A stretch of 62,982 nucleotides of DNA, filler included, from an uncultured Methanosarcinales archaeon (GCA_964398115.1; 7 parts of 7 records of this genome joined end to end with filler, not necessarily neighbours in it); one strand, 5' to 3'; positions 1-62,982 are shown, counted from the first letter of the whole stretch. Notes: generated by a model not told the origin, from the sequence alone. Made by a program: numbers and translations.

Positions 1-302
1 TCTTGTGTTATTTGGTTGTCGCAGTTTGTTCCTATGCTGATGAGGTTGTGGCTTTGTTTGATGTAGTCTGTCACGTCACTGTCTAGCATGCTTCCTCGGA
101 TGGTTTCAGTTGCTTTTTCTTGTAGTGGTGGTATTAGTTTGATTGCGCTGGTTACGTCTTGGCTGGGTGCGTTTTCTCCTACGACTATTTTTGTGTTGAA
201 TTCGCCGTTTTTGTAGAACATGTTTGGATAGTTGGATAGGTCTGCTGCTGCCGCTAAGGGTATGGTTAGAAGTATCAGGGCGGTCGCTAGTAGTCGCTTC
301 AT
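1..302 (-). CDS. Secreted S-layer-domain-like protein (3' partial)
   Basis: Translated by hand: MKRLLATALILLTIPLAAAA signal peptide, then DLSNYPNMFYKNGEFNTKIVVGENAPSQDVTSA...MLDSDV...NLISIG, matching archaeal S-layer N/C domain motifs; runs off the window edge. Confidence 0.6.
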   Translation of the reverse strand, partial: MKRLLATALILLTIPLAAAADLSNYPNMFYKNGEFNTKIVVGENAPSQDVTSAIKLIPPLQEKATETIRGSMLDSDVTDYIKQSHNLISIGTNCDNQITQ

Positions 303-340
303 AGTAATCACTTGAGTTTTAGAAATGAAGTTTCTAGTAT

Positions 341-712
341 TTAAACTTTGGCGTTTCTGTAAAGTTTTCCTCTTCTCACGTTTCTTATGGCTTTGTTAAG
401 CTCTTGTAGTTGTTTTTCATCGGGGATTTCTACGTATAGGGGTATTGTTCCTCCGGAGTCTAGGTGTCTCATCTTTCCGTCGTATTCTCTTTTTATGTAT
501 TTTAGTGCTTCTGTGGGGGTGTCGTTTTGGCTGTGTTGTAGTGGTAGTTGTGCTTTTCTTCTTACTTTTATGTTTTTGTTGAATCTTCGTTTTGCTTCTC
601 TTTCTACTACTTGGTCTAGTACTTCGTCTTGTCCTATGTGGGCTTGTCCTGGCGTGTCTAGTTGTTGGTTATGTTCTTCTAGTAGTTGGTATGTTGCGAT
701 TATTTGTGTCAT
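341..712 (-). CDS. Hypothetical protein
   Basis: 123-aa ORF, codon bias like neighbouring minus-strand genes. Confidence 0.55.
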   Translation of the reverse strand: MTQIIATYQLLEEHNQQLDTPGQAHIGQDEVLDQVVEREAKRRFNKNIKVRRKAQLPLQHSQNDTPTEALKYIKREYDGKMRHLDSGGTIPLYVEIPDEKQLQELNKAIRNVRRGKLYRNAKV

Positions 713-932
713 AGTATGAGAGGGGAATTTTTTGTAATATTTAAATCTTTGGATATGTTGTTATTAAAAGGTAACACTATTTTGGTTTTGGGAAAAGCTT
801 AAAAATAATCGGTTGCAGTAAATCGTTTTGGGTTTGTTGGAGTGAAAAACAAAACAAATTGGGGTTGGAGTAACTCTCTAAACCTTTCTCTGTCACATTC
901 ATTAAACAGTGAGGTAGAGGGAAGACTAGAGG

Positions 933-1481
933 TTGGACACGTTAATAGATAGATTAAGAAAAGGGAAGAAGCCGGTAAGAGCAAGCCACGATGAATTAGT
1001 TGATAGATGGGTTCATGTTCTATCTAGTTCTGAACTAGACAGGTTAGTTGAGAAAGAAGTAGAGCTATTCTTAGGGGATGAAAAGCAAGGACAGGCTGAT
1101 GTTTTAGTATTTGACGATGGCGCTTATAATCGTGAGCTTGATTTCGGCATTGAAGTCAAGACCAGTGTTAAGCCGTTTTATGGAGAGCAAAGTTTTGAAA
1201 TGAGTGAAGAAGATTTAGGAGATGATGGTTTTAAGACGGTTAGGCGTTTGCAAAGGTGGTGTCCTAACGTTCCTGTTTATCTTTCTGGATTGTACTTTGG
1301 AGAGCCGAGGCATGACCGGATTCCGAATAGTCGTACCGAGCCTTGTAACTTGCGGAAGCCGTTGCATTTTGTCAAGGATGGTTCTGAAATTTTTCGTATA
1401 AATAGTAATGACAGGCCTAATTCTAAACCTGTAATTCCTTATCAAGGTTTGAGGCATGAGGCAGGAGTGAAGAGAGGTTGA
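933..1481 (+). CDS. PD-(D/E)xK nuclease-like protein 1
   Basis: HDELV helix; ADVLVFD...GIEVKTS motif; GAGG before the TTG start. Confidence 0.55.
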   Translation: MDTLIDRLRKGKKPVRASHDELVDRWVHVLSSSELDRLVEKEVELFLGDEKQGQADVLVFDDGAYNRELDFGIEVKTSVKPFYGEQSFEMSEEDLGDDGFKTVRRLQRWCPNVPVYLSGLYFGEPRHDRIPNSRTEPCNLRKPLHFVKDGSEIFRINSNDRPNSKPVIPYQGLRHEAGVKRG

Positions 1482-1996
1482 ATAGCATCTTTAGTAAGAA
1501 GAGAGATCCTGATAATAAGAAGCTTCATCATCTTGTAAACTTGTTGTTAGCTGATTATTTGAGGGAGGAAAAACCTTTCCGTTGGTTGGAAGCAAATTAT
1601 ACGAACACTTCTTTTGAAAGTGACGGCTCTTTGGAAACGGATCTTTATGGGAAGTATCCAAACGAAGGGCTTACTTTTCCTTTCTTTGCTGAGACTAAGA
1701 CTAATGGTGATAGAAGTCAGGCGAGGTCTCAAGTTCGTAAGAGGTATGAATTGTGTCCTGGTTTCAGCCTTGGTTACATCGCTATGTATAACCATAGTAG
1801 GAGTGATAGGAGGGATAGTTGGGTGGAGCTTGAATATGTCATTCCTGAAACTAATGGTGGTTTGAGGCCGGAAGATGTTGGCCTGGAGAGGCGAGAAGAG
1901 GTAATCATTCCGAGGAATCGTATAAAGTATTTGGATAGAGAGGTTTATCTTAATGAGGAAGAGCGTTTACAAAGAGTGTTGGAGGATTCAGGTTGA
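1478..1996 (+). CDS. PD-(D/E)xK nuclease-like protein 2
   Basis: HHLV..LADYLRE; ETDLYG...FAETKT; ARSQV; 4-nt TTGA overlap with the upstream gene. Confidence 0.55.
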   Translation: MNSIFSKKRDPDNKKLHHLVNLLLADYLREEKPFRWLEANYTNTSFESDGSLETDLYGKYPNEGLTFPFFAETKTNGDRSQARSQVRKRYELCPGFSLGYIAMYNHSRSDRRDSWVELEYVIPETNGGLRPEDVGLERREEVIIPRNRIKYLDREVYLNEEERLQRVLEDSG

Positions 1997-2565
1997 GTTT
2001 TGAAAGGTTTCGCAACATGGCTTATGAGGATAGGAAGGAGAAGAGAAGTTTGGAAGCTAGAACTCAAGTTTGTACTGACGATTCTATTCGTTCAAGTTTT
2101 GGAGAGTTGAGAAGAAAATTGCATAACAGGGTAGCGGAACATGTTTGTGATTATTTGAGGGAGAACACTGTTTTGACAAGTTTGGCTGTGACTGAAAATT
2201 ATATTGATGGTGAAGGGAAGCGTAGGGATTTGGATGTTGATGGTGATTTTGGTGATGTCAAAGTTGCAGTTGAGATTAAGTCAGGTTTTAACAGTAATGG
2301 TGTTAATGGCCAGGCGGAAGCTTTTTTGGAAAAGTATAATCCTGCCGTTTTCTTTTATGGTGATTATAAGAGGTTGCGTAGTAACGATGTGGTTTTGAAG
2401 CAGAAAAGTTTGGGTGATGAACCACAGGTTTATCCGAGTGTTTTAGGGATTTATATGGAAAGGGTTATTAGCATTCCCCCGAGAGTTTATGGGCCTATAG
2501 AGAGTGATATCAGCGGCTTAGTTGATGAAGCTATGAGAGAAGGTTTTAGAGATGAAGCGGCTTAG
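1993..2565 (+). CDS. PD-(D/E)xK nuclease-like protein 3
   Basis: HNRV..VCDYLRE; RDLDVDG...VAVEIKSG; NGQA; 4-nt TTGA overlap. Confidence 0.6.
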   Translation: MSFERFRNMAYEDRKEKRSLEARTQVCTDDSIRSSFGELRRKLHNRVAEHVCDYLRENTVLTSLAVTENYIDGEGKRRDLDVDGDFGDVKVAVEIKSGFNSNGVNGQAEAFLEKYNPAVFFYGDYKRLRSNDVVLKQKSLGDEPQVYPSVLGIYMERVISIPPRVYGPIESDISGLVDEAMREGFRDEAA

Positions 2566-2825
2566 TCTTTTCTGTAATTCTGATATTGTTTTAATACTTC
2601 TTTTCTGAAGTCAGGATCTATCATGAATTGTATTGTTGCAAGAGGGTAGGGAGTTCTTTCTCCTTTTTTCACTCCTCCGTTTTCAGATTTTAGTTGGAGG
2701 GTGTGTATGTTTACAATTCCGTGGATAATTCTCTCGGGTAGGTATCTGTTTTCTCCCCATCTTTTGATGTCTATGCTGTCCATCACTCTTCTTTCCAAGT
2801 TTTTAGGGACTTGTTCTTGTGACAT
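2562..2825 (-). CDS. Small hypothetical protein
   Basis: 87-aa ATG ORF downstream of the ttuA-like gene. Confidence 0.45.
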   Translation of the reverse strand: MSQEQVPKNLERRVMDSIDIKRWGENRYLPERIIHGIVNIHTLQLKSENGGVKKGERTPYPLATIQFMIDPDFRKEVLKQYQNYRKD

Positions 2826-2853
2826 GAAGTATTTGTATCTGGGTTTGTGTTTT

Positions 2854-3723
2854 TTAGATTTTTGTTTTTATCCTGCATGCGTTGCATATTTCGTTGCTGC
2901 TTGGTTCTCCACACTTGGTGCATTCTTGTAAGCCTTCCGTGCCTCTTTTGTCTAAGTCTTTTTTGAGTTTGAGGTGTTGTTTGATAATGTTTCTTTTCGT
3001 GCCAGGGTGTTCTTTTTCGTATTCGTTTAAGAGATCTCTTAGCCAGATCCTGTATGCCATGTGTGCGTTTGGGCATTCTGTGAATTCGTCCATGAATCCT
3101 TTTAGGTAGCTGTAGAGTCCGATTTCTTTTTCTTTGAGGAAGTATAATGGTTTTATGCGTTGTGTGAATCCTTCTATATCGCTAGTTTTGGGGCCCATTC
3201 TTTTCATGAGTTTGATGCTGGATCTGAACAGGTTCATTAAGACGCTTTGTGCTTCGTCGTCTAGGTTGTGTCCTACTGCGATTTTGTCATAGTCGCTGGT
3301 GTTTTTGTTTAGTAGGTATCTTCGTAGCGTGCCGCAGGTGGTGCAGGGTTTGCCTCCTACTTTTTCCCAGTTCATGTCGTCGAGTGGTTTGTCGAAGTCT
3401 TCTTCAAAGCTGTACATTTCTAATTTTATGTTATGTTCTTTGCAGAATTTTTTGAGGAAGTCGAGGCTTTGGTCTCGGTATCCTTGTATTCCTTCGTCGA
3501 CGGCTACGGCGGTTACGTCTCCGTGATATTTTTTGAGTAGGTAGAGGAGAGTGGTGCTGTCTTTGCCTCCGCTGCACGCTACTGCGACGTTGTCGTTTTC
3601 TTCAAGTAGTTGGTAGTCGTTTATTGTTTCTTTTACAGTTTTTTCTACGTATTTGATGAAGTGTTTTTTGCATAGGTTTGGTCTTTCATTTACCGCTTTT
3701 AAACTGCATTTTTCGCATTGCAT
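2854..3723 (-). CDS. ncsA: tRNA 2-thiolation protein, TtuA/Ncs6/NcsA family
   Basis: N-terminal CxxC..C..H zinc finger, PP-loop SGGKDS, PCTTCG, GHNLDD, RIKPL, ECP, C-terminal CxxC..CxxC. Confidence 0.9.
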   Translation of the reverse strand: MQCEKCSLKAVNERPNLCKKHFIKYVEKTVKETINDYQLLEENDNVAVACSGGKDSTTLLYLLKKYHGDVTAVAVDEGIQGYRDQSLDFLKKFCKEHNIKLEMYSFEEDFDKPLDDMNWEKVGGKPCTTCGTLRRYLLNKNTSDYDKIAVGHNLDDEAQSVLMNLFRSSIKLMKRMGPKTSDIEGFTQRIKPLYFLKEKEIGLYSYLKGFMDEFTECPNAHMAYRIWLRDLLNEYEKEHPGTKRNIIKQHLKLKKDLDKRGTEGLQECTKCGEPSSNEICNACRIKTKI

Positions 3724-3814
3724 GTTTTTTTAAGAGGTAGGAAATGTTTAAATTGGTTAGGGACACACTTTTTTGTAAACCTTTATATAAGAAAGACGTA
3801 TTTGTTATTGTGTA

Positions 3815-4333
3815 ATGGTTAAAGTTGTTGATAAGCAAGAGTATGGCCAGGATTTAGAGAGGGTTGTTTCTGAAATGTATGACAGCGGGGGTATTATAAT
3901 TAGGGAGCCTCTTTATTCTCAAATTATTGAAAATCCTGAAAGTTTTGATTATAGGGTTGTTTCTGAAGACGGAGTGGAGGTGGCGGAATCTTTTGACTTT
4001 GAGGATTATCCTCACTTGGAGGTTATAGCTAATGGTTTGGATAGGAATCATCGCGAGATAGGGGGCGAAGCAGGTTTTCCTGCTGAGATTAATGGTTTTA
4101 ACTTGTTTCGTGTGGATGAAGGGTTTGAGGAAGCTAGGTTGAATGAATTCTTGAATGGTAGTGATTATATTACTTCCTTAGTTTATTTTGACGGGGATGG
4201 TGATTTCTATTTTGATAATGAGAAAAGTGATTTTGGTTTGGATCAGGTTGCTCATCTTTGTGTTTCTAACATGCCGGAAGTGGTGGTTGGTGATTTTGAG
4301 GATGATGTTTATTTTGGAGTGTTTTATGATTAG
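3815..4333 (+). CDS. Acidic hypothetical protein
   Basis: 172-aa ORF with a TATA-like TTTATATAA about 30 nt upstream. Confidence 0.6.
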   Translation: MVKVVDKQEYGQDLERVVSEMYDSGGIIIREPLYSQIIENPESFDYRVVSEDGVEVAESFDFEDYPHLEVIANGLDRNHREIGGEAGFPAEINGFNLFRVDEGFEEARLNEFLNGSDYITSLVYFDGDGDFYFDNEKSDFGLDQVAHLCVSNMPEVVVGDFEDDVYFGVFYD

Positions 4334-4809
4334 GATTTGTTGAATCTTTCTTTAATGTAGTCTACTGCTTCTTCTGTCGTTGTTGGTCTTGAGGCACTGC
4401 CGTCTCGTATGTAGAATTCGCCGTCTAAGTATACTGGTCTGTGTCCTTTTTCGACTTCGACTATTGCGATTTGTTTGTCTTTTACGTCTTTGAATTTTAC
4501 GGTTACGTGTCTGCTTGCGAATGTTTTGCTTATGTGGTTGGTTACTAATTGGTGTATCATTCTTTCGAAGCTGTCTAGTCCGTGGTTCATGGTTGACAGG
4601 TCTCTTTTGATTCCTTTGACTTCGTGGTCGTCTGTCACTCCTATTATTATCTTGCCTCCTTCGTTGTTGGCCATGGCGCAGATTTCTTTTACTACGGCTT
4701 TTTTTAACGCGTCGTTTTGCCCTTTTTTGTCTGCGTCGTAGCAGAGGGTTTCTTTGAATTCTAGGTGTCTGTCTTCATGTTTTTCTATCAAGTCTTTGAG
4801 GTTCATCAC
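4330..4809 (-). CDS. Stand-alone AlbA_2 (Schlafen-like) domain protein
   Basis: EDRHLEFKET, KEICAMANNEGGKIIIGVTD, FYIRDGSAS motifs. Confidence 0.85.
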   Translation of the reverse strand: MMNLKDLIEKHEDRHLEFKETLCYDADKKGQNDALKKAVVKEICAMANNEGGKIIIGVTDDHEVKGIKRDLSTMNHGLDSFERMIHQLVTNHISKTFASRHVTVKFKDVKDKQIAIVEVEKGHRPVYLDGEFYIRDGSASRPTTTEEAVDYIKERFNKS

Positions 4810-4852
4810 TTTTTTGACAAAGTTTTTTTCTTTGGCTTTAAACTTTCCGGTT

Positions 4853-5479
4853 TTAGTTGTTGAAGTATTGTTTATTGGCGTAGATGTAGAGGAAGATCGC
4901 GCTTTGTATGAATAAGGTCATTAGGAGTGATGAGAATACTAGTGTTTTTTCGAACGTTCCTATTTGTGCTTGTTGGGTGGCGTTTATGGTCATGTTGTAT
5001 AGGCTTGCTGTTTCGTCTATGGGTGTTAGCATTAGTTGGGTGAAGCTTGCTATTTTGTCTGCGGCGTTGATTCCTACCAGTGTTAGCAATGCGGTCCAGA
5101 ATTTTTTGTAGTAGATGCCGATTGCGGTTATGAATGGGATGGTTGTGGCGAAGGCGGTGATTACGCCTACCCATTGGTTTTGTATGAGAGTTCCGAAGAA
5201 TATTGCTTTTTCGGGGTTGAGGCTTATCACGTTGAGTGTGATTGATAGAAGTGACCAGGCGAATATTATTTTCATGCCGAGTGGCATGTGTTTCCAGCCG
5301 TGTTTTTCGGGTATGGTTATGTCTTTGTGCTTGTATGTTATTGCTATTGTTGTAAAGAGAATTGCTATGATGAGGTTGGTCCATATGAATCTGTTTTGAA
5401 AGTAAGATATGATAGCTAGGATGAGTTGTAGTATGGCTACTGCGATGAGTGCGTATAGGAGTGCCTTTCTTTTTTTCAT
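4853..5479 (-). CDS. Multi-pass membrane protein
   Basis: About 6 hydrophobic segments. Confidence 0.65.
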   Translation of the reverse strand: MKKRKALLYALIAVAILQLILAIISYFQNRFIWTNLIIAILFTTIAITYKHKDITIPEKHGWKHMPLGMKIIFAWSLLSITLNVISLNPEKAIFFGTLIQNQWVGVITAFATTIPFITAIGIYYKKFWTALLTLVGINAADKIASFTQLMLTPIDETASLYNMTINATQQAQIGTFEKTLVFSSLLMTLFIQSAIFLYIYANKQYFNN

Positions 5480-5503
5480 CTATTTAGTTAGACGGATTTT
5501 CTT

Positions 5504-5797
5504 TTATTTTAATCTTCTTACTATGGCGTGTTGGTATCCGTGGCTTGGAATTACTGGTTGGTTGTCGCTGGAGACTTTGTATGCGTCGCTACTTTGTTTT
5601 TGGACGAGTCCGTCTTCTGGTACTAGGAGGGAGAGTTGTTTTCTGAAGTAGGCTTCTACTCCTCTAGCTGTCCCTCTAGGGTTAATGGTTACTCCGTCTA
5701 GTCTCCCTTCAATTGGGTCTTCGTCTCCGACTATTTCTACTAATTCGCTTTCTTCTAGCCATTTTGTGAATTCTCTTAGTGAAGTTTTTTCGGTCAT
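5504..5797 (-). CDS. Hypothetical protein (likely start MTEKT)
   Basis: ATG preceded by GAGGAGG on the minus strand; overlaps the stop of the upstream gene. Confidence 0.5.
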   Translation of the reverse strand: MTEKTSLREFTKWLEESELVEIVGDEDPIEGRLDGVTINPRGTARGVEAYFRKQLSLLVPEDGLVQKQSSDAYKVSSDNQPVIPSHGYQHAIVRRLK

Positions 5798-6174
5798 TTT
5801 GTTTCCTCCTCGTAGTTTTTTATGAGTGGGCATAGGCCGTTGCATATTTGGTTGTATGCTTGCTTGGCTAGTGGTTTCCACTCGTTAGGTCCTTGTATGT
5901 TGTGCCAATCGCAGTTTTTATCTTCGAGTTTGGCGTAGGTTGGTTGTTCTAAGTCTTCTATTTTTTCACTTGTTTGGTAGAGTATTGTTATTGTTCTTTC
6001 TTGGCATTTTCCTTTTCGGTGTTTTTCTTTTAGTAGGATTTGGTGATCGTCGATGTTGGTTATTCCTCCTCTTAGTTGTGCGTGGCGAGGTTGGATGTTT
6101 TGTTTTGGCATACAACTTAGTAGTGCTGCGAGTCCCATACTTGTTCCGGTTTTGATTATTTGTCTGAGGTTCAT
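5794..6174 (-). CDS. Putative lipoprotein
   Basis: Basic N-terminus, hydrophobic stretch, LLSC lipobox-like motif. Confidence 0.45.
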   Translation of the reverse strand: MNLRQIIKTGTSMGLAALLSCMPKQNIQPRHAQLRGGITNIDDHQILLKEKHRKGKCQERTITILYQTSEKIEDLEQPTYAKLEDKNCDWHNIQGPNEWKPLAKQAYNQICNGLCPLIKNYEEETK

Positions 6175-7070
6175 CTTTTACCTGCTAGGAATTTGTCCAT
6201 TATAGTGTCTGGAAGGTTTTGCATTATTTGTGTTCCGTCTCTTCTTGCGTATATTCTTTCGGTTAGTTCTTCTAATATTTCTTCTCTGTAAGGATCATTA
6301 CCAGGGGTTGTGTTTTGAGGTTTTTCATCCCATATTTGTTGTAGGATTCTTAGGCCTTTTATCATGTATTGTTGTCCTTCTTGACCTTGTGGTAGTTGTG
6401 TGCAGTGTCTTGTTATGAGGGGGAATATTTCTGGTACCTCTCTTGCTATCGCGGCTGTGGTTGTTGCGTATTCTACGTTTCTTTCTATCGCTAGGTTTGT
6501 TATTGTGTCTAGGGTGGGTTGTGTTCTTGTTTTTTCGGATGAAGTTAGGTTTAGTGCTTTGTTAAGTTCGACTAGTTCGTTGTATACTTTGGTAGGTTTG
6601 TTTAACCATCTTGTTTTGGCTTCTGTTGCTTGTAGGTAATGGTTTATATGTTGTATAGCTCTTTCTTTTGGCAGATTTGATGGGGTTTCTTTTCTGGCTT
6701 GTTTTATAGCGTTTTGTATTTGTCTTGCTAGTTCTAGGTCGAAGTGTTTGTGTATTCCTTGTATTACTTCTTCTTGTGACAGGACAGGGTTTTCTTCTGT
6801 TGATAGTGTTAGTGCTTGCCACATAGCGTTTTCTAGTTCATCTTCTTTCGTACTGGGTGGTAGTTGTTGGAATGCTTGGTGGTAGGCGTCTGCTAGTTCT
6901 TGTACTCTTTGTCCGATTGGTTCTCCTTTGGCATGGTCGTTAAGCATGTTAGCGTAGTAGCCTAGTACGTGATTGGCTGCTTCTCTTTGTATCCTGTATT
7001 GTACTTGGTCGTTTTCGTCTGTGTATGGCCCTCTGGTTTTGAGTAGTGCTTCGGTTGGTATTTGTTCCAT
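6171..7070 (-). CDS. Helical hypothetical protein
   Basis: 299-aa ORF with no recognised motif. Confidence 0.65.
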   Translation of the reverse strand: MEQIPTEALLKTRGPYTDENDQVQYRIQREAANHVLGYYANMLNDHAKGEPIGQRVQELADAYHQAFQQLPPSTKEDELENAMWQALTLSTEENPVLSQEEVIQGIHKHFDLELARQIQNAIKQARKETPSNLPKERAIQHINHYLQATEAKTRWLNKPTKVYNELVELNKALNLTSSEKTRTQPTLDTITNLAIERNVEYATTTAAIAREVPEIFPLITRHCTQLPQGQEGQQYMIKGLRILQQIWDEKPQNTTPGNDPYREEILEELTERIYARRDGTQIMQNLPDTIMDKFLAGKR

Positions 7071-7143
7071 CTTTGTAGGTGGAGAAATAACGTTTCTTAT
7101 TTAAGTTTTTTGCTAGATAGTAGTTACAATTTTAATCAAGGGT

Positions 7144-7542
7144 TTATTCTGGTTGTAATTGGTAGGGAAGGAATGCGTATTCCGTCATTTGAACGTGGTT
7201 TCTTTGATAGGATAGGTATAATGCTGGGACTCTTGGCATTTCGGCATATTCTAATCCGTGCATCCAGTCTATTTCTAAACCGTAAGGGTATTTTTTACCG
7301 TTGGTTAAGATGTTGAAGTAAAGGTATAAGTATTTATCTCCTTTTTCTGCCCTGTAGTATCTCATCATTCCGTGGAGTTCCCTCCATCTTTTCTTGCCTG
7401 ACACGAGTGCTTTTTCCCATGCTTGGATGCGTCCCATTCTTTTCAGCAGTGTTTCTAATGGGTATTTGTCAACGGAGAAGTCAGTCTTGTAGATTCTTTT
7501 CTTATCCTTTTTTTCTAGTCGCTCTACCAGGTCGCGACTCAT
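7144..7542 (-). CDS. Hypothetical protein
   Basis: 132-aa ORF in a minus-strand gene run. Confidence 0.55.
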   Translation of the reverse strand: MSRDLVERLEKKDKKRIYKTDFSVDKYPLETLLKRMGRIQAWEKALVSGKKRWRELHGMMRYYRAEKGDKYLYLYFNILTNGKKYPYGLEIDWMHGLEYAEMPRVPALYLSYQRNHVQMTEYAFLPYQLQPE

Positions 7543-7547
7543 CTTTT

Positions 7548-8189
7548 TTAGTTAGGATTTTTTGAAGTTATTAAACTTCCTGTTTTGTCGTATAAGTGTT
7601 TGAGCATAGAGTTTATTGGTATGAACATGAATGTTGTTGCTATGAGGTTTTCTATCATCCAGTACATGATTTGTGGTAGTTGGTTTATGAAGTAAAACGG
7701 TTTTGCTATTGTTGCTTCGCATACGTGCCATGCGCAGTTCACGTTGTATTCTGGAGGGGTGGTGAGTAGGGCGGCTAGGGTTATCGTGGCGAAGTAACTC
7801 GTTGCTATCATCCAGCCTTTGTTTGAAACGCTTGTTTTGTGTAAGGCCCATAGTAGGATTGGTATTAGGAAGACGTGGTGGATTGTGAAGATGTAGGTGT
7901 TTATGTCGCCGTATTGGAGGTAGTCTCCTACGCCGAATGTTTTGGCCCCTGCTAGTAGTAGGATGACGTCGATGATCCAGAATAGGTGTGGTATGAATAC
8001 GAGGCATAGGCTTGCTGTTAGTAGGTGTTTGTTTTCTTGGATGAATCCGATTGCTGCTAGGAGTAGTGTGGCGTGGCTCACCCACCAGAGGTTGTGTTGG
8101 AGTCCTACTTGGAATCTGTTTATTGTCACGGCGGCGAGCCAGGCTAGTAGTAGGGTGCCGATTATTTTGAATTTTTTGCTTTGTTTCAT
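7548..8189 (-). CDS. Integral membrane protein
   Basis: About 6 TM segments; WWVSH, HH and NVNC motifs. Confidence 0.7.
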   Translation of the reverse strand: MKQSKKFKIIGTLLLAWLAAVTINRFQVGLQHNLWWVSHATLLLAAIGFIQENKHLLTASLCLVFIPHLFWIIDVILLLAGAKTFGVGDYLQYGDINTYIFTIHHVFLIPILLWALHKTSVSNKGWMIATSYFATITLAALLTTPPEYNVNCAWHVCEATIAKPFYFINQLPQIMYWMIENLIATTFMFIPINSMLKHLYDKTGSLITSKNPN

Positions 8190-8458
8190 GTGTGTTTTTC
8201 CACGTAGTTCTTTATTTTTTGTAGGCAGCGTGTTCTCTTGAGTTGGTGTTCTTTGTAGGCTTTTCCTGTTTGTAGGTAGCGGTTTTCTATTATTCCGTGG
8301 TGGATGGCTTCGATGGCGTGGAGTGTTTGCCAGCTGTTTCCGTTTCTGTTTATTTGTGCTCCTAGCTGGTATAGTTTCTTTGTTTCTATGGGTTCTCCTT
8401 GTAGTATTTGTTCTAGCACGCTTGGGACTTTTTGTAGTGGTTTTGAGGTTTGTGACAT
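8186..8458 (-). CDS. Hypothetical protein
   Basis: 90-aa ORF, 4-nt overlap with the downstream gene. Confidence 0.45.
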   Translation of the reverse strand: MSQTSKPLQKVPSVLEQILQGEPIETKKLYQLGAQINRNGNSWQTLHAIEAIHHGIIENRYLQTGKAYKEHQLKRTRCLQKIKNYVEKHT

Positions 8459-8564
8459 GTTTCTTTTTTTGGTTTTTCTTGATTAATAACCTTAATTCTT
8501 TTCAATATTATAAATAATTATTTTTGTTATCTAATTTATAAGCTTCATTTCATTACTTAAGGAT

Positions 8565-8996
8565 ATGTACAGGTATAACGTCGTCGTTGAACAAGGTTTG
8601 TACTTTTTGGAAACTGAAAAGTATGTGGATAGATTGTCTAAAAATCCGGATTGGATTCATAGGAATCTAGGTAGTTTTTATAGTGAAACTAGTCCTGAAA
8701 GTTTGGCAGTGATGATATATAACTCTTTTCCGTTAGAGAGTGATTTTTTAGGCAGACAGGATTTGAATTTTGTTCATGAACATCCTCGAAACGTTTCGGA
8801 TGAGAATTACTTGGTTGATGAGAAGAGGGGTGCGAGAATTATTCTTAGTTCTGATCGTGAAAAGTTGTATGAAGATTTAGCTGTGCATGTTGCTTCTTGT
8901 TTGGGACATTCTGAAAAGAAGGGAGGTTTGCAAGAGGCGGAGGGGGATGGTTTGGATGATGTTGTTAAGAAAGTTCTTGGTGGTTTGAAAACTTGA
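8565..8996 (+). CDS. Hypothetical protein
   Basis: 143-aa ORF, TATA-like TTTATAA upstream. Confidence 0.55.
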   Translation: MYRYNVVVEQGLYFLETEKYVDRLSKNPDWIHRNLGSFYSETSPESLAVMIYNSFPLESDFLGRQDLNFVHEHPRNVSDENYLVDEKRGARIILSSDREKLYEDLAVHVASCLGHSEKKGGLQEAEGDGLDDVVKKVLGGLKT

Positions 8997-8998
8997 AT

Positions 8999-9526
8999 TT
9001 ATTTCACTAGTTGTCTTCCGGTGTTGTCGGGTCTTTGGTATCCTGCTCCTAGTATTTTTATGGAGTCTTGTCCTTCTCCTTCGACCATGTAGTGTCTTAA
9101 GTCTTTGTCACCTAGTAGTTTTTGTGCTTTTTCTCTTGCTTCTTTACATACTCTTCCTCTGTTTTCAGCGTGATATAGTATGTCTTCTCGTATGAAAACT
9201 CTGACGCCGTCTTGGCTTTGCATGTAAAGTCCTTGCACGACTGGCAGGGCGGGGACGGTGAATCCGAAGTGACCTCTTTCTCTTATTAAGTGAAGGTCTC
9301 CTTGGTGTGGGTGTTCTCTGAAGACTTCTCCTTCCGAGAATAGTAGGTCGTCTAGTGTTTGCCCGTCTCTTTCTTTTGTAGGAGTTTCTATAAGGGTTGT
9401 GTCGTTTTCATCAGTTAGAACTGTGGCGTCGGGCCGGATATATGTGTTTATTAGTTTGAGTAAGGGTTCTTCTTGTTGCCTCGCTCCTCCCCTGAATCCT
9501 TCCAGGATGGTGTTGTAGACTGTCAC
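8999..9526 (-). CDS. Hypothetical protein
   Basis: 175-aa ORF. Confidence 0.55.
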   Translation of the reverse strand: MTVYNTILEGFRGGARQQEEPLLKLINTYIRPDATVLTDENDTTLIETPTKERDGQTLDDLLFSEGEVFREHPHQGDLHLIRERGHFGFTVPALPVVQGLYMQSQDGVRVFIREDILYHAENRGRVCKEAREKAQKLLGDKDLRHYMVEGEGQDSIKILGAGYQRPDNTGRQLVK

Positions 9527-9630
9527 CGGTCTTTTTACCTAATTTTTTGTTATTTAAACTTTATCCGATTTTTTGTTTATATGGAAAAGAAAAAAGTTTT
9601 TATTAGTAACTACTATTTTCTAACTACAAT

Positions 9631-10215
9631 ATGAACATTGTAAAAGAGTACAAGAATTTAGACAGTCTTGTCACAAATTTTTGGACAGACAGTCATGACG
9701 GCATACTTCATATAGAAGATGCGTTGACAGAAAGTAGACGGGAAAGAATTTTAGAAGAAATGAAAGGCCACGAGACTTATCCTAATCCTAACGGCGAAGG
9801 ATTCCTAGAAATTTTTAGAAAAATGCAGAATTTAAAGAATGAGTTTCCAACCATTTATAGTTTGTATGAAGATTTTAACGAAGCTTATCAAGCCTTAACT
9901 GTGTTGAACGAAAACCCTGGTGGTGTGAATAGAGTTCAAGTTCAAAAGCATCCTCGCGGGGAAAGTCATGGTCGGCATAAAGATATCGATACTTGGCGGA
10001 ACTTGTCTGCTGTTTTCAACATAAGAGATCGCGCCCCTTTTTATTACTGGACTGGAAAAGATGAGGATGAAAGGCATAAGATTGCTACCACTCCTGGCGA
10101 TCTCATTTTGGTACGGCAAAATGTTGAAGGACGTGAGGATTTGAGAACGTATCACGGCCGTGGAGAAGTTAGTGAGCCCAGGTATGAAGTGGTTATGAGT
10201 GAAGAAGTTCAGTAG
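9631..10215 (+). CDS. 2OG-Fe(II) oxygenase superfamily protein
   Basis: HxD (HKD), distal H (YHG) and R-x-x-V (PRYEVV); PGDLIL strand. Confidence 0.7.
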   Translation: MNIVKEYKNLDSLVTNFWTDSHDGILHIEDALTESRRERILEEMKGHETYPNPNGEGFLEIFRKMQNLKNEFPTIYSLYEDFNEAYQALTVLNENPGGVNRVQVQKHPRGESHGRHKDIDTWRNLSAVFNIRDRAPFYYWTGKDEDERHKIATTPGDLILVRQNVEGREDLRTYHGRGEVSEPRYEVVMSEEVQ

Positions 10216-10478
10216 AGAACGTTGTAAAATTCGAAATGTTGCCTTACAAGGTATCGTCCTTCTCTATGACCTCTTGAATCTATAAGTTTTAGACCGGGCG
10301 AGATTAAGTCGTAGTTTTCACGCCCAGCTATAGCTTCTGCTTTTCTCTTCACTAGTCGTTCAGCTCTTTCCAAATTGTCTCGGCTATCTTCAATTAAGAC
10401 TTTATCCACCGGTCCTTCCAATCCGTGTAAGCCGTGTAGGTTGAGTACGTCCTGACGTATCGTTGTTGGTTGTTCCAC
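10209..10478 (-). CDS. Hypothetical protein
   Basis: 89-aa ORF. Confidence 0.4.
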   Translation of the reverse strand: MEQPTTIRQDVLNLHGLHGLEGPVDKVLIEDSRDNLERAERLVKRKAEAIAGRENYDLISPGLKLIDSRGHREGRYLVRQHFEFYNVLY

Positions 10479-10572
10479 TCTATCTTCTAAAAAAAGTTTC
10501 TTAGGTTTTTTAACACTACTCTCTTTTTTTAGAAAGTTTTATAAACGTGGTTTTTCCATTCTTTTTTCTACT

Positions 10573-10644
10573 ATGAGTTTGACTAGCAACTTCGGACAGT
10601 TTTTTGTGTTGCTAGTCCTATTTCTGATTGTCATTATTAGCTAG
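10573..10644 (+). CDS. Candidate 23-aa single-TM peptide
   Basis: MSLTSNFGQFFVLLVLFLIVIIS*, about 30 nt after TTTTATAAA; resembles YjcZ-type peptides. Confidence 0.35.
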   Translation: MSLTSNFGQFFVLLVLFLIVIIS

Positions 10645-10785
10645 TGTGGGGTTTTTCGGCGCTTCGCGTCTCTTTTTTCGGCGGTGATACGCCTTCACTT
10701 TTGACGCGTTGTGACGAGGCTTTGTGGTTGAGAATACCTTACTATTTTTTCCTTTTCAGAAAAAAATTTGGAGGTTTGATAATTC

Positions 10786-10983
10786 ATGTTTGATTTAGGA
10801 AATGAAGAAGTTCAGGAAAGTAAAAGGAAAGAGTTCAAGGGTGATTTGATAGAGAGATTAAGGTTAATGGAGAGAGAAAGTGAACCGGAGAGGGCGACGT
10901 TGCCTGAAACTCCTGGTAGGTTACGTACAGAAACAGGGAGTTATCATTCCAGTGTTGACACGCCTGATCTTTACTCTCCTTGA
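10786..10983 (+). CDS. Small hypothetical protein
   Basis: GGAGGT SD-like site before the ATG. Confidence 0.5.
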   Translation: MFDLGNEEVQESKRKEFKGDLIERLRLMERESEPERATLPETPGRLRTETGSYHSSVDTPDLYSP

Positions 10984-11005
10984 TAAATTTTTTTCTTTTC
11001 TTTTT

Positions 11006-11563
11006 TTATTTGAATATTTTTTTGGTGAATTGGTAGGCTTTGTATCCTAGTTCTGCCACTCCCATTTTCATTTTGTTGACTAGGCCTACGCCTTGTATTT
11101 CTACACCGCCTTGGTTGTATGCTTTTCTTAATTCTTGCATGGGTTTGTTGCTATTTTTGATACGGTTGAATGTGGATTTGTTGAGCTCCACTTTGAGTGT
11201 TGGGTCTTTTATCGTGTCTTTTCCTACTTTTCTTAAAGTCCCGTTTTTGGTTCGGAAGCTGTAGTCTTCTACTTGGTTTCCTTTGTTTACGTAGATGTTC
11301 GCTTTTTGGTTGCCTGCGAAGAACTTGCTCATCTTGCCTAGCATTCCTTTCTTTTGTCCAGTCATGCTGGGCGCGTTTTTGTTGGTGAATTTGCAGTCAT
11401 CTCCACCGCTGTCTAGGTTTCTCATTTTTTGTTTTATGCTTCTCAACTTGCTTTTCAGGCTTTGTAGTTTGCTCTTTAGACTTCTTATTTGTCCTTTTAG
11501 GTTTCCGCTTTGGCTTATTCCTCCGCCGCCCATACCGGCTCCTTGTCCTTGTTGCATTGCTTG
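11006..11563 (-). CDS. Hypothetical protein, C-terminal part (5' truncated by contig end)
   Basis: Gly/Gln linker, coiled coil and C-terminal domain; ORF open to the gap. Confidence 0.6.
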   Translation of the reverse strand, partial: QAMQQGQGAGMGGGGISQSGNLKGQIRSLKSKLQSLKSKLRSIKQKMRNLDSGGDDCKFTNKNAPSMTGQKKGMLGKMSKFFAGNQKANIYVNKGNQVEDYSFRTKNGTLRKVGKDTIKDPTLKVELNKSTFNRIKNSNKPMQELRKAYNQGGVEIQGVGLVNKMKMGVAELGYKAYQFTKKIFK

Positions 11564-11663
11564 NNNNNNNNNNNNNNNNNNNNNNNNNNNNNNNNNNNNN
11601 NNNNNNNTTAATTAATTAANNNNNNNNNNNNNNNNNNNNNNNNNNNNNNNNNNNNNNNNNNNN
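11564..11663. other. Artificial contig linker
   Basis: N-run/TTAATTAATTAA/N-run; identical linkers at 21622-21721, 31364-31463, 40955-41054, 49984-50083 and 58361-58460. Confidence 0.98.
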
Positions 11664-11665
11664 AT

Positions 11666-13771
11666 TCGGGGAGTTGGGATGACACCGTCCGCAAGATAGA
11701 CTCATCTGGCTCAGAGGTTTGGTCATTTACTGGGCATACTAGTAATGTGGAAGGTGCATCAGTTCTTTCTTATCCTAATTTGGGTGGAGGTACGACTGCT
11801 TTTACTTTTTCGGCGGTTGATACAGTTTTGTTTTCGGATGATGTGTTTAAGTCATCTGTTTTGTCTAAAAACTCTGCTAATATTATTTCGCTTTCAGGGG
11901 GAGCAAGTAAGGTTCAAGGTTTCTTTAAGAGTATTGTTGATACGCTCTCTCTTTCTGGGACAGTCGCTAAATTAAAAAGTGCGTTTTTGAGTGTGAAGGA
12001 CACTGCTTCGCTTTCTGGTTCGCTGAATACTCTTCAGACGCTTTCAAAGAAGGTTTCTGATGCACTATCTTTATCCGGCTCGCTTTCTGTCCTTACATCG
12101 TTTGCAAAGAGTTTCTCTGATTCAGTTGCACCTTCCGATTCGGCATCACTTGTTACACGATTTACGAAAGATATTTCCGACTCACTTTCGTTGGGTGGAT
12201 TTAAGAGAGTTCTTGTCAGCTTTTCTAAAAGGTTACAAGATAGCGTGTCTCTTGCGGGTGCCTTAAGGTCTTCTAAGAAGCTCTTTGTGAGCTTAAAAGA
12301 CACAGTGCGGTTGTCTAATATTGGGGCTGCTCTTTCACAATTTCTTTTGGATACTTTACAGCTCGGTGAAACCAGGAGCTCTTTGTTTAATACTTCCAGG
12401 AAATTACAGGATACACTTTCGTTGGGTGGATTTAAGAGAGTTCTTGTCAGCTTTTCTAAAATTGTTCAGGACAGTTTGAGTTTAAGTGGTTTCCGGCAAA
12501 TTCTTTTGGGGCTTACACGGGTGTTGCAGGATAGTGTAACTCTAACAGGACGCAAGATAGGACGGGTTGTCTTTAATATAGCTGATACTTTGAAGCTAAA
12601 TGAAAACTTGGGCAAACTTAGCTCACTTGGGAAGCGGGTAAGTGATTCGGTGAGTTTGGTTGGCAGTGTTATTACGGATAAAGTAGATAGATTTGCGGTT
12701 GTGTTGTCTGATACATTGAATTTGGTAGAGACAAAACGATTAGTGGCTACGCTCTCCAGAAAAGTGAAAGACACTCTTACCTTAGTGGGCAAAAAACTTG
12801 TGGATGCTACTGGTATTTCGGCTCTTTTCTTAGTTGAAACTTTGAATTTGTCGGGTCAAGTGAGTAAAGCCAGCTCGTTTGCTAAAAGGTTTCAAGATGG
12901 TTTGACTTTGGCGGGTAATAAACTGCTTTCTCTGGAGAGATTTGTAGCCGATAGCATAGCTTTAGCTGGGAAAACTTTATTGAATGTTTTTGTTTCTTTG
13001 CGAGAGACCCTCAATTTAGGCGAGACATTGAATCGTTTTAGTGCATTTAGCATCAAATTTGCGGAGACAATAACTTTAGTTGGTAATAAAGCCATATCAG
13101 CCCTTAATAGGTTTGCGGTGGCGTTGTCGGATTCTCTTTCTTTGGGGGAAAGTTTAGCTAAACTATCTACTTTTAGCAGGAAAATTGCAGATTCCATATC
13201 GCTTGCTGGGAATGTTGTTTTGGATAAGCTAGATAGGTTTTTTGTGGCAGTGTCGGACACGCTTCAGCTCAATGAAAACTTTACTCGGTTGTCTAAATTT
13301 AGTAAGGTTGTAATGGATACTGTGACTCTCTCAGAGAGCCTTCAGAAGTTATTAAGGGTTACGAGACAGATAAGAGATACCTTGAGCTTGAGTGGAGCGA
13401 GAGAGGCGGTTACGAAATTCAGTAAGAGAATACAGGATAATGTAGTTATAACAGGGCTGTTAAATACTGCTTTAATATCAGTGAAATCTTTTGCTGATAC
13501 GATTACCCTTGCGGGGGAAAGGGTTGCCTCTCTACAATTTTTCAAAACTCTTCAAGATAATATATCTTTAATAGGAGCAAAACAGCTTTTGCTTAAAGCT
13601 ACCCAGTATTTGCAAGACAGTATTTCTCTCTTGGAGGAATACATCAGAAGGTTCTGGACATTTATTAAAAAGAACACAGCCAGCTGGACAGCTAAAACTA
13701 AAAATACGGCTTCTTGGTCGAGCAAGTCAAAAAACACTTCTAATTGGACTTTTAAGGACAAAAATAAATGA
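11666..13771 (+). CDS. Repeat-rich virion fibre/decoration-like protein (5' partial)
   Basis: ORF is open from the contig start (SGSWDDTVRKIDSSGSEVWSFTGH, WD40-like blade); roughly 30 repeats of about 19 aa (D-x-L-S-L-x-G...FSK); C-terminal KNTASW repeats. Confidence 0.6.
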   Translation, partial: SGSWDDTVRKIDSSGSEVWSFTGHTSNVEGASVLSYPNLGGGTTAFTFSAVDTVLFSDDVFKSSVLSKNSANIISLSGGASKVQGFFKSIVDTLSLSGTVAKLKSAFLSVKDTASLSGSLNTLQTLSKKVSDALSLSGSLSVLTSFAKSFSDSVAPSDSASLVTRFTKDISDSLSLGGFKRVLVSFSKRLQDSVSLAGALRSSKKLFVSLKDTVRLSNIGAALSQFLLDTLQLGETRSSLFNTSRKLQDTLSLGGFKRVLVSFSKIVQDSLSLSGFRQILLGLTRVLQDSVTLTGRKIGRVVFNIADTLKLNENLGKLSSLGKRVSDSVSLVGSVITDKVDRFAVVLSDTLNLVETKRLVATLSRKVKDTLTLVGKKLVDATGISALFLVETLNLSGQVSKASSFAKRFQDGLTLAGNKLLSLERFVADSIALAGKTLLNVFVSLRETLNLGETLNRFSAFSIKFAETITLVGNKAISALNRFAVALSDSLSLGESLAKLSTFSRKIADSISLAGNVVLDKLDRFFVAVSDTLQLNENFTRLSKFSKVVMDTVTLSESLQKLLRVTRQIRDTLSLSGAREAVTKFSKRIQDNVVITGLLNTALISVKSFADTITLAGERVASLQFFKTLQDNISLIGAKQLLLKATQYLQDSISLLEEYIRRFWTFIKKNTASWTAKTKNTASWSSKSKNTSNWTFKDKNK
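12183..12461 (+). repeat. 48-bp perfect direct repeat (12183-12230 and 12414-12461)
   Basis: CACTTTCGTTGGGTGGATTTAAGAGAGTTCTTGTCAGCTTTTCTAAAA occurs twice, 231 nt (77 codons) apart. Confidence 0.9.
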
Positions 13772-15270
13772 GTAAGATAATTTGGAACAATTTTTTGGGT
13801 GGACTTTCCAGCAATGAGCGTGTTGGCTCGGAGGGCTCTTTTCATAAGGGCTGGGGCGTTAATCCGCACAGGAAATTAGGTTATTTGCAGAATGGTCCCT
13901 CTGTTGATGAGTTTGCTGATAATAATTGGCTTACAAGTGTTGTTGATGTGGTAATGGCTGGTGATTGGATATTTTGGGTAGAAAGCGATGATAACTTTAA
14001 GATTGATGATTTGCCCACTGACCAGAGTGGCAGGTCTCATAGCTTTTCCGGCTCCAGCTCAACGAGTGTTTTTGACATGCAAGTTCTTGTGGAGAAGGGT
14101 TCCAAGAAACTTTACTATGCATATGAGACAAATGGCAGTGTGGAGATAGGTAAAGCAACAGCTGATTCGCTTTCCCTGTCGAGTGAGAATGATGACTGGT
14201 TGACGGGCTCGGGTTCGGGCGACCAGGGTCAATCCATTAGTGGTTCCGATACTCTTTTGGCTGGTTTTGGTGAGAAATTATTTATAAAAGATGTGAATGA
14301 GTTGGACCAATATGATGCTCTAGTTGATGCTTATACTACAGGAAGGTTAGTTCTCCCTAGTGAGATTGTTGCTTTAGACAATTCTCCAAATTATCTGGTG
14401 GCGTTGACGACGGATAATAATATTTATATTTGGGATGGCTTTTCTGATTCTTCCTCCGCGAATTTTGATATCCCTGTTGGGGAGGATGTCATGGATATAG
14501 TAGTCAAGGATGGAACAATTTATTTTGCTACATTCAAGGAAGGTTCTGCCTCTCAACCAGAGCAGATTATTATAAATAGGGTGTCTGGCAATTTTAGTGG
14601 TTATGAGCGACTGAGGGAATTAGATGTAGCAGATGTATCCACCCTTCCTGCAAGATACGCCTCTAATTTAGTTGCTGGTTCTGACGGAATTTATTTTATT
14701 CTTAAATTTGATGATAATAATAATAATAATGTAGAATATTATGTATTTTGCTGGGGTTCTCGTGCTGGCCAGGATGAGAGCTTAATTTGTCCTGTGTTTA
14801 CCTCGCAAAGTTATAATAGTTCTGTGAATAGTAGCAAGCCCATTGCCCCCCATATTCTGTTTGATGTACCTTTTCAGTCTACAGAAGGTTTATTTTGGTT
14901 TGATATTTTGGATAGCGAGCCTCGTCTTTGGGAGGCAAGACTCCCCGATACAGACGACACGAATGCGACATTGCAGACGACAGAAAAGACTATTTCGCAA
15001 CCTCAAAAAAACTATTTTAATGGTCGTATTCATGATGTCTTAATTCATTATACGGGTAGCAGTAACAGCACAGATGTTAAGTTGGTGCTGGATGGCTCGG
15101 AAGTAACAGTTGCTTCTGGTGACTCGTTTTCCAGTGGTTCCCGTATTAAAAAGTATAAGTTAAATAGTAAAAAATTTGACAGAGATTTAGCTGTCAAATT
15201 GGAGGGCGGGTTGCCGCAAATTTTTAAGATAGAAGTTTTTTATGAGCAAGTCGAAAGTTATACCAAATGA
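13768..15270 (+). CDS. Phage tail nozzle/stabilization-like beta-rich protein
   Basis: N-terminal NNFLGGL, beta-propeller-like composition, position upstream of the ejection-like proteins. Confidence 0.5.
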   Translation: MSKIIWNNFLGGLSSNERVGSEGSFHKGWGVNPHRKLGYLQNGPSVDEFADNNWLTSVVDVVMAGDWIFWVESDDNFKIDDLPTDQSGRSHSFSGSSSTSVFDMQVLVEKGSKKLYYAYETNGSVEIGKATADSLSLSSENDDWLTGSGSGDQGQSISGSDTLLAGFGEKLFIKDVNELDQYDALVDAYTTGRLVLPSEIVALDNSPNYLVALTTDNNIYIWDGFSDSSSANFDIPVGEDVMDIVVKDGTIYFATFKEGSASQPEQIIINRVSGNFSGYERLRELDVADVSTLPARYASNLVAGSDGIYFILKFDDNNNNNVEYYVFCWGSRAGQDESLICPVFTSQSYNSSVNSSKPIAPHILFDVPFQSTEGLFWFDILDSEPRLWEARLPDTDDTNATLQTTEKTISQPQKNYFNGRIHDVLIHYTGSSNSTDVKLVLDGSEVTVASGDSFSSGSRIKKYKLNSKKFDRDLAVKLEGGLPQIFKIEVFYEQVESYTK

Positions 15271-15574
15271 TAGTGAGCAAGATGTGTTGGACGACACTAG
15301 TAGCGAAGTCTTGGTTCAAGACCAGCCACAAGCAGAGCAACCAGAAGAATTGGTTACTGAAAGTGAAAGGGCAAGAAGGGAAAGGGATGTAGACCAATTT
15401 TTCCCTCTGGAGAAACTTTCTGGTAGAATAAAGGTGATGGATTCTAGTACTATTAAATCAGTTAAACCCAAGCGGGTCGAACAACAAATCCGCCTTTCCA
15501 ATGATGGAGGTACTATTAGATTGTGGGTTTATGTACAAGACAATGTTGGGTGGAAAAATGTAACTCTTTCTTAA
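15242..15574 (+). CDS. Phage hypothetical structural protein
   Basis: RLWVY...GWKNVTLS C-terminus typical of small virion proteins. Confidence 0.5.
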   Translation: MSKSKVIPNDSEQDVLDDTSSEVLVQDQPQAEQPEELVTESERARRERDVDQFFPLEKLSGRIKVMDSSTIKSVKPKRVEQQIRLSNDGGTIRLWVYVQDNVGWKNVTLS

Positions 15575-15577
15575 TAT

Positions 15578-17305
15578 ATGGCTAATGGAAATCAAAATAA
15601 AACACCACATCCCCCTGATTTATCGAGGTCGTCTGAATTTAGACCTTTTGGTAAGTTAGAAATAGGTAAACCGCCCCGAGGTGCTCTCGCAAGGGATTTT
15701 TCTGATACTTTACCACGAGGACAATTTCCTGCTGGGGAAGGTTTGCCAACAGGACAAAAACAACAAGCTCAAAGAGCTGTTGGTATTCGCTCCGAACAAA
15801 AAGAAGCGCAGAATGAGATTACTAAAGCAGTGCAGAGCGTTCAGCAATTTCAAGGGGCTGATGCTTCGGCGGAAACGGGGGATGCTGCTGAGGCGGCCTC
15901 GCAGGCCGAGCAACAAGAGGAACCTACTCCGCCTGAGGAGATGAGAAAACAAGAACAGGATACCAGAGCAGACCAGGCTACTCCCGAGGATGCTCCCCCT
16001 GCCGAAGATGTGGAAGACAGCGAGAATGAAAAAACTAAAGAGACAGCCGATTCTATCATTAATAAAGCTGAGGGTTCGTCAGCGGCGGCGGAAGATTTAG
16101 AGGAGCGGGAGAAACAATTACAGGAATCCGTTAAGGAGCTTTCCTCTCAAGTGGAGGAGGCTCGTGGTTCTTTTAAGAACCGTATGGAGCAGATGAAGAA
16201 TTTTCTGTTTGGTGGCAGAACCAGTGAGGAGGAGCTCTTAGAGGAAAAAAGGGAAGAGGTTGGTATCTTAGAGCAAGTTCAGAAAATTAAAAAGCAGAAT
16301 AAGAAAGTAGCTGAAGTAAGAGGTAAGTTGGATGAATTAGACCGCCGAGAGCAAGCCAGATTGGAGCAAGCCGAGCAACGCTTGGCTTCTCATGATGCTA
16401 TTGAGACTGATAAAAGGCGTATAAGACGTGAATTTCAGAAAGAGAGAGCCGATATTTCCGCTGAACTTGGACAGCGTACTGCCGACTTAGAGGCTATGCA
16501 GGGGAATTTGCAACTTTCTCAAACTTTAGTGCAGGATGCGGTTGATGCTGCTGTCTCCGACCAGCGGCGTAAGTTTCAGGCCCTGCAAACAGTTACTAAC
16601 CAGGAGTCCTCTTGGCTTAATTCTTTGGAGCAAAGAGAGCGGAACTTTTTAGATGAATTAACTCAATTTCGGCGGAATGAGCTACAAAGGCAACGCTCTG
16701 ATATGCTATTCAAAATGAATTTATCAAAGTCTGCTGCTAGTCGTGGAGTTGATATGGGGTGGTCTGTAAAAAATATGAAAGAAATGAGTAGAGCGGAAGC
16801 AGCTCGGCAGTTTAATCAATCTGTTGGCGAGGCGGTAGAAGCCGAGAGTGCTACATCTGGTTCCGGTGAAGCTATTACACAAACTCTTGAAAACGCAGGG
16901 CTGGATACTACTGATTTGCTCACTGTTGACGGCATCAAGCGAATAGCTAGTGCTAAAGATTCTAGTGGTGAACCACTTTTTGGTCGGGCTGATATTAAAG
17001 CCTTTATGGATGTAGCCACTGATGCTACTGAGGGCACACAAGATGAACTATTGAGACAAGCTGGTTTTGGTCCTTCTGCTGAAGATGTGGTAGGAAATGT
17101 ACCTTTGGCGATTGCTAGTTTTTGGGATGCGGTAGCTGCTGTCCAATCCGGTGATAGGAATGTAGCTGAAGAAGACAGGAAGATTGTTAGTGATAAGCAG
17201 GCTGCTAAAGATTTTTTCCGTTCTGCTGGATTGCAGCCTGAAAATAATAAAGATATTAACGAAACCCTTAATACACACTTTGGGGATGGGTTCTTGGGAA
17301 TTTAA
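15578..17305 (+). CDS. Coiled-coil internal virion/ejection-like protein
   Basis: Long Q/E/A-rich coiled coil; gene context. Confidence 0.5.
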   Translation: MANGNQNKTPHPPDLSRSSEFRPFGKLEIGKPPRGALARDFSDTLPRGQFPAGEGLPTGQKQQAQRAVGIRSEQKEAQNEITKAVQSVQQFQGADASAETGDAAEAASQAEQQEEPTPPEEMRKQEQDTRADQATPEDAPPAEDVEDSENEKTKETADSIINKAEGSSAAAEDLEEREKQLQESVKELSSQVEEARGSFKNRMEQMKNFLFGGRTSEEELLEEKREEVGILEQVQKIKKQNKKVAEVRGKLDELDRREQARLEQAEQRLASHDAIETDKRRIRREFQKERADISAELGQRTADLEAMQGNLQLSQTLVQDAVDAAVSDQRRKFQALQTVTNQESSWLNSLEQRERNFLDELTQFRRNELQRQRSDMLFKMNLSKSAASRGVDMGWSVKNMKEMSRAEAARQFNQSVGEAVEAESATSGSGEAITQTLENAGLDTTDLLTVDGIKRIASAKDSSGEPLFGRADIKAFMDVATDATEGTQDELLRQAGFGPSAEDVVGNVPLAIASFWDAVAAVQSGDRNVAEEDRKIVSDKQAAKDFFRSAGLQPENNKDINETLNTHFGDGFLGI

Positions 17306-17307
17306 TT

Positions 17308-20300
17308 ATGTCTCCTTTACCTTCTCAACTCAAACAAAATACCTCAGTTGACCAGCAGAGCAGAAACTCTGGTCTTTTGGCCTCGCAGATACAGCAGGGT
17401 TTTACTGCTGGTAGGGACGAAAATCCTAAAATAGATGATGTTTTGGGGGCTGAGCCACCGGAGAATAGAAAGGAAACCACCAAACAGCGGGAGAAGGTTT
17501 GGTCTGAGCAAATTTTTCCGTCAGTAAGTGGGCTCTATAAAGATGTAACAGTCGGAAACAAGTTTTTCTCTCCTACTCCCGAGGATTTTATTTCTTCTAA
17601 TAAAATTCAAGGCGAGATGGCTTCTCAATTAGCTGAAGACATCCGTGAGGGGAAGGTGTCCGAAGACCAGGTTGACAATATTAAGAAAATAATGGGGAAA
17701 AAGGATTTGGCTGATGAGTCCAAAACGGAAGAAATTTTAACTAAAAGCGATAGGCAGGTTGTTGGTGATGTTTTAGGGACTGCTACTTGGATGCTTCCCG
17801 GGTTGGGTGTCAGTAAAGGTTCTATTCTGGGATTAAAAGGTTTATCTCGCACTTCTAAACTTAAGGGGGCGACTAAGTTAATTGGCAGAGGTGGTGCTTT
17901 TGGTGGAACAGAGTTGGCTGCTATGGGGCTTTCCGAGGGTGCTGATAATGAAACTGTTGCTAAAAGATTTGCCCAAGGAATTGCGCTGGGAGCGGGCGCA
18001 GAAGTTGCGGGACCCGTAGCTTTTAAGGCGGCTCGCAAGAGCTTGGATGGTTTGGCTAAGAGTGCCCAGAAGGTTGGGCGGGTGAGCAGAAAACAAGTTC
18101 CCAAGGCTTTTCCTGAATCTGTCCGTGGTGCTGCTGATGATTTCAAAAAATTCTTCACAAGTGTTGATGGAGTATTTTCCTCTTTGGGGAATTACGGTAG
18201 AGAGGTAGCGAGAAAACTCCATACAGCAAAAAATGCTTCCTTTCGCAAGGCTTCCCAGTGGATGACCAGATTAAGTGATAGTGGCTTTGAGAATTTAAAC
18301 TTTAATGAACGTTTAGCTCTTCAGGATGCTGCCGAGGGGAGAATAGCACGAAAAGATTTAACTCCGAAGGTGAGGCAAGTTTTTGATGAATATGATGGGA
18401 TTAGAAAAGAAATTGACCAGCAAATGAAAAAGGTGGGGGCTAAAATAGTTAGGCGGGATGGCTCTAAAACTAAATGGCGAGGGCGGAAAAACTTTTTCCC
18501 GCACGTTGTTCCTTCGTTGGATGCGTTACAGAATAAAGAGGTTTTTAACCGAGTAGTAGATGATGCTGTTAGAAGGGGGCGGTTTCCTAATCGCCTGGAG
18601 GCTGAAACGGCTTTAGACGATTATATCCAGTTTGCTTCTTCTAATGGTAAGAAAAGAGGAGATGTTATTGCTAACCGCTTGGTGAAAGAGGGAAAGGCAA
18701 AAGATTTGCAGGAAGCTAAGGGAATGTTGAGGCAATTTATAGAAAGACCACGGAAGGCTCCTTCTCGTGTTCAGAAAGCCAGGGAAATAGATTTTCCTTT
18801 CTGGGAGCCTGACCCGGCTAAAGTGATGCAAACGTATTTAGCTGATGCTGCTGATGTTATTGAGGATACAAGGGCGTTCGGACCCGGCAGAAGAGATTTT
18901 GCTAAAAAAATACAACAGATTCGGGACGAAGTAGATACTAATTTTTCACAAAAGGGAGCGGAAAGAGCCAAAAGGCAACTTGATAAAGTGGATAAAGCTC
19001 TCAAGGGAGAATTTGAGGATTTTGGCCCGGAAGAGGCTATTCGCACGATTCGGGAAGTAAATAACTTACAGCTAGCTTTCGCTCAAATGCTTAATATTGC
19101 CCAAAATTTGAATACTTTTTTGGCGACTGACTTACCCTCTGTTGCCAAGGGTTTGAGGTTATTCTTTACTGATGAGGGGAAGCGCAGGGCGTTTCAAACA
19201 GGAGCTTTAATGGATAATCTTTTGCGCCAATCAGCTACATTGGGGAAGGAGTCCGGTTTTTCTCAAAGGTTTCTTAAGGTAACTGGCTTTACCGGTGTTG
19301 AGAGGTTTAATAGAACTGTTGCCGCTAACGCAGGTATTGAGTATTCCCAAAGGTTGAGAAAACAATTATTGAAAAACCCCGATAGCAAGTTTATAAGAAG
19401 GCAAATGCAAGAGATGGGCTTAGACCCCGAAAAGGCACTTCAGCGTCCTTTCACTGAAGAAGAGTTACTTACAGCAGGGCAGAATAAGGCCTTTCAAACC
19501 CAATTTAGGAGTTCGGAGTTAGATATGCCCTGGTTTACCCAATCTCCAATGGGGCGACTTGGCTTTCAGTTTAGAAATTTTGCTTTTAACCAGGCTCGGT
19601 TTTTGAAGAATCGGCTTGGTGGACAGTTAGCGGACGGTGAGTATGGTAAGCTATATAGAGATTTGGCTATTTTGGGCACTGCTTTTCCTATGACGGGAGA
19701 AGTTGTGGCTGATTTAAGAAGTGCAGTTACAGGTACTTCTCGTCCGTCTGACCCCTTGCAGCGTTATTGGGAGAACTTTACAAGTGTAGGGGGAATGGGG
19801 ATTTTCGCTGATATGATAAGGTCTGCTCGTTGGGGAGATGTCTCCGGTTTTATAATAGGCCCCTCCGCCCGTTGGGGGGAGGCGGTTAGTTCTGTGGTTC
19901 AAGCTGCGACTGGTGATAAGTGGAGTAATAGGGATTGGCAGACCGCCTTGTCCTTGCCGGGTGTTACACGACCTATCGCAGAGAGAGCTTTCCCCACTGA
20001 TAGTCCGGGTAGAAATACTTTCTTGCAGGAATTGGATTCTATTCTTTCCCGCACCAGTGGTTTTACGGATTTCCAGTCGGAAGTTAAAAAGTCTTCTCCT
20101 CCCGATGAGGTAAAATTAGATGAAGAAACAGAGAAGGCTTTGCGGGATGCTTTTGAAAAAGAACCTTTAGGTGAGATGCCTAAGGTTAATATAGAAGAAG
20201 AGCAATCCGATAATGAAAAAAGTGTTAGTTTTCAGGGAATGGAAGTTCGCATTCCTCGTAGTGTTCCCGGTCAAGCTGAAGCTCAGTTAGCTTTCGAGAA

Positions 20301-20622
20301 TAATAATCCAGGCAATCTTAAATTTGCCGGACAAGAGAAGGCCACCAGAGGTGAGGGTGGTTTTGCCAAGTTTCCGAATGCTGCCTGGGGTTGGGAAGCC
20401 CTACGAGACCAAATTGAGTTGGATAGGCAGCGTGACCTCACACTACGTAGCTTTGTAGAAAAATTTGCGCCCGCCACGGAAAATGATGTAGATGTATACA
20501 CCAATTCGTTGACTTCGCAACTGGGGGTCGAGGCGAATGCTAAGTTATCCAATGTGCCCATTCAAGATTTGGCGCAAGCAGTGGCTTGGCAGGAGTCGCA
20601 TACTAAAGTAAAAGAAACTTAA
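17308..20622 (+). CDS. Large internal virion/DNA-ejection protein with C-terminal lysozyme-like domain
   Basis: 1104 aa, helical, Gly/Ala-rich amphipathic segments; C-terminal ENNNPGNLK...FAKF...G..AL...TLRSFVEKFAPATEND..Y...QES. Confidence 0.6.
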   Translation: MSPLPSQLKQNTSVDQQSRNSGLLASQIQQGFTAGRDENPKIDDVLGAEPPENRKETTKQREKVWSEQIFPSVSGLYKDVTVGNKFFSPTPEDFISSNKIQGEMASQLAEDIREGKVSEDQVDNIKKIMGKKDLADESKTEEILTKSDRQVVGDVLGTATWMLPGLGVSKGSILGLKGLSRTSKLKGATKLIGRGGAFGGTELAAMGLSEGADNETVAKRFAQGIALGAGAEVAGPVAFKAARKSLDGLAKSAQKVGRVSRKQVPKAFPESVRGAADDFKKFFTSVDGVFSSLGNYGREVARKLHTAKNASFRKASQWMTRLSDSGFENLNFNERLALQDAAEGRIARKDLTPKVRQVFDEYDGIRKEIDQQMKKVGAKIVRRDGSKTKWRGRKNFFPHVVPSLDALQNKEVFNRVVDDAVRRGRFPNRLEAETALDDYIQFASSNGKKRGDVIANRLVKEGKAKDLQEAKGMLRQFIERPRKAPSRVQKAREIDFPFWEPDPAKVMQTYLADAADVIEDTRAFGPGRRDFAKKIQQIRDEVDTNFSQKGAERAKRQLDKVDKALKGEFEDFGPEEAIRTIREVNNLQLAFAQMLNIAQNLNTFLATDLPSVAKGLRLFFTDEGKRRAFQTGALMDNLLRQSATLGKESGFSQRFLKVTGFTGVERFNRTVAANAGIEYSQRLRKQLLKNPDSKFIRRQMQEMGLDPEKALQRPFTEEELLTAGQNKAFQTQFRSSELDMPWFTQSPMGRLGFQFRNFAFNQARFLKNRLGGQLADGEYGKLYRDLAILGTAFPMTGEVVADLRSAVTGTSRPSDPLQRYWENFTSVGGMGIFADMIRSARWGDVSGFIIGPSARWGEAVSSVVQAATGDKWSNRDWQTALSLPGVTRPIAERAFPTDSPGRNTFLQELDSILSRTSGFTDFQSEVKKSSPPDEVKLDEETEKALRDAFEKEPLGEMPKVNIEEEQSDNEKSVSFQGMEVRIPRSVPGQAEAQLAFENNNPGNLKFAGQEKATRGEGGFAKFPNAAWGWEALRDQIELDRQRDLTLRSFVEKFAPATENDVDVYTNSLTSQLGVEANAKLSNVPIQDLAQAVAWQESHTKVKET

Positions 20623-20624
20623 TT

Positions 20625-20867
20625 ATGCCGTTTCAAATAGCACCAATAGAAGTTTCGCAACTTACATTCGGGGTTCTGTCCCTGGCTGCGTTAGTTTTAT
20701 TTGGACTTTATATGTTTCGTTATTTCGCCCGCCAGATTGAGCGGGTCTGGGATGCGTATAAATCCACAGTAGATGAACATATTAAAGAAAATACAGAAGC
20801 CCAAAAAGATTTGCGGAATACTATTAATGAAATGTATAAATACCTATCTAAACGGAACGGAGATTAG
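20625..20867 (+). CDS. Holin-like single-TM protein
   Basis: 80 aa, N-terminal TM segment plus coiled-coil tail, at the end of the structural module. Confidence 0.45.
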   Translation: MPFQIAPIEVSQLTFGVLSLAALVLFGLYMFRYFARQIERVWDAYKSTVDEHIKENTEAQKDLRNTINEMYKYLSKRNGD

Positions 20868-20914
20868 TTATCCACAAGTAGACAGGTTGACTTTCCCTAC
20901 ATTTTATGTATACT
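20868..20914 (+). promoter_or_regulatory. DnaA box plus bacterial sigma70-type promoter
   Basis: TTATCCACA (20868-20876); TTGACT (20887-20892), 16-nt spacer, TATACT (20909-20914). Confidence 0.55.
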
Positions 20915-20990
20915 GGGGGCAGGCCATAAAGTCGAGAGCGAGAATAAAAAACGTTCGACCTCCGCTCGCTCGCCTGCCCCCAGTTTTTCT
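20912..20990. other. Structured element: 13-bp perfect inverted repeat enclosing a possible pseudoknot
   Basis: ACTGGGGGCAGGC / GCCTGCCCCCAGT; inside GTCGA-GAGCGAG ... TCGAC ... CTCGCTC; followed by a T-tract. Confidence 0.55.
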
Positions 20991-21118
20991 TAATTGTTGA
21001 CACTACCTCGGGGGGCTGTTCAATACAATTCTTACAATTAAATGTTGTTATTTACCCTTCTCTTATTGTGGCTCTCCGGGGTGTGGTCTTTGCCTTAAAA
21101 ATAAATAACTAAATATTT

Positions 21119-21610
21119 ATGCCAAAAATCATATTCGACAACGGAAAAGTGGTAGAAATCTCACAGGAGAGTGCGGAAGCGATGGCTTCCCAAAAGAAGA
21201 AGTGGGAGCCGGAGGTTGGTGAAACATATTGTTTTCTTAATGACGACGGGCCAGTTTGTTGTACGAGACGGATTGGTATTGATGCTGATTACAATCGTCT
21301 TGTCATCGGCAATTTCTTTCAAACAAGAGAAGAGGCACAACTACACCGTCAATATTTAGCAGCCCTCAATCAAATCAAGAGTTACATCTGGGATAACGAT
21401 TTGGGCGTTGATTGGCGGGAGGCAAAGAAGGCAAATTGGTGGCGGTGGTATATCTGTTATGACATTGAAAGTGATGAGTTTTTTGCTGATTGTAATTGTG
21501 TAGTGGTGCAATTCTTTCCCCTCGGGTTTCTCAAATCAGAAGAAGCCGCCAAACAACTCATAAAAGCTAAAGAGGACGAGCTTCGTGTGGTGTTTGGGGT
21601 GGATAAATAA
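21119..21610 (+). CDS. Phage hypothetical protein
   Basis: KWEPEVGETY..., IGNFFQTREEA and FKSEEAA-like motifs seen in small phage proteins. Confidence 0.6.
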   Translation: MPKIIFDNGKVVEISQESAEAMASQKKKWEPEVGETYCFLNDDGPVCCTRRIGIDADYNRLVIGNFFQTREEAQLHRQYLAALNQIKSYIWDNDLGVDWREAKKANWWRWYICYDIESDEFFADCNCVVVQFFPLGFLKSEEAAKQLIKAKEDELRVVFGVDK

Positions 21611-21721
21611 ATCATTATGAANNNNNNNNNNNNNNNNNNNNNNNNNNNNNNNNNNNNNNNNNNNNTTAATTAATTAANNNNNNNNNNNNNNNNNNNNNNN
21701 NNNNNNNNNNNNNNNNNNNNN

Positions 21722-24560
21722 CAGGCGCCGTCTGGATCCAACCTTCTCTCTGCATCTCAACGACCTGGTACTCGCCAGGTTCAACGTTTGCTTCGTATGT
21801 TCCGTTCTCATCAGTGACGACGACTTCGTCACTCGTGATTTCATAAATATCTACTGTTAGGGTTCCTTCATTGTCATCGTACCAGCCTGGGTTCAAGTTG
21901 CCTTCCGATGGCTGATCCCAGACTCTGAAGTTGTGTTGTTCTCCGTCTCCTTCAACTATAGTTTTGTACAGGTGTTCGTCGTTGAATGTTCCCCAGTCAA
22001 CGTTCTGATTGTCTATGACCAGGTCTAGCATTTTCTCATTCCACTCTGATTCTTGTCCCCAGTCGAAGAATTCTCCGTCTCCACCTTCCTGAGCGTATTC
22101 AGCGTCAGCGTGGCTTCCATCATTGTTATGTTTGAACGTGCCACTGACCTCTATCAAGTATTTCGTGCCGTTCTCCAGAGTTGTGCTGTTGACTCCTGTT
22201 GTACTGCTGCTATCGACTTCCAACGTTTCTACCGGCTCTTCGTCGGTCGGGTGGACGAGTATCTTCCATCCCGGAACTCCGGGCTCTCCCTCGTCTCTCT
22301 CACCGTCCCTGTCTTTGTCTTCCCACTTCATACCTTTTATTGTGTCTTTTGCTTCAGCAGGACATGCAGTTCCGTCTCCGTAGCTGAATGGTCCTACTTC
22401 TTCATCTACCACGCTTGCGCTGAACGGATCGGTGTCGAATGTGTAGAACACGTCTCCATCCCTCGCCATCGCGTAATGCTGTCCATCGTGAAGTGCTGTG
22501 CTTGTAAAGCTGCTAGCAGAAGTTCCACTCACGTCAGGGATGTTGCCTACTTCTTCTCCGGTGAGCGCGCCGATATCTATATCGTAAACGGTTCCTTCGC
22601 CGTCTACATAAACTAACCGGTTAGCTTCTGGAACTGTCAAGTCCCCACCGCTCACGTCAAGTTGGCCTCCGCCGACTAGGCTTACTGTACCCAGAGCGGA
22701 TGCTGCACCGGTGCTTGTATCAATGGTATATAGCTTGTTATCATCTTGATTCATCGCATAGAGAGTTCCCGTCGGACCGAACTCTAATGCCACCGTGTTG
22801 CCTGTCAGCCCAGTTGGACCTATAGGCGTGACTGTTCCATCTTCGTTGAGTGTCACCAGCCTTCTGGTACTCTTGGGTTTCCATTCAATACCGTAGAGAG
22901 TGCTGTCCTCCGACGCTGCTGCTACGCTTCCGAGGCCGTCGGGATATACCTGCTCTAAAGTCGCATTTCCGGTAGACTCATTAACATCGTATAGCTTTTC
23001 AGGGCCTTCTTCCATATCAAGGTGTCGCACTCCTTGTTCGCAGGAAAGATTAGCCTTTCCTTTTCGATTCACAACCACTAGAGTCCTGTGTGGGTTTTTC
23101 TCTGTCAAAACAATGTGTCCGTCCGCGTCCTTGTTCCTATCTTCGTCTGTGAGATTGTTAAATAAGTTTTCATTATATTCAAATACGTCTTCTGTCCCCT
23201 TGAAAGGAGTGCTGAACTGGTCGTTGTATCCCACGACTTCCCATCCGGCGGGAACTTCTTCTTGACCGTAGTAATATCCTCCTTTGCCCAGCTCCAAACC
23301 TTCGTAGGTGGTGCACGCGGCTTCTTTCTTCTCATCCTTGTCTAGATCAGTATTGAGCTCTAACGGCGTCTCAAAGGTTGAATCTGGTATTTCTCCCTTA
23401 GGTGCTCCTTCCGAAGTCTCTGGATCTGGTGTGAAGCCAGGAATCGTGAATTCAGCGCCGGGGAATTTGGAGCCGTCGATAGACTCTCCCTCCTCGTCAA
23501 CTATCATCTTACAGACAGTGATGCTAGCAGAAACTTTCTTTTCCTCTTCACACACACCATCTTCTGTTATATCTTCGCTCTTCGCCGGCTCACAGAGCCA
23601 TGGTTCGAACAAAACGTTCTTAGTGACTGAGTCTCCTGTTCCGTTTCCTTCACCGCTAGGTCCTGAGGAATCTCCCCACCAGTTCTTTGTTGCATTTACT
23701 GGTTCGGTTAAGACTCCTGGGTTACTGTTGTTGAGCGTAAGTATGCCGCCTTCCTCACTGTCTGTTATATTGTTTTGGTGGACCTTCATGGACGTAATTT
23801 CACCGCTGCCTTTTTCCAGGAAGATAATACCATATTTATTGCCTTCAAAGTGGTTTCCGTAGATGAGGTGGTCTGAAGAAGATTCTGCATCTCTTGCTGT
23901 AATCAAGATACCGTCCGTTGTCCCATTTGTGAAAGTGTTTGATTTTATCTCGACTCCGGAACTGTCTGCCAACAGAATTCCGTGCTGGTGATTTATGAAC
24001 TTGTTTCCTATGATTTCTCCATCCTCGACCAGGTCGAGTCTGATTGCATAATGATTTCCTGGATCGGTTCCAGTATCTCTGAATTCATTATTCTTAATAG
24101 TCACCGTCACCGCTTGTGCGTAGAAAGCTTGAACGTCTTCGGATAATATTATATTGTTCTTTACTAAGGCGTCTGAAGCTCCTTGAATTCCTCTGTTTTG
24201 ATGGCCCTGAATCGTGAAGCCATCAATTGTGACTCCTGTATTGAGGGTTATAGCTGTGTTGCTTCCAGAAGCATCGATTGTGGTACTACTTGCTCCGCTT
24301 GTAGAGGCTAATGTTACATCTGTTGGGAAACCGCTTAGACTTTCATTATAGGTGCCTGGCGCCACCTTTATAGTGTCTCCTGAAGTTGCATCATCTATAG
24401 CTGCTTGTATGTCACAGTACGGAGATCCTGCCGCGTTGTCACAGCTCGGATCGGCGGTATCGACGGTCAGAGTAGCGGCCATAGCGGGAAGTGCCATGGC
24501 GAAGAATAGCATTGCGGAGAATAGAGTTGTGAAGACAAATTTATTTCTTGAATTTCTCAT
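21722..24560 (-). CDS. Large secreted surface protein: parallel beta-helix, beta-propeller and SdrD-B-like domains (3' partial)
   Basis: Signal peptide; IQAAIDDATSGDTIKVAPGTYNE; I..N.F repeats; NATKNWWGDSSGP; LYAM..LYTIDTSTGAA blades; GMKWEDKDRDGERDEGEPGVPGWKI. Confidence 0.8.
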
Positions 24561-24755
24561 TTAATACCAAACCCCCATGTGGTAATGCTTAACCTTTAAA
24601 TCACTTGTTTAAGTGCGAAATGACGTGTTCTATATAAAGTTTTCTTGTCTTTAGGTATTCACAAGTGATTTTAATTAATTACTTAGTGGTACGAGAAGTT
24701 CATGATTATTATAAATGTTTGGGTTTTTTGTTATTTTAAGGTAGTCCTATTATTT

Positions 24756-25457
24756 TTAACGTAAGATAGAGAATCTGATGGACCCGTTGGTGAAGGAGTC
24801 TTTCCCTGACAAGGCATTCTGGCAGTCAAAGCCTGAAGGGCCTGAACCAGTATCGTAATAGAGGCTTTCTTGAGACAAGGAATGACTTCCAAGTGTTATA
24901 TTATGTATCTTTATACTTGATGGTTCTGAAGATTCAAAATTATAATTCACAATGTCAACACTGTGTCTTGTGGAAAAAGTCTCCAAATTAGTTGTGTAAG
25001 TGGAAACATTATTTGGTTTTATCTCGAAAGTTTTCACGTGGCCTCCATCCATAAAGATATGAAGAGGGGTCTCTCCGCCAGTGCTTTCAGCAGTTATGTT
25101 TAAAGCGGGAAACTTGGAAACGTTGAGACGTATTTCCGGCACGCATTCCTGTCGAGCATAGTTGTGGAAGACCTCGATGAGAGCGATCTCCTTTGAATAC
25201 TCCAACTTCGTTCTTTGCTGGCCGTATATCTGGTCGTATCTCCTGACATCCTCCTGCAAGTTGCTGTATTCACGCTGCAGCTGCAAGAGATCTTCTCGGG
25301 TCTCGTTGAGGGCTTCGGTCGCGTTAGAATACCTCTCTCTCCAAGTGTCTATCACCGAGTTCTGATATATGGTTATCCCTATCAATAGGGCTAAGAGAAA
25401 TACCACGACTGCGAGGAACTTCACGCTGATCTTTTCTTTAAAGTACGAGCTCTCCAT
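24756..25457 (-). CDS. Membrane-anchored protein with coiled coil and beta-rich C-terminal domain
   Basis: N-terminal TM segment, heptad region, beta-rich C-terminus. Confidence 0.6.
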   Translation of the reverse strand: MESSYFKEKISVKFLAVVVFLLALLIGITIYQNSVIDTWRERYSNATEALNETREDLLQLQREYSNLQEDVRRYDQIYGQQRTKLEYSKEIALIEVFHNYARQECVPEIRLNVSKFPALNITAESTGGETPLHIFMDGGHVKTFEIKPNNVSTYTTNLETFSTRHSVDIVNYNFESSEPSSIKIHNITLGSHSLSQESLYYDTGSGPSGFDCQNALSGKDSFTNGSIRFSILR

Positions 25458-25586
25458 GTTGAAGATTGAATGGTAAAGGATTTTTAATAAGTTATCATGA
25501 TAAAACCTTTTCAGGAGTCATTAAATTTTGACCGAATCATTTAAAAATTCGTTTTAACTACTCTGAGCTACGGGGTTAAGATATAC

Positions 25587-27626
25587 TTGCAACGCAAGAT
25601 AATAGCGGCGGTCATCTTCTCAACGCTACTAATAACATCTGCGGCACTCGTTTCTGCAAGCAAGCTGAAGGACGTAAAGCTAGCAGACAAGGTGGACAAC
25701 GACGGCGACGGCTACATCAGCAAGTTCTCCATAGAAATCACCGCCAACACCAAAATCAACGAGAAAGGAGAAGACTACGACAAGCAGTTCTGGATGAGCA
25801 AGGGAGATCCAGCGTTCGCCATAGACTTCGCCACCCCCATAGGACCGGTAGAGTCAGGAGCATACAAAGACATCGGATTCAAGGATGGAGAACAGACCCA
25901 CAAGGTATGGTTCGAGGTGGGGGACTTCGAGAAGAGGAAGACCGACCCGGATGAGTTCAAGCTAGCGAAAGAGAAAACCATGATTATGAAGGACATAACC
26001 TCCGGAAAAGTCCCTCTGAAGACTATAGTCGTGAAATATGTCGAGAGCGACATGGCAGGGCTCGACGCAGGTCTCAAGGACGAATCAATCGCTTCAAAGC
26101 CCTTAAGAATAGGGGAGACGTGGCTAGAGCACCCTAACAACGACAAGTCCAAACCAGTAACGATAAGATCAAACCCGGGCGGAGCCACCCTCTACGTTAA
26201 CGGAGAAGAGAAAGGAAAGACAGAGTGGAACGGACAGTTGCCGATAGACCTCTATGAAAGAGAAGGCATGACAAAGATAAAGCTCGAGAAGGAAGGATAT
26301 CAAACGCTCTCTACAAAGGCGGAGATAAGGCCGCCCACGGATGAGAGATTCCAACTCAAGAAGATAAAGAAACCCATAGTCGTAGACAGCCAGCCACAAG
26401 GAGCAACCGTCCGAGTGAACGGACAAAAAATCGGCGAGACACCACTTTCCAAAGAATACTGGGTAAACGAAGAGTTCGACGTTAGGGTGGAGATGGACGG
26501 GTACGAAACCGTTTCTTTTGAAGACGTCAGCGCGCCGTGGCAGAAGACCGTAGGCTTGAAGAGCACGGAAGAAAACACGTCTGAAACGAATGATACCAAC
26601 GATACGTCAGGGAGCTACAATCTTGGCACCCTGCCGGGAATGTACACCTACGACACATATACCGATCTCACCTCCCAACTTGACTACCAATATTACAACG
26701 ACTTGATTACTCAGCTGCCGAGTCTGGCCGGATTCCTAGTCGCCAAGTTCACCGCCGCTCCAATGACTGCAAACGTCGATGAAGAGATCGAATTTGACGC
26801 CGCCGCCTCCTACTACACGAGAGGCAACATAACAACGTATGAATGGGACTTCGGAGATGGAGAGACAGCAACTGGAGAAACAACAACCCACTCTTATGAC
26901 TCCGCAGGCACTTACACCGTGGAGTTGATGGTTGAAGACGCTTCAGGCAACACCACGACGGCTACCAAGCAGATAACCGTGAAGAACTTGAAGCCCAAAC
27001 CGCAATTCATAGTATCTAGCAAGAGGATAGAAACAGGCACGTCAGTCGTGTTCGACGCAGACCTCAGCCAGGACGCAGACGGGACCATCACTTCATACGA
27101 GTGGGATTTCGGAGACGGAAACACCGACACGGGCGAGAAGGTCAGCCACGCCTTCTCAAGCAGCGGCGACTACATAGTGGAACTGGAAGTGGAAGACAAC
27201 TCAGGAGTATCAGAAACCCTGACCAAGCAGATAACAGTGAGAGAGCCAAACAATCCGCCCAACCCGAGCTTCGCAATATCCGATACAAATCCGCAATCAG
27301 GAACCAGCGTGAGCTTCGACGCCTCCAACTCCAACGATGACGGATCCATAGAATCCTACTACTGGAGCTTCGGAGACGGAGAGAGCGGAGAAGGACAACA
27401 GGCAAGCCACTCTTACCGTGGAAACGGTACATACACGGTAAAGCTGACCGCAGTTGATGACGACGGAGAGTCCGCAAACACTACCAAGACACTCGTTGTG
27501 AAGGGAGATTCAGACGATGCAGGAAACGAGACCGCAGATGAGACAGACTCCAATGAAGAAAGCGAGGAAGAGAGCGGTTTCATGATGATAGTCCGAGGAT
27601 TGTGCAGACTAGTAGGGATTTGCTAA
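25587..27626 (+). CDS. Secreted PEGA and PKD domain protein
   Basis: Signal peptide; two PEGA domains (SNPGGATLYVNG, SQPQGATVRVNG); three PKD domains (YEWDFGDG twice, YYWSFGDG). Confidence 0.85.
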   Translation: MQRKIIAAVIFSTLLITSAALVSASKLKDVKLADKVDNDGDGYISKFSIEITANTKINEKGEDYDKQFWMSKGDPAFAIDFATPIGPVESGAYKDIGFKDGEQTHKVWFEVGDFEKRKTDPDEFKLAKEKTMIMKDITSGKVPLKTIVVKYVESDMAGLDAGLKDESIASKPLRIGETWLEHPNNDKSKPVTIRSNPGGATLYVNGEEKGKTEWNGQLPIDLYEREGMTKIKLEKEGYQTLSTKAEIRPPTDERFQLKKIKKPIVVDSQPQGATVRVNGQKIGETPLSKEYWVNEEFDVRVEMDGYETVSFEDVSAPWQKTVGLKSTEENTSETNDTNDTSGSYNLGTLPGMYTYDTYTDLTSQLDYQYYNDLITQLPSLAGFLVAKFTAAPMTANVDEEIEFDAAASYYTRGNITTYEWDFGDGETATGETTTHSYDSAGTYTVELMVEDASGNTTTATKQITVKNLKPKPQFIVSSKRIETGTSVVFDADLSQDADGTITSYEWDFGDGNTDTGEKVSHAFSSSGDYIVELEVEDNSGVSETLTKQITVREPNNPPNPSFAISDTNPQSGTSVSFDASNSNDDGSIESYYWSFGDGESGEGQQASHSYRGNGTYTVKLTAVDDDGESANTTKTLVVKGDSDDAGNETADETDSNEESEEESGFMMIVRGLCRLVGIC

Positions 27627-27801
27627 GACTGAAAAGGAAGAAGATAAGGACAAGCGGTTTTTCCTCAGGTGAACAATCGAGTTTCTCAACGAATGCAGTA
27701 TTTGAATATTATATAATGAGTTTTTCTCTGTTACACAAACCCTTATTTTTCGTAAAATTTTTTAACTCAGTTTTTTTTTACTTCTTAATAGTGACGATGG
27801 A

Positions 27802-28446
27802 ATGACGTTAGACATGAAAGTAATCCCGGAGGTAATGAAAGCCGTGGAAGGAGATGAGATACATCCTTTCGAGAACCCAAGGTTCAGCAAAGTTTTCGGA
27901 ACGGATAATCTCGCTATAAAACGGTTTGAGAAGGAGTGCAAATACTACGGCTATGAAGACTTTGGCAGGTTTGGAGACGCAGTTCACGAATACGTCATGC
28001 TGTCCCACGTTCAAGAGATGGGATACCCCGTTCCAGAACCTCACGGCATCATCTTACTACAGGATATGGATTCTTTTGACTATGAGGAGGGTGTTCTAGA
28101 AGAGAGCTTTGCAAAAGATTACTTAACCCCTCTCCTAGTGATGGACAGGATTGAAAACGCGGGTGTGCCTGTAGAGGATCGTGAAGAATGGGAGGAAAAG
28201 TGCAGGGAAAGAGTGTGCGAATTATATGATAAAGGGATAGACATCAATGACTGCTCTATAAAGAGAAACCTTCTTTACAACCCTGAAGAGGAAGAGATTT
28301 ATTTCATAGACGCTGGTAGGTGGGAGGCTTTAAGACCCTCATTCGAAGAATTATTGCAGGAACACCCGCCCGTCATATACGATCCGAAAGGAAGATCTAT
28401 GACGTTCGACGGCGAGACCCTCACACTTCTTGACGAAGTTGCATAG
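27802..28446 (+). CDS. RIO1/Kdo-like protein kinase-fold protein
   Basis: LAIK, GYPVPEP, LLVMDRI, D..IKRNLL, IYFIDAG. Confidence 0.65.
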   Translation: MTLDMKVIPEVMKAVEGDEIHPFENPRFSKVFGTDNLAIKRFEKECKYYGYEDFGRFGDAVHEYVMLSHVQEMGYPVPEPHGIILLQDMDSFDYEEGVLEESFAKDYLTPLLVMDRIENAGVPVEDREEWEEKCRERVCELYDKGIDINDCSIKRNLLYNPEEEEIYFIDAGRWEALRPSFEELLQEHPPVIYDPKGRSMTFDGETLTLLDEVA

Positions 28447-28529
28447 AAAAACGAGCAGAAAAGCACTATCTCTAATATAGAAGAGAAAAAAGAAGAAATG
28501 TGATGGATGATTATTTCAAAGTCACGCCT

Positions 28530-28607
28530 TTATTCTTCACAGAACCACGGTTCGAAGTCAAAGTCCTCTATAGAATCAGCGTTGATATTGTCTAACCTGT
28601 TGATAGG
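28530..28607 (-). pseudogene. Relic of a beta-helix C-terminal cap (DFDFEPWFCEE*)
   Basis: No start codon; similar in DNA and peptide to NVLFEPWLCE of the 21722-24560 gene. Confidence 0.35.
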
Positions 28608-28657
28608 TCAACCACTAGCCTGGCGAAGAAATGCTTTCTTTTGAATATGTTAAAAAG

Positions 28658-29890
28658 CTATCTTGATTTCCTTCTGACCTGGCTATAATATAGGAAGAGT
28701 GCAAACAATCCAACAACGAGCCCGATAGCTATCCAGAAGTAAGTGCTAGATACTATGTTTCCTAACGCTCCCGTAACTGCACCGGTAATTCTAGGCGAGT
28801 TTTGTTCTTCCTCCTGCTGTGCTTGTTGATCTTCCGCACTTTGTTCCGAGCCTGCTTGTTGCCCTTGATCTTGTTCACCTTCCACTGTTTCAGCAGTCGG
28901 GGTTGGTTTTGAATCGCTTGTATCTCCGGTTGAATCAGTTTCTTCCGTTTCTGTACTTTCTTCACTACTTGTTTGTGTATCTTCCGTTTCTCCTGTATCC
29001 TGTGTTTGGCTTTCATCTTGTGGTGGTTGGTAGAATCCACCAGCACCTCCACCACCTCCTCCTCCGCCTCCAGTGGATGGAGAAGTTTCACTATCGCTAG
29101 TGCTTTCTTCTGCAAATAATGCATAAGGTGTTCTAGCTCTAGGAATTCTAAACGTTACTTTATTGTTTTGCGTATCTCTCTCTACAACTGGATTACCTCT
29201 TAATGGATTCCAACTCCCTTCTGTAAATTTGAAAGGACTTACAGTGTTTTCATTAATTCCAGAATCGTCATAACTCATTGTGACGGTGGTGGTGACAGGC
29301 CCTCTTACTTTCACTTCGTGTGGTTGTGAAGCTGATTGTAACCCATTCGGGTTAGGATTGTTCCTGATAATTTGGTTTCCTATTTGGGAAACGTTGTTCA
29401 CAATCGCGTTTACAGCTCTTGAACAAGTCAAGTTAACAGTTATAGTATCTTTTTCTACCGTGATGGTAGTTCCTTGCCTACATAGAAACCCTCTCCCCGG
29501 TTGGCCAGGGATTTGTCCTGGGATGTTCCAAGTCAGGTTTAGGTTGCTTATTTCTCCGCTTTTGAAAGTTGCGTTTTCATTAGCGGGTATGTTATTAATG
29601 TAAAACTTTATTGTGGCGTTAGGTTCTTGAACGTTTTGCACTCTTAATTTCTTGTCAAGCCCTCCTGGCCCTCCATACGATCCGTTATCCGTGGTTATGC
29701 TTCCTTTTTCCTCTCCGTCCACTTTCGCCACTATAGTGGTCCTGTTAGGGACGGGGTCTCCCTTAACTTCAGCTGTTCCATAAAAAGAGTGAGGTAGTTT
29801 AGGAGGTGATTGTGCTTGAACGAAACCTGTGGCTATAATGGAAACTAGGAGGAATACTGCTAGCTTCCCCAAAATGTTATCTTTTTTCAT
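28658..29890 (-). CDS. Cell-surface protein with C-terminal TM anchor
   Basis: Signal peptide, PHSFYG domain, PGF-pre-PGF-like domain, poly-Gly and acidic Ser/Thr linker, ITGAV, TM segment and basic tail. Confidence 0.75.
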   Translation of the reverse strand: MKKDNILGKLAVFLLVSIIATGFVQAQSPPKLPHSFYGTAEVKGDPVPNRTTIVAKVDGEEKGSITTDNGSYGGPGGLDKKLRVQNVQEPNATIKFYINNIPANENATFKSGEISNLNLTWNIPGQIPGQPGRGFLCRQGTTITVEKDTITVNLTCSRAVNAIVNNVSQIGNQIIRNNPNPNGLQSASQPHEVKVRGPVTTTVTMSYDDSGINENTVSPFKFTEGSWNPLRGNPVVERDTQNNKVTFRIPRARTPYALFAEESTSDSETSPSTGGGGGGGGGAGGFYQPPQDESQTQDTGETEDTQTSSEESTETEETDSTGDTSDSKPTPTAETVEGEQDQGQQAGSEQSAEDQQAQQEEEQNSPRITGAVTGALGNIVSSTYFWIAIGLVVGLFALFLYYSQVRRKSR

Positions 29891-29899
29891 CTTGATTAC

Positions 29900-31363
29900 T
29901 TAAGTTGATGTTGGTGTTGGTGGTGGACTGTAGGATATGTTGCCATCCGATCTTACCCAATAACCGTCGTAAGGGAACATGTTTTTATTGGGCATAACGG
30001 AAGTGTCGATACCGAATGGCATTTCTGCGTCACTTCCCCAACTGTTTGTCGGAACCTTTCTGTCGTTAAACGTTCCAGGCACCCAGAGACTTAGTATGCC
30101 AGCTTGGTCGGATGTGGATTTGTAACCTACAAGTTCGTTGTAGGCTAGGTTGTCGTTCATAGCTCCGATTAAGTTCCAACCTTGAGTTAATTGTTTAGAA
30201 CCGTCGTTGCTATCTGCGAAGTCGAAACCTATTCCTGTTGCACTGGTTAGGTGAATGAATACTGCATTAGCAGGGTTCTTCAAAGCATCTGCTGCCGTGC
30301 TTCCACTACCATTAGCGAATCCAGTTGTAGGCGTGTAAGTTATCATATCGTCAAAGGTGGAACTGGGCAATCCGAAACTGTCAGCTTTCTGAGGAGCGGA
30401 TACCAACACATATTTTCCAGGCGTTGTGAGCGCTACTGTTTGATCGAAGCAACCACCTCCCTCAGAGAGTAGCCATGGTCGGAAATCGACATTTCCTATT
30501 ACGTCTGATCCAGGACCCTTTGGTCCTGATGTATGCCCCCACCAGTTACATTCTGCGTTCAATTCTCCTGATAGAGCCTCTTTGAAACCTCCTTCGTTTC
30601 CAAGTCTTCCGTTGCGGACACCTACATCCATATTTGTGAGTGAGTTTCTCGTTACTTTTGTGCGGTTAGGTGCACCGACGAGAATGCCGTAGTCAACGTT
30701 ATAAATTTTGTTGTTTTCAACAAGAGCTCCTGCGAGTGCCCAATTAGAACCAGATGAACCGCTAATCAAAGCCTCTGGATTAATCAATATCCCCATACTT
30801 TGATTACCTGCTCCTGGTAATCCGGAGAGATCATGCACTGAGTTGTTCCTTATTTCTACTCCTGCTCCAGGACTTTGTCCGCTGAGTTCTTCAATCCACA
30901 TTCCGCTTCCTTGAGAACCGTTTCCTCCGATGTCGTAGATTTCGTTATTAGCTACGACCATGTTGGACAATGGATTGCTTCCAAAGGTAAGTATGCCCCA
31001 ACTACGCCAGTTGACATGTCCTCTTTGCGCAGACATTCCATGAATCTTGTTATCGATAATTTTTAGACCTGAGTACGATTCTTTGGCCCATATGGTGATT
31101 CCGCTGGGTGTGCTTGAATCTCCAACGAGTTCAAATCCTTTAATGGCAGTGTTGTCACCTCCCAGCTTTACAGCGGGTGCATTTCCTTGCGCTATAATTT
31201 TTGGTCTGGAAGAAACCGATGATTTGAGAGTCACGTTGTCTTTCCTTAAAGTTATAGATTCCTCATAAGTCCCGCTTTGAACCTTAATTGTGTCTCCACT
31301 GCTTGCTGCATCTATTCCTCCTTGGATTGTATCGGAGAGCGCTACTGTCGGGTTTCTGATAAC
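29900..31363 (-). CDS. Parallel beta-helix surface protein (5' partial)
   Basis: ORF open to the gap (TIQGGIDAASSGDTIKVQSGTYEE); NAECNWWGHTSGP; LTQGWNLIG. Confidence 0.75.
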   Translation of the reverse strand, partial: VIRNPTVALSDTIQGGIDAASSGDTIKVQSGTYEESITLRKDNVTLKSSVSSRPKIIAQGNAPAVKLGGDNTAIKGFELVGDSSTPSGITIWAKESYSGLKIIDNKIHGMSAQRGHVNWRSWGILTFGSNPLSNMVVANNEIYDIGGNGSQGSGMWIEELSGQSPGAGVEIRNNSVHDLSGLPGAGNQSMGILINPEALISGSSGSNWALAGALVENNKIYNVDYGILVGAPNRTKVTRNSLTNMDVGVRNGRLGNEGGFKEALSGELNAECNWWGHTSGPKGPGSDVIGNVDFRPWLLSEGGGCFDQTVALTTPGKYVLVSAPQKADSFGLPSSTFDDMITYTPTTGFANGSGSTAADALKNPANAVFIHLTSATGIGFDFADSNDGSKQLTQGWNLIGAMNDNLAYNELVGYKSTSDQAGILSLWVPGTFNDRKVPTNSWGSDAEMPFGIDTSVMPNKNMFPYDGYWVRSDGNISYSPPPTPTST

Positions 31364-31558
31364 NNNNNNNNNNNNNNNNNNNNNNNNNNNNNNNNNNNNN
31401 NNNNNNNTTAATTAATTAANNNNNNNNNNNNNNNNNNNNNNNNNNNNNNNNNNNNNNNNNNNNTCTTCAACTTTCTCCATATCTGACTGGAAAAACAATC
31501 TTTCTTAAAAATATTTGCTACCTGAACATTTTTTAAACACACAGCTTTCTGAGAAAAT

Positions 31559-32062
31559 GTGATGAAAGGACAAAGTTTCAAAAACACAGTGGCTGAATGT
31601 CACGAGACATGGCTGGCTAAAGAACTAGGTTTAGAAAGAAGTGACTCAGGAATTGACTTGTCCGATGAAGACATAGCAATAGAAGTCAAGTCCTGGTGGA
31701 GAAGACACAACACGTATAACTTTTCAATACCAACCTACCAAAGAGAAAGGTTTCCCGAAGACCTTCCAAACCACGTTTTTTACTGGGCTTTAATAGATTA
31801 CGAACTAAGAGTTAATGATTCCAAACAAGTTGAAAACGACGACTTAGAACCTTTAGTTACAAGCAGAACATCAAGAATTCTTCCTTGGAACTGGATTGAT
31901 GACATCCCGAAATCACAAGCTAGGCATGAAGAATATTACTATGTAAAGGAAAGACACATTCCAGAAGAAGATTATTTCGAACGTTTTGAAACAAGTGGTG
32001 GTGAAATCTACATCCCTAAAAGTTCAAGAGAACTAAAAACTCGGATTGAAATTCCTTTCTGA
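31559..32062 (+). CDS. Restriction endonuclease-like PD-(D/E)xK protein
   Basis: HETWLAKEL; GIDLSDEDIAIEVKS. Confidence 0.55.
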   Translation: MMKGQSFKNTVAECHETWLAKELGLERSDSGIDLSDEDIAIEVKSWWRRHNTYNFSIPTYQRERFPEDLPNHVFYWALIDYELRVNDSKQVENDDLEPLVTSRTSRILPWNWIDDIPKSQARHEEYYYVKERHIPEEDYFERFETSGGEIYIPKSSRELKTRIEIPF

Positions 32063-32127
32063 TTAGAAAAAGCGTTGAACCATAAAAGACAGTTTTTAAA
32101 AGCAAACGTTCATTAACAAGACATACA

Positions 32128-32484
32128 ATGAGTTACGAAACAGTTTCTAAAGAAGAAGTACAAGACATGATGGGCAACGACGATGTAGAAGTAGTATACG
32201 TTTTGAAAGAAAAACAATACAAACATCAACACATCAAAGGCAGTAGAAACATCCCACTAGATGTTTTGAAAGAAAAAGCTTGGAAACAAATGGACAAGGA
32301 CAAGAAATACGTTGTTTACTGCTTTAACTACGACTGCCAAGCCAGCGTCAAAGCCGCACGATTCTTAGATGAAAAAGGATTTGAAGTTTACGACTACGAA
32401 GGCGGAATCGAAGAATGGGCTAAAGAAGGGCTCCCAACCCAAGGAAGTTTGAGCAGAGAAGAATTCCTAGAACACGCAAGTTAA
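32128..32484 (+). CDS. Rhodanese-like domain protein
   Basis: HIKGSRNIP, VVYC, YEGGIEEW. Confidence 0.9.
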   Translation: MSYETVSKEEVQDMMGNDDVEVVYVLKEKQYKHQHIKGSRNIPLDVLKEKAWKQMDKDKKYVVYCFNYDCQASVKAARFLDEKGFEVYDYEGGIEEWAKEGLPTQGSLSREEFLEHAS

Positions 32485-32831
32485 TGAAAAACGTACTCTT
32501 CCTAATCTACGCCGGAACGGAAAGCCACGAATCTATGGGTAGAGTTACCAACGCACTAGTTATGGCAAAAGAATTCAAAGAAGAAGGCCACAATATTGAG
32601 ATAATATTCGACGGTGCCGGAACAGAATGGGTCCCGGAACTAAAAAAAGAAAGTCACGATTTAAACCCTATGTACGAAGCTGTCAAGGAAGATGTAGAAA
32701 GTGTCTGCGAATTCTGTGCGGGAGCTTTCAAAGTAGAAACTTCTGATGAAGATCCTATCGCTGGAGGTTACGAAGGACATCCAAGTATGACAAAGTATTT
32801 GGAAAAAGACTACGAAATTTTAACTTTCTAA
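32484..32831 (+). CDS. DsrE-family protein
   Basis: IIFDGAG, CEFCAGAF, GHPSM..Y. Confidence 0.8.
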   Translation: MKNVLFLIYAGTESHESMGRVTNALVMAKEFKEEGHNIEIIFDGAGTEWVPELKKESHDLNPMYEAVKEDVESVCEFCAGAFKVETSDEDPIAGGYEGHPSMTKYLEKDYEILTF

Positions 32832-32873
32832 CGAAAAAACTATAAATAACCTTATACTTTTTCTAGTCGCACG

Positions 32874-34244
32874 ATGGGGTTAAAAACATATAACACTTTA
32901 TCTGGAGAGAAAGAAGAATTCGAACCATTAGGCGATGAAGTAAAAGTATTCGTTTGCGGACCAACCGTATACGACTATTCACACATAGGCCACGGCAAGA
33001 CCTACACACAATTCGACGTGATAATAAGATACCTAAGATGGAAAGGATACGACGTGTTCTACCTAATGAACATAACTGATATCGATGATAAAATAATAGA
33101 CAAAGCAAAAGATACAGACAAGAATTGGGAAGAACTCGCCCGAAAGTTTGAAGAAAAATTCTTAGAAGACATGAAAAGCCTTGGAAACACTGCAGTAACT
33201 GAATACGCAAGAGCAACCGATCACCTCGATTGGATAATAAAACAAGTACAAGACTTGCTAGAAAAAGACTACGCATACCACACCTCTGACGGTATCTACT
33301 TCCACATACCCAAATTTGAAGAATACGGGAAACTATCAAACCAAGACTTGGAAGAAATAGAAGCAGGCGCAAGAGTAGATGTTAACGAAGAAAAGAAACA
33401 CCCTGCTGATTTCTGCTTGTGGAAAAAGCACAAACCCGGTGATCCTTGGTGGGACAGTCCTTGGGGTAAGGGAAGACCAGGATGGCACATTGAAGACACG
33501 GCCATTACAGAAAGCTATTTCGGACCTCAATACGATCTACACGGTGGAGCAGAAGACTTAATCTTTCCGCATCACGAGAGCGAGATCGCACAGCAAGAAG
33601 CAGCAAGCGGAAAGAAACCACTAGTGAAATACTGGCTGCACACAGCATTCCTAAACATAAATGAAGAGAAGATGAGTAAAAGCCTCGGAAACTTCATAAC
33701 TATAAGGGACGCGATTGATGACTGGGGAGCTCGAACCATGAGATACTACTACGTCAGCCACCACTACCGAACCCCTTTGGAATACAGCGAAGAAAACATC
33801 GAACATGCAAAGAACAGTTTACAAAGATTGGACAACTTCGTTCAAGACCTCATGTCAGTAGAGCAAGAAGGAGAGAATGAACAGGTTGAAGGACTAACTG
33901 ACAAACTCCTAGAAAAATTCGAGAAAGAAATGGATGACGACTTCAACACTCCTGGAGCATTCGCGGCAATATTCGATTTCATGAAAGAAGTGAACAAACT
34001 TGACCTCGGAAGGCAAGATGCAGAAAACATACTTGACACGTTGAAAAAGATTGACGAAGTACTAAAAATATTTGACTTCGAACAAGTACAAATCCCTGAC
34101 GCCGTTCAAAGTTTAGTTGAAAAGAGAGAACAAGCTAGAAAAGATGAAGACTGGGAACTAGCTGACAAGTTAAGAGAAAAGATAAAAAAGAAAGGATATA
34201 AAGTTGAGGACACTGAAAAAGGTCCTCTTGTTAAAAAATTCTAG
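32874..34244 (+). CDS. cysS: Cysteinyl-tRNA synthetase
   Basis: CGPTVYD, HIGH, GRPGWHIE, DLIFPHHE, KMSKS. Confidence 0.97.
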   Translation: MGLKTYNTLSGEKEEFEPLGDEVKVFVCGPTVYDYSHIGHGKTYTQFDVIIRYLRWKGYDVFYLMNITDIDDKIIDKAKDTDKNWEELARKFEEKFLEDMKSLGNTAVTEYARATDHLDWIIKQVQDLLEKDYAYHTSDGIYFHIPKFEEYGKLSNQDLEEIEAGARVDVNEEKKHPADFCLWKKHKPGDPWWDSPWGKGRPGWHIEDTAITESYFGPQYDLHGGAEDLIFPHHESEIAQQEAASGKKPLVKYWLHTAFLNINEEKMSKSLGNFITIRDAIDDWGARTMRYYYVSHHYRTPLEYSEENIEHAKNSLQRLDNFVQDLMSVEQEGENEQVEGLTDKLLEKFEKEMDDDFNTPGAFAAIFDFMKEVNKLDLGRQDAENILDTLKKIDEVLKIFDFEQVQIPDAVQSLVEKREQARKDEDWELADKLREKIKKKGYKVEDTEKGPLVKKF

Positions 34245-34777
34245 CGAAAGGTTTCGTAATGTCCTTCACGTATGAAAGTGCCTATACCACCTAGTCGTGC
34301 ATCTGATTCTCTTTTCAGAGGGCTATAGACTACATCTTCATCCGCTCTGTAATTCTCGTTAAGAAACCTATCAGAAGCTAGAAGTGCAAAATCTGGTGGA
34401 AGGCCTTCGTTGACATTATCCACATCGGATGATATTGCGTTTAAGTATTCTGCAAGAACTAGTCCTGGGTGTTGCCCGCTATCTATAGAGGCAAGCAATC
34501 TGTTAGCATCTTCTCCAACTGGAGTATCAGGCATTAGATCTCGGAATTTTCGGACTCTTTCATATCCAACTCTATCCACTAATTCTGCTGCTGTTTTGAC
34601 GTCAACTCCATATTGGCTGTGTAAGGCCATAGTTTCTTCTTCCCAAGGTTGTCTATTTCTCCCTGGCGTGTCTAATTCTTCACTGACAATGTCTTCAACT
34701 CTTTCTTCCCGAGCTCTTGATACTTCTCTATCAGCTTCTTTTGCTTTTAAACCTTGAATTCCACGATCTTTGCTCAT
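34241..34777 (-). CDS. Hypothetical protein
   Basis: 178-aa ORF with GGAGG upstream. Confidence 0.55.
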   Translation of the reverse strand: MSKDRGIQGLKAKEADREVSRAREERVEDIVSEELDTPGRNRQPWEEETMALHSQYGVDVKTAAELVDRVGYERVRKFRDLMPDTPVGEDANRLLASIDSGQHPGLVLAEYLNAISSDVDNVNEGLPPDFALLASDRFLNENYRADEDVVYSPLKRESDARLGGIGTFIREGHYETFR

Positions 34778-34880
34778 TGATTCATCCCTCCCTATGTTTT
34801 GTTACAACTAATCGGTACAAAAAAGAAGTTGAAGGTTTTATTTAAAGGTTTCGCTTCTACAACTACAATGCGTAATATAA

Positions 34881-37250
34881 TTAGTTAATTTTGACAGAAA
34901 CTGTCTCTCCCTTTTCAAGCTCAACTCTTTCCGCGTTAGAAATACCAGCAATATCACGCTTTGCAAGTGTTAAATCAACAGGAGCTTCCACCAAAACTTT
35001 TTCCAGTTCGGTCCCCAAGCTCATATTGTTTTCAGTCTTGTACTTTCTAATTTTAGCAACGACTTCCGTAGCAATATTCCCTACTTCTAGAACTTTTTCA
35101 TCCACACCTTCGTAACTAGGCCAATCACTTGTGTGAATACTACCTTCCTTTTCAAAACCATTTTGATAAAGTTCTTCAGTGATGTGAGGCATATAAGGAG
35201 CGAACAATTTCAAAACTCCTATCAACGTTTTCTTCAAAGTGTACTGCGCACTCTCCCTAGCACTTTCACTTCTTTCCTCATTATACAATCGGTCTTTAAC
35301 AAATTCCAAGTAGTAGTCACAGAAAACATTCCAGAAGAAATCATCAATTTCGTTTTTAGCCTTACTAAACTGATATTCATCCAATAAGTCAGTGCTTTTC
35401 CTAACAACTTGATTGAACTTTGACAAAATCCACTCATCAATTATTTCCAATTCTTCAGGCTTTCCTCCTTCAAAATCATCTAAGTTCATCAAAACCAATT
35501 TTGAAGCATTCCATAATTTCCTAATAGTTTTTTGACCAGTCTTAACATCCTTCTCTTTGTACGGCAAGTCTTCACCAGGTTTGCTTTCTGCAGCCCAAAA
35601 CCTCATAGCGTCAGTACTGTACTCTTCCATAACTTTTTTCGGCTCAACAATGTTCCCTTTGGACTTGCTCATTTTCTCCCCATTAGGGTCTAAGACAAAT
35701 CCAGAGATGAGGCAGTCATGCCAAGGAAGTTCACCATCATGGATGTGGCTTCTGACCACGGTGTTGAACAACCAGAAAGTTATTATGTCATGAGCTTGAG
35801 GTCTTAAATCCATAGGTAACAAGTCGTCAAAAACCTCTTCATCTTTAAACAATTCAGCAGCTATCCTAGGCGTCAAACTACTAGTAGCCCACGTATCCAT
35901 AATGTCATCTTCCGGAACTACTTCATCCATGCTATATCCTTCCGGAGCTTCTTCTAACGGATCAATTGGGAGATTTTCTTCCTTTGCAAATATTGGCTCT
36001 CCTGTTTCTTTATCATACCAAACTGGGAAAGGCACACCACTATACCTTTGTCTGCTGATGCACCAATCCCATTCTAACCCTTTAATCCAATTATCGTATC
36101 GGTGCTTCATATGTTCCGGATACCAGTCGAGTTGTTCTCCTCTCTCTAAGAAGTCGTCTTTCAAATCCAAGTATTTGATAAACCACTGCTTGCTATGGAT
36201 ATACTCTACTTTCGTTCCACACCTTTCGTGCACGTTAACTTCATGCTTTATCCTCTCCTGATCTTTCAACAAATCTTCTTCATGCAGGTCGATAGCTATT
36301 TGTTTCTGAGCTTCTTCAATTTCCATCCCTTCATATTTTCCGGCGAGTTCCGTCATCTTCCCATCTCGTGTTATAGCTTCTTTGATAGGAAGATCGTAAG
36401 CTTTCTGCCACTCCATATCGGTTTGATCTCCAAAAGTGCAGCACATCACAATTCCCGTACCTTTTTCTGGATCTACCCTTTCATCAGAATAAATAGAAAC
36501 TTTGAAGTCAAACAAGGGAACCTTTGCCTTTTTTCCTTCCAATCCTTGATATCTTTCATCTTCAGGATGGTAGAATACTGCTACACAAGCCGGTAACAAT
36601 TCTGGCCGAGTAGTTGCAATTATTAATTCTTCACCTTCTACTTCGAATATGAGGTCGTTGAAGAAAGCGTCAAATTCTTCATCTTCCATCTCTACTTGGC
36701 TGATAGCTGTTTGACATTCAGGACACCAAATAGCAGGGGCTTCTTTCCTGTAAACCCTGTCCTTATCTGCTAAATCCAAGAATTGCCGTTGGGAAATCTC
36801 CTTACAATGATCGTCTCTAGTAGAATAGAGGATGTCCCAGTCACAACTCAAGCCTATATCTCGCCATTCTTCTATAACTCTTGGTTGGAACTTGTCTTTC
36901 AAAGTTTTCAAAGTTAATTCTTTGAAGTCGTCGCGACTCATATCCGTAGCTTTCACGTCTTCGCTTCGTTCAATCAACCTTTCCGTGGCTAAACCGTTAT
37001 CGTCTGTACCGAACGGATAGAACACATTATATCCTTGCATTCGCTTATACCTCGCTATGATGTCTGCGTGAGTATAGCTGAAAGCGTGTCCTATATGCAT
37101 CTTTCCAGAAACAGTCGGTGGTGGTGTGTCAATACTATATATAGGTTTGTCACTATCCGGATCGAATTTGTAAACATCGTTTTCAATCCACCATTCTTGC
37201 CACTTATCTTCTGCTTCATCCGCGTTGTAATTTTTAGGTAAACTTGTCAT
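34881..37250 (-). CDS. valS: Valyl-tRNA synthetase (archaeal type)
   Basis: IDTPPPTVSG, HIGH, GTGIVMCCTFGD, DWCISRQR, KMSKS. Confidence 0.96.
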   Translation of the reverse strand: MTSLPKNYNADEAEDKWQEWWIENDVYKFDPDSDKPIYSIDTPPPTVSGKMHIGHAFSYTHADIIARYKRMQGYNVFYPFGTDDNGLATERLIERSEDVKATDMSRDDFKELTLKTLKDKFQPRVIEEWRDIGLSCDWDILYSTRDDHCKEISQRQFLDLADKDRVYRKEAPAIWCPECQTAISQVEMEDEEFDAFFNDLIFEVEGEELIIATTRPELLPACVAVFYHPEDERYQGLEGKKAKVPLFDFKVSIYSDERVDPEKGTGIVMCCTFGDQTDMEWQKAYDLPIKEAITRDGKMTELAGKYEGMEIEEAQKQIAIDLHEEDLLKDQERIKHEVNVHERCGTKVEYIHSKQWFIKYLDLKDDFLERGEQLDWYPEHMKHRYDNWIKGLEWDWCISRQRYSGVPFPVWYDKETGEPIFAKEENLPIDPLEEAPEGYSMDEVVPEDDIMDTWATSSLTPRIAAELFKDEEVFDDLLPMDLRPQAHDIITFWLFNTVVRSHIHDGELPWHDCLISGFVLDPNGEKMSKSKGNIVEPKKVMEEYSTDAMRFWAAESKPGEDLPYKEKDVKTGQKTIRKLWNASKLVLMNLDDFEGGKPEELEIIDEWILSKFNQVVRKSTDLLDEYQFSKAKNEIDDFFWNVFCDYYLEFVKDRLYNEERSESARESAQYTLKKTLIGVLKLFAPYMPHITEELYQNGFEKEGSIHTSDWPSYEGVDEKVLEVGNIATEVVAKIRKYKTENNMSLGTELEKVLVEAPVDLTLAKRDIAGISNAERVELEKGETVSVKIN

Positions 37251-37291
37251 GTAGGAATTCAGAACAGAAAATAGTTATTTAAATATTGTCA

Positions 37292-38119
37292 TTAGAGCAA
37301 TGGATTTTGTCCGCCATACAACGCTTGGAACTGTCCATTCTTGAACTCCAAGCTGAAAATGTCATGATTTGTATCTGTAGCTCTCATCTTAACCACGCGG
37401 ATTTCTCTAACTACAGTTCTCCTGAATGGAGTCAATCTTAAGTGGATGATTGCGTCTGATAAGAAGTCTTCAATGCCGAACTCCCCAAATTTGTCTTCTT
37501 CGCTTCCTTGAATTTCTGAAATTAAGTAAGTGGTTAATCCCATGTCTCGTAGGAATTCGAAAATGTAGAAGAGTTCAATTCGCGGGTTTTCAAACCTTGA
37601 TAGCACGTAGAGTGCAGAGAGTGAGTCAAGAACGAATAGTTCTAAATCAGTTTGTTGCTTGACTTTTTTAACAATATTCTTGATAACATTCAGCCAGCTC
37701 TTGTTATTCTCTACCTTGGTATCGTTAACTTCTTTTCGGATTGCTCCAACATCAACGAGTATGAGCTTACCGGCGTCTTTTTTCTCCTTGGGTTGTCCAA
37801 CTTTGCTGGATAATGTAGCAAGATCGTCAACGACGACAAGGTTGACCTTTTCTAAGTCGTAACCGAGGTTTCTCATTTGTTTTAGTAAGCTGTCATGGCT
37901 TTGTTCAATAGAAACGTACAAGCCGGTGTGTCCATGCACTGCTTCGTTATATAATACGTTGAAAGAAACTGAGCTTTTCATTGTACCCGCGCTTCCTGCT
38001 ACGAGTGCAATGTCTCCTTCTGGCATTCCACCCTGGATATTTTCATCTAATCCTTTGATATATGTCTTTACTCTGCGGAAATCTTCACTTCTTCCCTTTG
38101 GTGGTGGAAATTGTGCCAA
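37292..38119 (-). CDS. KaiC/RAD55-family RecA-like ATPase
   Basis: GLDENIQGG, Walker A GSAGTMKS, LFVLDSL, IRVVKMRAT. Confidence 0.85.
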   Translation of the reverse strand: MAQFPPPKGRSEDFRRVKTYIKGLDENIQGGMPEGDIALVAGSAGTMKSSVSFNVLYNEAVHGHTGLYVSIEQSHDSLLKQMRNLGYDLEKVNLVVVDDLATLSSKVGQPKEKKDAGKLILVDVGAIRKEVNDTKVENNKSWLNVIKNIVKKVKQQTDLELFVLDSLSALYVLSRFENPRIELFYIFEFLRDMGLTTYLISEIQGSEEDKFGEFGIEDFLSDAIIHLRLTPFRRTVVREIRVVKMRATDTNHDIFSLEFKNGQFQALYGGQNPLL

Positions 38120-38169
38120 TTTGTTTCACCTCTTTTTCTAAGTTCAATCTAGTTATTGGTTTATATTAT

Positions 38170-39402
38170 TTATGCTTCATGAACGATGTCTTGTACTTGT
38201 CCTTCTTTTACATTCACAACTATGTTTTTAAGGTCTTCGTCTAACGCGCAGCCAACTATAAAACCGTTGGTCTTGTACTGCCATATCTTTTCTGCCTTAA
38301 CATCTCCTGGTTTTCTTGTCATGACTTCAGAACTGTGTCCTGATTGGTGCACCACTCCACCTAGACCTGGCACGTAATCAAGGCTGTAAAATCCTTTTGA
38401 GTCTAAAACGTACAAGTTGTGGTCATAACTACCAACAATGACTTCTTTATTACCATCGCCGTCAATGTCTTCTACGAGTGGTGGTGCGACCACCCAAAAG
38501 TAGGTTTCATAAGACCAGATAGTATCGCCGTGGCTTGTGATAGCATAAACGTTGTTGTCACAAGATCCAAAAACGATTTCTTTTTTACCGTCATCATTTA
38601 AATCGGCAATGTTTGCCTTAGAAAGTATGGCTCCTCTGGTAGGATATTCCCACACGAGGTTTCCTTTCTCATCCAAAGCATAAAGGTTATAATCTGTTGA
38701 GCCAACAACTATTATACGGTTGCCGTTGTCAAACAAGTCATCCACTGCGGGTTGGGCAACAACTTTATCATCAGTTTCAAACCTCCACTCTTCTTCACCC
38801 TTGTATTCTACACATCTAATACTTCCATCGTGACATCCAAACACTATCTTCTCACCTACAAGTTGAGGAGTGCACTCAATATCAGTGTCGGTTTCGTGTT
38901 TCCATTTCAACTCTCCTCTAGCACTAACAACGTATAAGTTACCGTCTAACGAACCGAAAATGATTTCAAGCATTCCATCTCCATCAATATCTCTCAATAA
39001 AGGACTAGACCTGATAGGTCCTTTAGTTTCAAACTTCCATTCAATCTCCCCCTTATTGTTCAAAACGTATAAATTGCCATTTTCAGTTCCAAAAACCACT
39101 TCATTCATCTTGTCGTCATCGATGTCGCCAATTTGCGGGCTGTCACTAATCTTGTTAGCAGCTTCCGGGTCTTGGAAATAACTCTCTACTTCTCCTACCT
39201 CTTCATTCACATTATACTTCCATTTAACTTCAGAATTTTCATCCAATAAGAACACACGACCATCTTTAGTCCCTAAAACTATTTCTCTTCGACCATCTTG
39301 ATCCACATCGTATACCATAGGGCCTGCGAGGAGATCACTTTGGACGTCAACCCTCCACTTCTCAGTTAAGTGGCCTTTTCTTTCCTTGTTAAATAAACCC
39401 AT
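38170..39402 (-). CDS. FG-GAP/PQQ-like beta-propeller repeat protein
   Basis: Repeated D(I/V)DGDG..E(I/V)(I/V)FGS.D.NLY.L...G...W; no signal peptide. Confidence 0.85.
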   Translation of the reverse strand: MGLFNKERKGHLTEKWRVDVQSDLLAGPMVYDVDQDGRREIVLGTKDGRVFLLDENSEVKWKYNVNEEVGEVESYFQDPEAANKISDSPQIGDIDDDKMNEVVFGTENGNLYVLNNKGEIEWKFETKGPIRSSPLLRDIDGDGMLEIIFGSLDGNLYVVSARGELKWKHETDTDIECTPQLVGEKIVFGCHDGSIRCVEYKGEEEWRFETDDKVVAQPAVDDLFDNGNRIIVVGSTDYNLYALDEKGNLVWEYPTRGAILSKANIADLNDDGKKEIVFGSCDNNVYAITSHGDTIWSYETYFWVVAPPLVEDIDGDGNKEVIVGSYDHNLYVLDSKGFYSLDYVPGLGGVVHQSGHSSEVMTRKPGDVKAEKIWQYKTNGFIVGCALDEDLKNIVVNVKEGQVQDIVHEA

Positions 39403-39507
39403 ACACTTTATTACCTCTTTCCACGCGTATAAAAATCTTTCTTTTAGTAACTATATAGATACGAACGGGCAATAAATTTATATAGTGTCTTCACAAAAAG
39501 TCGTTAT

Positions 39508-40935
39508 ATGCCAGATGACCTGCTGGAACTTGTTGAAAAAGAAGTCTTGCAAAATTCCAGTCCAGAGAAAATAAAAGATAAACTCACCGATGAAGGTTAC
39601 CTCGAGGCTGACATTGAAAGTGCTATTAATGAGATAACTAAAAAACACGGTGATAAGAGAAAATCCGAAACGGATAAACTTGTAAAAACTTTCAGTATTA
39701 AAGAAATCTTCGACCGCATAGGATACGGATTTGTACCGCACCAATTCATAAACATACTATTCTACTTAACAGGAGCGAACTTTTTCTGGCTAGGAGTTGT
39801 AAACGGAGCAAAAAGCATACTATCAATCCTAGTAAGTTCGATATTTCAGGAACTCTCTAAAGTTAAAGAACTAGGTAAGAGTTTCATAAGCTGGTCCGGT
39901 TATCTATTCGGATTTAGCTTCTTCGGAATGGCATTGGGAACCCTAATTCAATCACCTCTTCTATTCGCAATCTCTCTCTTCATAGGAGGGGCTGGAGTTG
40001 TAACACACGGTGATCTCTACAGAAACTTCGTTCAAAGACATTTAAAGAAAGAAAAGATGAGCAAGTTTTTAGCGAAAATTGGGAATTACGGTTTGCTAAT
40101 AACTGCGGTGTGTATGGTAATAAGCGGATGGTTAATGGAAGAATTCCCATGGACAGGAGGAGAAACAGTTACTTTATTCGGGAACACTTATCCGATGATG
40201 GGATACTTGATTTCTTTTGAAATAACGGCCATAATGTTCATACTCTCCGGCTATATGATTTCTAGAATCAAGAAAAATACTGAAACCCAAGAAAAAGTAA
40301 AAGGATTTGCAAAAGATTACTGGAATAAAATTAAAGTTTATTTGAAGACTTTCCTAACCAACAAGCACTTATTCCTTCTAATCGCAGCTTCCATACTTCT
40401 CGGATTCACACAAATTTTAGGAAATAGCTACTTCGGACTTTTCATATATCAAGAATTCACCAACATAGCTTTTGGTGGCTTCCTTAATGTGGGAATTATA
40501 TTTGCTATTGCAGTAGTAGCTTCCCTAGTTGCACCAACTTTCAGCAGATGGTTTAATGAACATACAGGCTTGGCACCCACCCTCGTATTCGGTACTTTAC
40601 TCTCTGCTCTTATGCCATTAGCACTTGCTTACAATCCGAACTTGGTAGCGATAGGAATCGCAAACGCGTTGTCCGTGATCGGCGCTTCCATCCTTGGAGT
40701 GAGTCAAGGAATGCTAGCTAGGAAGTTATTGCATGACGATGAAAGAGAAGTTTACTTCAACATTTCCAGCCTGGCAGGAGTCATCCCCTTCGCAATAATG
40801 ATACCATTAGGTAGTTATTATGCTCAACTACAAGGACTTACAGCACTATTCAAAGTACTCGCGTTTCTCCTTATAATAGTGGTTGCTCCTCTCTACATCG
40901 CGTTGGTGTGGATGGGAAGGAAGAACAGATTGTAA
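39508..40935 (+). CDS. MFS-like transporter with small N-terminal helical domain
   Basis: About 12 TM segments; N-terminal IKDKLTDEGYLEADIESA. Confidence 0.75.
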   Translation: MPDDLLELVEKEVLQNSSPEKIKDKLTDEGYLEADIESAINEITKKHGDKRKSETDKLVKTFSIKEIFDRIGYGFVPHQFINILFYLTGANFFWLGVVNGAKSILSILVSSIFQELSKVKELGKSFISWSGYLFGFSFFGMALGTLIQSPLLFAISLFIGGAGVVTHGDLYRNFVQRHLKKEKMSKFLAKIGNYGLLITAVCMVISGWLMEEFPWTGGETVTLFGNTYPMMGYLISFEITAIMFILSGYMISRIKKNTETQEKVKGFAKDYWNKIKVYLKTFLTNKHLFLLIAASILLGFTQILGNSYFGLFIYQEFTNIAFGGFLNVGIIFAIAVVASLVAPTFSRWFNEHTGLAPTLVFGTLLSALMPLALAYNPNLVAIGIANALSVIGASILGVSQGMLARKLLHDDEREVYFNISSLAGVIPFAIMIPLGSYYAQLQGLTALFKVLAFLLIIVVAPLYIALVWMGRKNRL

Positions 40936-41054
40936 AAGTTTATAAATTAAATTCNNNNNNNNNNNNNNNNNNNNNNNNNNNNNNNNNNNNNNNNNNNNTT
41001 AATTAATTAANNNNNNNNNNNNNNNNNNNNNNNNNNNNNNNNNNNNNNNNNNNN

Positions 41055-42157
41055 CGGCGCATGCTTGCGACGTTTTCACCACTGTCTCTGAAATAACAGC
41101 TATGGAAGCTGAAAAAATACTTGACCGAGAAGTAGACGTGGTGTTAAACAACGGAATCACGGTGGAGAAGTTCCCAACAATTGAAGACACTACTATGATG
41201 CATGTGAAAAATAGAGAGAAAATTAGAGAATTCCTAAGTTATTACTTCTTCCCCCACTATGATTTTGAACTTAAACATAACCTCATATATTTCCTTGTAG
41301 GAAGATACGAATATAAGAATAAAGGAATGGATATATTAGTAGAAGCACTTTCTAAACTTAACGAAGAACTTAAAGAAGAAGATTCAAAACGAACTATCAC
41401 AATGTTCTTCTGGGTGCCCATGGACCACAATGGGATAAGAGAAGAAATATTAGACAATCGGCACTATTACAATCATATCAAAAATACTTTGGAAAGTAAC
41501 AGTGATGAAATGATTAAAAACTTGTTGTACGACTTGATTTGTCAAAAGTGCTCTATGGAAGAAAGTATCTTCACCAACGAATTCATTGAAGAACTGAAAA
41601 AAGACGTGAGTCAGTTTAAGAGAGAAGGAAACCCTCCAATTACGACGCATGAAATACCTGATTATGAAGAAAATGATTTAGTCCAGGACTTGATAGATGC
41701 CGGATTGACTAATGAAGAAGAGGAAAAGGTTAAAGTCATAGTATACCCGGTATATTTGGATGGCAACGACTTATTGTTAGACCTTCCGTATTATGAAGCC
41801 CTTTCAGCTGGACACTTAGGTATTTTCCCAAGTTATTACGAGCCGTGGGGTTACACACCCGTAGAGAGTATGAGTTTAGGAGTTCCCGCTGTCACTACAG
41901 ACCTAGCTGGTTTCGGCAGGTTTATAAAACCAAACGTGCTCGATGAAAACCCTGGAATTTTCGTGTTAGAAAGGTTTGGAAAATCAGAAGAAGAATCTGT
42001 AGACGGATTATTCAACATCTTATCTAAGTTCGCTCATTACGATCATGCTGAAAGAGTGCAGAATAAGATAAACGCTAAACAAATGTCTATCCTGACAGAC
42101 TGGAAACACTTCGTCAAGAACTACATACAAGCTCACAACCAAGCTTTGGAAACTTAG
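41055..42157 (+). CDS. Glycogen synthase, GT3 family (5' partial)
   Basis: VFTTVSEITAMEA, GRYEYKNKG.D, HLGIFPSYYEPWGYTP.E, TTDLAGFG. Confidence 0.9.
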
Positions 42158-42363
42158 AACTTATTTTCTTGAGAAAGTCCTGAAACCGCGTCTTTTAAAC
42201 TTTCTAAATGATTATCGAAGTCTTTCTTCATTTCAGAATACATTTCTTCACATAAAGGATGATTCTTGTTATGAGCGTCTGCAGGTGCGTACTTGTCAAG
42301 ATACCAATTTATCTCGTTCAACATACGCAACAACTTAACTTTGGTATAATTGCAATCATCCAT
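42154..42363 (-). CDS. Small ferritin-like helical protein, paralog 2
   Basis: MDDCNYTKVKLL...WY..KYA..DA..HP.C.EMY.E. Confidence 0.6.
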   Translation of the reverse strand: MDDCNYTKVKLLRMLNEINWYLDKYAPADAHNKNHPLCEEMYSEMKKDFDNHLESLKDAVSGLSQENKF

Positions 42364-42364
42364 T

Positions 42365-42577
42365 TTAGAGATTTCCTTCTTGAGCAACTCCAGCGATAGC
42401 GTCTTTCAACTTCGCCATGTGCTTTTCACAATCTTGTCTTATTTCCTCGTACATTTCTTGACAAGCAGGATGTCCTGTTTCTTCCGCGTCCTGCTGGGCG
42501 TGTTTTTCACAATACCAAGCTATCTGACTTAGTTTGTGAAGAAGTTTAATCTTGGTATAATTACAGTTGTCTAACAT
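42365..42577 (-). CDS. Small ferritin-like helical protein, paralog 1
   Basis: MLDNCNYTKIKLL...WY..KHA..DA..HP.C.EMY.E; GAGGTGG SD. Confidence 0.6.
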   Translation of the reverse strand: MLDNCNYTKIKLLHKLSQIAWYCEKHAQQDAEETGHPACQEMYEEIRQDCEKHMAKLKDAIAGVAQEGNL

Positions 42578-42638
42578 AAACCAACCACCTCTTCTACGCT
42601 TATTTACGTTAAATCAAGTATAAAAGGGTTTCGGCTTT

Positions 42639-43709
42639 TCAGAAACTCTCTTTTAATTTATCTATGATTTCAAACGGGTCGCTGCTTACGACACTGCTAT
42701 CTGCAAATAATTCCATCGCGCCGATGTCACCTGTTTTTTCCGATAAAGAACCTCTGTCTATAATCCTAGCTATTACAGGGAAAGACTCCCAACCCTTTTG
42801 AGGAACTAAAGGAGGCATTCCAATGGCTACTGTAAAACTATGAACACCGAAGTCATCCCGCAAGCACGCGAGAGAGTTGTAAAGGCTGTCAGCAAAAGAC
42901 TTATTTGCACTTTCAGAAACTAGCAAGATTTCTTTTTCTTTTTTAGGTGTGAGATGAGCCATGACTTTCACACCGTTTTTTTCAAATCCTAAATTCAAGC
43001 TTTCATGTATTTGGTATAAATCTTGGAAATAAGTAGTCCCGTAGTTAGTTATGTAATCTTGTCTGACATGATTTAATCTTTCAAAGTATGGATAATGGGA
43101 ATCGCTTGTTAACGTAAGTTGCATGTGTCCGTGTATGATACTTGCCGCGCTTTTCCAAAGGCAATGCCAGAAGACATATGGAAAAACAGCATCTGAATCT
43201 TCTTCATGACTTTTCTCTAACCACTTATTAGCGGTTTGGATGTAATCTCGGACATGTTCCAGATCAAAATCAAGAGGGTCGTGATTATCGGAAATAATCA
43301 ACCCGTGATGATGATCATATTTCGCTACGTTACTGGCAGTAACGCAATGATCTCCTTCAATTCTTCCGAAACTATCTTCCGGAGTCATCTCCTTTGCATT
43401 ACAGAAGGGGCCGCCTTGACTATCTTCAATTTCACTTTTTAGATCACTGTCAGACTTGACTTTAGGACGCATGCTTCGTAATTGGTTGAACATGGAAGCT
43501 TCCTGAGTTAATTTATTGTTAACCCGAACTATCTTTTGATTTTCTACATCTTCTACTGGCCCAAAAGTGTCTTTCACCCAATCTTTCATCTCATCAGGTA
43601 TTTTCAACTTACCCTCATTTACTGAAACGCTGTAGAAACGATGGAATAATTCTTTTTGTGAATCTTCTAACTCAGAAACTGTTTGGTTTAATTCAAGTAT
43701 TGAGGACAT
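42639..43709 (-). CDS. GalT/HIT-superfamily sugar-phosphate nucleotidyltransferase
   Basis: RP, GPFC, SNVAKY, AASIIHGHMQ (HxHxQ). Confidence 0.75.
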   Translation of the reverse strand: MSSILELNQTVSELEDSQKELFHRFYSVSVNEGKLKIPDEMKDWVKDTFGPVEDVENQKIVRVNNKLTQEASMFNQLRSMRPKVKSDSDLKSEIEDSQGGPFCNAKEMTPEDSFGRIEGDHCVTASNVAKYDHHHGLIISDNHDPLDFDLEHVRDYIQTANKWLEKSHEEDSDAVFPYVFWHCLWKSAASIIHGHMQLTLTSDSHYPYFERLNHVRQDYITNYGTTYFQDLYQIHESLNLGFEKNGVKVMAHLTPKKEKEILLVSESANKSFADSLYNSLACLRDDFGVHSFTVAIGMPPLVPQKGWESFPVIARIIDRGSLSEKTGDIGAMELFADSSVVSSDPFEIIDKLKESF

Positions 43710-43809
43710 GTGTATGTTAGTGTAATTACTATCCCTATTTAATACTTTTTGAATATTTTACGCTTTTATCAGAGTTATTTATATAAGGTATGAAAACTTC
43801 CTAACCTGT

Positions 43810-45006
43810 ATGAGTATAAGAACTATTGAAACTAGACTGGTTGAACTACCGGTATTACGAACGCAAGAAGAATCATCTGCCAGTGTTAAAGACTTGATTG
43901 AATCTAATTCAAGATTGTATAATTACGCTCAAAGATCTGCTAGGCCTACTCTTGAAGATTATGTTTGGAGACCGTTCCGAAATAATTTGAAGAATCAGGC
44001 TTTACAACAAGCTTTGCAAAGTCAAGGACTAGGATTTGACGACACGGTAGAAGATGATTATACATTCGTCAGAGATGTGGAACCTTTCACGTTTGAAGTT
44101 GAAGTTTCGCCTTCTCCACGAGTTTCTTATGAAACGGTTACTTCTCGATTTCGCACTTGGCTTTCTAATATAGTTCGGGAGAAAGCTGAAGGTATAAAAA
44201 GAGATGAAGTTCGTACCATCGAGGGAATGCCTTATCCATCTGTGGATTATTTAATTCAACGTTTACAAAGCCTGAAGGAAGACAACACTACTTTACATAA
44301 TAGTCGTAGACTTTCAGTTTTGGATCAAGATGATGAAAGGTATCCTTTGGATGAAAGCATAGAAAGAATGAAAGTTGAGTTAGACCGGGAGAGGCATAGT
44401 GTATTAAACAAGGTAGGGGCAGAAGCTTATCAAGATGCTAGGAGTTTGCGTAAGAGAATAAGAGATTTTGAGAAAGCTGTTGAACGATGGGGTATGGACT
44501 TGCATGGTATAAAACCAGATGGTACGTTGGATGAAAACGTGGAAAGAATGTACGAGATGAGCAACGGAGCTTTTGTAAGATTTTTATTTTCTTCGAAAAC
44601 TTCTGTAAGGTATGGAGGTATATTCAAAGGATTAATGGAAGATAAGGAAAAGCATAAGCGAGAAGGTAAAGTTTCGAGAAGTACTGGTGATTTGTTAATT
44701 TTACAAAGACAAAGTTTTGAAGATTTCAGACGTAAATGGGGTCAGTACGGTTTAGATGTAAAAACTGAACTGAAGAGAGAAGGAGGACGGCAAGCCATAG
44801 TCAGTATTAAGAGGTTTAAAGAAGTTGATGATAGAAGAAGTGTTGAAGACAGTTTTGATTATAACTTGTATAGACTGGATGATCGAGTATTTGTTAACAG
44901 CAAGGATGTTCTCGAAAGATATCAAGAGTTGAAAGAGCAAAACACTACGAGGAATAAACCCGAGTTCCAATTATCTTTTTTCCCAGAGAAACCTGAGAAC
45001 CTTTAG
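43810..45006 (+). CDS. Hypothetical protein
   Basis: 398-aa ORF, TATA-like TTTATATAA upstream. Confidence 0.7.
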   Translation: MSIRTIETRLVELPVLRTQEESSASVKDLIESNSRLYNYAQRSARPTLEDYVWRPFRNNLKNQALQQALQSQGLGFDDTVEDDYTFVRDVEPFTFEVEVSPSPRVSYETVTSRFRTWLSNIVREKAEGIKRDEVRTIEGMPYPSVDYLIQRLQSLKEDNTTLHNSRRLSVLDQDDERYPLDESIERMKVELDRERHSVLNKVGAEAYQDARSLRKRIRDFEKAVERWGMDLHGIKPDGTLDENVERMYEMSNGAFVRFLFSSKTSVRYGGIFKGLMEDKEKHKREGKVSRSTGDLLILQRQSFEDFRRKWGQYGLDVKTELKREGGRQAIVSIKRFKEVDDRRSVEDSFDYNLYRLDDRVFVNSKDVLERYQELKEQNTTRNKPEFQLSFFPEKPENL

Positions 45007-45071
45007 TTATTAAACAATAACCTTTATATATACTTATCACCCCTTCTTTTTCGTTAAGGGGTGAAGGTATT

Positions 45072-46070
45072 TTGCAAGTTATAATTCCAGTTGCGGGTAA
45101 AGGAACACGTATGAGACCTCATACGCATACTACTCCGAAGCCGTTGCTTCACGTAGCAGGTAAGCCAGTTATTGATTACATATTAGATGATTTGGAAGAA
45201 TTAGACTTTGTTTCTTCAATCGTTTTCATCACAGGTCATTTAGGAGATAAATTTAAGGAGCACGTGACGGAAAATTATGATTTTGAAATGCATTTTGCTG
45301 AGCAAAAAACTTTAGATGGTAGTTCTGGCGCTGTGAAACTAGCAGAGCCGTTTATTGAAGAAGATGTTCTCGTAATATTTGCCGATACAATTTTCGATGT
45401 TGATCTTTCTGATATTGAAGACTGTGAAGTTGATGGAATGATTTGGGGTAAGAAAGTTGAGGATTATCAACGATTTGGTATTATGATAAAAGATGACGAA
45501 GGATTTTTGAAGGATTTGAAAGAAAAACCAGACAAGCCTTATACGAGATTAGCGAATATTGGGATGTATTATGTGAAAGATTACGAGATGATGTATGACT
45601 GCATTCATGAACAGTACGAAAAAGATATGAAGAGTAAAGGAGAATACAACTTTCCTGAAGTGCTAGGGATGATGGCACAAAGAGGGAAGAAGTTTGAAAT
45701 AGCTAAGGTGCAAGGATGGTATGATGCGGGAAAGCCAAAAACAGTTCTTTCAAGTCAACGAGAATTGCTTAAAGAAAGGCACAGCGTAGGACATAGTAAA
45801 AATAGTAATATTAACAAGCCCGTTTATATAGAAGATGGTGCTCAAGTAAGAAACTCTGTTATAGGACCAAACGTTAGTGTTGCTGAAGGCGCCTTGGTAG
45901 AGAATTGTGTTATTGAAGACTCTGTAATTGGTAGCGATGCAGAAGTTAAAGACTGTAGGCTTTCAAGAAGTCTTATTGGAGATCATGCTTTGGTCGAAGG
46001 GGTGAGCGGCCAAGTTAATATAAGCGATCACTCCGAGGTAGTCGTCGGAGACTATGAGAATAATTCATAG
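45072..46070 (+). CDS. Sugar-phosphate nucleotidyltransferase with left-handed beta-helix C-terminus
   Basis: PVAGKGTRMRPHT..PKPLL; WYDAG; hexapeptide repeats. Confidence 0.9.
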   Translation: MQVIIPVAGKGTRMRPHTHTTPKPLLHVAGKPVIDYILDDLEELDFVSSIVFITGHLGDKFKEHVTENYDFEMHFAEQKTLDGSSGAVKLAEPFIEEDVLVIFADTIFDVDLSDIEDCEVDGMIWGKKVEDYQRFGIMIKDDEGFLKDLKEKPDKPYTRLANIGMYYVKDYEMMYDCIHEQYEKDMKSKGEYNFPEVLGMMAQRGKKFEIAKVQGWYDAGKPKTVLSSQRELLKERHSVGHSKNSNINKPVYIEDGAQVRNSVIGPNVSVAEGALVENCVIEDSVIGSDAEVKDCRLSRSLIGDHALVEGVSGQVNISDHSEVVVGDYENNS

Positions 46071-47880
46071 CGGAGAAAAAGAAGGTGAGGGCAAGGGTTC
46101 AATCCTGTTAAGTGATAGAAGCGGAGGTTACCTCTGGCTTCCGAACGAAGATGTTAATAGAAGTAATTATCAAGGATGGTACACATTTGATTATGAAAAC
46201 TGGAGTTTATACAAAACGATAGAAAACATTTACATAGAAGATAAGGAAGTTAACACAGTTCATAATAAATTTTCTCACGTAGATCGAGATTCCGGTCCTG
46301 TAACAGAAAGGTTCTACTTAGATGAAAAAGCGCTTTTGTACGAGACTCACAATTACGATGGATTTGTAAGCGTAGATTTTGATTTTAGACACGTTTACGA
46401 TTTCGACAAGGATGGACGCATTTATGAAATAAAACCTCGCGAAGGAGGTTTGTTGATAGTGCGTTATAAAAAGTACAGTGATCGAGCTTTGCAAGAATTA
46501 GAACATGAAAGGTATATGGCTATTAAGAATGTGAAGGATTATTGGATGAGTGGAGACTGGCAGCCACGATGCTATGATTATGATAAAGAAAGGAATTCGA
46601 AATGTGAATTTTTCATCTATGGAACTCTTAAATTGAAGGTGAGTGGTGATGATAAACTCGTTTTCGCCACAGGTAAAAGTGAAGAAGAAGCGGTAGAAAA
46701 GACTAACTCGGTCTGGCACAATAGTCAAAGATTCAAGGACGACTTGGATAGGAAATCAGAGAGGGAGGTGTGGAGTGACGACGCCGTTTTCAACACTGCT
46801 TCAAACTCGTTGTATTCATTACTAGTTGATTTGGAAAATGATGAAAGAGGGTCGGGAATCTTCGCTGGTTATCCATGGTTTTTCCAATTCTGGAGGAGAG
46901 ACGAACTTATATCATTGAAGGGTTTAATGCTCTTACATGAAGACGTTAAAGTAAAGAAACTTTTAATGAACCACCTTCACCGCATTAGAGAGGATGGTTG
47001 GTTTGACAATCGAAACGTAGAAAGTGATTTGGAAAGTGCGGATGCCACAGGATGGCTATTCACGAGATTCCATGACTTTATGAAAAGATTGGAAAACAAA
47101 GAAGGAGTTTATGATATGTTCATGAAGGAAGAACTTCACAAAATCATGAACCGATTAGATGAAGTCATTAATGCTACAAGAGAGTATCATGAAAACAACG
47201 GCTTTATAGTGAATGATAAGTTAGAAACTTGGATGGACACCTTCGTCGATGAAGACTTCAGAGAAGGTGCTAGGATTGAAATTCAAGCATTGCAACTGAG
47301 GATGTACGAGTTTGCCAAGTACTTGGCTGAAATGCTGGGTGAAGATGGTGAACGGTATGAAGGAATGATTGAAGAGCTTGCAAACAAAGTTCGTGAAAAC
47401 TTCTTCGATGGTGAGAAACTTGCTGATGGAGTAGTAGGTGGAGAAGTTGATTGGACTCAAAGACCTAATGTTTTCCTAGCTTGCTATGTGTATCCTGGAC
47501 TTTTCAGTGATGAGGAGTGGGAAAGAATATTTGATAACGCTTTAGAACATTTATGGCTTGACTGGGGAGGACTCGCTAGCATATCCAAAGATAATGAACT
47601 CTTTACTGAGGAATATACGGGTGAGACTAACGAGAGCTATCATAGAGGAGACAGTTGGTATTGGATTAATAATATTGCAGCGATGTGTATGAAGCGTTTA
47701 AACGAAGAAAAATACAAAGACAAAATCGATAAAATTACGGAAGCGAGTAAAGAAGAAATGTTGTTCCATGGTGCTCTTGGGCATTGTTCAGAAGTTAGTA
47801 GTGCGAAGAGAAGAGAAAGTAAGGGATGTGTGGCGCAGGCTTGGAGCGCTGCTACACTTCTTGAACTTTTGAACAGTTAA
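46054..47880 (+). CDS. Amylo-alpha-1,6-glucosidase (glycogen debranching enzyme, GH133-like)
   Basis: AGYPWFFQFWRRDELIS, SADATGW, TWMD, RPN, YHRGDSW, QAWS. Confidence 0.9.
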   Translation: MRIIHSGEKEGEGKGSILLSDRSGGYLWLPNEDVNRSNYQGWYTFDYENWSLYKTIENIYIEDKEVNTVHNKFSHVDRDSGPVTERFYLDEKALLYETHNYDGFVSVDFDFRHVYDFDKDGRIYEIKPREGGLLIVRYKKYSDRALQELEHERYMAIKNVKDYWMSGDWQPRCYDYDKERNSKCEFFIYGTLKLKVSGDDKLVFATGKSEEEAVEKTNSVWHNSQRFKDDLDRKSEREVWSDDAVFNTASNSLYSLLVDLENDERGSGIFAGYPWFFQFWRRDELISLKGLMLLHEDVKVKKLLMNHLHRIREDGWFDNRNVESDLESADATGWLFTRFHDFMKRLENKEGVYDMFMKEELHKIMNRLDEVINATREYHENNGFIVNDKLETWMDTFVDEDFREGARIEIQALQLRMYEFAKYLAEMLGEDGERYEGMIEELANKVRENFFDGEKLADGVVGGEVDWTQRPNVFLACYVYPGLFSDEEWERIFDNALEHLWLDWGGLASISKDNELFTEEYTGETNESYHRGDSWYWINNIAAMCMKRLNEEKYKDKIDKITEASKEEMLFHGALGHCSEVSSAKRRESKGCVAQAWSAATLLELLNS

Positions 47881-47888
47881 TTTTATCA

Positions 47889-48761
47889 ATGATTTTTTCT
47901 CTAGAAATATGTATGGGGGTTTTACCAGAAGCGTATGAAGAGTGTTTGCCTGAAAAGGATGAGATACCTAGTCCGGAGGAGCAAAAGAGGTTAGCAGAGC
48001 TAGTCGAAGAGGGTGACTTGGAGGCGAGGGAAAGATTACTATGGGCGAATATGCGTTATGTTATTGATTCTGCAAGAGAATTTAAGGCTACTAGAGGAAG
48101 CAATTTGGATTTGAAAGGTTTGGTAACTTATGGAATTGACGGTCTCGTTCTAGGTCTTAACAAAATTGAAGAAGGCAAGTATGACAGTGAAAGAGGTAAT
48201 GTGCTTAACTTTTTAGATAATTGGATTGAAAATAAGTTTTACGAATATAGGAGATCTGGTCATACGTTTCAATTTAAGTCTTTACGCCATCGTTTAAAGA
48301 GAGATGTGCAACGTGTGTCTGAGGAACTTCAAGAGAAGGGTTATAGTGAATTAACAGCTGATGAATTGGCAAGAAGGAGAATATTGCAGAATAGGAAAAG
48401 AGTAAGGCGGTCAAATTTTTAATTGTGGGAGGCTAATGAGAGTGTAGAAAGTCTTGATGATACTTTACCTGATAGCTCTACTACTTTGCGTGAAGTTAAA
48501 GGAGAAGAATATTTGGATAATGTTGTTTACGATAACATGGCAAGTGACTTTGTTCTTTCTGTAATACAGAATGGTGTTTTAACGGATAAGGAGGAAACAG
48601 TTCTTTTAAGATATTATGGCTTTGAAGGTGAAGAGGATAGTTTGCGTGATCTTGCACAATCTTTGGATATGTGTACAGAAGGGGTTAGGCAAGTTAGGTT
48701 GAGAGCTGAACGTAAGTTGAAAGAAGCTTACGGTGATGAATTAAAAACTTTCATAGGGTGA
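47889..48761 (+). pseudogene. Sigma-70-family (RpoD/SigB-like) factor interrupted by in-frame TAA at 48420-48422
   Basis: Region 1.2/2: EEQKRLA..GDLEARERLLWANMRYV..AREF, GIDGL..KYDSERG..F..WI; region 3: LTADELA, SLDD; region 4: LTDKEETVLLRYYG..SLRDLAQSL...EGVRQV...AERKLK, same frame after the stop. Confidence 0.7.
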
Positions 48762-49758
48762 ATGATTTTTCTTCTGTGTAGAATCTTAGCATGGTTATTA
48801 ATAAGCCGAGGATGAGAGGTCCGAGTATTATCCCGGAGAATCCGAATACTGATAGTCCTCCAAGTACTCCGACTATTATCACGACAGGGTGTATTTGAGC
48901 TTTTTCACTTATCAATTTCGGTTTTAAAACGTTATCGATGTTCATTATTAACACCACGCCGTAGATTAGTATTCCTATCCCTGCTACGTAATTGGCTTGT
49001 GCGATTTCTATCAAACCTGCAGGTACCCATATTAGTGGAGTTCCAATGACTGGTAGGAAGGAAACTATTATCATTATGAATCCCCAAAACACCGGGTTTG
49101 GAAGTCCAAATATTAGGAAGCCGATTCCTCCAACTGCTCCTTGTACTATTGCGGTTAAGACTTGGCCATAAAGTACGGCATGACTTACTTTATGGATGTC
49201 CTTCATTAACTTGTCTCTGTGTTTTGGTTTCAATGGTATGTGGTCTTCTATCGTTTTGTACAATTCTTTCCCATCTTTGAAACCGTAGTATATGACGAAG
49301 AATAATATGAATAATCCTAGAACTAGTTGTGGTAACGAGCTTATTATTCCAGAAGCGCTGTCAACTACGAAATTGCTTAGCCGGTTTATTAAGTCACGGG
49401 CTATTTCATTCACTTGTTCTTCAGGGATTCCAAATCCTGCAAGAAAGTCGCTTACGTTGTCTACAACTCCTCCTTGCACCATACCGATTGCTCCGCTGGC
49501 TTGACTTACCAGTGTTTTTGTGATGAAGAAACTTGGGATTATCAGGACTAAGAGTATTATTACTATCATAACTCCGGAGGCTAGTGCGTCGTTAGTTATT
49601 TTAGAATTGACGGTTTCGAAAATAGGATACATTAAGTATGTGAGGATTATTCCCATGGCGAGGTATGCAAGGAAGGGTTTTACTATTATGAAAGTTAGAT
49701 AAGATAATACAAGGACGAGGCCTATGAAGAAGTATTTGGTTAAAGTGTCTTCATCCAT
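48751..49758 (-). CDS. AI-2E family transporter
   Basis: Multi-TM; IDNVLKPKLI, IHPVVIIVGVLGG..FGFSGIILGP. Confidence 0.9.
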   Translation of the reverse strand: MDEDTLTKYFFIGLVLVLSYLTFIIVKPFLAYLAMGIILTYLMYPIFETVNSKITNDALASGVMIVIILLVLIIPSFFITKTLVSQASGAIGMVQGGVVDNVSDFLAGFGIPEEQVNEIARDLINRLSNFVVDSASGIISSLPQLVLGLFILFFVIYYGFKDGKELYKTIEDHIPLKPKHRDKLMKDIHKVSHAVLYGQVLTAIVQGAVGGIGFLIFGLPNPVFWGFIMIIVSFLPVIGTPLIWVPAGLIEIAQANYVAGIGILIYGVVLIMNIDNVLKPKLISEKAQIHPVVIIVGVLGGLSVFGFSGIILGPLILGLLITMLRFYTEEKSFTL

Positions 49759-49839
49759 TATTTAAATTATTAACGTTTTACGTTATTTAAAGTTTGCGAG
49801 AACAAAATAATTATTGTTTATATTGAAAATAAATGGGTA

Positions 49840-49850
49840 AATTATATAAA
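49840..49850 (+). promoter_or_regulatory. Archaeal TATA-like element of the tRNA gene
   Basis: AATTATATAAA about 30 nt upstream of the tRNA. Confidence 0.45.
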
Positions 49851-49877
49851 CTCAACATATCTCCTCACAAATAATAA

Positions 49878-49952
49878 GCCTCTGTAGCTCAGCCCGGCTA
49901 GAGCAGCTCCCTTGTAAGGAGCAGGTCGAGGGTTCAAATCCCTCCGGGGGCT
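49878..49952 (+). tRNA. tRNA-Thr(UGU)
   Basis: Cloverleaf: GCCTCTG/CGGGGGC acceptor stem, CTTGTAA anticodon loop, GGTTCAAATCC T arm; discriminator T; no encoded CCA. Confidence 0.95.
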
Positions 49953-50083
49953 TATTTTTCTTGACGACCAAATCAGGGGTTTCNNNNNNNNNNNNNNNNN
50001 NNNNNNNNNNNNNNNNNNNNNNNNNNNTTAATTAATTAANNNNNNNNNNNNNNNNNNNNNNNNNNNNNNNNNNNNNNNNNNNN

Positions 50084-50421
50084 TGCCAGTAGGTTGTGAA
50101 GGAACAGTTGGTGCGTGGGTGGAAGATGAGAAGAGTTTGCTCGCGGCTTTGTTGTTGATGAAGCGTGGTTGTGATGTGATTCCTTATGGAGATGATGTTG
50201 GTGTAGAAATTTTAGAGAAGTTTGGTTGCAGTTTTGACTTTAGAGAGAGTGATGATATTTCGGATGTTGAAGGTTTTGACGTTAAAGCTTTGGTGGTGAA
50301 TGACACCCTTAAAAGATTTAAACGATACGATGTTTCTATGCCTGTACTAAGGCCTCTCGTTGGATTGACTGAAGACGAAATAAAGGAGAGATTGGAGGAT
50401 TATCGTGAAAGTTTATGTTGA
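50084..50421 (+). CDS. ThiI-like protein C-terminal part (5' partial, degenerate)
   Basis: PVG..G, SLLAALLLMKRG, PVLRPLVG; next to a sulfur-carrier gene. Confidence 0.6.
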
Positions 50422-50599
50422 AAGATCGGATGAAAGTATTGAGTTAAGTTTTGAAGGAACAGCGAAGGAGTTAATGGATGAGTTAGATGTTAATCCAGAA
50501 GCTGTTCTTATAGTTAGGAATGGGGATGTCGTGACGGAAGATGCGGAGTTGAGTGATGATGACGAAGTCGAATTTAGAAGCATTGTCAGTGGAGGGTGA
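50405..50599 (+). CDS. ThiS/MoaD ubiquitin-like sulfur carrier (SAMP)
   Basis: 64 aa, RNGDVV, C-terminal SGG. Confidence 0.9.
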   Translation: MKVYVERSDESIELSFEGTAKELMDELDVNPEAVLIVRNGDVVTEDAELSDDDEVEFRSIVSGG

Positions 50600-51323
50600 A
50601 GGTGTTTCTGAAAGTGTTGTAACTTCAGATCTGGTTTTGAAGCTTCAAGAATGGATTTCTGATAACGATTTGGTTATGGAAGATTCTAACGGTCGTGTTT
50701 ATGAAAATGTTGTATTGGATGATTTTGAAGGTGGCGAGGATTATTTCTATATTCGGGGTGTTTACGATGGTGTAGAAAAGAGGGGTGCGGTTTTGGTCGG
50801 TGATAAGAAGCCGGTGGTTGAGAAGTTTCAGGATGAGTTAAAGACTGGTTTCTACGTGGATCAGGGGAGGGAGAGAGTTTTGGATGAAGGGTTTCCTCCT
50901 AAGGAATTTGCGGTTTATAGAGATACGAGAGTGGAAGAGTTGTCTGATCTTGTTCAATCTCGGTTGTTGAGAGTGGAAGAGGATTTGTCTTTGGATGAGG
51001 TTTGTTCTAGGATTGAGGATGTTGCCGATCGTCGTGATAAGAAAATCGAAGCTCATATGAGGGTGGGTGAAGAGAGTTATACTTTGCATGCGAGTAATCC
51101 TTTGGTTTTGAAGGATGTTAGTTTTGAAAGTGAAGTTTTTACTTTGACTTTTAGCGGTCAGCGTGCTAATCCTAGTTGGCGTGTTGAGTTATGTAGGGAT
51201 CCGAGAGTTGCGTTTTTTGAGTTGAGGGATGGTTTTTATTTGAGTAAGAAGTTTAGGGATAAGGATGATAGGTATGAAGGTATTTATTTAGTTAAGGATG
51301 AGCGTGACATCGTTGGGGGTTAG
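50553..51323 (+). CDS. Acidic hypothetical protein (start uncertain)
   Basis: Long ORF after the SAMP gene. Confidence 0.55.
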   Translation: MMMTKSNLEALSVEGEGVSESVVTSDLVLKLQEWISDNDLVMEDSNGRVYENVVLDDFEGGEDYFYIRGVYDGVEKRGAVLVGDKKPVVEKFQDELKTGFYVDQGRERVLDEGFPPKEFAVYRDTRVEELSDLVQSRLLRVEEDLSLDEVCSRIEDVADRRDKKIEAHMRVGEESYTLHASNPLVLKDVSFESEVFTLTFSGQRANPSWRVELCRDPRVAFFELRDGFYLSKKFRDKDDRYEGIYLVKDERDIVGG

Positions 51324-51640
51324 CTTTGATAGTTTACTTTTGGTATTCTTTTCCAGTCGTAGCCTTGTTCTGTTTTAATGTTGCAGTATGTGTGTTCGGG
51401 CCTGCCGAAGCCTTCCCAGTAGATGACTCCGTTTATTTCATCTGGTAGGTCTTGGTCGTTTTGTATGGCGTATATGTTTGATTCTGTCTTGACGGGGATT
51501 CCTTCTTCACAAGAACTTTCTTCCATTAGTGTGGCTTCTATAGTTCTCCAGTGGTCTGAGCATCCGACGGTTAGCGCTGTTATCAGAGCGGTTAGGGTTG
51601 CTGTCTTTTTCACTGTAATTTTGAATACGCTTTTTTGTCT
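51320..51640 (-). CDS. Putative lipoprotein (start uncertain)
   Basis: KKTATLTALITALTVGC lipobox-like motif. Confidence 0.45.
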   Translation of the reverse strand, partial: RQKSVFKITVKKTATLTALITALTVGCSDHWRTIEATLMEESSCEEGIPVKTESNIYAIQNDQDLPDEINGVIYWEGFGRPEHTYCNIKTEQGYDWKRIPKVNYQS

Positions 51641-51648
51641 TTTTATTT

Positions 51649-52035
51649 TTAGGGGTGTAGTTGTTTTACTTTGTGTTTGATTTGTTTGTACGCTTCTCTT
51701 GGTGTAATCATAGTTGTGATGGGATCGTTCACGTTCCATAGTTGTATGTTGTATGCTTCGTCATAGTTTTGTTCTAAGTGTCTTTTGTGGTGTGGTTTCA
51801 TAGCTATTATTTTGTCGGCGCGTCTGATTGCTTCTTTATTTACTTGTTCTGGATTTGGCTTGACGTATTGTAGTGCGTCGTCTTTTTCTAAGAGTTTTTT
51901 AGCGTTTTCAGCTATCTTTGAAGCTTTGCTTGTGCCTCTGCTTTCTACTTCTAGGTTGGGTTTGTATTTTCTGGTGAGTGCTTCTGCGGTGGGGCTTCGG
52001 AAGCTGTTGCCGGTGCAGATGTATAGTATTCGCAT
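51649..52035 (-). CDS. LMW-PTP/arsenate reductase family protein
   Basis: ILYICTGNSFRSPTAE P-loop; WNVNDP. Confidence 0.88.
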   Translation of the reverse strand: MRILYICTGNSFRSPTAEALTRKYKPNLEVESRGTSKASKIAENAKKLLEKDDALQYVKPNPEQVNKEAIRRADKIIAMKPHHKRHLEQNYDEAYNIQLWNVNDPITTMITPREAYKQIKHKVKQLHP

Positions 52036-52297
52036 AACTCTTTATATTGGTAGAACAAAGTTATAATTGTTTTTCTTTGTAGCAGTAGAAGTTAATTATT
52101 TGAGTTGATCTATCATGTTGATGTCTGTAATGCTTTTCGGGTCCATGCCTTTGATTCTTTTCTCTTCCTGTTTGATCTTATTGATGATTCCTGGATTTTC
52201 TAATACTTCTTCCGTAGCGTCTTCCATTTCCAAGTCTTTCATTTCCATACTTTTTCTTTATTGTTTCTTGTTTTATAAGAGTGGTGGAAAAACTTAA

Positions 52298-52510
52298 ATG
52301 TGTGTGGTTGGTAAGTTGAGATTGATGTTTGGAAGCAGTTTAGAGAATGAAAGCATGCGTGCCTTGAAAGAAGAAGTAGAAGAACTCTTACAAGAATATG
52401 ATGAGGTTATGTCAAAAGTAAAAGATGAGAAAGAAGAGAACAGAGTGCGGCGGGAAGTCGCTAAACAACTAGAGAAGATTTCTGACGATTTCAAAACTGG
52501 CCGGATTTAA
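52298..52510 (+). CDS. Small coiled-coil hypothetical protein
   Basis: Short charged ORF. Confidence 0.35.
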   Translation: MCVVGKLRLMFGSSLENESMRALKEEVEELLQEYDEVMSKVKDEKEENRVRREVAKQLEKISDDFKTGRI

Positions 52511-52566
52511 AAGCAGTGGACATTTGTGTGTAAAACTTATAACTAACCCATCCTTTTCTAGATTTT

Positions 52567-54003
52567 ATGAAGTTGATTTCGAAAAGCACGTACATGAAAG
52601 GTTTGCAATGTCCACGTCTTCTTTGGTTTAAAGTTAACAATCCTGAAGCCATCCCGGATTATGATGAGGCTACTAAGGCGAGGTTTAAGCAGGGAAGGCA
52701 GATTGGAGAAGTAGCGCAGGAGCTTTTTCCTGAAGGAGAGTTGGTTAGTTTTGGAGATTTTAATAAGACGATTGAAGACACTGAAGAGTTGGTTGAAGAC
52801 AGGGTCACGGTTTTCGAGGCGAGTTTCAAAGCAGACGACTTGTATTGTAGGGTTGACATTTTAGAAAAAGTAGATGGTGGTTGGAACTTGATCGAGGTTA
52901 AAAGCAGTACTCGTGTTAAGGACCAGTATATTGAGGATGTCGCGTTTCAAAAGTATTGTTTGGATAAAGCCGGCGTTGACATTCAGGATTGTTACGTCAT
53001 GCATATCAATAATCAATATGTACGAAGTGGTGAGGTTGAGCCAAGAAAGTTGTTTGAGAAGGAAAGCGTTACTGAAGAGGTTGAGAATAAGCAGGAGGAG
53101 GTTGAGAATAATTTGGATAATATGAGGCGTGTGATTAAAATTCCGGATGCTCCTAACGTTCCTGTTGGTCCGCATCGTACCACTCCTTACGATTGTCCAT
53201 TGGAGGAGAAGTGTTGTAGTTCCATGCCGGAGCATGACGTTACCGAACTGTTTTATATTGGAGATGACGCTTGGGACTTGGCGGATGACGGGATTTTCAA
53301 AATTAAGGATATTCCTGAAGATTATAGGTTGAGTCCTAATCAACAGACTCAGTACGAGGCGGTGGTGAATGAAGAACCACAAATAGATCAGGATAAAATC
53401 AAAGAATTTTTAGAAGGTTTTGAGGAACCTATTTATTTCTTGGATTTTGAGGCTTTCATGACTGCTATTCCTTTGTTTGATGGGGTTAGGCCTTATCAGA
53501 CGATTCCTTTCCAGTTTTCTCTACATAAACTTGAGGATGGTGAGGTTGAACATTATGAGTACTTATACAAAGGAGAGGGTGATCCTAGGCCGGAGTTGGC
53601 GGAAGAGTTGCAAGTCATTGGTGAGAGGGGTAGTATTGTAGCGTTTAACACGCGTTTTGAAAAGCGGATGTTAGATCAGTTAAGTCAGGCTTCACGGTAT
53701 AGTTTTGACAGTTTGAAAAGTCGTTTTGTTGATTTGGCTACGCCTTTCAAGAACTTTTGGTATTATGATCCGGAGCAGCATGGGAGTTATAGTTTGAAGA
53801 ACGTCCTTCCTTGTATTGTTGGTAGTGATTATGATGGTTTGGAGATTGATGATGGTGACTTGGCTCAGAGAGAATTTGTCCGGGTGAATTACAACGATGC
53901 GAGTGATGAAGAAAGGGTTAGGGAGCAATTGCTTAAGTATTGTGAGCAAGACACTTATAGTTTGATTGAAATCATGCAAGAATTGAAGAGAATTGTTAGT
54001 TAG
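52567..54003 (+). CDS. DUF2779-containing RecB/Cas4-like nuclease with RNase H-like domain
   Basis: ISKS..GLQCPR.LW; RVDIL...IEVKSST; FLDFE; IPFQFSLH; SLKNVLP; YCEQDT. Confidence 0.85.
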   Translation: MKLISKSTYMKGLQCPRLLWFKVNNPEAIPDYDEATKARFKQGRQIGEVAQELFPEGELVSFGDFNKTIEDTEELVEDRVTVFEASFKADDLYCRVDILEKVDGGWNLIEVKSSTRVKDQYIEDVAFQKYCLDKAGVDIQDCYVMHINNQYVRSGEVEPRKLFEKESVTEEVENKQEEVENNLDNMRRVIKIPDAPNVPVGPHRTTPYDCPLEEKCCSSMPEHDVTELFYIGDDAWDLADDGIFKIKDIPEDYRLSPNQQTQYEAVVNEEPQIDQDKIKEFLEGFEEPIYFLDFEAFMTAIPLFDGVRPYQTIPFQFSLHKLEDGEVEHYEYLYKGEGDPRPELAEELQVIGERGSIVAFNTRFEKRMLDQLSQASRYSFDSLKSRFVDLATPFKNFWYYDPEQHGSYSLKNVLPCIVGSDYDGLEIDDGDLAQREFVRVNYNDASDEERVREQLLKYCEQDTYSLIEIMQELKRIVS

Positions 54004-54859
54004 ATCCGTTGGTTTTTTCTGCTAGTGTTTCTCTAACTATTGGGTATTCTAAAAGGTTTTCTTGCATGTTTGTTCTGGCTCTGTTTAGTCTGGATTTTAT
54101 AGTTCCTGATTTAACGCCAGTGATTTCAGAGATTTCTTTGTAACTTTTTCCTTCAAGTTCTCGTAGTTCTAAAACTGTTCGGTGGTGTGGTTTTAATTCT
54201 TGGAGAGATTCTTCTACTGCTTGCTTGAGTCGGTCGTCTTCTACTATGTGGTTAGCTAGTGGTTGGGTTGATCTTTCCGGTCCGGCGATGAAATCTATTT
54301 CTCTTATGTGTCCTTGTTCGAATTCTTCTTCTATAAGGTAGTTGACTGAGTCTACTGGGTTTCTGGCTTCGTTTCTTTTCTCGTTTTTTGACAGGTTTTC
54401 TGCTGCTTTTAGTATGTAACTTCCTAGCTGTCTCCAACTTTTTGTCGGGTCTAGTGTGTGGTATCTTTTGAATATTCGGAATAATGCTTTTTGTGTGACG
54501 TCTTCAGCTTTCTCTTGGGTTTTGAGTTCTTCTCTTGCTTTCTTTTTTAGTTTGTTTCTGAATGCTTTTGCGGTTATTTCGAATTCAGGTAGTTCGTCGT
54601 TTATGATTGACTCTATGAATTGTTGTTCGTATTTGTTTCTGTCTTCGAAGTCGTCTGGTTTGCCTTCCATTAGGTGTTTGTACATTTCTTGTTCGTATTC
54701 TTGTGTTAGGATTTGTGTGAGTTGGGTTCTGGCTTTTGTCATTCTTTTGTTGATTGTGTCTTGGCTTACGTTTTCTTTTTCTGCTATGAGGTCGTGTGGC
54801 ATTCTTGCTTTTTCTCGGTATTGTAGTGTTTTGGCTAGTGTGTGGTTTTGTTTTTGCAA
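53996..54859 (-). CDS. ECF (RpoE-like) sigma-70-family protein with extra N-terminal HTH
   Basis: sigma2: AEDVTQKALFRIFKRYHTLD..SYILKAAEN; sigma4: LKPHHRTVLELRELEGKSYKEISEITGVKSGTIKSRLNRAR; N-terminal LIAEKENVSQDTINKRMTKAR. Confidence 0.8.
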   Translation of the reverse strand: MQKQNHTLAKTLQYREKARMPHDLIAEKENVSQDTINKRMTKARTQLTQILTQEYEQEMYKHLMEGKPDDFEDRNKYEQQFIESIINDELPEFEITAKAFRNKLKKKAREELKTQEKAEDVTQKALFRIFKRYHTLDPTKSWRQLGSYILKAAENLSKNEKRNEARNPVDSVNYLIEEEFEQGHIREIDFIAGPERSTQPLANHIVEDDRLKQAVEESLQELKPHHRTVLELRELEGKSYKEISEITGVKSGTIKSRLNRARTNMQENLLEYPIVRETLAEKTNGSN

Positions 54860-54893
54860 AAACTTATAAATTACAAATGTTTACATTCGTAAT

Positions 54894-55397
54894 ATGTTTG
54901 TTGTTGATGCATCCACACTGATACTTTTGGCCAAAGCCACCGCTTTGCGCAAACTAGCCGAGGAAAAAGAATTAGTTATAACGGAAAAAGTAAGGGAAGA
55001 AGTTGTTGAAAGCGATACCTTCGACGCCAAGCTCATACAAAAGCTCATAAGGGAAGAATTGATAGAAGTGGAAGAAGTTCACACAGATCAAGACTTAATT
55101 GAGGAATTCAGGCTGGATGAAGGCGAAGCATCCACTTATGAATTATATGACGACCACGCTTTGATAGCCACTGATGACAAGCAACTGATCAAACTATGCA
55201 GGTTAGAAGAGATACCTTTCGCATCCTCCATGCCGCTGCTGGTGAGAATGTATGAAAAAGACTTGCTCGGCAAGGCAGAAACGCTGTCAAAGCTGGAAAG
55301 ATTAAATGAACAAGGCTGGTATTCAGAAAATTTTTACGAAAGAATGAAGGAAGAGGTGAAAGATGATGAAGACGATGTCGATTCGGATGAATCCTGA
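54894..55397 (+). CDS. PIN-domain toxin (DUF3368-like)
   Basis: VVDASTLI, LDEGEAS, IATDD. Confidence 0.85.
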   Translation: MFVVDASTLILLAKATALRKLAEEKELVITEKVREEVVESDTFDAKLIQKLIREELIEVEEVHTDQDLIEEFRLDEGEASTYELYDDHALIATDDKQLIKLCRLEEIPFASSMPLLVRMYEKDLLGKAETLSKLERLNEQGWYSENFYERMKEEVKDDEDDVDSDES

Positions 55398-55650
55398 AGG
55401 ACTTGACGAGTTTTCAAAGGTTTTGAGAGAGAACAGGTCAGAGGTAGTCAGAGAACTAGTTGAAGAAGGCAGGAAAAGGAAAGCAGTTAATCTGTTTAAA
55501 GAAGACAAGGTCAGTCTGGGCTTTGGCGCTAAATTGGCAGGCGTGACCATAACCGAGTTTCTAGACTTGTTAGAAGAACACGACGTGAAGTTAAACCTTG
55601 ATGAAAGAGATGCGGAAGAAGCTTTAGAAAACGTGAGAGAAAAGTGGTAG
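55363..55650 (+). CDS. UPF0175-family antitoxin
   Basis: RHH-like N-terminus (RSEVVREL); AVNLFKEDKVSLGFGAKLAG...EFLDLL. Confidence 0.8.
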   Translation: MMKTMSIRMNPEGLDEFSKVLRENRSEVVRELVEEGRKRKAVNLFKEDKVSLGFGAKLAGVTITEFLDLLEEHDVKLNLDERDAEEALENVREKW

Positions 55651-55791
55651 ATGTCAGCCAAAGGCTGATGGTTGCCAAATATAGTTTCGCAAGAATTAGT
55701 ATTCGAAAACAGAGTTTTTCGCAAATGATTGGTATGATGAAATAGTTGAAATAATAAAAGTTATGAAAGAAAGTCTCTTACTTTAAATGGT

Positions 55792-56277
55792 ATGGAGAAG
55801 AAAAAGTTGTATGGCGAAGAAGTATATGTGAAGGAAGGTGTTTATACACCTAACTATAATGTTCTCAAAGATAAGATATTTGTGGGGAATGATTTCCCTC
55901 GAGATTTAACTGATGAAGAAGCTGAAGCAGTTTTACTGCATGAAGCTTGGCACAAAAGTAGAGGAACATTTTATCGTTTAGGTTCTTTATCTCTTCTGTT
56001 TGTGAACGCGATCATCGCTTTCAAATTTGTCCTTACTTGGTATCATATCTTTCTTATCATACTAGCAGATTTGTCCATACTCATACCCTTTGCTAGGAGA
56101 GAAGAATATCTAGCCGATGAACACAGTATAAAAAAAGGCGGATCTACAGACGGTCTCATGACCGCCTTGAAAAAACTAGGGGAAGAAGATCGGCCAGTCT
56201 GGTACAAGCTTTATGGCAAAATCACTCACCCTACTGACGAAGATAGAAAAAAGAATTTAGAACAGAAAAACTTCTAA
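55792..56277 (+). CDS. M48 (HtpX-like) zinc metallopeptidase
   Basis: AVLLHEAWH, EYLAD, ALKKL, THP..DR. Confidence 0.8.
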   Translation: MEKKKLYGEEVYVKEGVYTPNYNVLKDKIFVGNDFPRDLTDEEAEAVLLHEAWHKSRGTFYRLGSLSLLFVNAIIAFKFVLTWYHIFLIILADLSILIPFARREEYLADEHSIKKGGSTDGLMTALKKLGEEDRPVWYKLYGKITHPTDEDRKKNLEQKNF

Positions 56278-56314
56278 AAAAATATTGAAAAATAGAAAGA
56301 AAAAAGAAATAGTG

Positions 56315-56365
56315 TTTAGCAACAAATCACAGAGCGATTTGAGTTTTGTGAGCTTCGCTCGCTGT
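56315..56365 (+). repeat. Partial copy of the inter-cassette hairpin repeat
   Basis: CAAATC-ACAGAGC-GATTTG hairpin, then GTGAGC-TTC-GCTCGC. Confidence 0.5.
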
Positions 56366-56414
56366 TTTCATTTTAGAACTAGATGATTTTCAGTTTTTTG
56401 AGTTGATTGAGGAG

Positions 56415-56609
56415 TTATTTTGAGATTGTTTTTATCTTTTTTTGTTTGAAGAACTTTGATGCTTTTTGTATTTCCACTCCTATTATGTCGTCGTTTTCGT
56501 CTAGTTCTAAGTTTATTCCTGGGATTATTTCTTCGAATTTGTCTTCTTTTCCTTCTTTTACGTTGATGTATATGAGGTTGTTTTCTTTGTCGTAGTGGTA
56601 TTTTTTCAT
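56415..56609 (-). CDS. DUF2283-family small protein
   Basis: YDKENNLIYI...GINLELDENDDIIGVEIQKAS. Confidence 0.8.
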   Translation of the reverse strand: MKKYHYDKENNLIYINVKEGKEDKFEEIIPGINLELDENDDIIGVEIQKASKFFKQKKIKTISK

Positions 56610-56653
56610 TTTTCTTTCCACCTCTTCCTTTCCAGGCGGTTGTTTATTTAGTT

Positions 56654-56986
56654 TTATTGTTTATTTTGTTCTTTTTTCTCATTTAATTGTTCTAATATGT
56701 TTTGTATTATGTCCCAGATTATTTCCAGGTCTAGTGAGTGGTATTTGTGGTAGGCTATGTTTCGGAAGTCTTTGATTTTTTGCCATGGTACTTCTTCGTG
56801 TTTTTCTTTCACGTTTTCTTGTAATTGGCTGACGGCTTCTCCTATGAGTCCTAGGTTCTATACGACTGCGTCTATTGTTTTATCGTCTTGTTTGAATTCT
56901 TCAAAAGTCGTGTCAGAAGTGTAGTCTTTGGCTTTTTCTATCGCTTGTTTTATGTCTTTCAGGTAGAGGTCAGATCTCCGCTTCAA
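56654..56986 (-). pseudogene. hepT: HepT-like (DUF86, HEPN) RNase toxin with premature TAG at 56858-56860
   Basis: Hand translation: YLKDIKQAIEK...DAVV*NLGLIGEA...VPWQKIKDFRNIAYHKYHSLDLEIIWD (Rx4H motif). Confidence 0.85.
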
Positions 56987-57269
56987 CTTGTCTGCCTCCG
57001 AGGATGCTGGGTTTTAGTTCTTCTCTTACTAGTCTTTTTTTGACAAGGTCTATTTCTTTGTTGAACAGGTTTTCTAAATAGTTTTTTAGGCCGGTGTAGT
57101 CGTCGAACAGTCCTCTTCCTTTTTTGAATTCTACTAGGAAGTCTAGGTCGCTGTCTTTTTCTGCGTGTCCGTTGGCGTGGCTTCCGAACAAGCTGATTTT
57201 TTCCACGCCGTAACTTTTAATTTCTTCCTTGTTATCCTCTATCTTTTTGATAACGTCTTCCGGTTTCAT
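56970..57269 (-). CDS. mntA: MntA minimal nucleotidyltransferase antitoxin
   Basis: LFGSHANG...DSDLDFLVEF; IDLV. Confidence 0.9.
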   Translation of the reverse strand: MKPEDVIKKIEDNKEEIKSYGVEKISLFGSHANGHAEKDSDLDFLVEFKKGRGLFDDYTGLKNYLENLFNKEIDLVKKRLVREELKPSILGGRQVEAEI

Positions 57270-57301
57270 ACTTGTAAAATATGTTTTAGAAGTATTTAAA
57301 A

Positions 57302-57430
57302 TTAACCTAGAAGATTTCGGAAATAATATTTGGTTTATATTTGAGAGGGAAAAGAGTTTCTTGGTAGCTATCGTCTTTGGCGATAGTTGTTGCGAGCTTC
57401 GCTCGTTTGCCGTAAATCAGGGATTTACTG
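57302..57430 (+). repeat. Inter-cassette repeat copy A (three hairpins)
   Basis: GTTTATAT..AGGGAAAAGAGTTTCTTGGTAGCTATC..GCGATAGTTGTT; GCGAGC-TTC-GCTCG; GTAAATC-AGG-GATTTAC. Confidence 0.7.
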
Positions 57431-57438
57431 TTTTTAAT

Positions 57439-57765
57439 TCATAATTGGAGAAGGTTTTTCATTTGTTTGTCTAACTTGTCCATTTGAGTTTTTCCTAGTT
57501 TTCCGACTTGTTTTTCCAGTCTTTCTTTGTCGATTGCTCTTGTTTGGAATGCGAGGACTATGCTGGGTTTGGACAGGCCGTTTTGTTTTGAGGGTTTGAC
57601 TTTGAAGGTGTGTGGGAAGTTGTTTGCTTGTTGTTTTGTTGTGAATGGTGTTGCCATTACTATGTTGACGTGTGGTTTGGACATTAGGGTTACGGGCCTT
57701 TTCCCGGCTTGTTCATGTGTGTTGGTAGACGGTAGCGTGACGTACCATACTTGTCCTTTTTTCAT
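57439..57765 (-). CDS. mazF: MazF/PemK toxin
   Basis: KGQVWYV, HEQAGKRP, NGLSKPS, QTRAIDKERL. Confidence 0.9.
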   Translation of the reverse strand: MKKGQVWYVTLPSTNTHEQAGKRPVTLMSKPHVNIVMATPFTTKQQANNFPHTFKVKPSKQNGLSKPSIVLAFQTRAIDKERLEKQVGKLGKTQMDKLDKQMKNLLQL

Positions 57766-57965
57766 AGGCTTTTCTCAAACTTGACGAGTGCTTCGTCGCT
57801 TAGTTTCTCCCATTGGTCGAATTCTTTTTTGATTTCTACGTATTCGTTAACGTCGTTTAAGAAGTGGAGGATTGCTTTGTCGACTAGTTCTTCTTCGTCT
57901 ATTCCTAGCTTTCTTGACGCTTCACTGATCTTTTTTTGAGTGTCTTCGGGTATGTCGATTTCCAT
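57762..57965 (-). CDS. Putative antitoxin of the MazF toxin
   Basis: 67 aa, acidic, ATGA overlap with the toxin, WEKLSDEAL tail. Confidence 0.7.
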   Translation of the reverse strand: MEIDIPEDTQKKISEASRKLGIDEEELVDKAILHFLNDVNEYVEIKKEFDQWEKLSDEALVKFEKSL

Positions 57966-57996
57966 GTTTGAGGTTAGGCTTTGATTGTTAATAAAG

Positions 57997-58122
57997 TTAA
58001 TCTAAAGATTTTCGGAAAGTATTTATTGTTTATATTGGAAAGGGAAAAAAGTTTCTTAGTAGCTATCACTTCGCGATAGTTGTTTCGCTTCGCGAGGTTA
58101 GGTGAAAACAAGCTTTTCGCAA
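57997..58122 (+). repeat. Inter-cassette repeat copy B (three hairpins)
   Basis: GTTTATAT..AGGGAAAAAAGTTTCTTAGTAGCTATC..GCGATAGTTGTT; TCGC-TTC-GCGA; GTGAAAA-CAAGC-TTTTCGC. Confidence 0.7.
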
Positions 58123-58208
58123 GTCTTTTGATATAGGGCTTTTAATTTGGAAATTTTACGGTTTTAGGAGATTAGGGTTTTATACTCTTTCTTTGTTCTA
58201 TTTTTGGT

Positions 58209-58360
58209 ATGGCGGAGAGGTATTATCTGGATACGAGCACGTGGAGGGATTACTATGAGGACAGGTACGGTCCGGGCGGGAGGCCTTTGGGAGGTTATGC
58301 TGCGGATGTCTTCATCAAGATAATGAGGGAGGAAAGCAAGTTGCTGTATTCTGATTTGAT
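58209..58360 (+). CDS. PIN-domain protein (3' partial)
   Basis: YYLDTSTWRDYYEDR...LLYSDL. Confidence 0.65.
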
Positions 58361-58460
58361 NNNNNNNNNNNNNNNNNNNNNNNNNNNNNNNNNNNNNNNN
58401 NNNNTTAATTAATTAANNNNNNNNNNNNNNNNNNNNNNNNNNNNNNNNNNNNNNNNNNNN

Positions 58461-58813
58461 GCATGGTACTAGTCGACACTCTAACCAGCCTTTATCGAGT
58501 AGAGATGAACAGTGAAGACAATTACGATTTGAATAAGAGATTGGCTAAACAACTACACGACCTCGTTGAACTAGCAAGGAACAAAAAAATTCCAGTGATA
58601 GTGACAGGACAAGTCTACCAAGACTTTGAAAATCCCGACCAACTCAACGTCGTTGGAGGAACAATAGTTCAAAACATGAGCAAATGCTTACTTGAGCTAA
58701 GAAAAGAAAACGATCACAGAAAACTCATAGTGAAGAAACACAGAGCAATGCCAGAAGGAAAAAGTTTCGAATTCAAAATAACCAGTGAAGGCATAGAAGA
58801 GGTACAAAAATGA
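58461..58813 (+). CDS. radB: RadB C-terminal part (5' partial)
   Basis: LVDT..SLYR, PVIVTGQVY, VGG....SK..L.L, KHR.MPEG...F.IT..GI. Confidence 0.85.
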
Positions 58814-59097
58814 ACTTTCAAGAAAAAGTATCCAATTACATAGAAAGAAACCATTTAGAAACAAATCCAGAACACCGCATGCTAGATCTTGTAAGTAAAG
58901 AAATACTGAAAATGACAAACTATGGAAAAAAGGAACCAGAATATCGTAAAGAAATAAAAGACGAATTAGGAGACGCATTCTTCTCGCTTGCAGCAGTAGC
59001 TAACCATTTCAATATAGACTTAGAAAAAGCACTCTCTAAATCACTCGAAAAATACGATGACAGAATGACAGACGGTGATCCAAGCAGTAATGGTTGA
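58810..59097 (+). CDS. MazG-like NTP pyrophosphohydrolase (first ExxE motif apparently missing)
   Basis: RMLDLVS-KEILK; DELGDAFFSL...ANHFNIDLE.AL. Confidence 0.7.
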   Translation: MNFQEKVSNYIERNHLETNPEHRMLDLVSKEILKMTNYGKKEPEYRKEIKDELGDAFFSLAAVANHFNIDLEKALSKSLEKYDDRMTDGDPSSNG

Positions 59098-59740
59098 AGC
59101 AATAATCTTCGACATGGACGGACTCTTTATAGACAGCGAACCGATGCACTGGAAAGCATGGAACCTGATAGCTCAAAAGTATGGTTTAGAAATTTCTAAA
59201 AACAAATACCACGACTTTGTAGGTAAGGGATCAACCGCAGTAACAAATTGGATACGCGAAAATGGCGAAGGCACAGAAGGAATAACTCATGAAGACTTAG
59301 AAAAAGAGAAAATTAAGAATAACGAAAAACTTTACCATATGGCACAAGTCAGACGTGGAGCAAAAAAACTAGCTCTTGAAATGAAAAACAAATACAAAAT
59401 CGGTATGGCCAGCACATCTAGAAAGAACACGGTCAAATCACTACAAAAAGAAACAGACACGGAAAACTTATTTGAAGTATCTGTTGGTGGAGATGAAGCA
59501 GAAAACATCAAACCCGCACCAGACATTTACTTACTCGCAGCAAAGAAGCTTGGAGTAAATCCAGAAAAGTGTGTAGCTTTAGAAGACTCCCCTACTGGAG
59601 TAGAAGCAGCAAACAACGCCGACATGATTTCAATAGCGGTACCTAACAACTACACAAGAGGAAGGGATTTCAGCCATGCAGACTTTGTAGCCGACAGTTT
59701 TGAAGAAGCTAAAGCTTTTATCAAATCACTCAATTCCTAA
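59090..59740 (+). CDS. HAD-family phosphatase (beta-PGM-like)
   Basis: IFDMDGLFIDSE, KPAPDIY, LEDSPTG. Confidence 0.9.
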   Translation: MVEAIIFDMDGLFIDSEPMHWKAWNLIAQKYGLEISKNKYHDFVGKGSTAVTNWIRENGEGTEGITHEDLEKEKIKNNEKLYHMAQVRRGAKKLALEMKNKYKIGMASTSRKNTVKSLQKETDTENLFEVSVGGDEAENIKPAPDIYLLAAKKLGVNPEKCVALEDSPTGVEAANNADMISIAVPNNYTRGRDFSHADFVADSFEEAKAFIKSLNS

Positions 59741-60145
59741 ACTTTTCAAAGCTTGCTGGCACTGTTCTTCACCAAACCGTCTTTCCAATTCTGCCCTTGC
59801 AGCAGGTCCTTCAAAAACCTTCGCACCACGATACTCATGAGGCCCTTTGTATTCTCTCGCAACCCCGATACTAGAAGAATCAACCTTTCTCATGCCAGAA
59901 ATTCTAACATCCCCTTCATGAGATTTTAGATCTGATCCTAGCGTGACATAAGTGTCAAATGGAACTACCAAACCATCTTCGTCAGATATTTCTTGTGCTT
60001 GAATGCCAAAGTAATAGTTTTCTTCCGTTGGAAAACTCCTAGTTGAATTAGAAAATGTAGGTGTATGACCCATATCTAAGAGTTCAGACTCTACAACTAA
60101 GACCAAATCCGAAATTTCTAACTCTTCTCCCTCTCCCATTACCAA
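59726..60145 (-). CDS. Hypothetical protein
   Basis: 139-aa ORF. Confidence 0.5.
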   Translation of the reverse strand: MVMGEGEELEISDLVLVVESELLDMGHTPTFSNSTRSFPTEENYYFGIQAQEISDEDGLVVPFDTYVTLGSDLKSHEGDVRISGMRKVDSSSIGVAREYKGPHEYRGAKVFEGPAARAELERRFGEEQCQQALKSLGIE

Positions 60146-60172
60146 AGATTAGAAAATATTAGTATTTAAAAT

Positions 60173-60775
60173 TTATTCTTCTAAGAAGTCTTCAACTTCG
60201 TATTCGAATTCGTCCTCGCTGTCTATCTCGCCTTTAATCTTCTGCATTTCTCTAGCGAGTAGGTAGAACAACATTGCCAAGCTTTTCTTACCTTTATTAT
60301 TGCAAGGAATGACCAAGTCAAGGTTGTTCGCCTCGTTGTTGCTATCGCTTAACGCGCACGTAACTATCCCCATCTTTAAAGCGTCTTTAATCGCGTTCCT
60401 GTCTGGCCACGCGTCTGTCACCAGCATTATCTCTGCTTCAATAAAGTCATCCAGGTTGCTATTGGTTAATATTCCCGGCGGATATCTTTGGGGTAATATC
60501 TGCACGCCTGTGATTTCATGGAACGTTTCTAATGGCGTCCATCCGTTTTCTCGCCTGCTAACTATCAAGATATCCTCTGGTTCGTATTGGCTTAAGAAAT
60601 TGGCTAGAATTCTTATTCTTTGATCGATTGCCTCAATGTTTAAAACGTTTAAACCATCTGGCCTCGTCTTGTATATGAAGTTCTCCATATAGTCAGTTTT
60701 GAATTTAGTTCCGATGTGGATTCCGGCTTTCAAGTATTCTTCGTTTGGTACTAGTAGTTCTTGATTTTCTGACAT
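60173..60775 (-). CDS. rps2: 30S ribosomal protein uS2 (archaeal type)
   Basis: YLKAGIHIGT, FIYKTRPDGL, RYPPGILTN, DLVIPCNNKG. Confidence 0.96.
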   Translation of the reverse strand: MSENQELLVPNEEYLKAGIHIGTKFKTDYMENFIYKTRPDGLNVLNIEAIDQRIRILANFLSQYEPEDILIVSRRENGWTPLETFHEITGVQILPQRYPPGILTNSNLDDFIEAEIMLVTDAWPDRNAIKDALKMGIVTCALSDSNNEANNLDLVIPCNNKGKKSLAMLFYLLAREMQKIKGEIDSEDEFEYEVEDFLEE

Positions 60776-60890
60776 TTTGTTTTATTCCTCCGGGCAGCAG
60801 AAACAAATGTTCTCCTGCCATTCATATTCTCGCCCGAATGGCACGCGCAGAGTCCCTCTCGGCCATTCTCTACGCTGGGCTGTACTCGTT
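60776..60890 (-). promoter_or_regulatory. GC-rich structured 5' leader of rps2 (candidate r-leader)
   Basis: TATA-like TTTTTAAAA near 60906-60914; on the mRNA, two GAATGGC and one GCCATTC; TTCGGGC can pair with GCCCGGA overlapping the GGAGG SD. Confidence 0.5.
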
Positions 60891-60916
60891 GGAGAAAAAA
60901 GAGTGTTTTAAAAAGG

Positions 60917-61579
60917 TTATCCTTTCGTTGCTTTAAACAAGGTGTTATATGTTCTCCCCGCATCTTCATCTTTCACTATCAATACGAGGTTTGTATGTGT
61001 TGAAAGTATGTCTACTAAGCTAATTCCTTCTTCAGCTATTAATCCTAGCAAGTAATGGAATACTCCTGGCACTCCAACCATCTCCTCTGGTGTCCTAATG
61101 GTTATCATCGCCAAATCTTTTTCTTTTCTTATAAACTCTTTATCTTCAATTCTTTCTTCTATCAAGTGTTGGTTTTTGTTTTCTATTACCACGGCTATTT
61201 CTGTTAAGCTCTGATAAATATATATTTTATCTCCTTTCTCCCAATCAATTTCATCATAAGCTTCTAGTACTGTTTGATAGTTTTCAGGCGTTCTCGTTAA
61301 CGTGAAATCTACCACATCTCCTTCCATTCGAAGTTCGCATTTTTTCAGTGCTTTTTCCATTTTTTCAGAAAGAGGATTTTCTTCCAAATTTTTGGCATAT
61401 CTCTTCACCGCCATTATAACGGCGTTGTTATTGACTTCTTTTTCTACTTTTTCTTCTACTTCGGGTTTTATGTGACGAGCTAAACCTGAATAATTTACTG
61501 CTCCTATATTTATAGTGTCTTTTATGAAAGGTTTCTGATTTAGTACTTCTTTTACGGCTTTTGCCACGCTTTTCGACAT
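60917..61579 (-). CDS. ACT-domain-containing putative regulator
   Basis: VNYSGLAR, AVIMAVKRY; C-terminal ACT (VPGV...L.LIAEEGISLVDILST). Confidence 0.8.
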   Translation of the reverse strand: MSKSVAKAVKEVLNQKPFIKDTINIGAVNYSGLARHIKPEVEEKVEKEVNNNAVIMAVKRYAKNLEENPLSEKMEKALKKCELRMEGDVVDFTLTRTPENYQTVLEAYDEIDWEKGDKIYIYQSLTEIAVVIENKNQHLIEERIEDKEFIRKEKDLAMITIRTPEEMVGVPGVFHYLLGLIAEEGISLVDILSTHTNLVLIVKDEDAGRTYNTLFKATKG

Positions 61580-61638
61580 TTATAACACCCAAAAACAATT
61601 ATGTTAAATATTGGTCATAACTTATTTAAATTTAACTA

Positions 61639-62020
61639 CTTGTCCTTGTTATCTACTATGAATCCAACTGTAACTGCAGGAGCTGGAGAAAGAAGCAAAT
61701 TAGAAAGAGAAGTGGAAAGAACAGAAAAGTCTGGAGATACACCAATATTTGCTTCAGAAAATCACGCACCCTACTTAAACCCAAGAATCGTTGGAGAAGA
61801 CCTTTATCTTAAACCGGACGGTTTTGATTCACAAGACCGAGCAGAAGCTGTTAGAGAATTCCAAAACGAACATGGAAGCGTAGACTTTGTAGTTGCAGAA
61901 ACCAGCCACACTCAAAGAGGGCTATACGAAAGTCTCAAACTAAGAGGCTACAAAGGTGAAAGACTACCTTCAGAAAGCAATTCAGAAAAGAAATATCCAG
62001 AACCACGACAACCCGTTTAA
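61639..62020 (+). CDS. Hypothetical protein
   Basis: ATG at 61639 after an AT-rich promoter-like region. Confidence 0.45.
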
Positions 62021-62982
62021 CCCCAACGTTGCATTATAAAATTCCTAATTTGTTGATTTTCTTTAGAAATTGGTTGTAGCCACATCCCTTGTAACTCTCT
62101 ATCCCACACCTTACCCCCTTGTTCTGAAAACTCATAAGTATAGAGTTGAATCCTTATATATCTAGGCGGATCGTTTGGGAAAGGGTTCTTTTCTAATAAC
62201 TTCTCTGCTTGTGGATTATCATTTAGCAACATCCAAACGTAATGAATGAGCCAAGGGTTGTGTCTAGGTCTTTGCATAGCGGCAAACCAAAATTGCCAAT
62301 CTATCCTCGGCTGATAAGGCGCTATCACTGGTAAACTTTCATTAACAGGCGTAGGCTTAGCCTTAAAATCATACTCCTTCCACTCCGTGTCAGAACTTAT
62401 AGTCGGATCTCGTGTTCCTTCAATCACCAATTCTCTTCTAGTTTCAGTCACGCTTCCGAAAGCTCCATACGTGTTTACAAAATGCCACTTGTTATAAGAA
62501 GTATTCATCGCCTGATTCGGACTTATCAAGTTAGCAAAGACAGGAACGCTCTGCCACACTACAAATATTACCAACACCCAAGTGATTAATTTCCTCCACT
62601 TCCCAGATTTTCGCTTATTATTTTGTGCTCTTCTAGATTTCTTTACAACCCATTCTGGCAAAATCTTTTTGAGGAAGTCATCATCAAAGTAAGAAATGAT
62701 CGCTACCATAGTCACGAGGTTAAGAAACGCGTAATTACCGGTGAGCATTATCAGGAATTGGAAGGCTAGCATTATAGCTCCTCCCCAGTTTCGAAGTTTC
62801 TTTCCGAACGCTATGAAGAAAGGTACTACTGTTTGTACGAAGTGTGTGAGTGCAGTGCTGACATTCTGTATAAAGTTAGGAAGAGAGTGAAAGAAAGGGC
62901 TCAAAGGGTTTGGTATAGGCTGGGTTTCGTAATGGTGGTAAAGACAAGTGAGTTTATCCCAACACTCATCCCCTCTAATTTT
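62017..62982 (-). CDS. Lipase maturation factor (LMF) family membrane protein (5' partial)
   Basis: HYETQPIPNPLS, TGNYAFLN, VNTYGAFG, PYQPRIDWQFWFAAM. Confidence 0.9.
   Translation of the reverse strand, partial: KIRGDECWDKLTCLYHHYETQPIPNPLSPFFHSLPNFIQNVSTALTHFVQTVVPFFIAFGKKLRNWGGAIMLAFQFLIMLTGNYAFLNLVTMVAIISYFDDDFLKKILPEWVVKKSRRAQNNKRKSGKWRKLITWVLVIFVVWQSVPVFANLISPNQAMNTSYNKWHFVNTYGAFGSVTETRRELVIEGTRDPTISSDTEWKEYDFKAKPTPVNESLPVIAPYQPRIDWQFWFAAMQRPRHNPWLIHYVWMLLNDNPQAEKLLEKNPFPNDPPRYIRIQLYTYEFSEQGGKVWDRELQGMWLQPISKENQQIRNFIMQRWG

Follow-up and report, generated by a model that had tools for sequence, protein, structure and literature searches.

Two genes in the window analysed here, a stretch of 62,982 nucleotides in which contigs of one small DPANN-type archaeal genome are joined end to end with filler, genuinely belong to the sigma-70 family and are of bacterial descent; their residence has lasted long enough for them to acquire the strand composition of their host. 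They are part of a wide and already reported retention of bacterial sigma genes in this DPANN phylum. By sequence comparison the two, referred to here as genes A and B, are unrelated to each other, belong to different sigma groups, and are each a lineage-specific orphan in a variable slot. Our preferred explanation is that they are resident sigma-70 orphans, with gene B repurposed as a DNA-binding regulator and gene A probably dispensable; taken as a whole, we give this explanation an even chance of being correct.

Host transcription apparatus and origin of the sigma contigs

The host genome (1.0 Mb, 67 contigs, 91% complete) encodes both TBP, with repeats scoring 106 and 104 bits, and TFB, with repeats scoring 90 and 76 bits. 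Rpb1_1 has exactly one match, in an 866-residue frame that has the size of Rpo1N. Profile matches in this 91% complete genome reveal no second or bacterial-type RNA polymerase, i.e., no bacterial-type core enzyme is found in the same cell as the sigma genes. The combination of TBP, TFB and a single archaeal-type large subunit thus identifies an archaeon without a bacterial polymerase, in agreement with the first-pass annotation of this DNA, which had described sigma-70-family genes in an archaeal genome.

The two genes lie on C31 and C32, short contigs of 8.9 and 8.3 kb, neither of which has a universal archaeal marker of its own. The AI-2E transporter gene and tRNA-Thr gene next to gene A form a pair that is syntenic in the same-genus genome G423, and the DUF2779 gene on the gene B contig is also common to G423, where it lies beside an ORF that by eye resembles an Hjc-type resolvase. 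Tetranucleotide correlations (r = 0.948 for C31 and 0.958 for C32) are like those of other contigs of similar size, and the depth along C31 in the public run X1 is even, at about 5-7. The third-position skews of gene B on its coding strand (GC3/AT3, -0.67/+0.80) resemble those of its minus-strand neighbours (-0.70/+0.74 and -0.46/+0.87), and those of gene A (+0.58/-0.14) match its plus-strand neighbours, which bears out the G/T bias earlier noticed by eye in both genes and their surroundings. Because of the genes in common with G423, the normal tetranucleotide make-up and the local third-position G/T bias, mis-binning of both sigma contigs is unlikely. A third sigma gene is found on a 26.6-kb contig, C12, alongside RFC-type and YGR210-type genes, and G009 and G161, phylum genomes that consist of one or two contigs, also have sigma genes.

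Distribution and earlier reports

Of 401 phylum genomes sampled, 167 have a Sigma70_r2 match, as has none of four archaeal controls; the count takes in one- and two-contig genomes and the unpublished G243, G333 and G396. Taken over 52 sigma ORFs from phylum genomes, the region 2 consensus has the canonical form DLIQEGNIGLMKAVEKFDY.RGYKFSTYATWWIRQAI with high frequency, and that of region 4.2 is TRERIRQ; regions r1.1, r1.2, r2, r3 and r4 are all retained in the sigmas of relatives.

Genes A and B stand apart from this set. The best non-self match of gene A among 1.84 billion representatives has 32% identity; across 151 genomes of the order the best identities are 24-29%, and the same-genus G423 yields no match. 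Gene B shares 34-42% identity with ECF sigmas, of which a few bear the name Gemmatimonadales, and is at most 30% identical to anything in the 401 phylum genomes, 11 of which match at E<=1e-5; it is absent at the orthologous locus of G423. Neither gene has an ortholog in G423 or in the 401 phylum genomes, and both show long branches or low identity to their nearest matches. With best non-self identities of 32% (A) and 42% (B) and with the local strand bias, the earlier view of long residence rather than recent, near-identical transfer stands.

Sigma-70 genes in DPANN archaea, mostly Woesearchaeota, have been described, and mis-binning was ruled out for them (Castelle et al. 2021, Front Microbiol, PMC8204110). 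According to the available text of that paper, the genomes that encode these homologs (fam00359) likewise contain TBP and TFB, mis-binning is excluded through co-encoded genes, and there is no anti-sigma factor nearby, as is the case for genes A and B. Both genes are thus DPANN-encoded sigma-70 homologs of the same, mis-binning-excluded kind, and to call the system little-described, as had been done, was an overstatement. The available text handles one family, while the present genome holds three unrelated types, namely RpoS-like, ECF-type and RpoD type. That is, sigma genes in this group are already in print, and A and B are fast-evolving one-off copies; what is new is the pair of TAA and GAA alleles of gene A, a third sigma gene, on C12, whose conservation is far better, and the count of 167 in 401 for Sigma70_r2.

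Gene A

Gene A (47889 to 48761, plus strand; 290 codons) encodes a RpoS/SigA-like member of the sigma-70 family and is the last gene in a plus-strand run of glycogen-metabolism genes. The glycogen debranching enzyme gene (GDE_C, 147 bits; 46054 to 47880, plus strand) stops 8 bp before it, and the AI-2E family transporter gene (172 bits; 48751 to 49758, minus strand) is convergent with it, the 3′ ends overlapping. The tRNA-Thr (TGT) gene (49877 to 49953, plus strand) starts 1116 bp beyond the end of gene A, does not encode CCA, is followed by a T-run, and is preceded at about 31 nt by a TTATATAA box (49842 to 49849); this confirms the arrangement given in the first-pass annotation, in which the tRNA lay some 1.1 kb away with a TATA-like promoter. 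An in-frame TAA at 48420 to 48422 (plus strand) was overlooked there. In a contig of run X1, from the same sediment, position 48420 is a G, which makes the codon GAA (Glu). An intact allele of gene A is therefore present in a co-occurring variant. The TAA reflects strain variation or else, at a depth of about 7x, may stem from an error in the consensus rather than from a real polymorphism. The locus was found in none of the RNA runs.

The sole Pfam match of gene A is to Sigma70_r4, and it is marginal (24.5 bits, cut-off 24.1); residues 1-177 match nothing in Pfam, where Sigma70_r2 goes undetected. Like RpoS, RpoH and SigA (PDB 7vf9, 5ipl, 8hkc), the protein nevertheless aligns end to end with sigmas of the r1.2-r2-r3-r4 build: in a phmmer search its residues 27-280 align with RpoS structures (7vf9_F, E 8.7e-14). 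An AlphaFold model of residues 1-177 has a pLDDT of 84.9, matches chains of sigma-S, sigma-32 and SigA, and superposes on the RpoS region 1.2-2 fragment 5h6x_B with a TM score of 0.75 (target-normalised) and an rmsd of 2.2 A. Within the sigma-2 domain the pLDDT exceeds 90 over residues 30-120, and this very good predicted fold argues against free decay. The score against the RpoS equivalog TIGR02394 of NCBIfam is 49.2 bits, compared with a cut-off of 378.7, and gene A is thus not an ortholog of RpoS.

Gene A retains 18 of 40 conserved columns in region 2 and 13 of 30 in region 4. It is evenly degenerate, with sigma-4 kept no better than sigma-2. In regions 2.3 and 2.4 the YAVWWIRQ of the family is replaced by FLDNWIEN; the WW dyad is absent, as are the arginines of region 4.2, and the canonical residues for melting and for reading the -10 and -35 elements are replaced.

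Gene B

Gene B encodes an ECF-type sigma of 268 residues from an ATG at 54802 (53996 to 54802, minus strand), in a frame that is open up to a TTG at 54859; the ATG is the likelier start. A TATA-like box, TTTATAAG, was recognised by eye at 54863 to 54870 (minus strand), about 65 nt 5′ of the ATG and 4 nt before the TTG. By its position it speaks for the ATG as start and for a promoter of archaeal type. At 39% G+C, a box of this kind is likely to occur by chance. A Cas4/DUF2779-like nuclease gene (52567 to 54003, plus strand) is convergent with gene B, with an overlap of 8 bp; in G423 the nuclease ortholog stands among different neighbours, without a sigma gene. A divergent ORF of 167 residues (54894 to 55397, plus strand) matches the PADLOC candidate PDC-S70 with 41.8 bits and by eye has a PIN-like N-terminus. 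The ThiS/SAMP2-like small protein (50405 to 50599, plus strand), a PemK/MazF gene and an MNT-type NTP_transf_2 gene confirm that gene B shares its contig with SAMP and toxin-antitoxin genes, as first described; a DUF2283 gene is also present. Scans with Pfam, NCBIfam and PADLOC find no anti-sigma family around gene B. A co-encoded anti-sigma factor is not a trait of all ECF groups.

The protein has the sigma-2 plus sigma-4 build of bacterial ECF (group 4) sigmas such as E. coli RpoE and P. aeruginosa AlgU (PDB 1or7, 8z6g). It matches Sigma70_r4_2 with 71.7 bits (cut-off 25.7), Sigma70_r2 (PF04542) with 28.4 bits (cut-off 24) and TIGR02937 with 82.1 bits (cut-off 42.9), with no match to r3. Both genes thus exceed the curated threshold for a sigma-4 helix-turn-helix (PF04545 or PF08281), gene A only just. 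Its sequence aligns to AlgU and RpoE structures, and sequence and predicted fold together match AlgU, RpoE, SigE and SigW. Unlike bacterial ECF sigmas, it resides in a host without a bacterial polymerase and has no adjacent anti-sigma gene; an N-terminal extension of about 57 residues is unique to it.

Conservation is strongly uneven. Measured against one donor-like family, which was picked by similarity to gene B itself, 23 of 72 conserved columns are kept in sigma-2 (32%) vs 31 of 42 in sigma-4 (74%; Fisher p 1.8e-5). Sigma-4 shares 60% identity with the consensus of this nearest ECF family; in sigma-2, helix 2.1 is rewritten from RLLNFIYRT to KLKKKAREE, and the conserved Trp is displaced by a 3-residue insertion; the YA.WWIRQ motif is missing, as it is in gene A. 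The model has a pLDDT above 90 in sigma-4 and of 74-87 in sigma-2. Since sigma-2 passes the Pfam cut-off and folds fairly confidently, gene B may retain a residual or altered contact with polymerase. The first-pass description of both proteins as having a diverged sigma-2 and a well-kept sigma-4 therefore applies to gene B and fails for gene A; likewise, the profiles recover both domains of gene B but, of gene A, only a marginal r4.

A third sigma gene and its GHKL partner

The sigma gene on C12 is in an operon with, and translationally coupled to, a gene for a MutL/MORC-like GHKL ATPase of 646 residues, and the pair recurs in five relatives (G241, the unpublished G396, G282, G161 and G197). 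This sigma is of the RpoD type, close to proteins named Gemmatimonadota; it keeps 44 of 61 conserved columns in region 2 and 32 of 43 in region 4, with YAVWWIRQ intact. It alone of the three sigma genes still looks like a working sigma.

The MZA system comprises five genes. The best library names for the C12 pair are MzaA (167 bits, cut-off 800) and MzaB (28.5 bits, cut-off 850) of this anti-phage system (NF041931, NF041932; PADLOC PDLC02203, PDLC02204), scores far too low for membership. As with MzaA and MzaB, a sigma with an extra N-terminal domain, also seen in the G241 and G396 orthologs, stands beside a MutL-like GHKL ATPase; the gene order, however, is reversed, the MzaA match is confined to the generic sigma part, and no other MZA component was matched among the C12 neighbours scanned.

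Proposed roles and alternative explanations

Our preferred explanation has gene B descend from one definable family of ECF sigmas of roughly 212 residues. Its sigma-4 helix-turn-helix would have stayed nearly intact while sigma-2, which grips the polymerase and opens the DNA, eroded. Going by this pattern, gene B is most likely an accessory, sequence-specific DNA-binding regulator that acts via sigma-4, not an initiation factor, and it is predicted to be expressed from an archaeal promoter. Gene A would encode a complete yet evenly degenerate RpoS-like protein, probably co-transcribed with the glycogen genes; it is most likely dispensable, being either in decay or under loose selection as a regulator. 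Of the repurposed family of DNA-binding regulators proposed at the outset, repurposing would thus fit gene B, whereas the notion of a family does not survive, A and B being unrelated orphans.

We regard it as unlikely that A and B are relics of old transfers that no longer have a function and are drifting to loss. The lack of any ortholog in G423 or in any other search, the in-frame stop in gene A of the window, and the long branches or low identities would all fit such relics. Neutral decay, however, would not spare the sigma-4 of gene B. Apart from that stop, the two frames run open for 268-290 codons, although there has been time enough for their composition to ameliorate fully; gene A has an intact allele, and both models fold confidently.

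Still less probable is a true sigma function, in which sigma-2 docks on the clamp coiled-coil of Rpo1 and directs or modulates initiation at bacterial-type promoters. Such promoters could be, e.g., those of bacterially derived genes. As far as its available text goes, PMC3223566 describes the clamp coiled-coil as a docking site that is conserved: sigma-70 uses it in bacteria, while in archaea TFB, TFE and Spt4/5 do so. The canonical consensus of the 52 phylum ORFs, the full set of regions in relatives and the well-kept C12 gene also speak for this function, but among the copies A and B are those least like the canonical form. Matches to sigma-70-type promoters on C31 are at the chance level (26, vs 23.8 +/- 5.2 in shuffles). 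In 30 phylum genomes, the clamp coiled-coil is nearly invariant both with and without a sigma match, which gives no sign of co-adaptation.

That the sigma-like proteins serve accessory defence or toxin-antitoxin modules, as components or as regulators, rather than general transcription, is very unlikely. Gene B does lie among the PemK/MazF, MNT-type nucleotidyltransferase, Cas4-like nuclease and PDC-S70-matching genes, and the C12 pair carries MZA names and recurs; yet those MZA matches fall far under their cut-offs, gene A sits in a metabolic operon rather than a defence island, and no viral hallmark genes were found nearby. A hybrid initiation system in the phylum, with sigmas docking on the archaeal clamp, a GHKL partner and specialised members A and B, is likewise very unlikely. 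If it were true, the sigmas would use the clamp site of TFE and Spt5 and steer the polymerase to a subset of promoters, the MutL/MORC-like ATPase beside several of them would be a partner or anti-sigma, and A and B would be fast-evolving members of the system.

An artefact of mis-binned bacterial contigs, or an effector exported onto the polymerase of a bacterial partner as the first-pass annotation had suggested, would suit a bin of 67 contigs and short sigma contigs that lack their own marker, but is extremely improbable, given that neither protein has by eye a signal-peptide-like N-terminus, that no secretion gene occurs among the scanned neighbours, and that G423 synteny, shared extreme strand bias, normal tetranucleotide profile, even depth, the C12 gene and the sigma genes of one- and two-contig genomes all point to residence in the archaeon.

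The source genome encodes an archaeal transcription apparatus

The source genome consists of 1,002,954 bases on 67 contigs, seven of which, with N spacers, make up the window. It is rated 91% complete with 0.64% contamination. Its description as DPANN/Woesearchaeota-like is based on its size, on the 0.5 to 2.1 Mb range of other genomes of its phylum, and on the literature. It encodes TBP, with two repeats (106 and 104 bits), and TFB, whose two cyclin repeats score 90 and 76 bits; matches to the TFB family in our control genomes were confined to the four archaeal ones. The Rpb1 N-terminal domain has exactly one match in the genome, in a frame of 866 residues. This is as long as a split archaeal Rpo1N, and the frame adjoins an Rpo2 gene. 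That is, the host is an archaeon, and its polymerase is archaeal only.

In textbooks, sigma factors serve transcription initiation in bacteria only. The first-pass annotation reported two sigma-70-family genes in this archaeon, and profile and structure matches bear this out for both: gene A, which is RpoS/SigA-like, on contig C31 (window 41055-49983), and gene B, of the ECF type, on contig C32 (window 50084-58360). A whole-genome search identified a third sigma gene outside the window, on contig C12.

These contigs most likely belong to the archaeon, as had been supposed. A genome of the same genus (G423, 83% complete) carries the AI-2E transporter gene and the tRNA-Thr that neighbor gene A together on one contig, and also has a piece of the glycogen-synthase gene. 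The Cas4/DUF2779 gene bordering gene B likewise has an ortholog in G423, near an ORF that by eye resembles archaeal resolvases of the Hjc type. Tetranucleotide correlations with the five largest contigs (0.948 for C31, 0.958 for C32 and 0.962 for C12) are normal for contigs of this size, and in a public sediment run, X1, depth stays even along C31, at about 5-7. Contig C12 also encodes an ATPase of the replication-factor-C type and a GTPase of the YGR210 type, which we take to be archaeal/eukaryal types.

At third codon positions the plus strand is G/T-rich regardless of coding direction, and genes A and B match their neighbors. The strand bias that the first-pass annotation had seen by eye is therefore real and strong, and because the sigma genes and their neighbors have it in common, it points to residence long enough for full amelioration. 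A provirus origin was considered and rejected, as PHROGs revealed no capsid, terminase or integrase near gene A, gene B or the C12 sigma gene.

The third-position asymmetry of C31 and C32 is itself extreme, with GC3 skew reaching +0.73 and -0.70, and AT3 skew +0.87, in window 44000-58000. Contigs C28 and C29 (window 11664-31363) are compositional outliers, with tetranucleotide correlations of 0.84 and 0.77 and a G+C content of 0.43-0.46 vs about 0.39. They encode very large proteins that either lack a Pfam match (674, 500, 575 and 1104 aa) or carry beta-helix/PKD/PEGA surface-type domains.

Sigma-70 genes in the host phylum

The profile of sigma region 2, Sigma70_r2, matches 167 of the 401 sampled phylum genomes at E<=1e-3 (162 of them over the cut-off), one- and two-contig genomes included; in the controls it matches 10 of 10 bacteria and 0 of 4 archaea. 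The count takes in the unpublished genomes G243, G333 and G396. From the best-matching loci we took 52 sigma ORFs, a sample thus biased to the best-conserved copies. In regions 2 and 4.2 their consensus shows, at high frequency, the canonical sequence of primary sigmas, and 16 long ones among them contain regions 1.1/1.2, 2, 3 and 4. Sigma retention on this scale, often with all functional motifs preserved, stands out as an unexplained exception in the bacterial/archaeal transcription divide.

Sigma-70 genes have been reported in DPANN before, mainly in Woesearchaeota; that study excludes mis-binning, finds no anti-sigma factor and leaves the mechanism open (Castelle et al. 2021, PMC8204110). 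The sole further work that our literature search found reports rpoS-like genes in DPANN viruses (PMC12647753). As for a mechanism, the clamp coiled-coil that bacterial sigma-2 grips is also the site of archaeal TFE and Spt4/5 (PMC3223566), so that by analogy a sigma contact with the clamp coiled-coil of the archaeal polymerase is conceivable.

Gene A is evenly eroded and has an uninterrupted allele

Gene A (47889-48761, plus strand) starts 8 bp past the stop codon of the glycogen-debranching gene, and its 3' end falls within the 3' end of the convergent AI-2E transporter gene. It ends 1116 bp from a CCA-less tRNA-Thr, which a TTATATAA box precedes by about 31 nt. The plus strand of window 41102-47880 encodes a glycogen synthase-like protein, an NTP-transferase, a GDE_C debranching enzyme and a 398-aa ORF without family; gene A is the final member of this glycogen gene set, in a genome of 1 Mb.

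The first-pass annotation overlooked an in-frame TAA at 48420-48422 of gene A; in the database records the gene is split in two, with protein lengths of 177 and 112 residues. We aligned contigs from two public sediment-metagenome runs to C31; those of run X2 do not cover gene A. An 838-base contig from run X1 (depth 7.2) has G at 48420, which changes the apparent pseudogene stop to GAA (Glu); it also has one synonymous and one Arg-to-Ser change. Thus, an uninterrupted 290-codon allele exists, and the TAA reflects either strain variation or an error in a consensus of low coverage.

In a Pfam scan, gene A has a marginal sigma-4 match alone (24.5 bits), with no match in its N-terminal part. Residues 27-280 nevertheless align to structures of RpoS, RpoH and SigA, at a best E of 8.7e-14, and identity to sigmas with regions 1.2, 2, 3 and 4 is 25-28% across 90% of the length. 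The structural model of residues 1-177 is confident, with a pLDDT of 84.9 (>90 for residues 30-120), and matches sigma-S, sigma-32 and SigA, with a fragment of RpoS region 1.2-2 (5h6x_B) at an rmsd of 2.2 A. Gene A is not an RpoS ortholog, because its score on the RpoS equivalog model, 49 bits, is far below the cut-off of 378.7.

Gene A keeps 18 of 40 conserved columns in region 2 and 13 of 30 in region 4, i.e., erosion is uniform, and the melting, -10 and region-4.2 residues are replaced. The claim that sigma-2 has diverged while sigma-4 is kept does not hold for this gene. Bacterial-type promoters are not enriched along contig C31. Our reading of the sequence is that gene A is probably a dispensable regulator, possibly decaying and possibly loosely selected, with predicted co-transcription with the glycogen genes.

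Gene B retains its sigma-4 domain selectively

The open frame of gene B spans 53996-54859 on the minus strand. Only 4 nt separate a TTTATAAG box from the TTG downstream of it, at 54859; the recorded protein, of 268 aa, begins at the ATG at 54802. Gene B scores 71.7 bits on Sigma70_r4_2, 28.4 bits on Sigma70_r2 and 82.1 bits on the sigma70-ECF superfamily model, and residues 77-279 align with AlgU and RpoE. The structural model (pLDDT 74 overall, >90 in sigma-4) matches ECF sigma structures. A weak match to a second sigma-4-like unit in the N-terminus (13-15 bits) was rejected, since the model shows a single long helix there.

Conservation was scored against the consensus of the nearest family, in columns conserved at >=90%. 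Of such columns gene B keeps 23 of 72 in sigma-2, and in sigma-4 the figure is 31 of 42 (Fisher p 1.8e-5), the very asymmetry that the first-pass annotation had described. Helix 2.1 is rewritten, and a three-residue insertion precedes the conserved Trp. Neutral decay would not leave a single domain intact, which indicates that sigma-4 is under selection and that sigma-2 is relaxed or retargeted. We therefore read gene B as a putative sigma-4-based DNA-binding accessory regulator, within a toxin-antitoxin/defence island.

A canonical third sigma gene is paired with a GHKL ATPase

The sigma protein encoded on contig C12 has 430 residues and contains regions 1.2, 2 (58.5 bits) and 4. It carries the canonical motifs YAVWWIRQ and TRERIRQ, and keeps 44 of 61 conserved columns in region 2 and 32 of 43 in region 4. 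The genome thus allows an internal comparison between a canonical sigma (C12), a copy that preserves sigma-4 alone (gene B) and a copy with even erosion (gene A). Among the three, the C12 sigma is the sole candidate for a polymerase-bound role. A co-fold of its residues 150-265 (region 1.2-2.4) with residues 1-360 of Rpo1N, run without controls, scored 0.01, the mark being 0.32, and counts neither for nor against a contact.

The C12 sigma gene lies 5 bp downstream of a gene for a 646-residue MutL/MORC-like GHKL ATPase (the pair at about 22400-25600 of C12), with predicted translational coupling. Homologs of this ATPase are found in 29 of the 401 phylum genomes. In G396 and G241, which hold the two closest, a sigma-like gene directly follows the ATPase gene; in G282 the order of the pair is reversed, and in G161 and G197 the two genes are adjacent, as judged from coordinates. 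Six of the ten best ATPase loci have no sigma gene within 1.5 kb. The three downstream sigma-like proteins have in common an N-terminal domain, about 125 residues long, that is specific to their family.

The closest library names for the pair, MzaA and MzaB, belong to the MZA anti-phage system; the scores are far below the cut-offs, indicating likeness in parts rather than MZA membership. A literature search for MZA with sigma, or sigma with Pacearchaeota, found nothing relevant. Because no anti-sigma factor is reported in the literature for these archaea, the recurrent GHKL-ATPase partner is a lead worth testing. Concrete proteins are now named for binding and DNA-target assays.

The three sigma genes have different relatives

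For gene A, no ortholog was found among 1.84 billion representatives, which gave 47 matches at E<=1e-10 and a best non-self identity of 32%. In the order, 31 of 151 genomes have any match, at identities of 24-29%, and the same-genus genome has no match. The best match of gene A, protein P0259, reaches at most 37% identity in the 401 phylum genomes. In a 97-row RpoD-like tree, built with no independent bacterial outgroup, gene A sits on a branch of 2.38 joined to other long branches, and this placement is not trusted.

Gene B, for which no ortholog was found either, is 34-42% identical to a tight family of ECF sigmas of about 212 residues, a few of them named Gemmatimonadales. Its best identity in the 401 phylum genomes is 30% (11 match at E<=1e-5), and G423 lacks a sigma gene at the orthologous locus.

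In the tree, the C12 sigma is a long-branched sister (branch 0.95, SH-aLRT 98) to a set of 41 closely similar proteins from the databases; several of these bear RpoD/SigA names from Gemmatimonadota and related groups. Of the 52 phylum sigmas, 43 are placed separately from it. A related-locus search of genome contigs with the C12 sigma confirmed three loci, all with bacterial titles, two at 34-35% identity and one short.

These relatives indicate that the three genes have three different origins and do not form one archaeal family, contrary to the proposal that genes A and B are a single repurposed family. None of the three is a recent, near-identical transfer, and with full amelioration the long residence proposed in the first-pass annotation is upheld. 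Its observations hold, save for the missed stop codon and the claim on the sigma-4 of gene A, and its interpretation is partly supported.

Sigma-4-like sequences also occur outside these genes. The sigma-4 region of gene A matches seven separate stretches of protein P0258 (589 aa, outside the window), a tandem sigma-4-like array. On contig C6, at 6220-6348, a stand-alone frame of 62 aa exceeds the Sigma70_r4 cut-off, at 31.3 bits, and may encode a solo sigma-4 helix-turn-helix protein.
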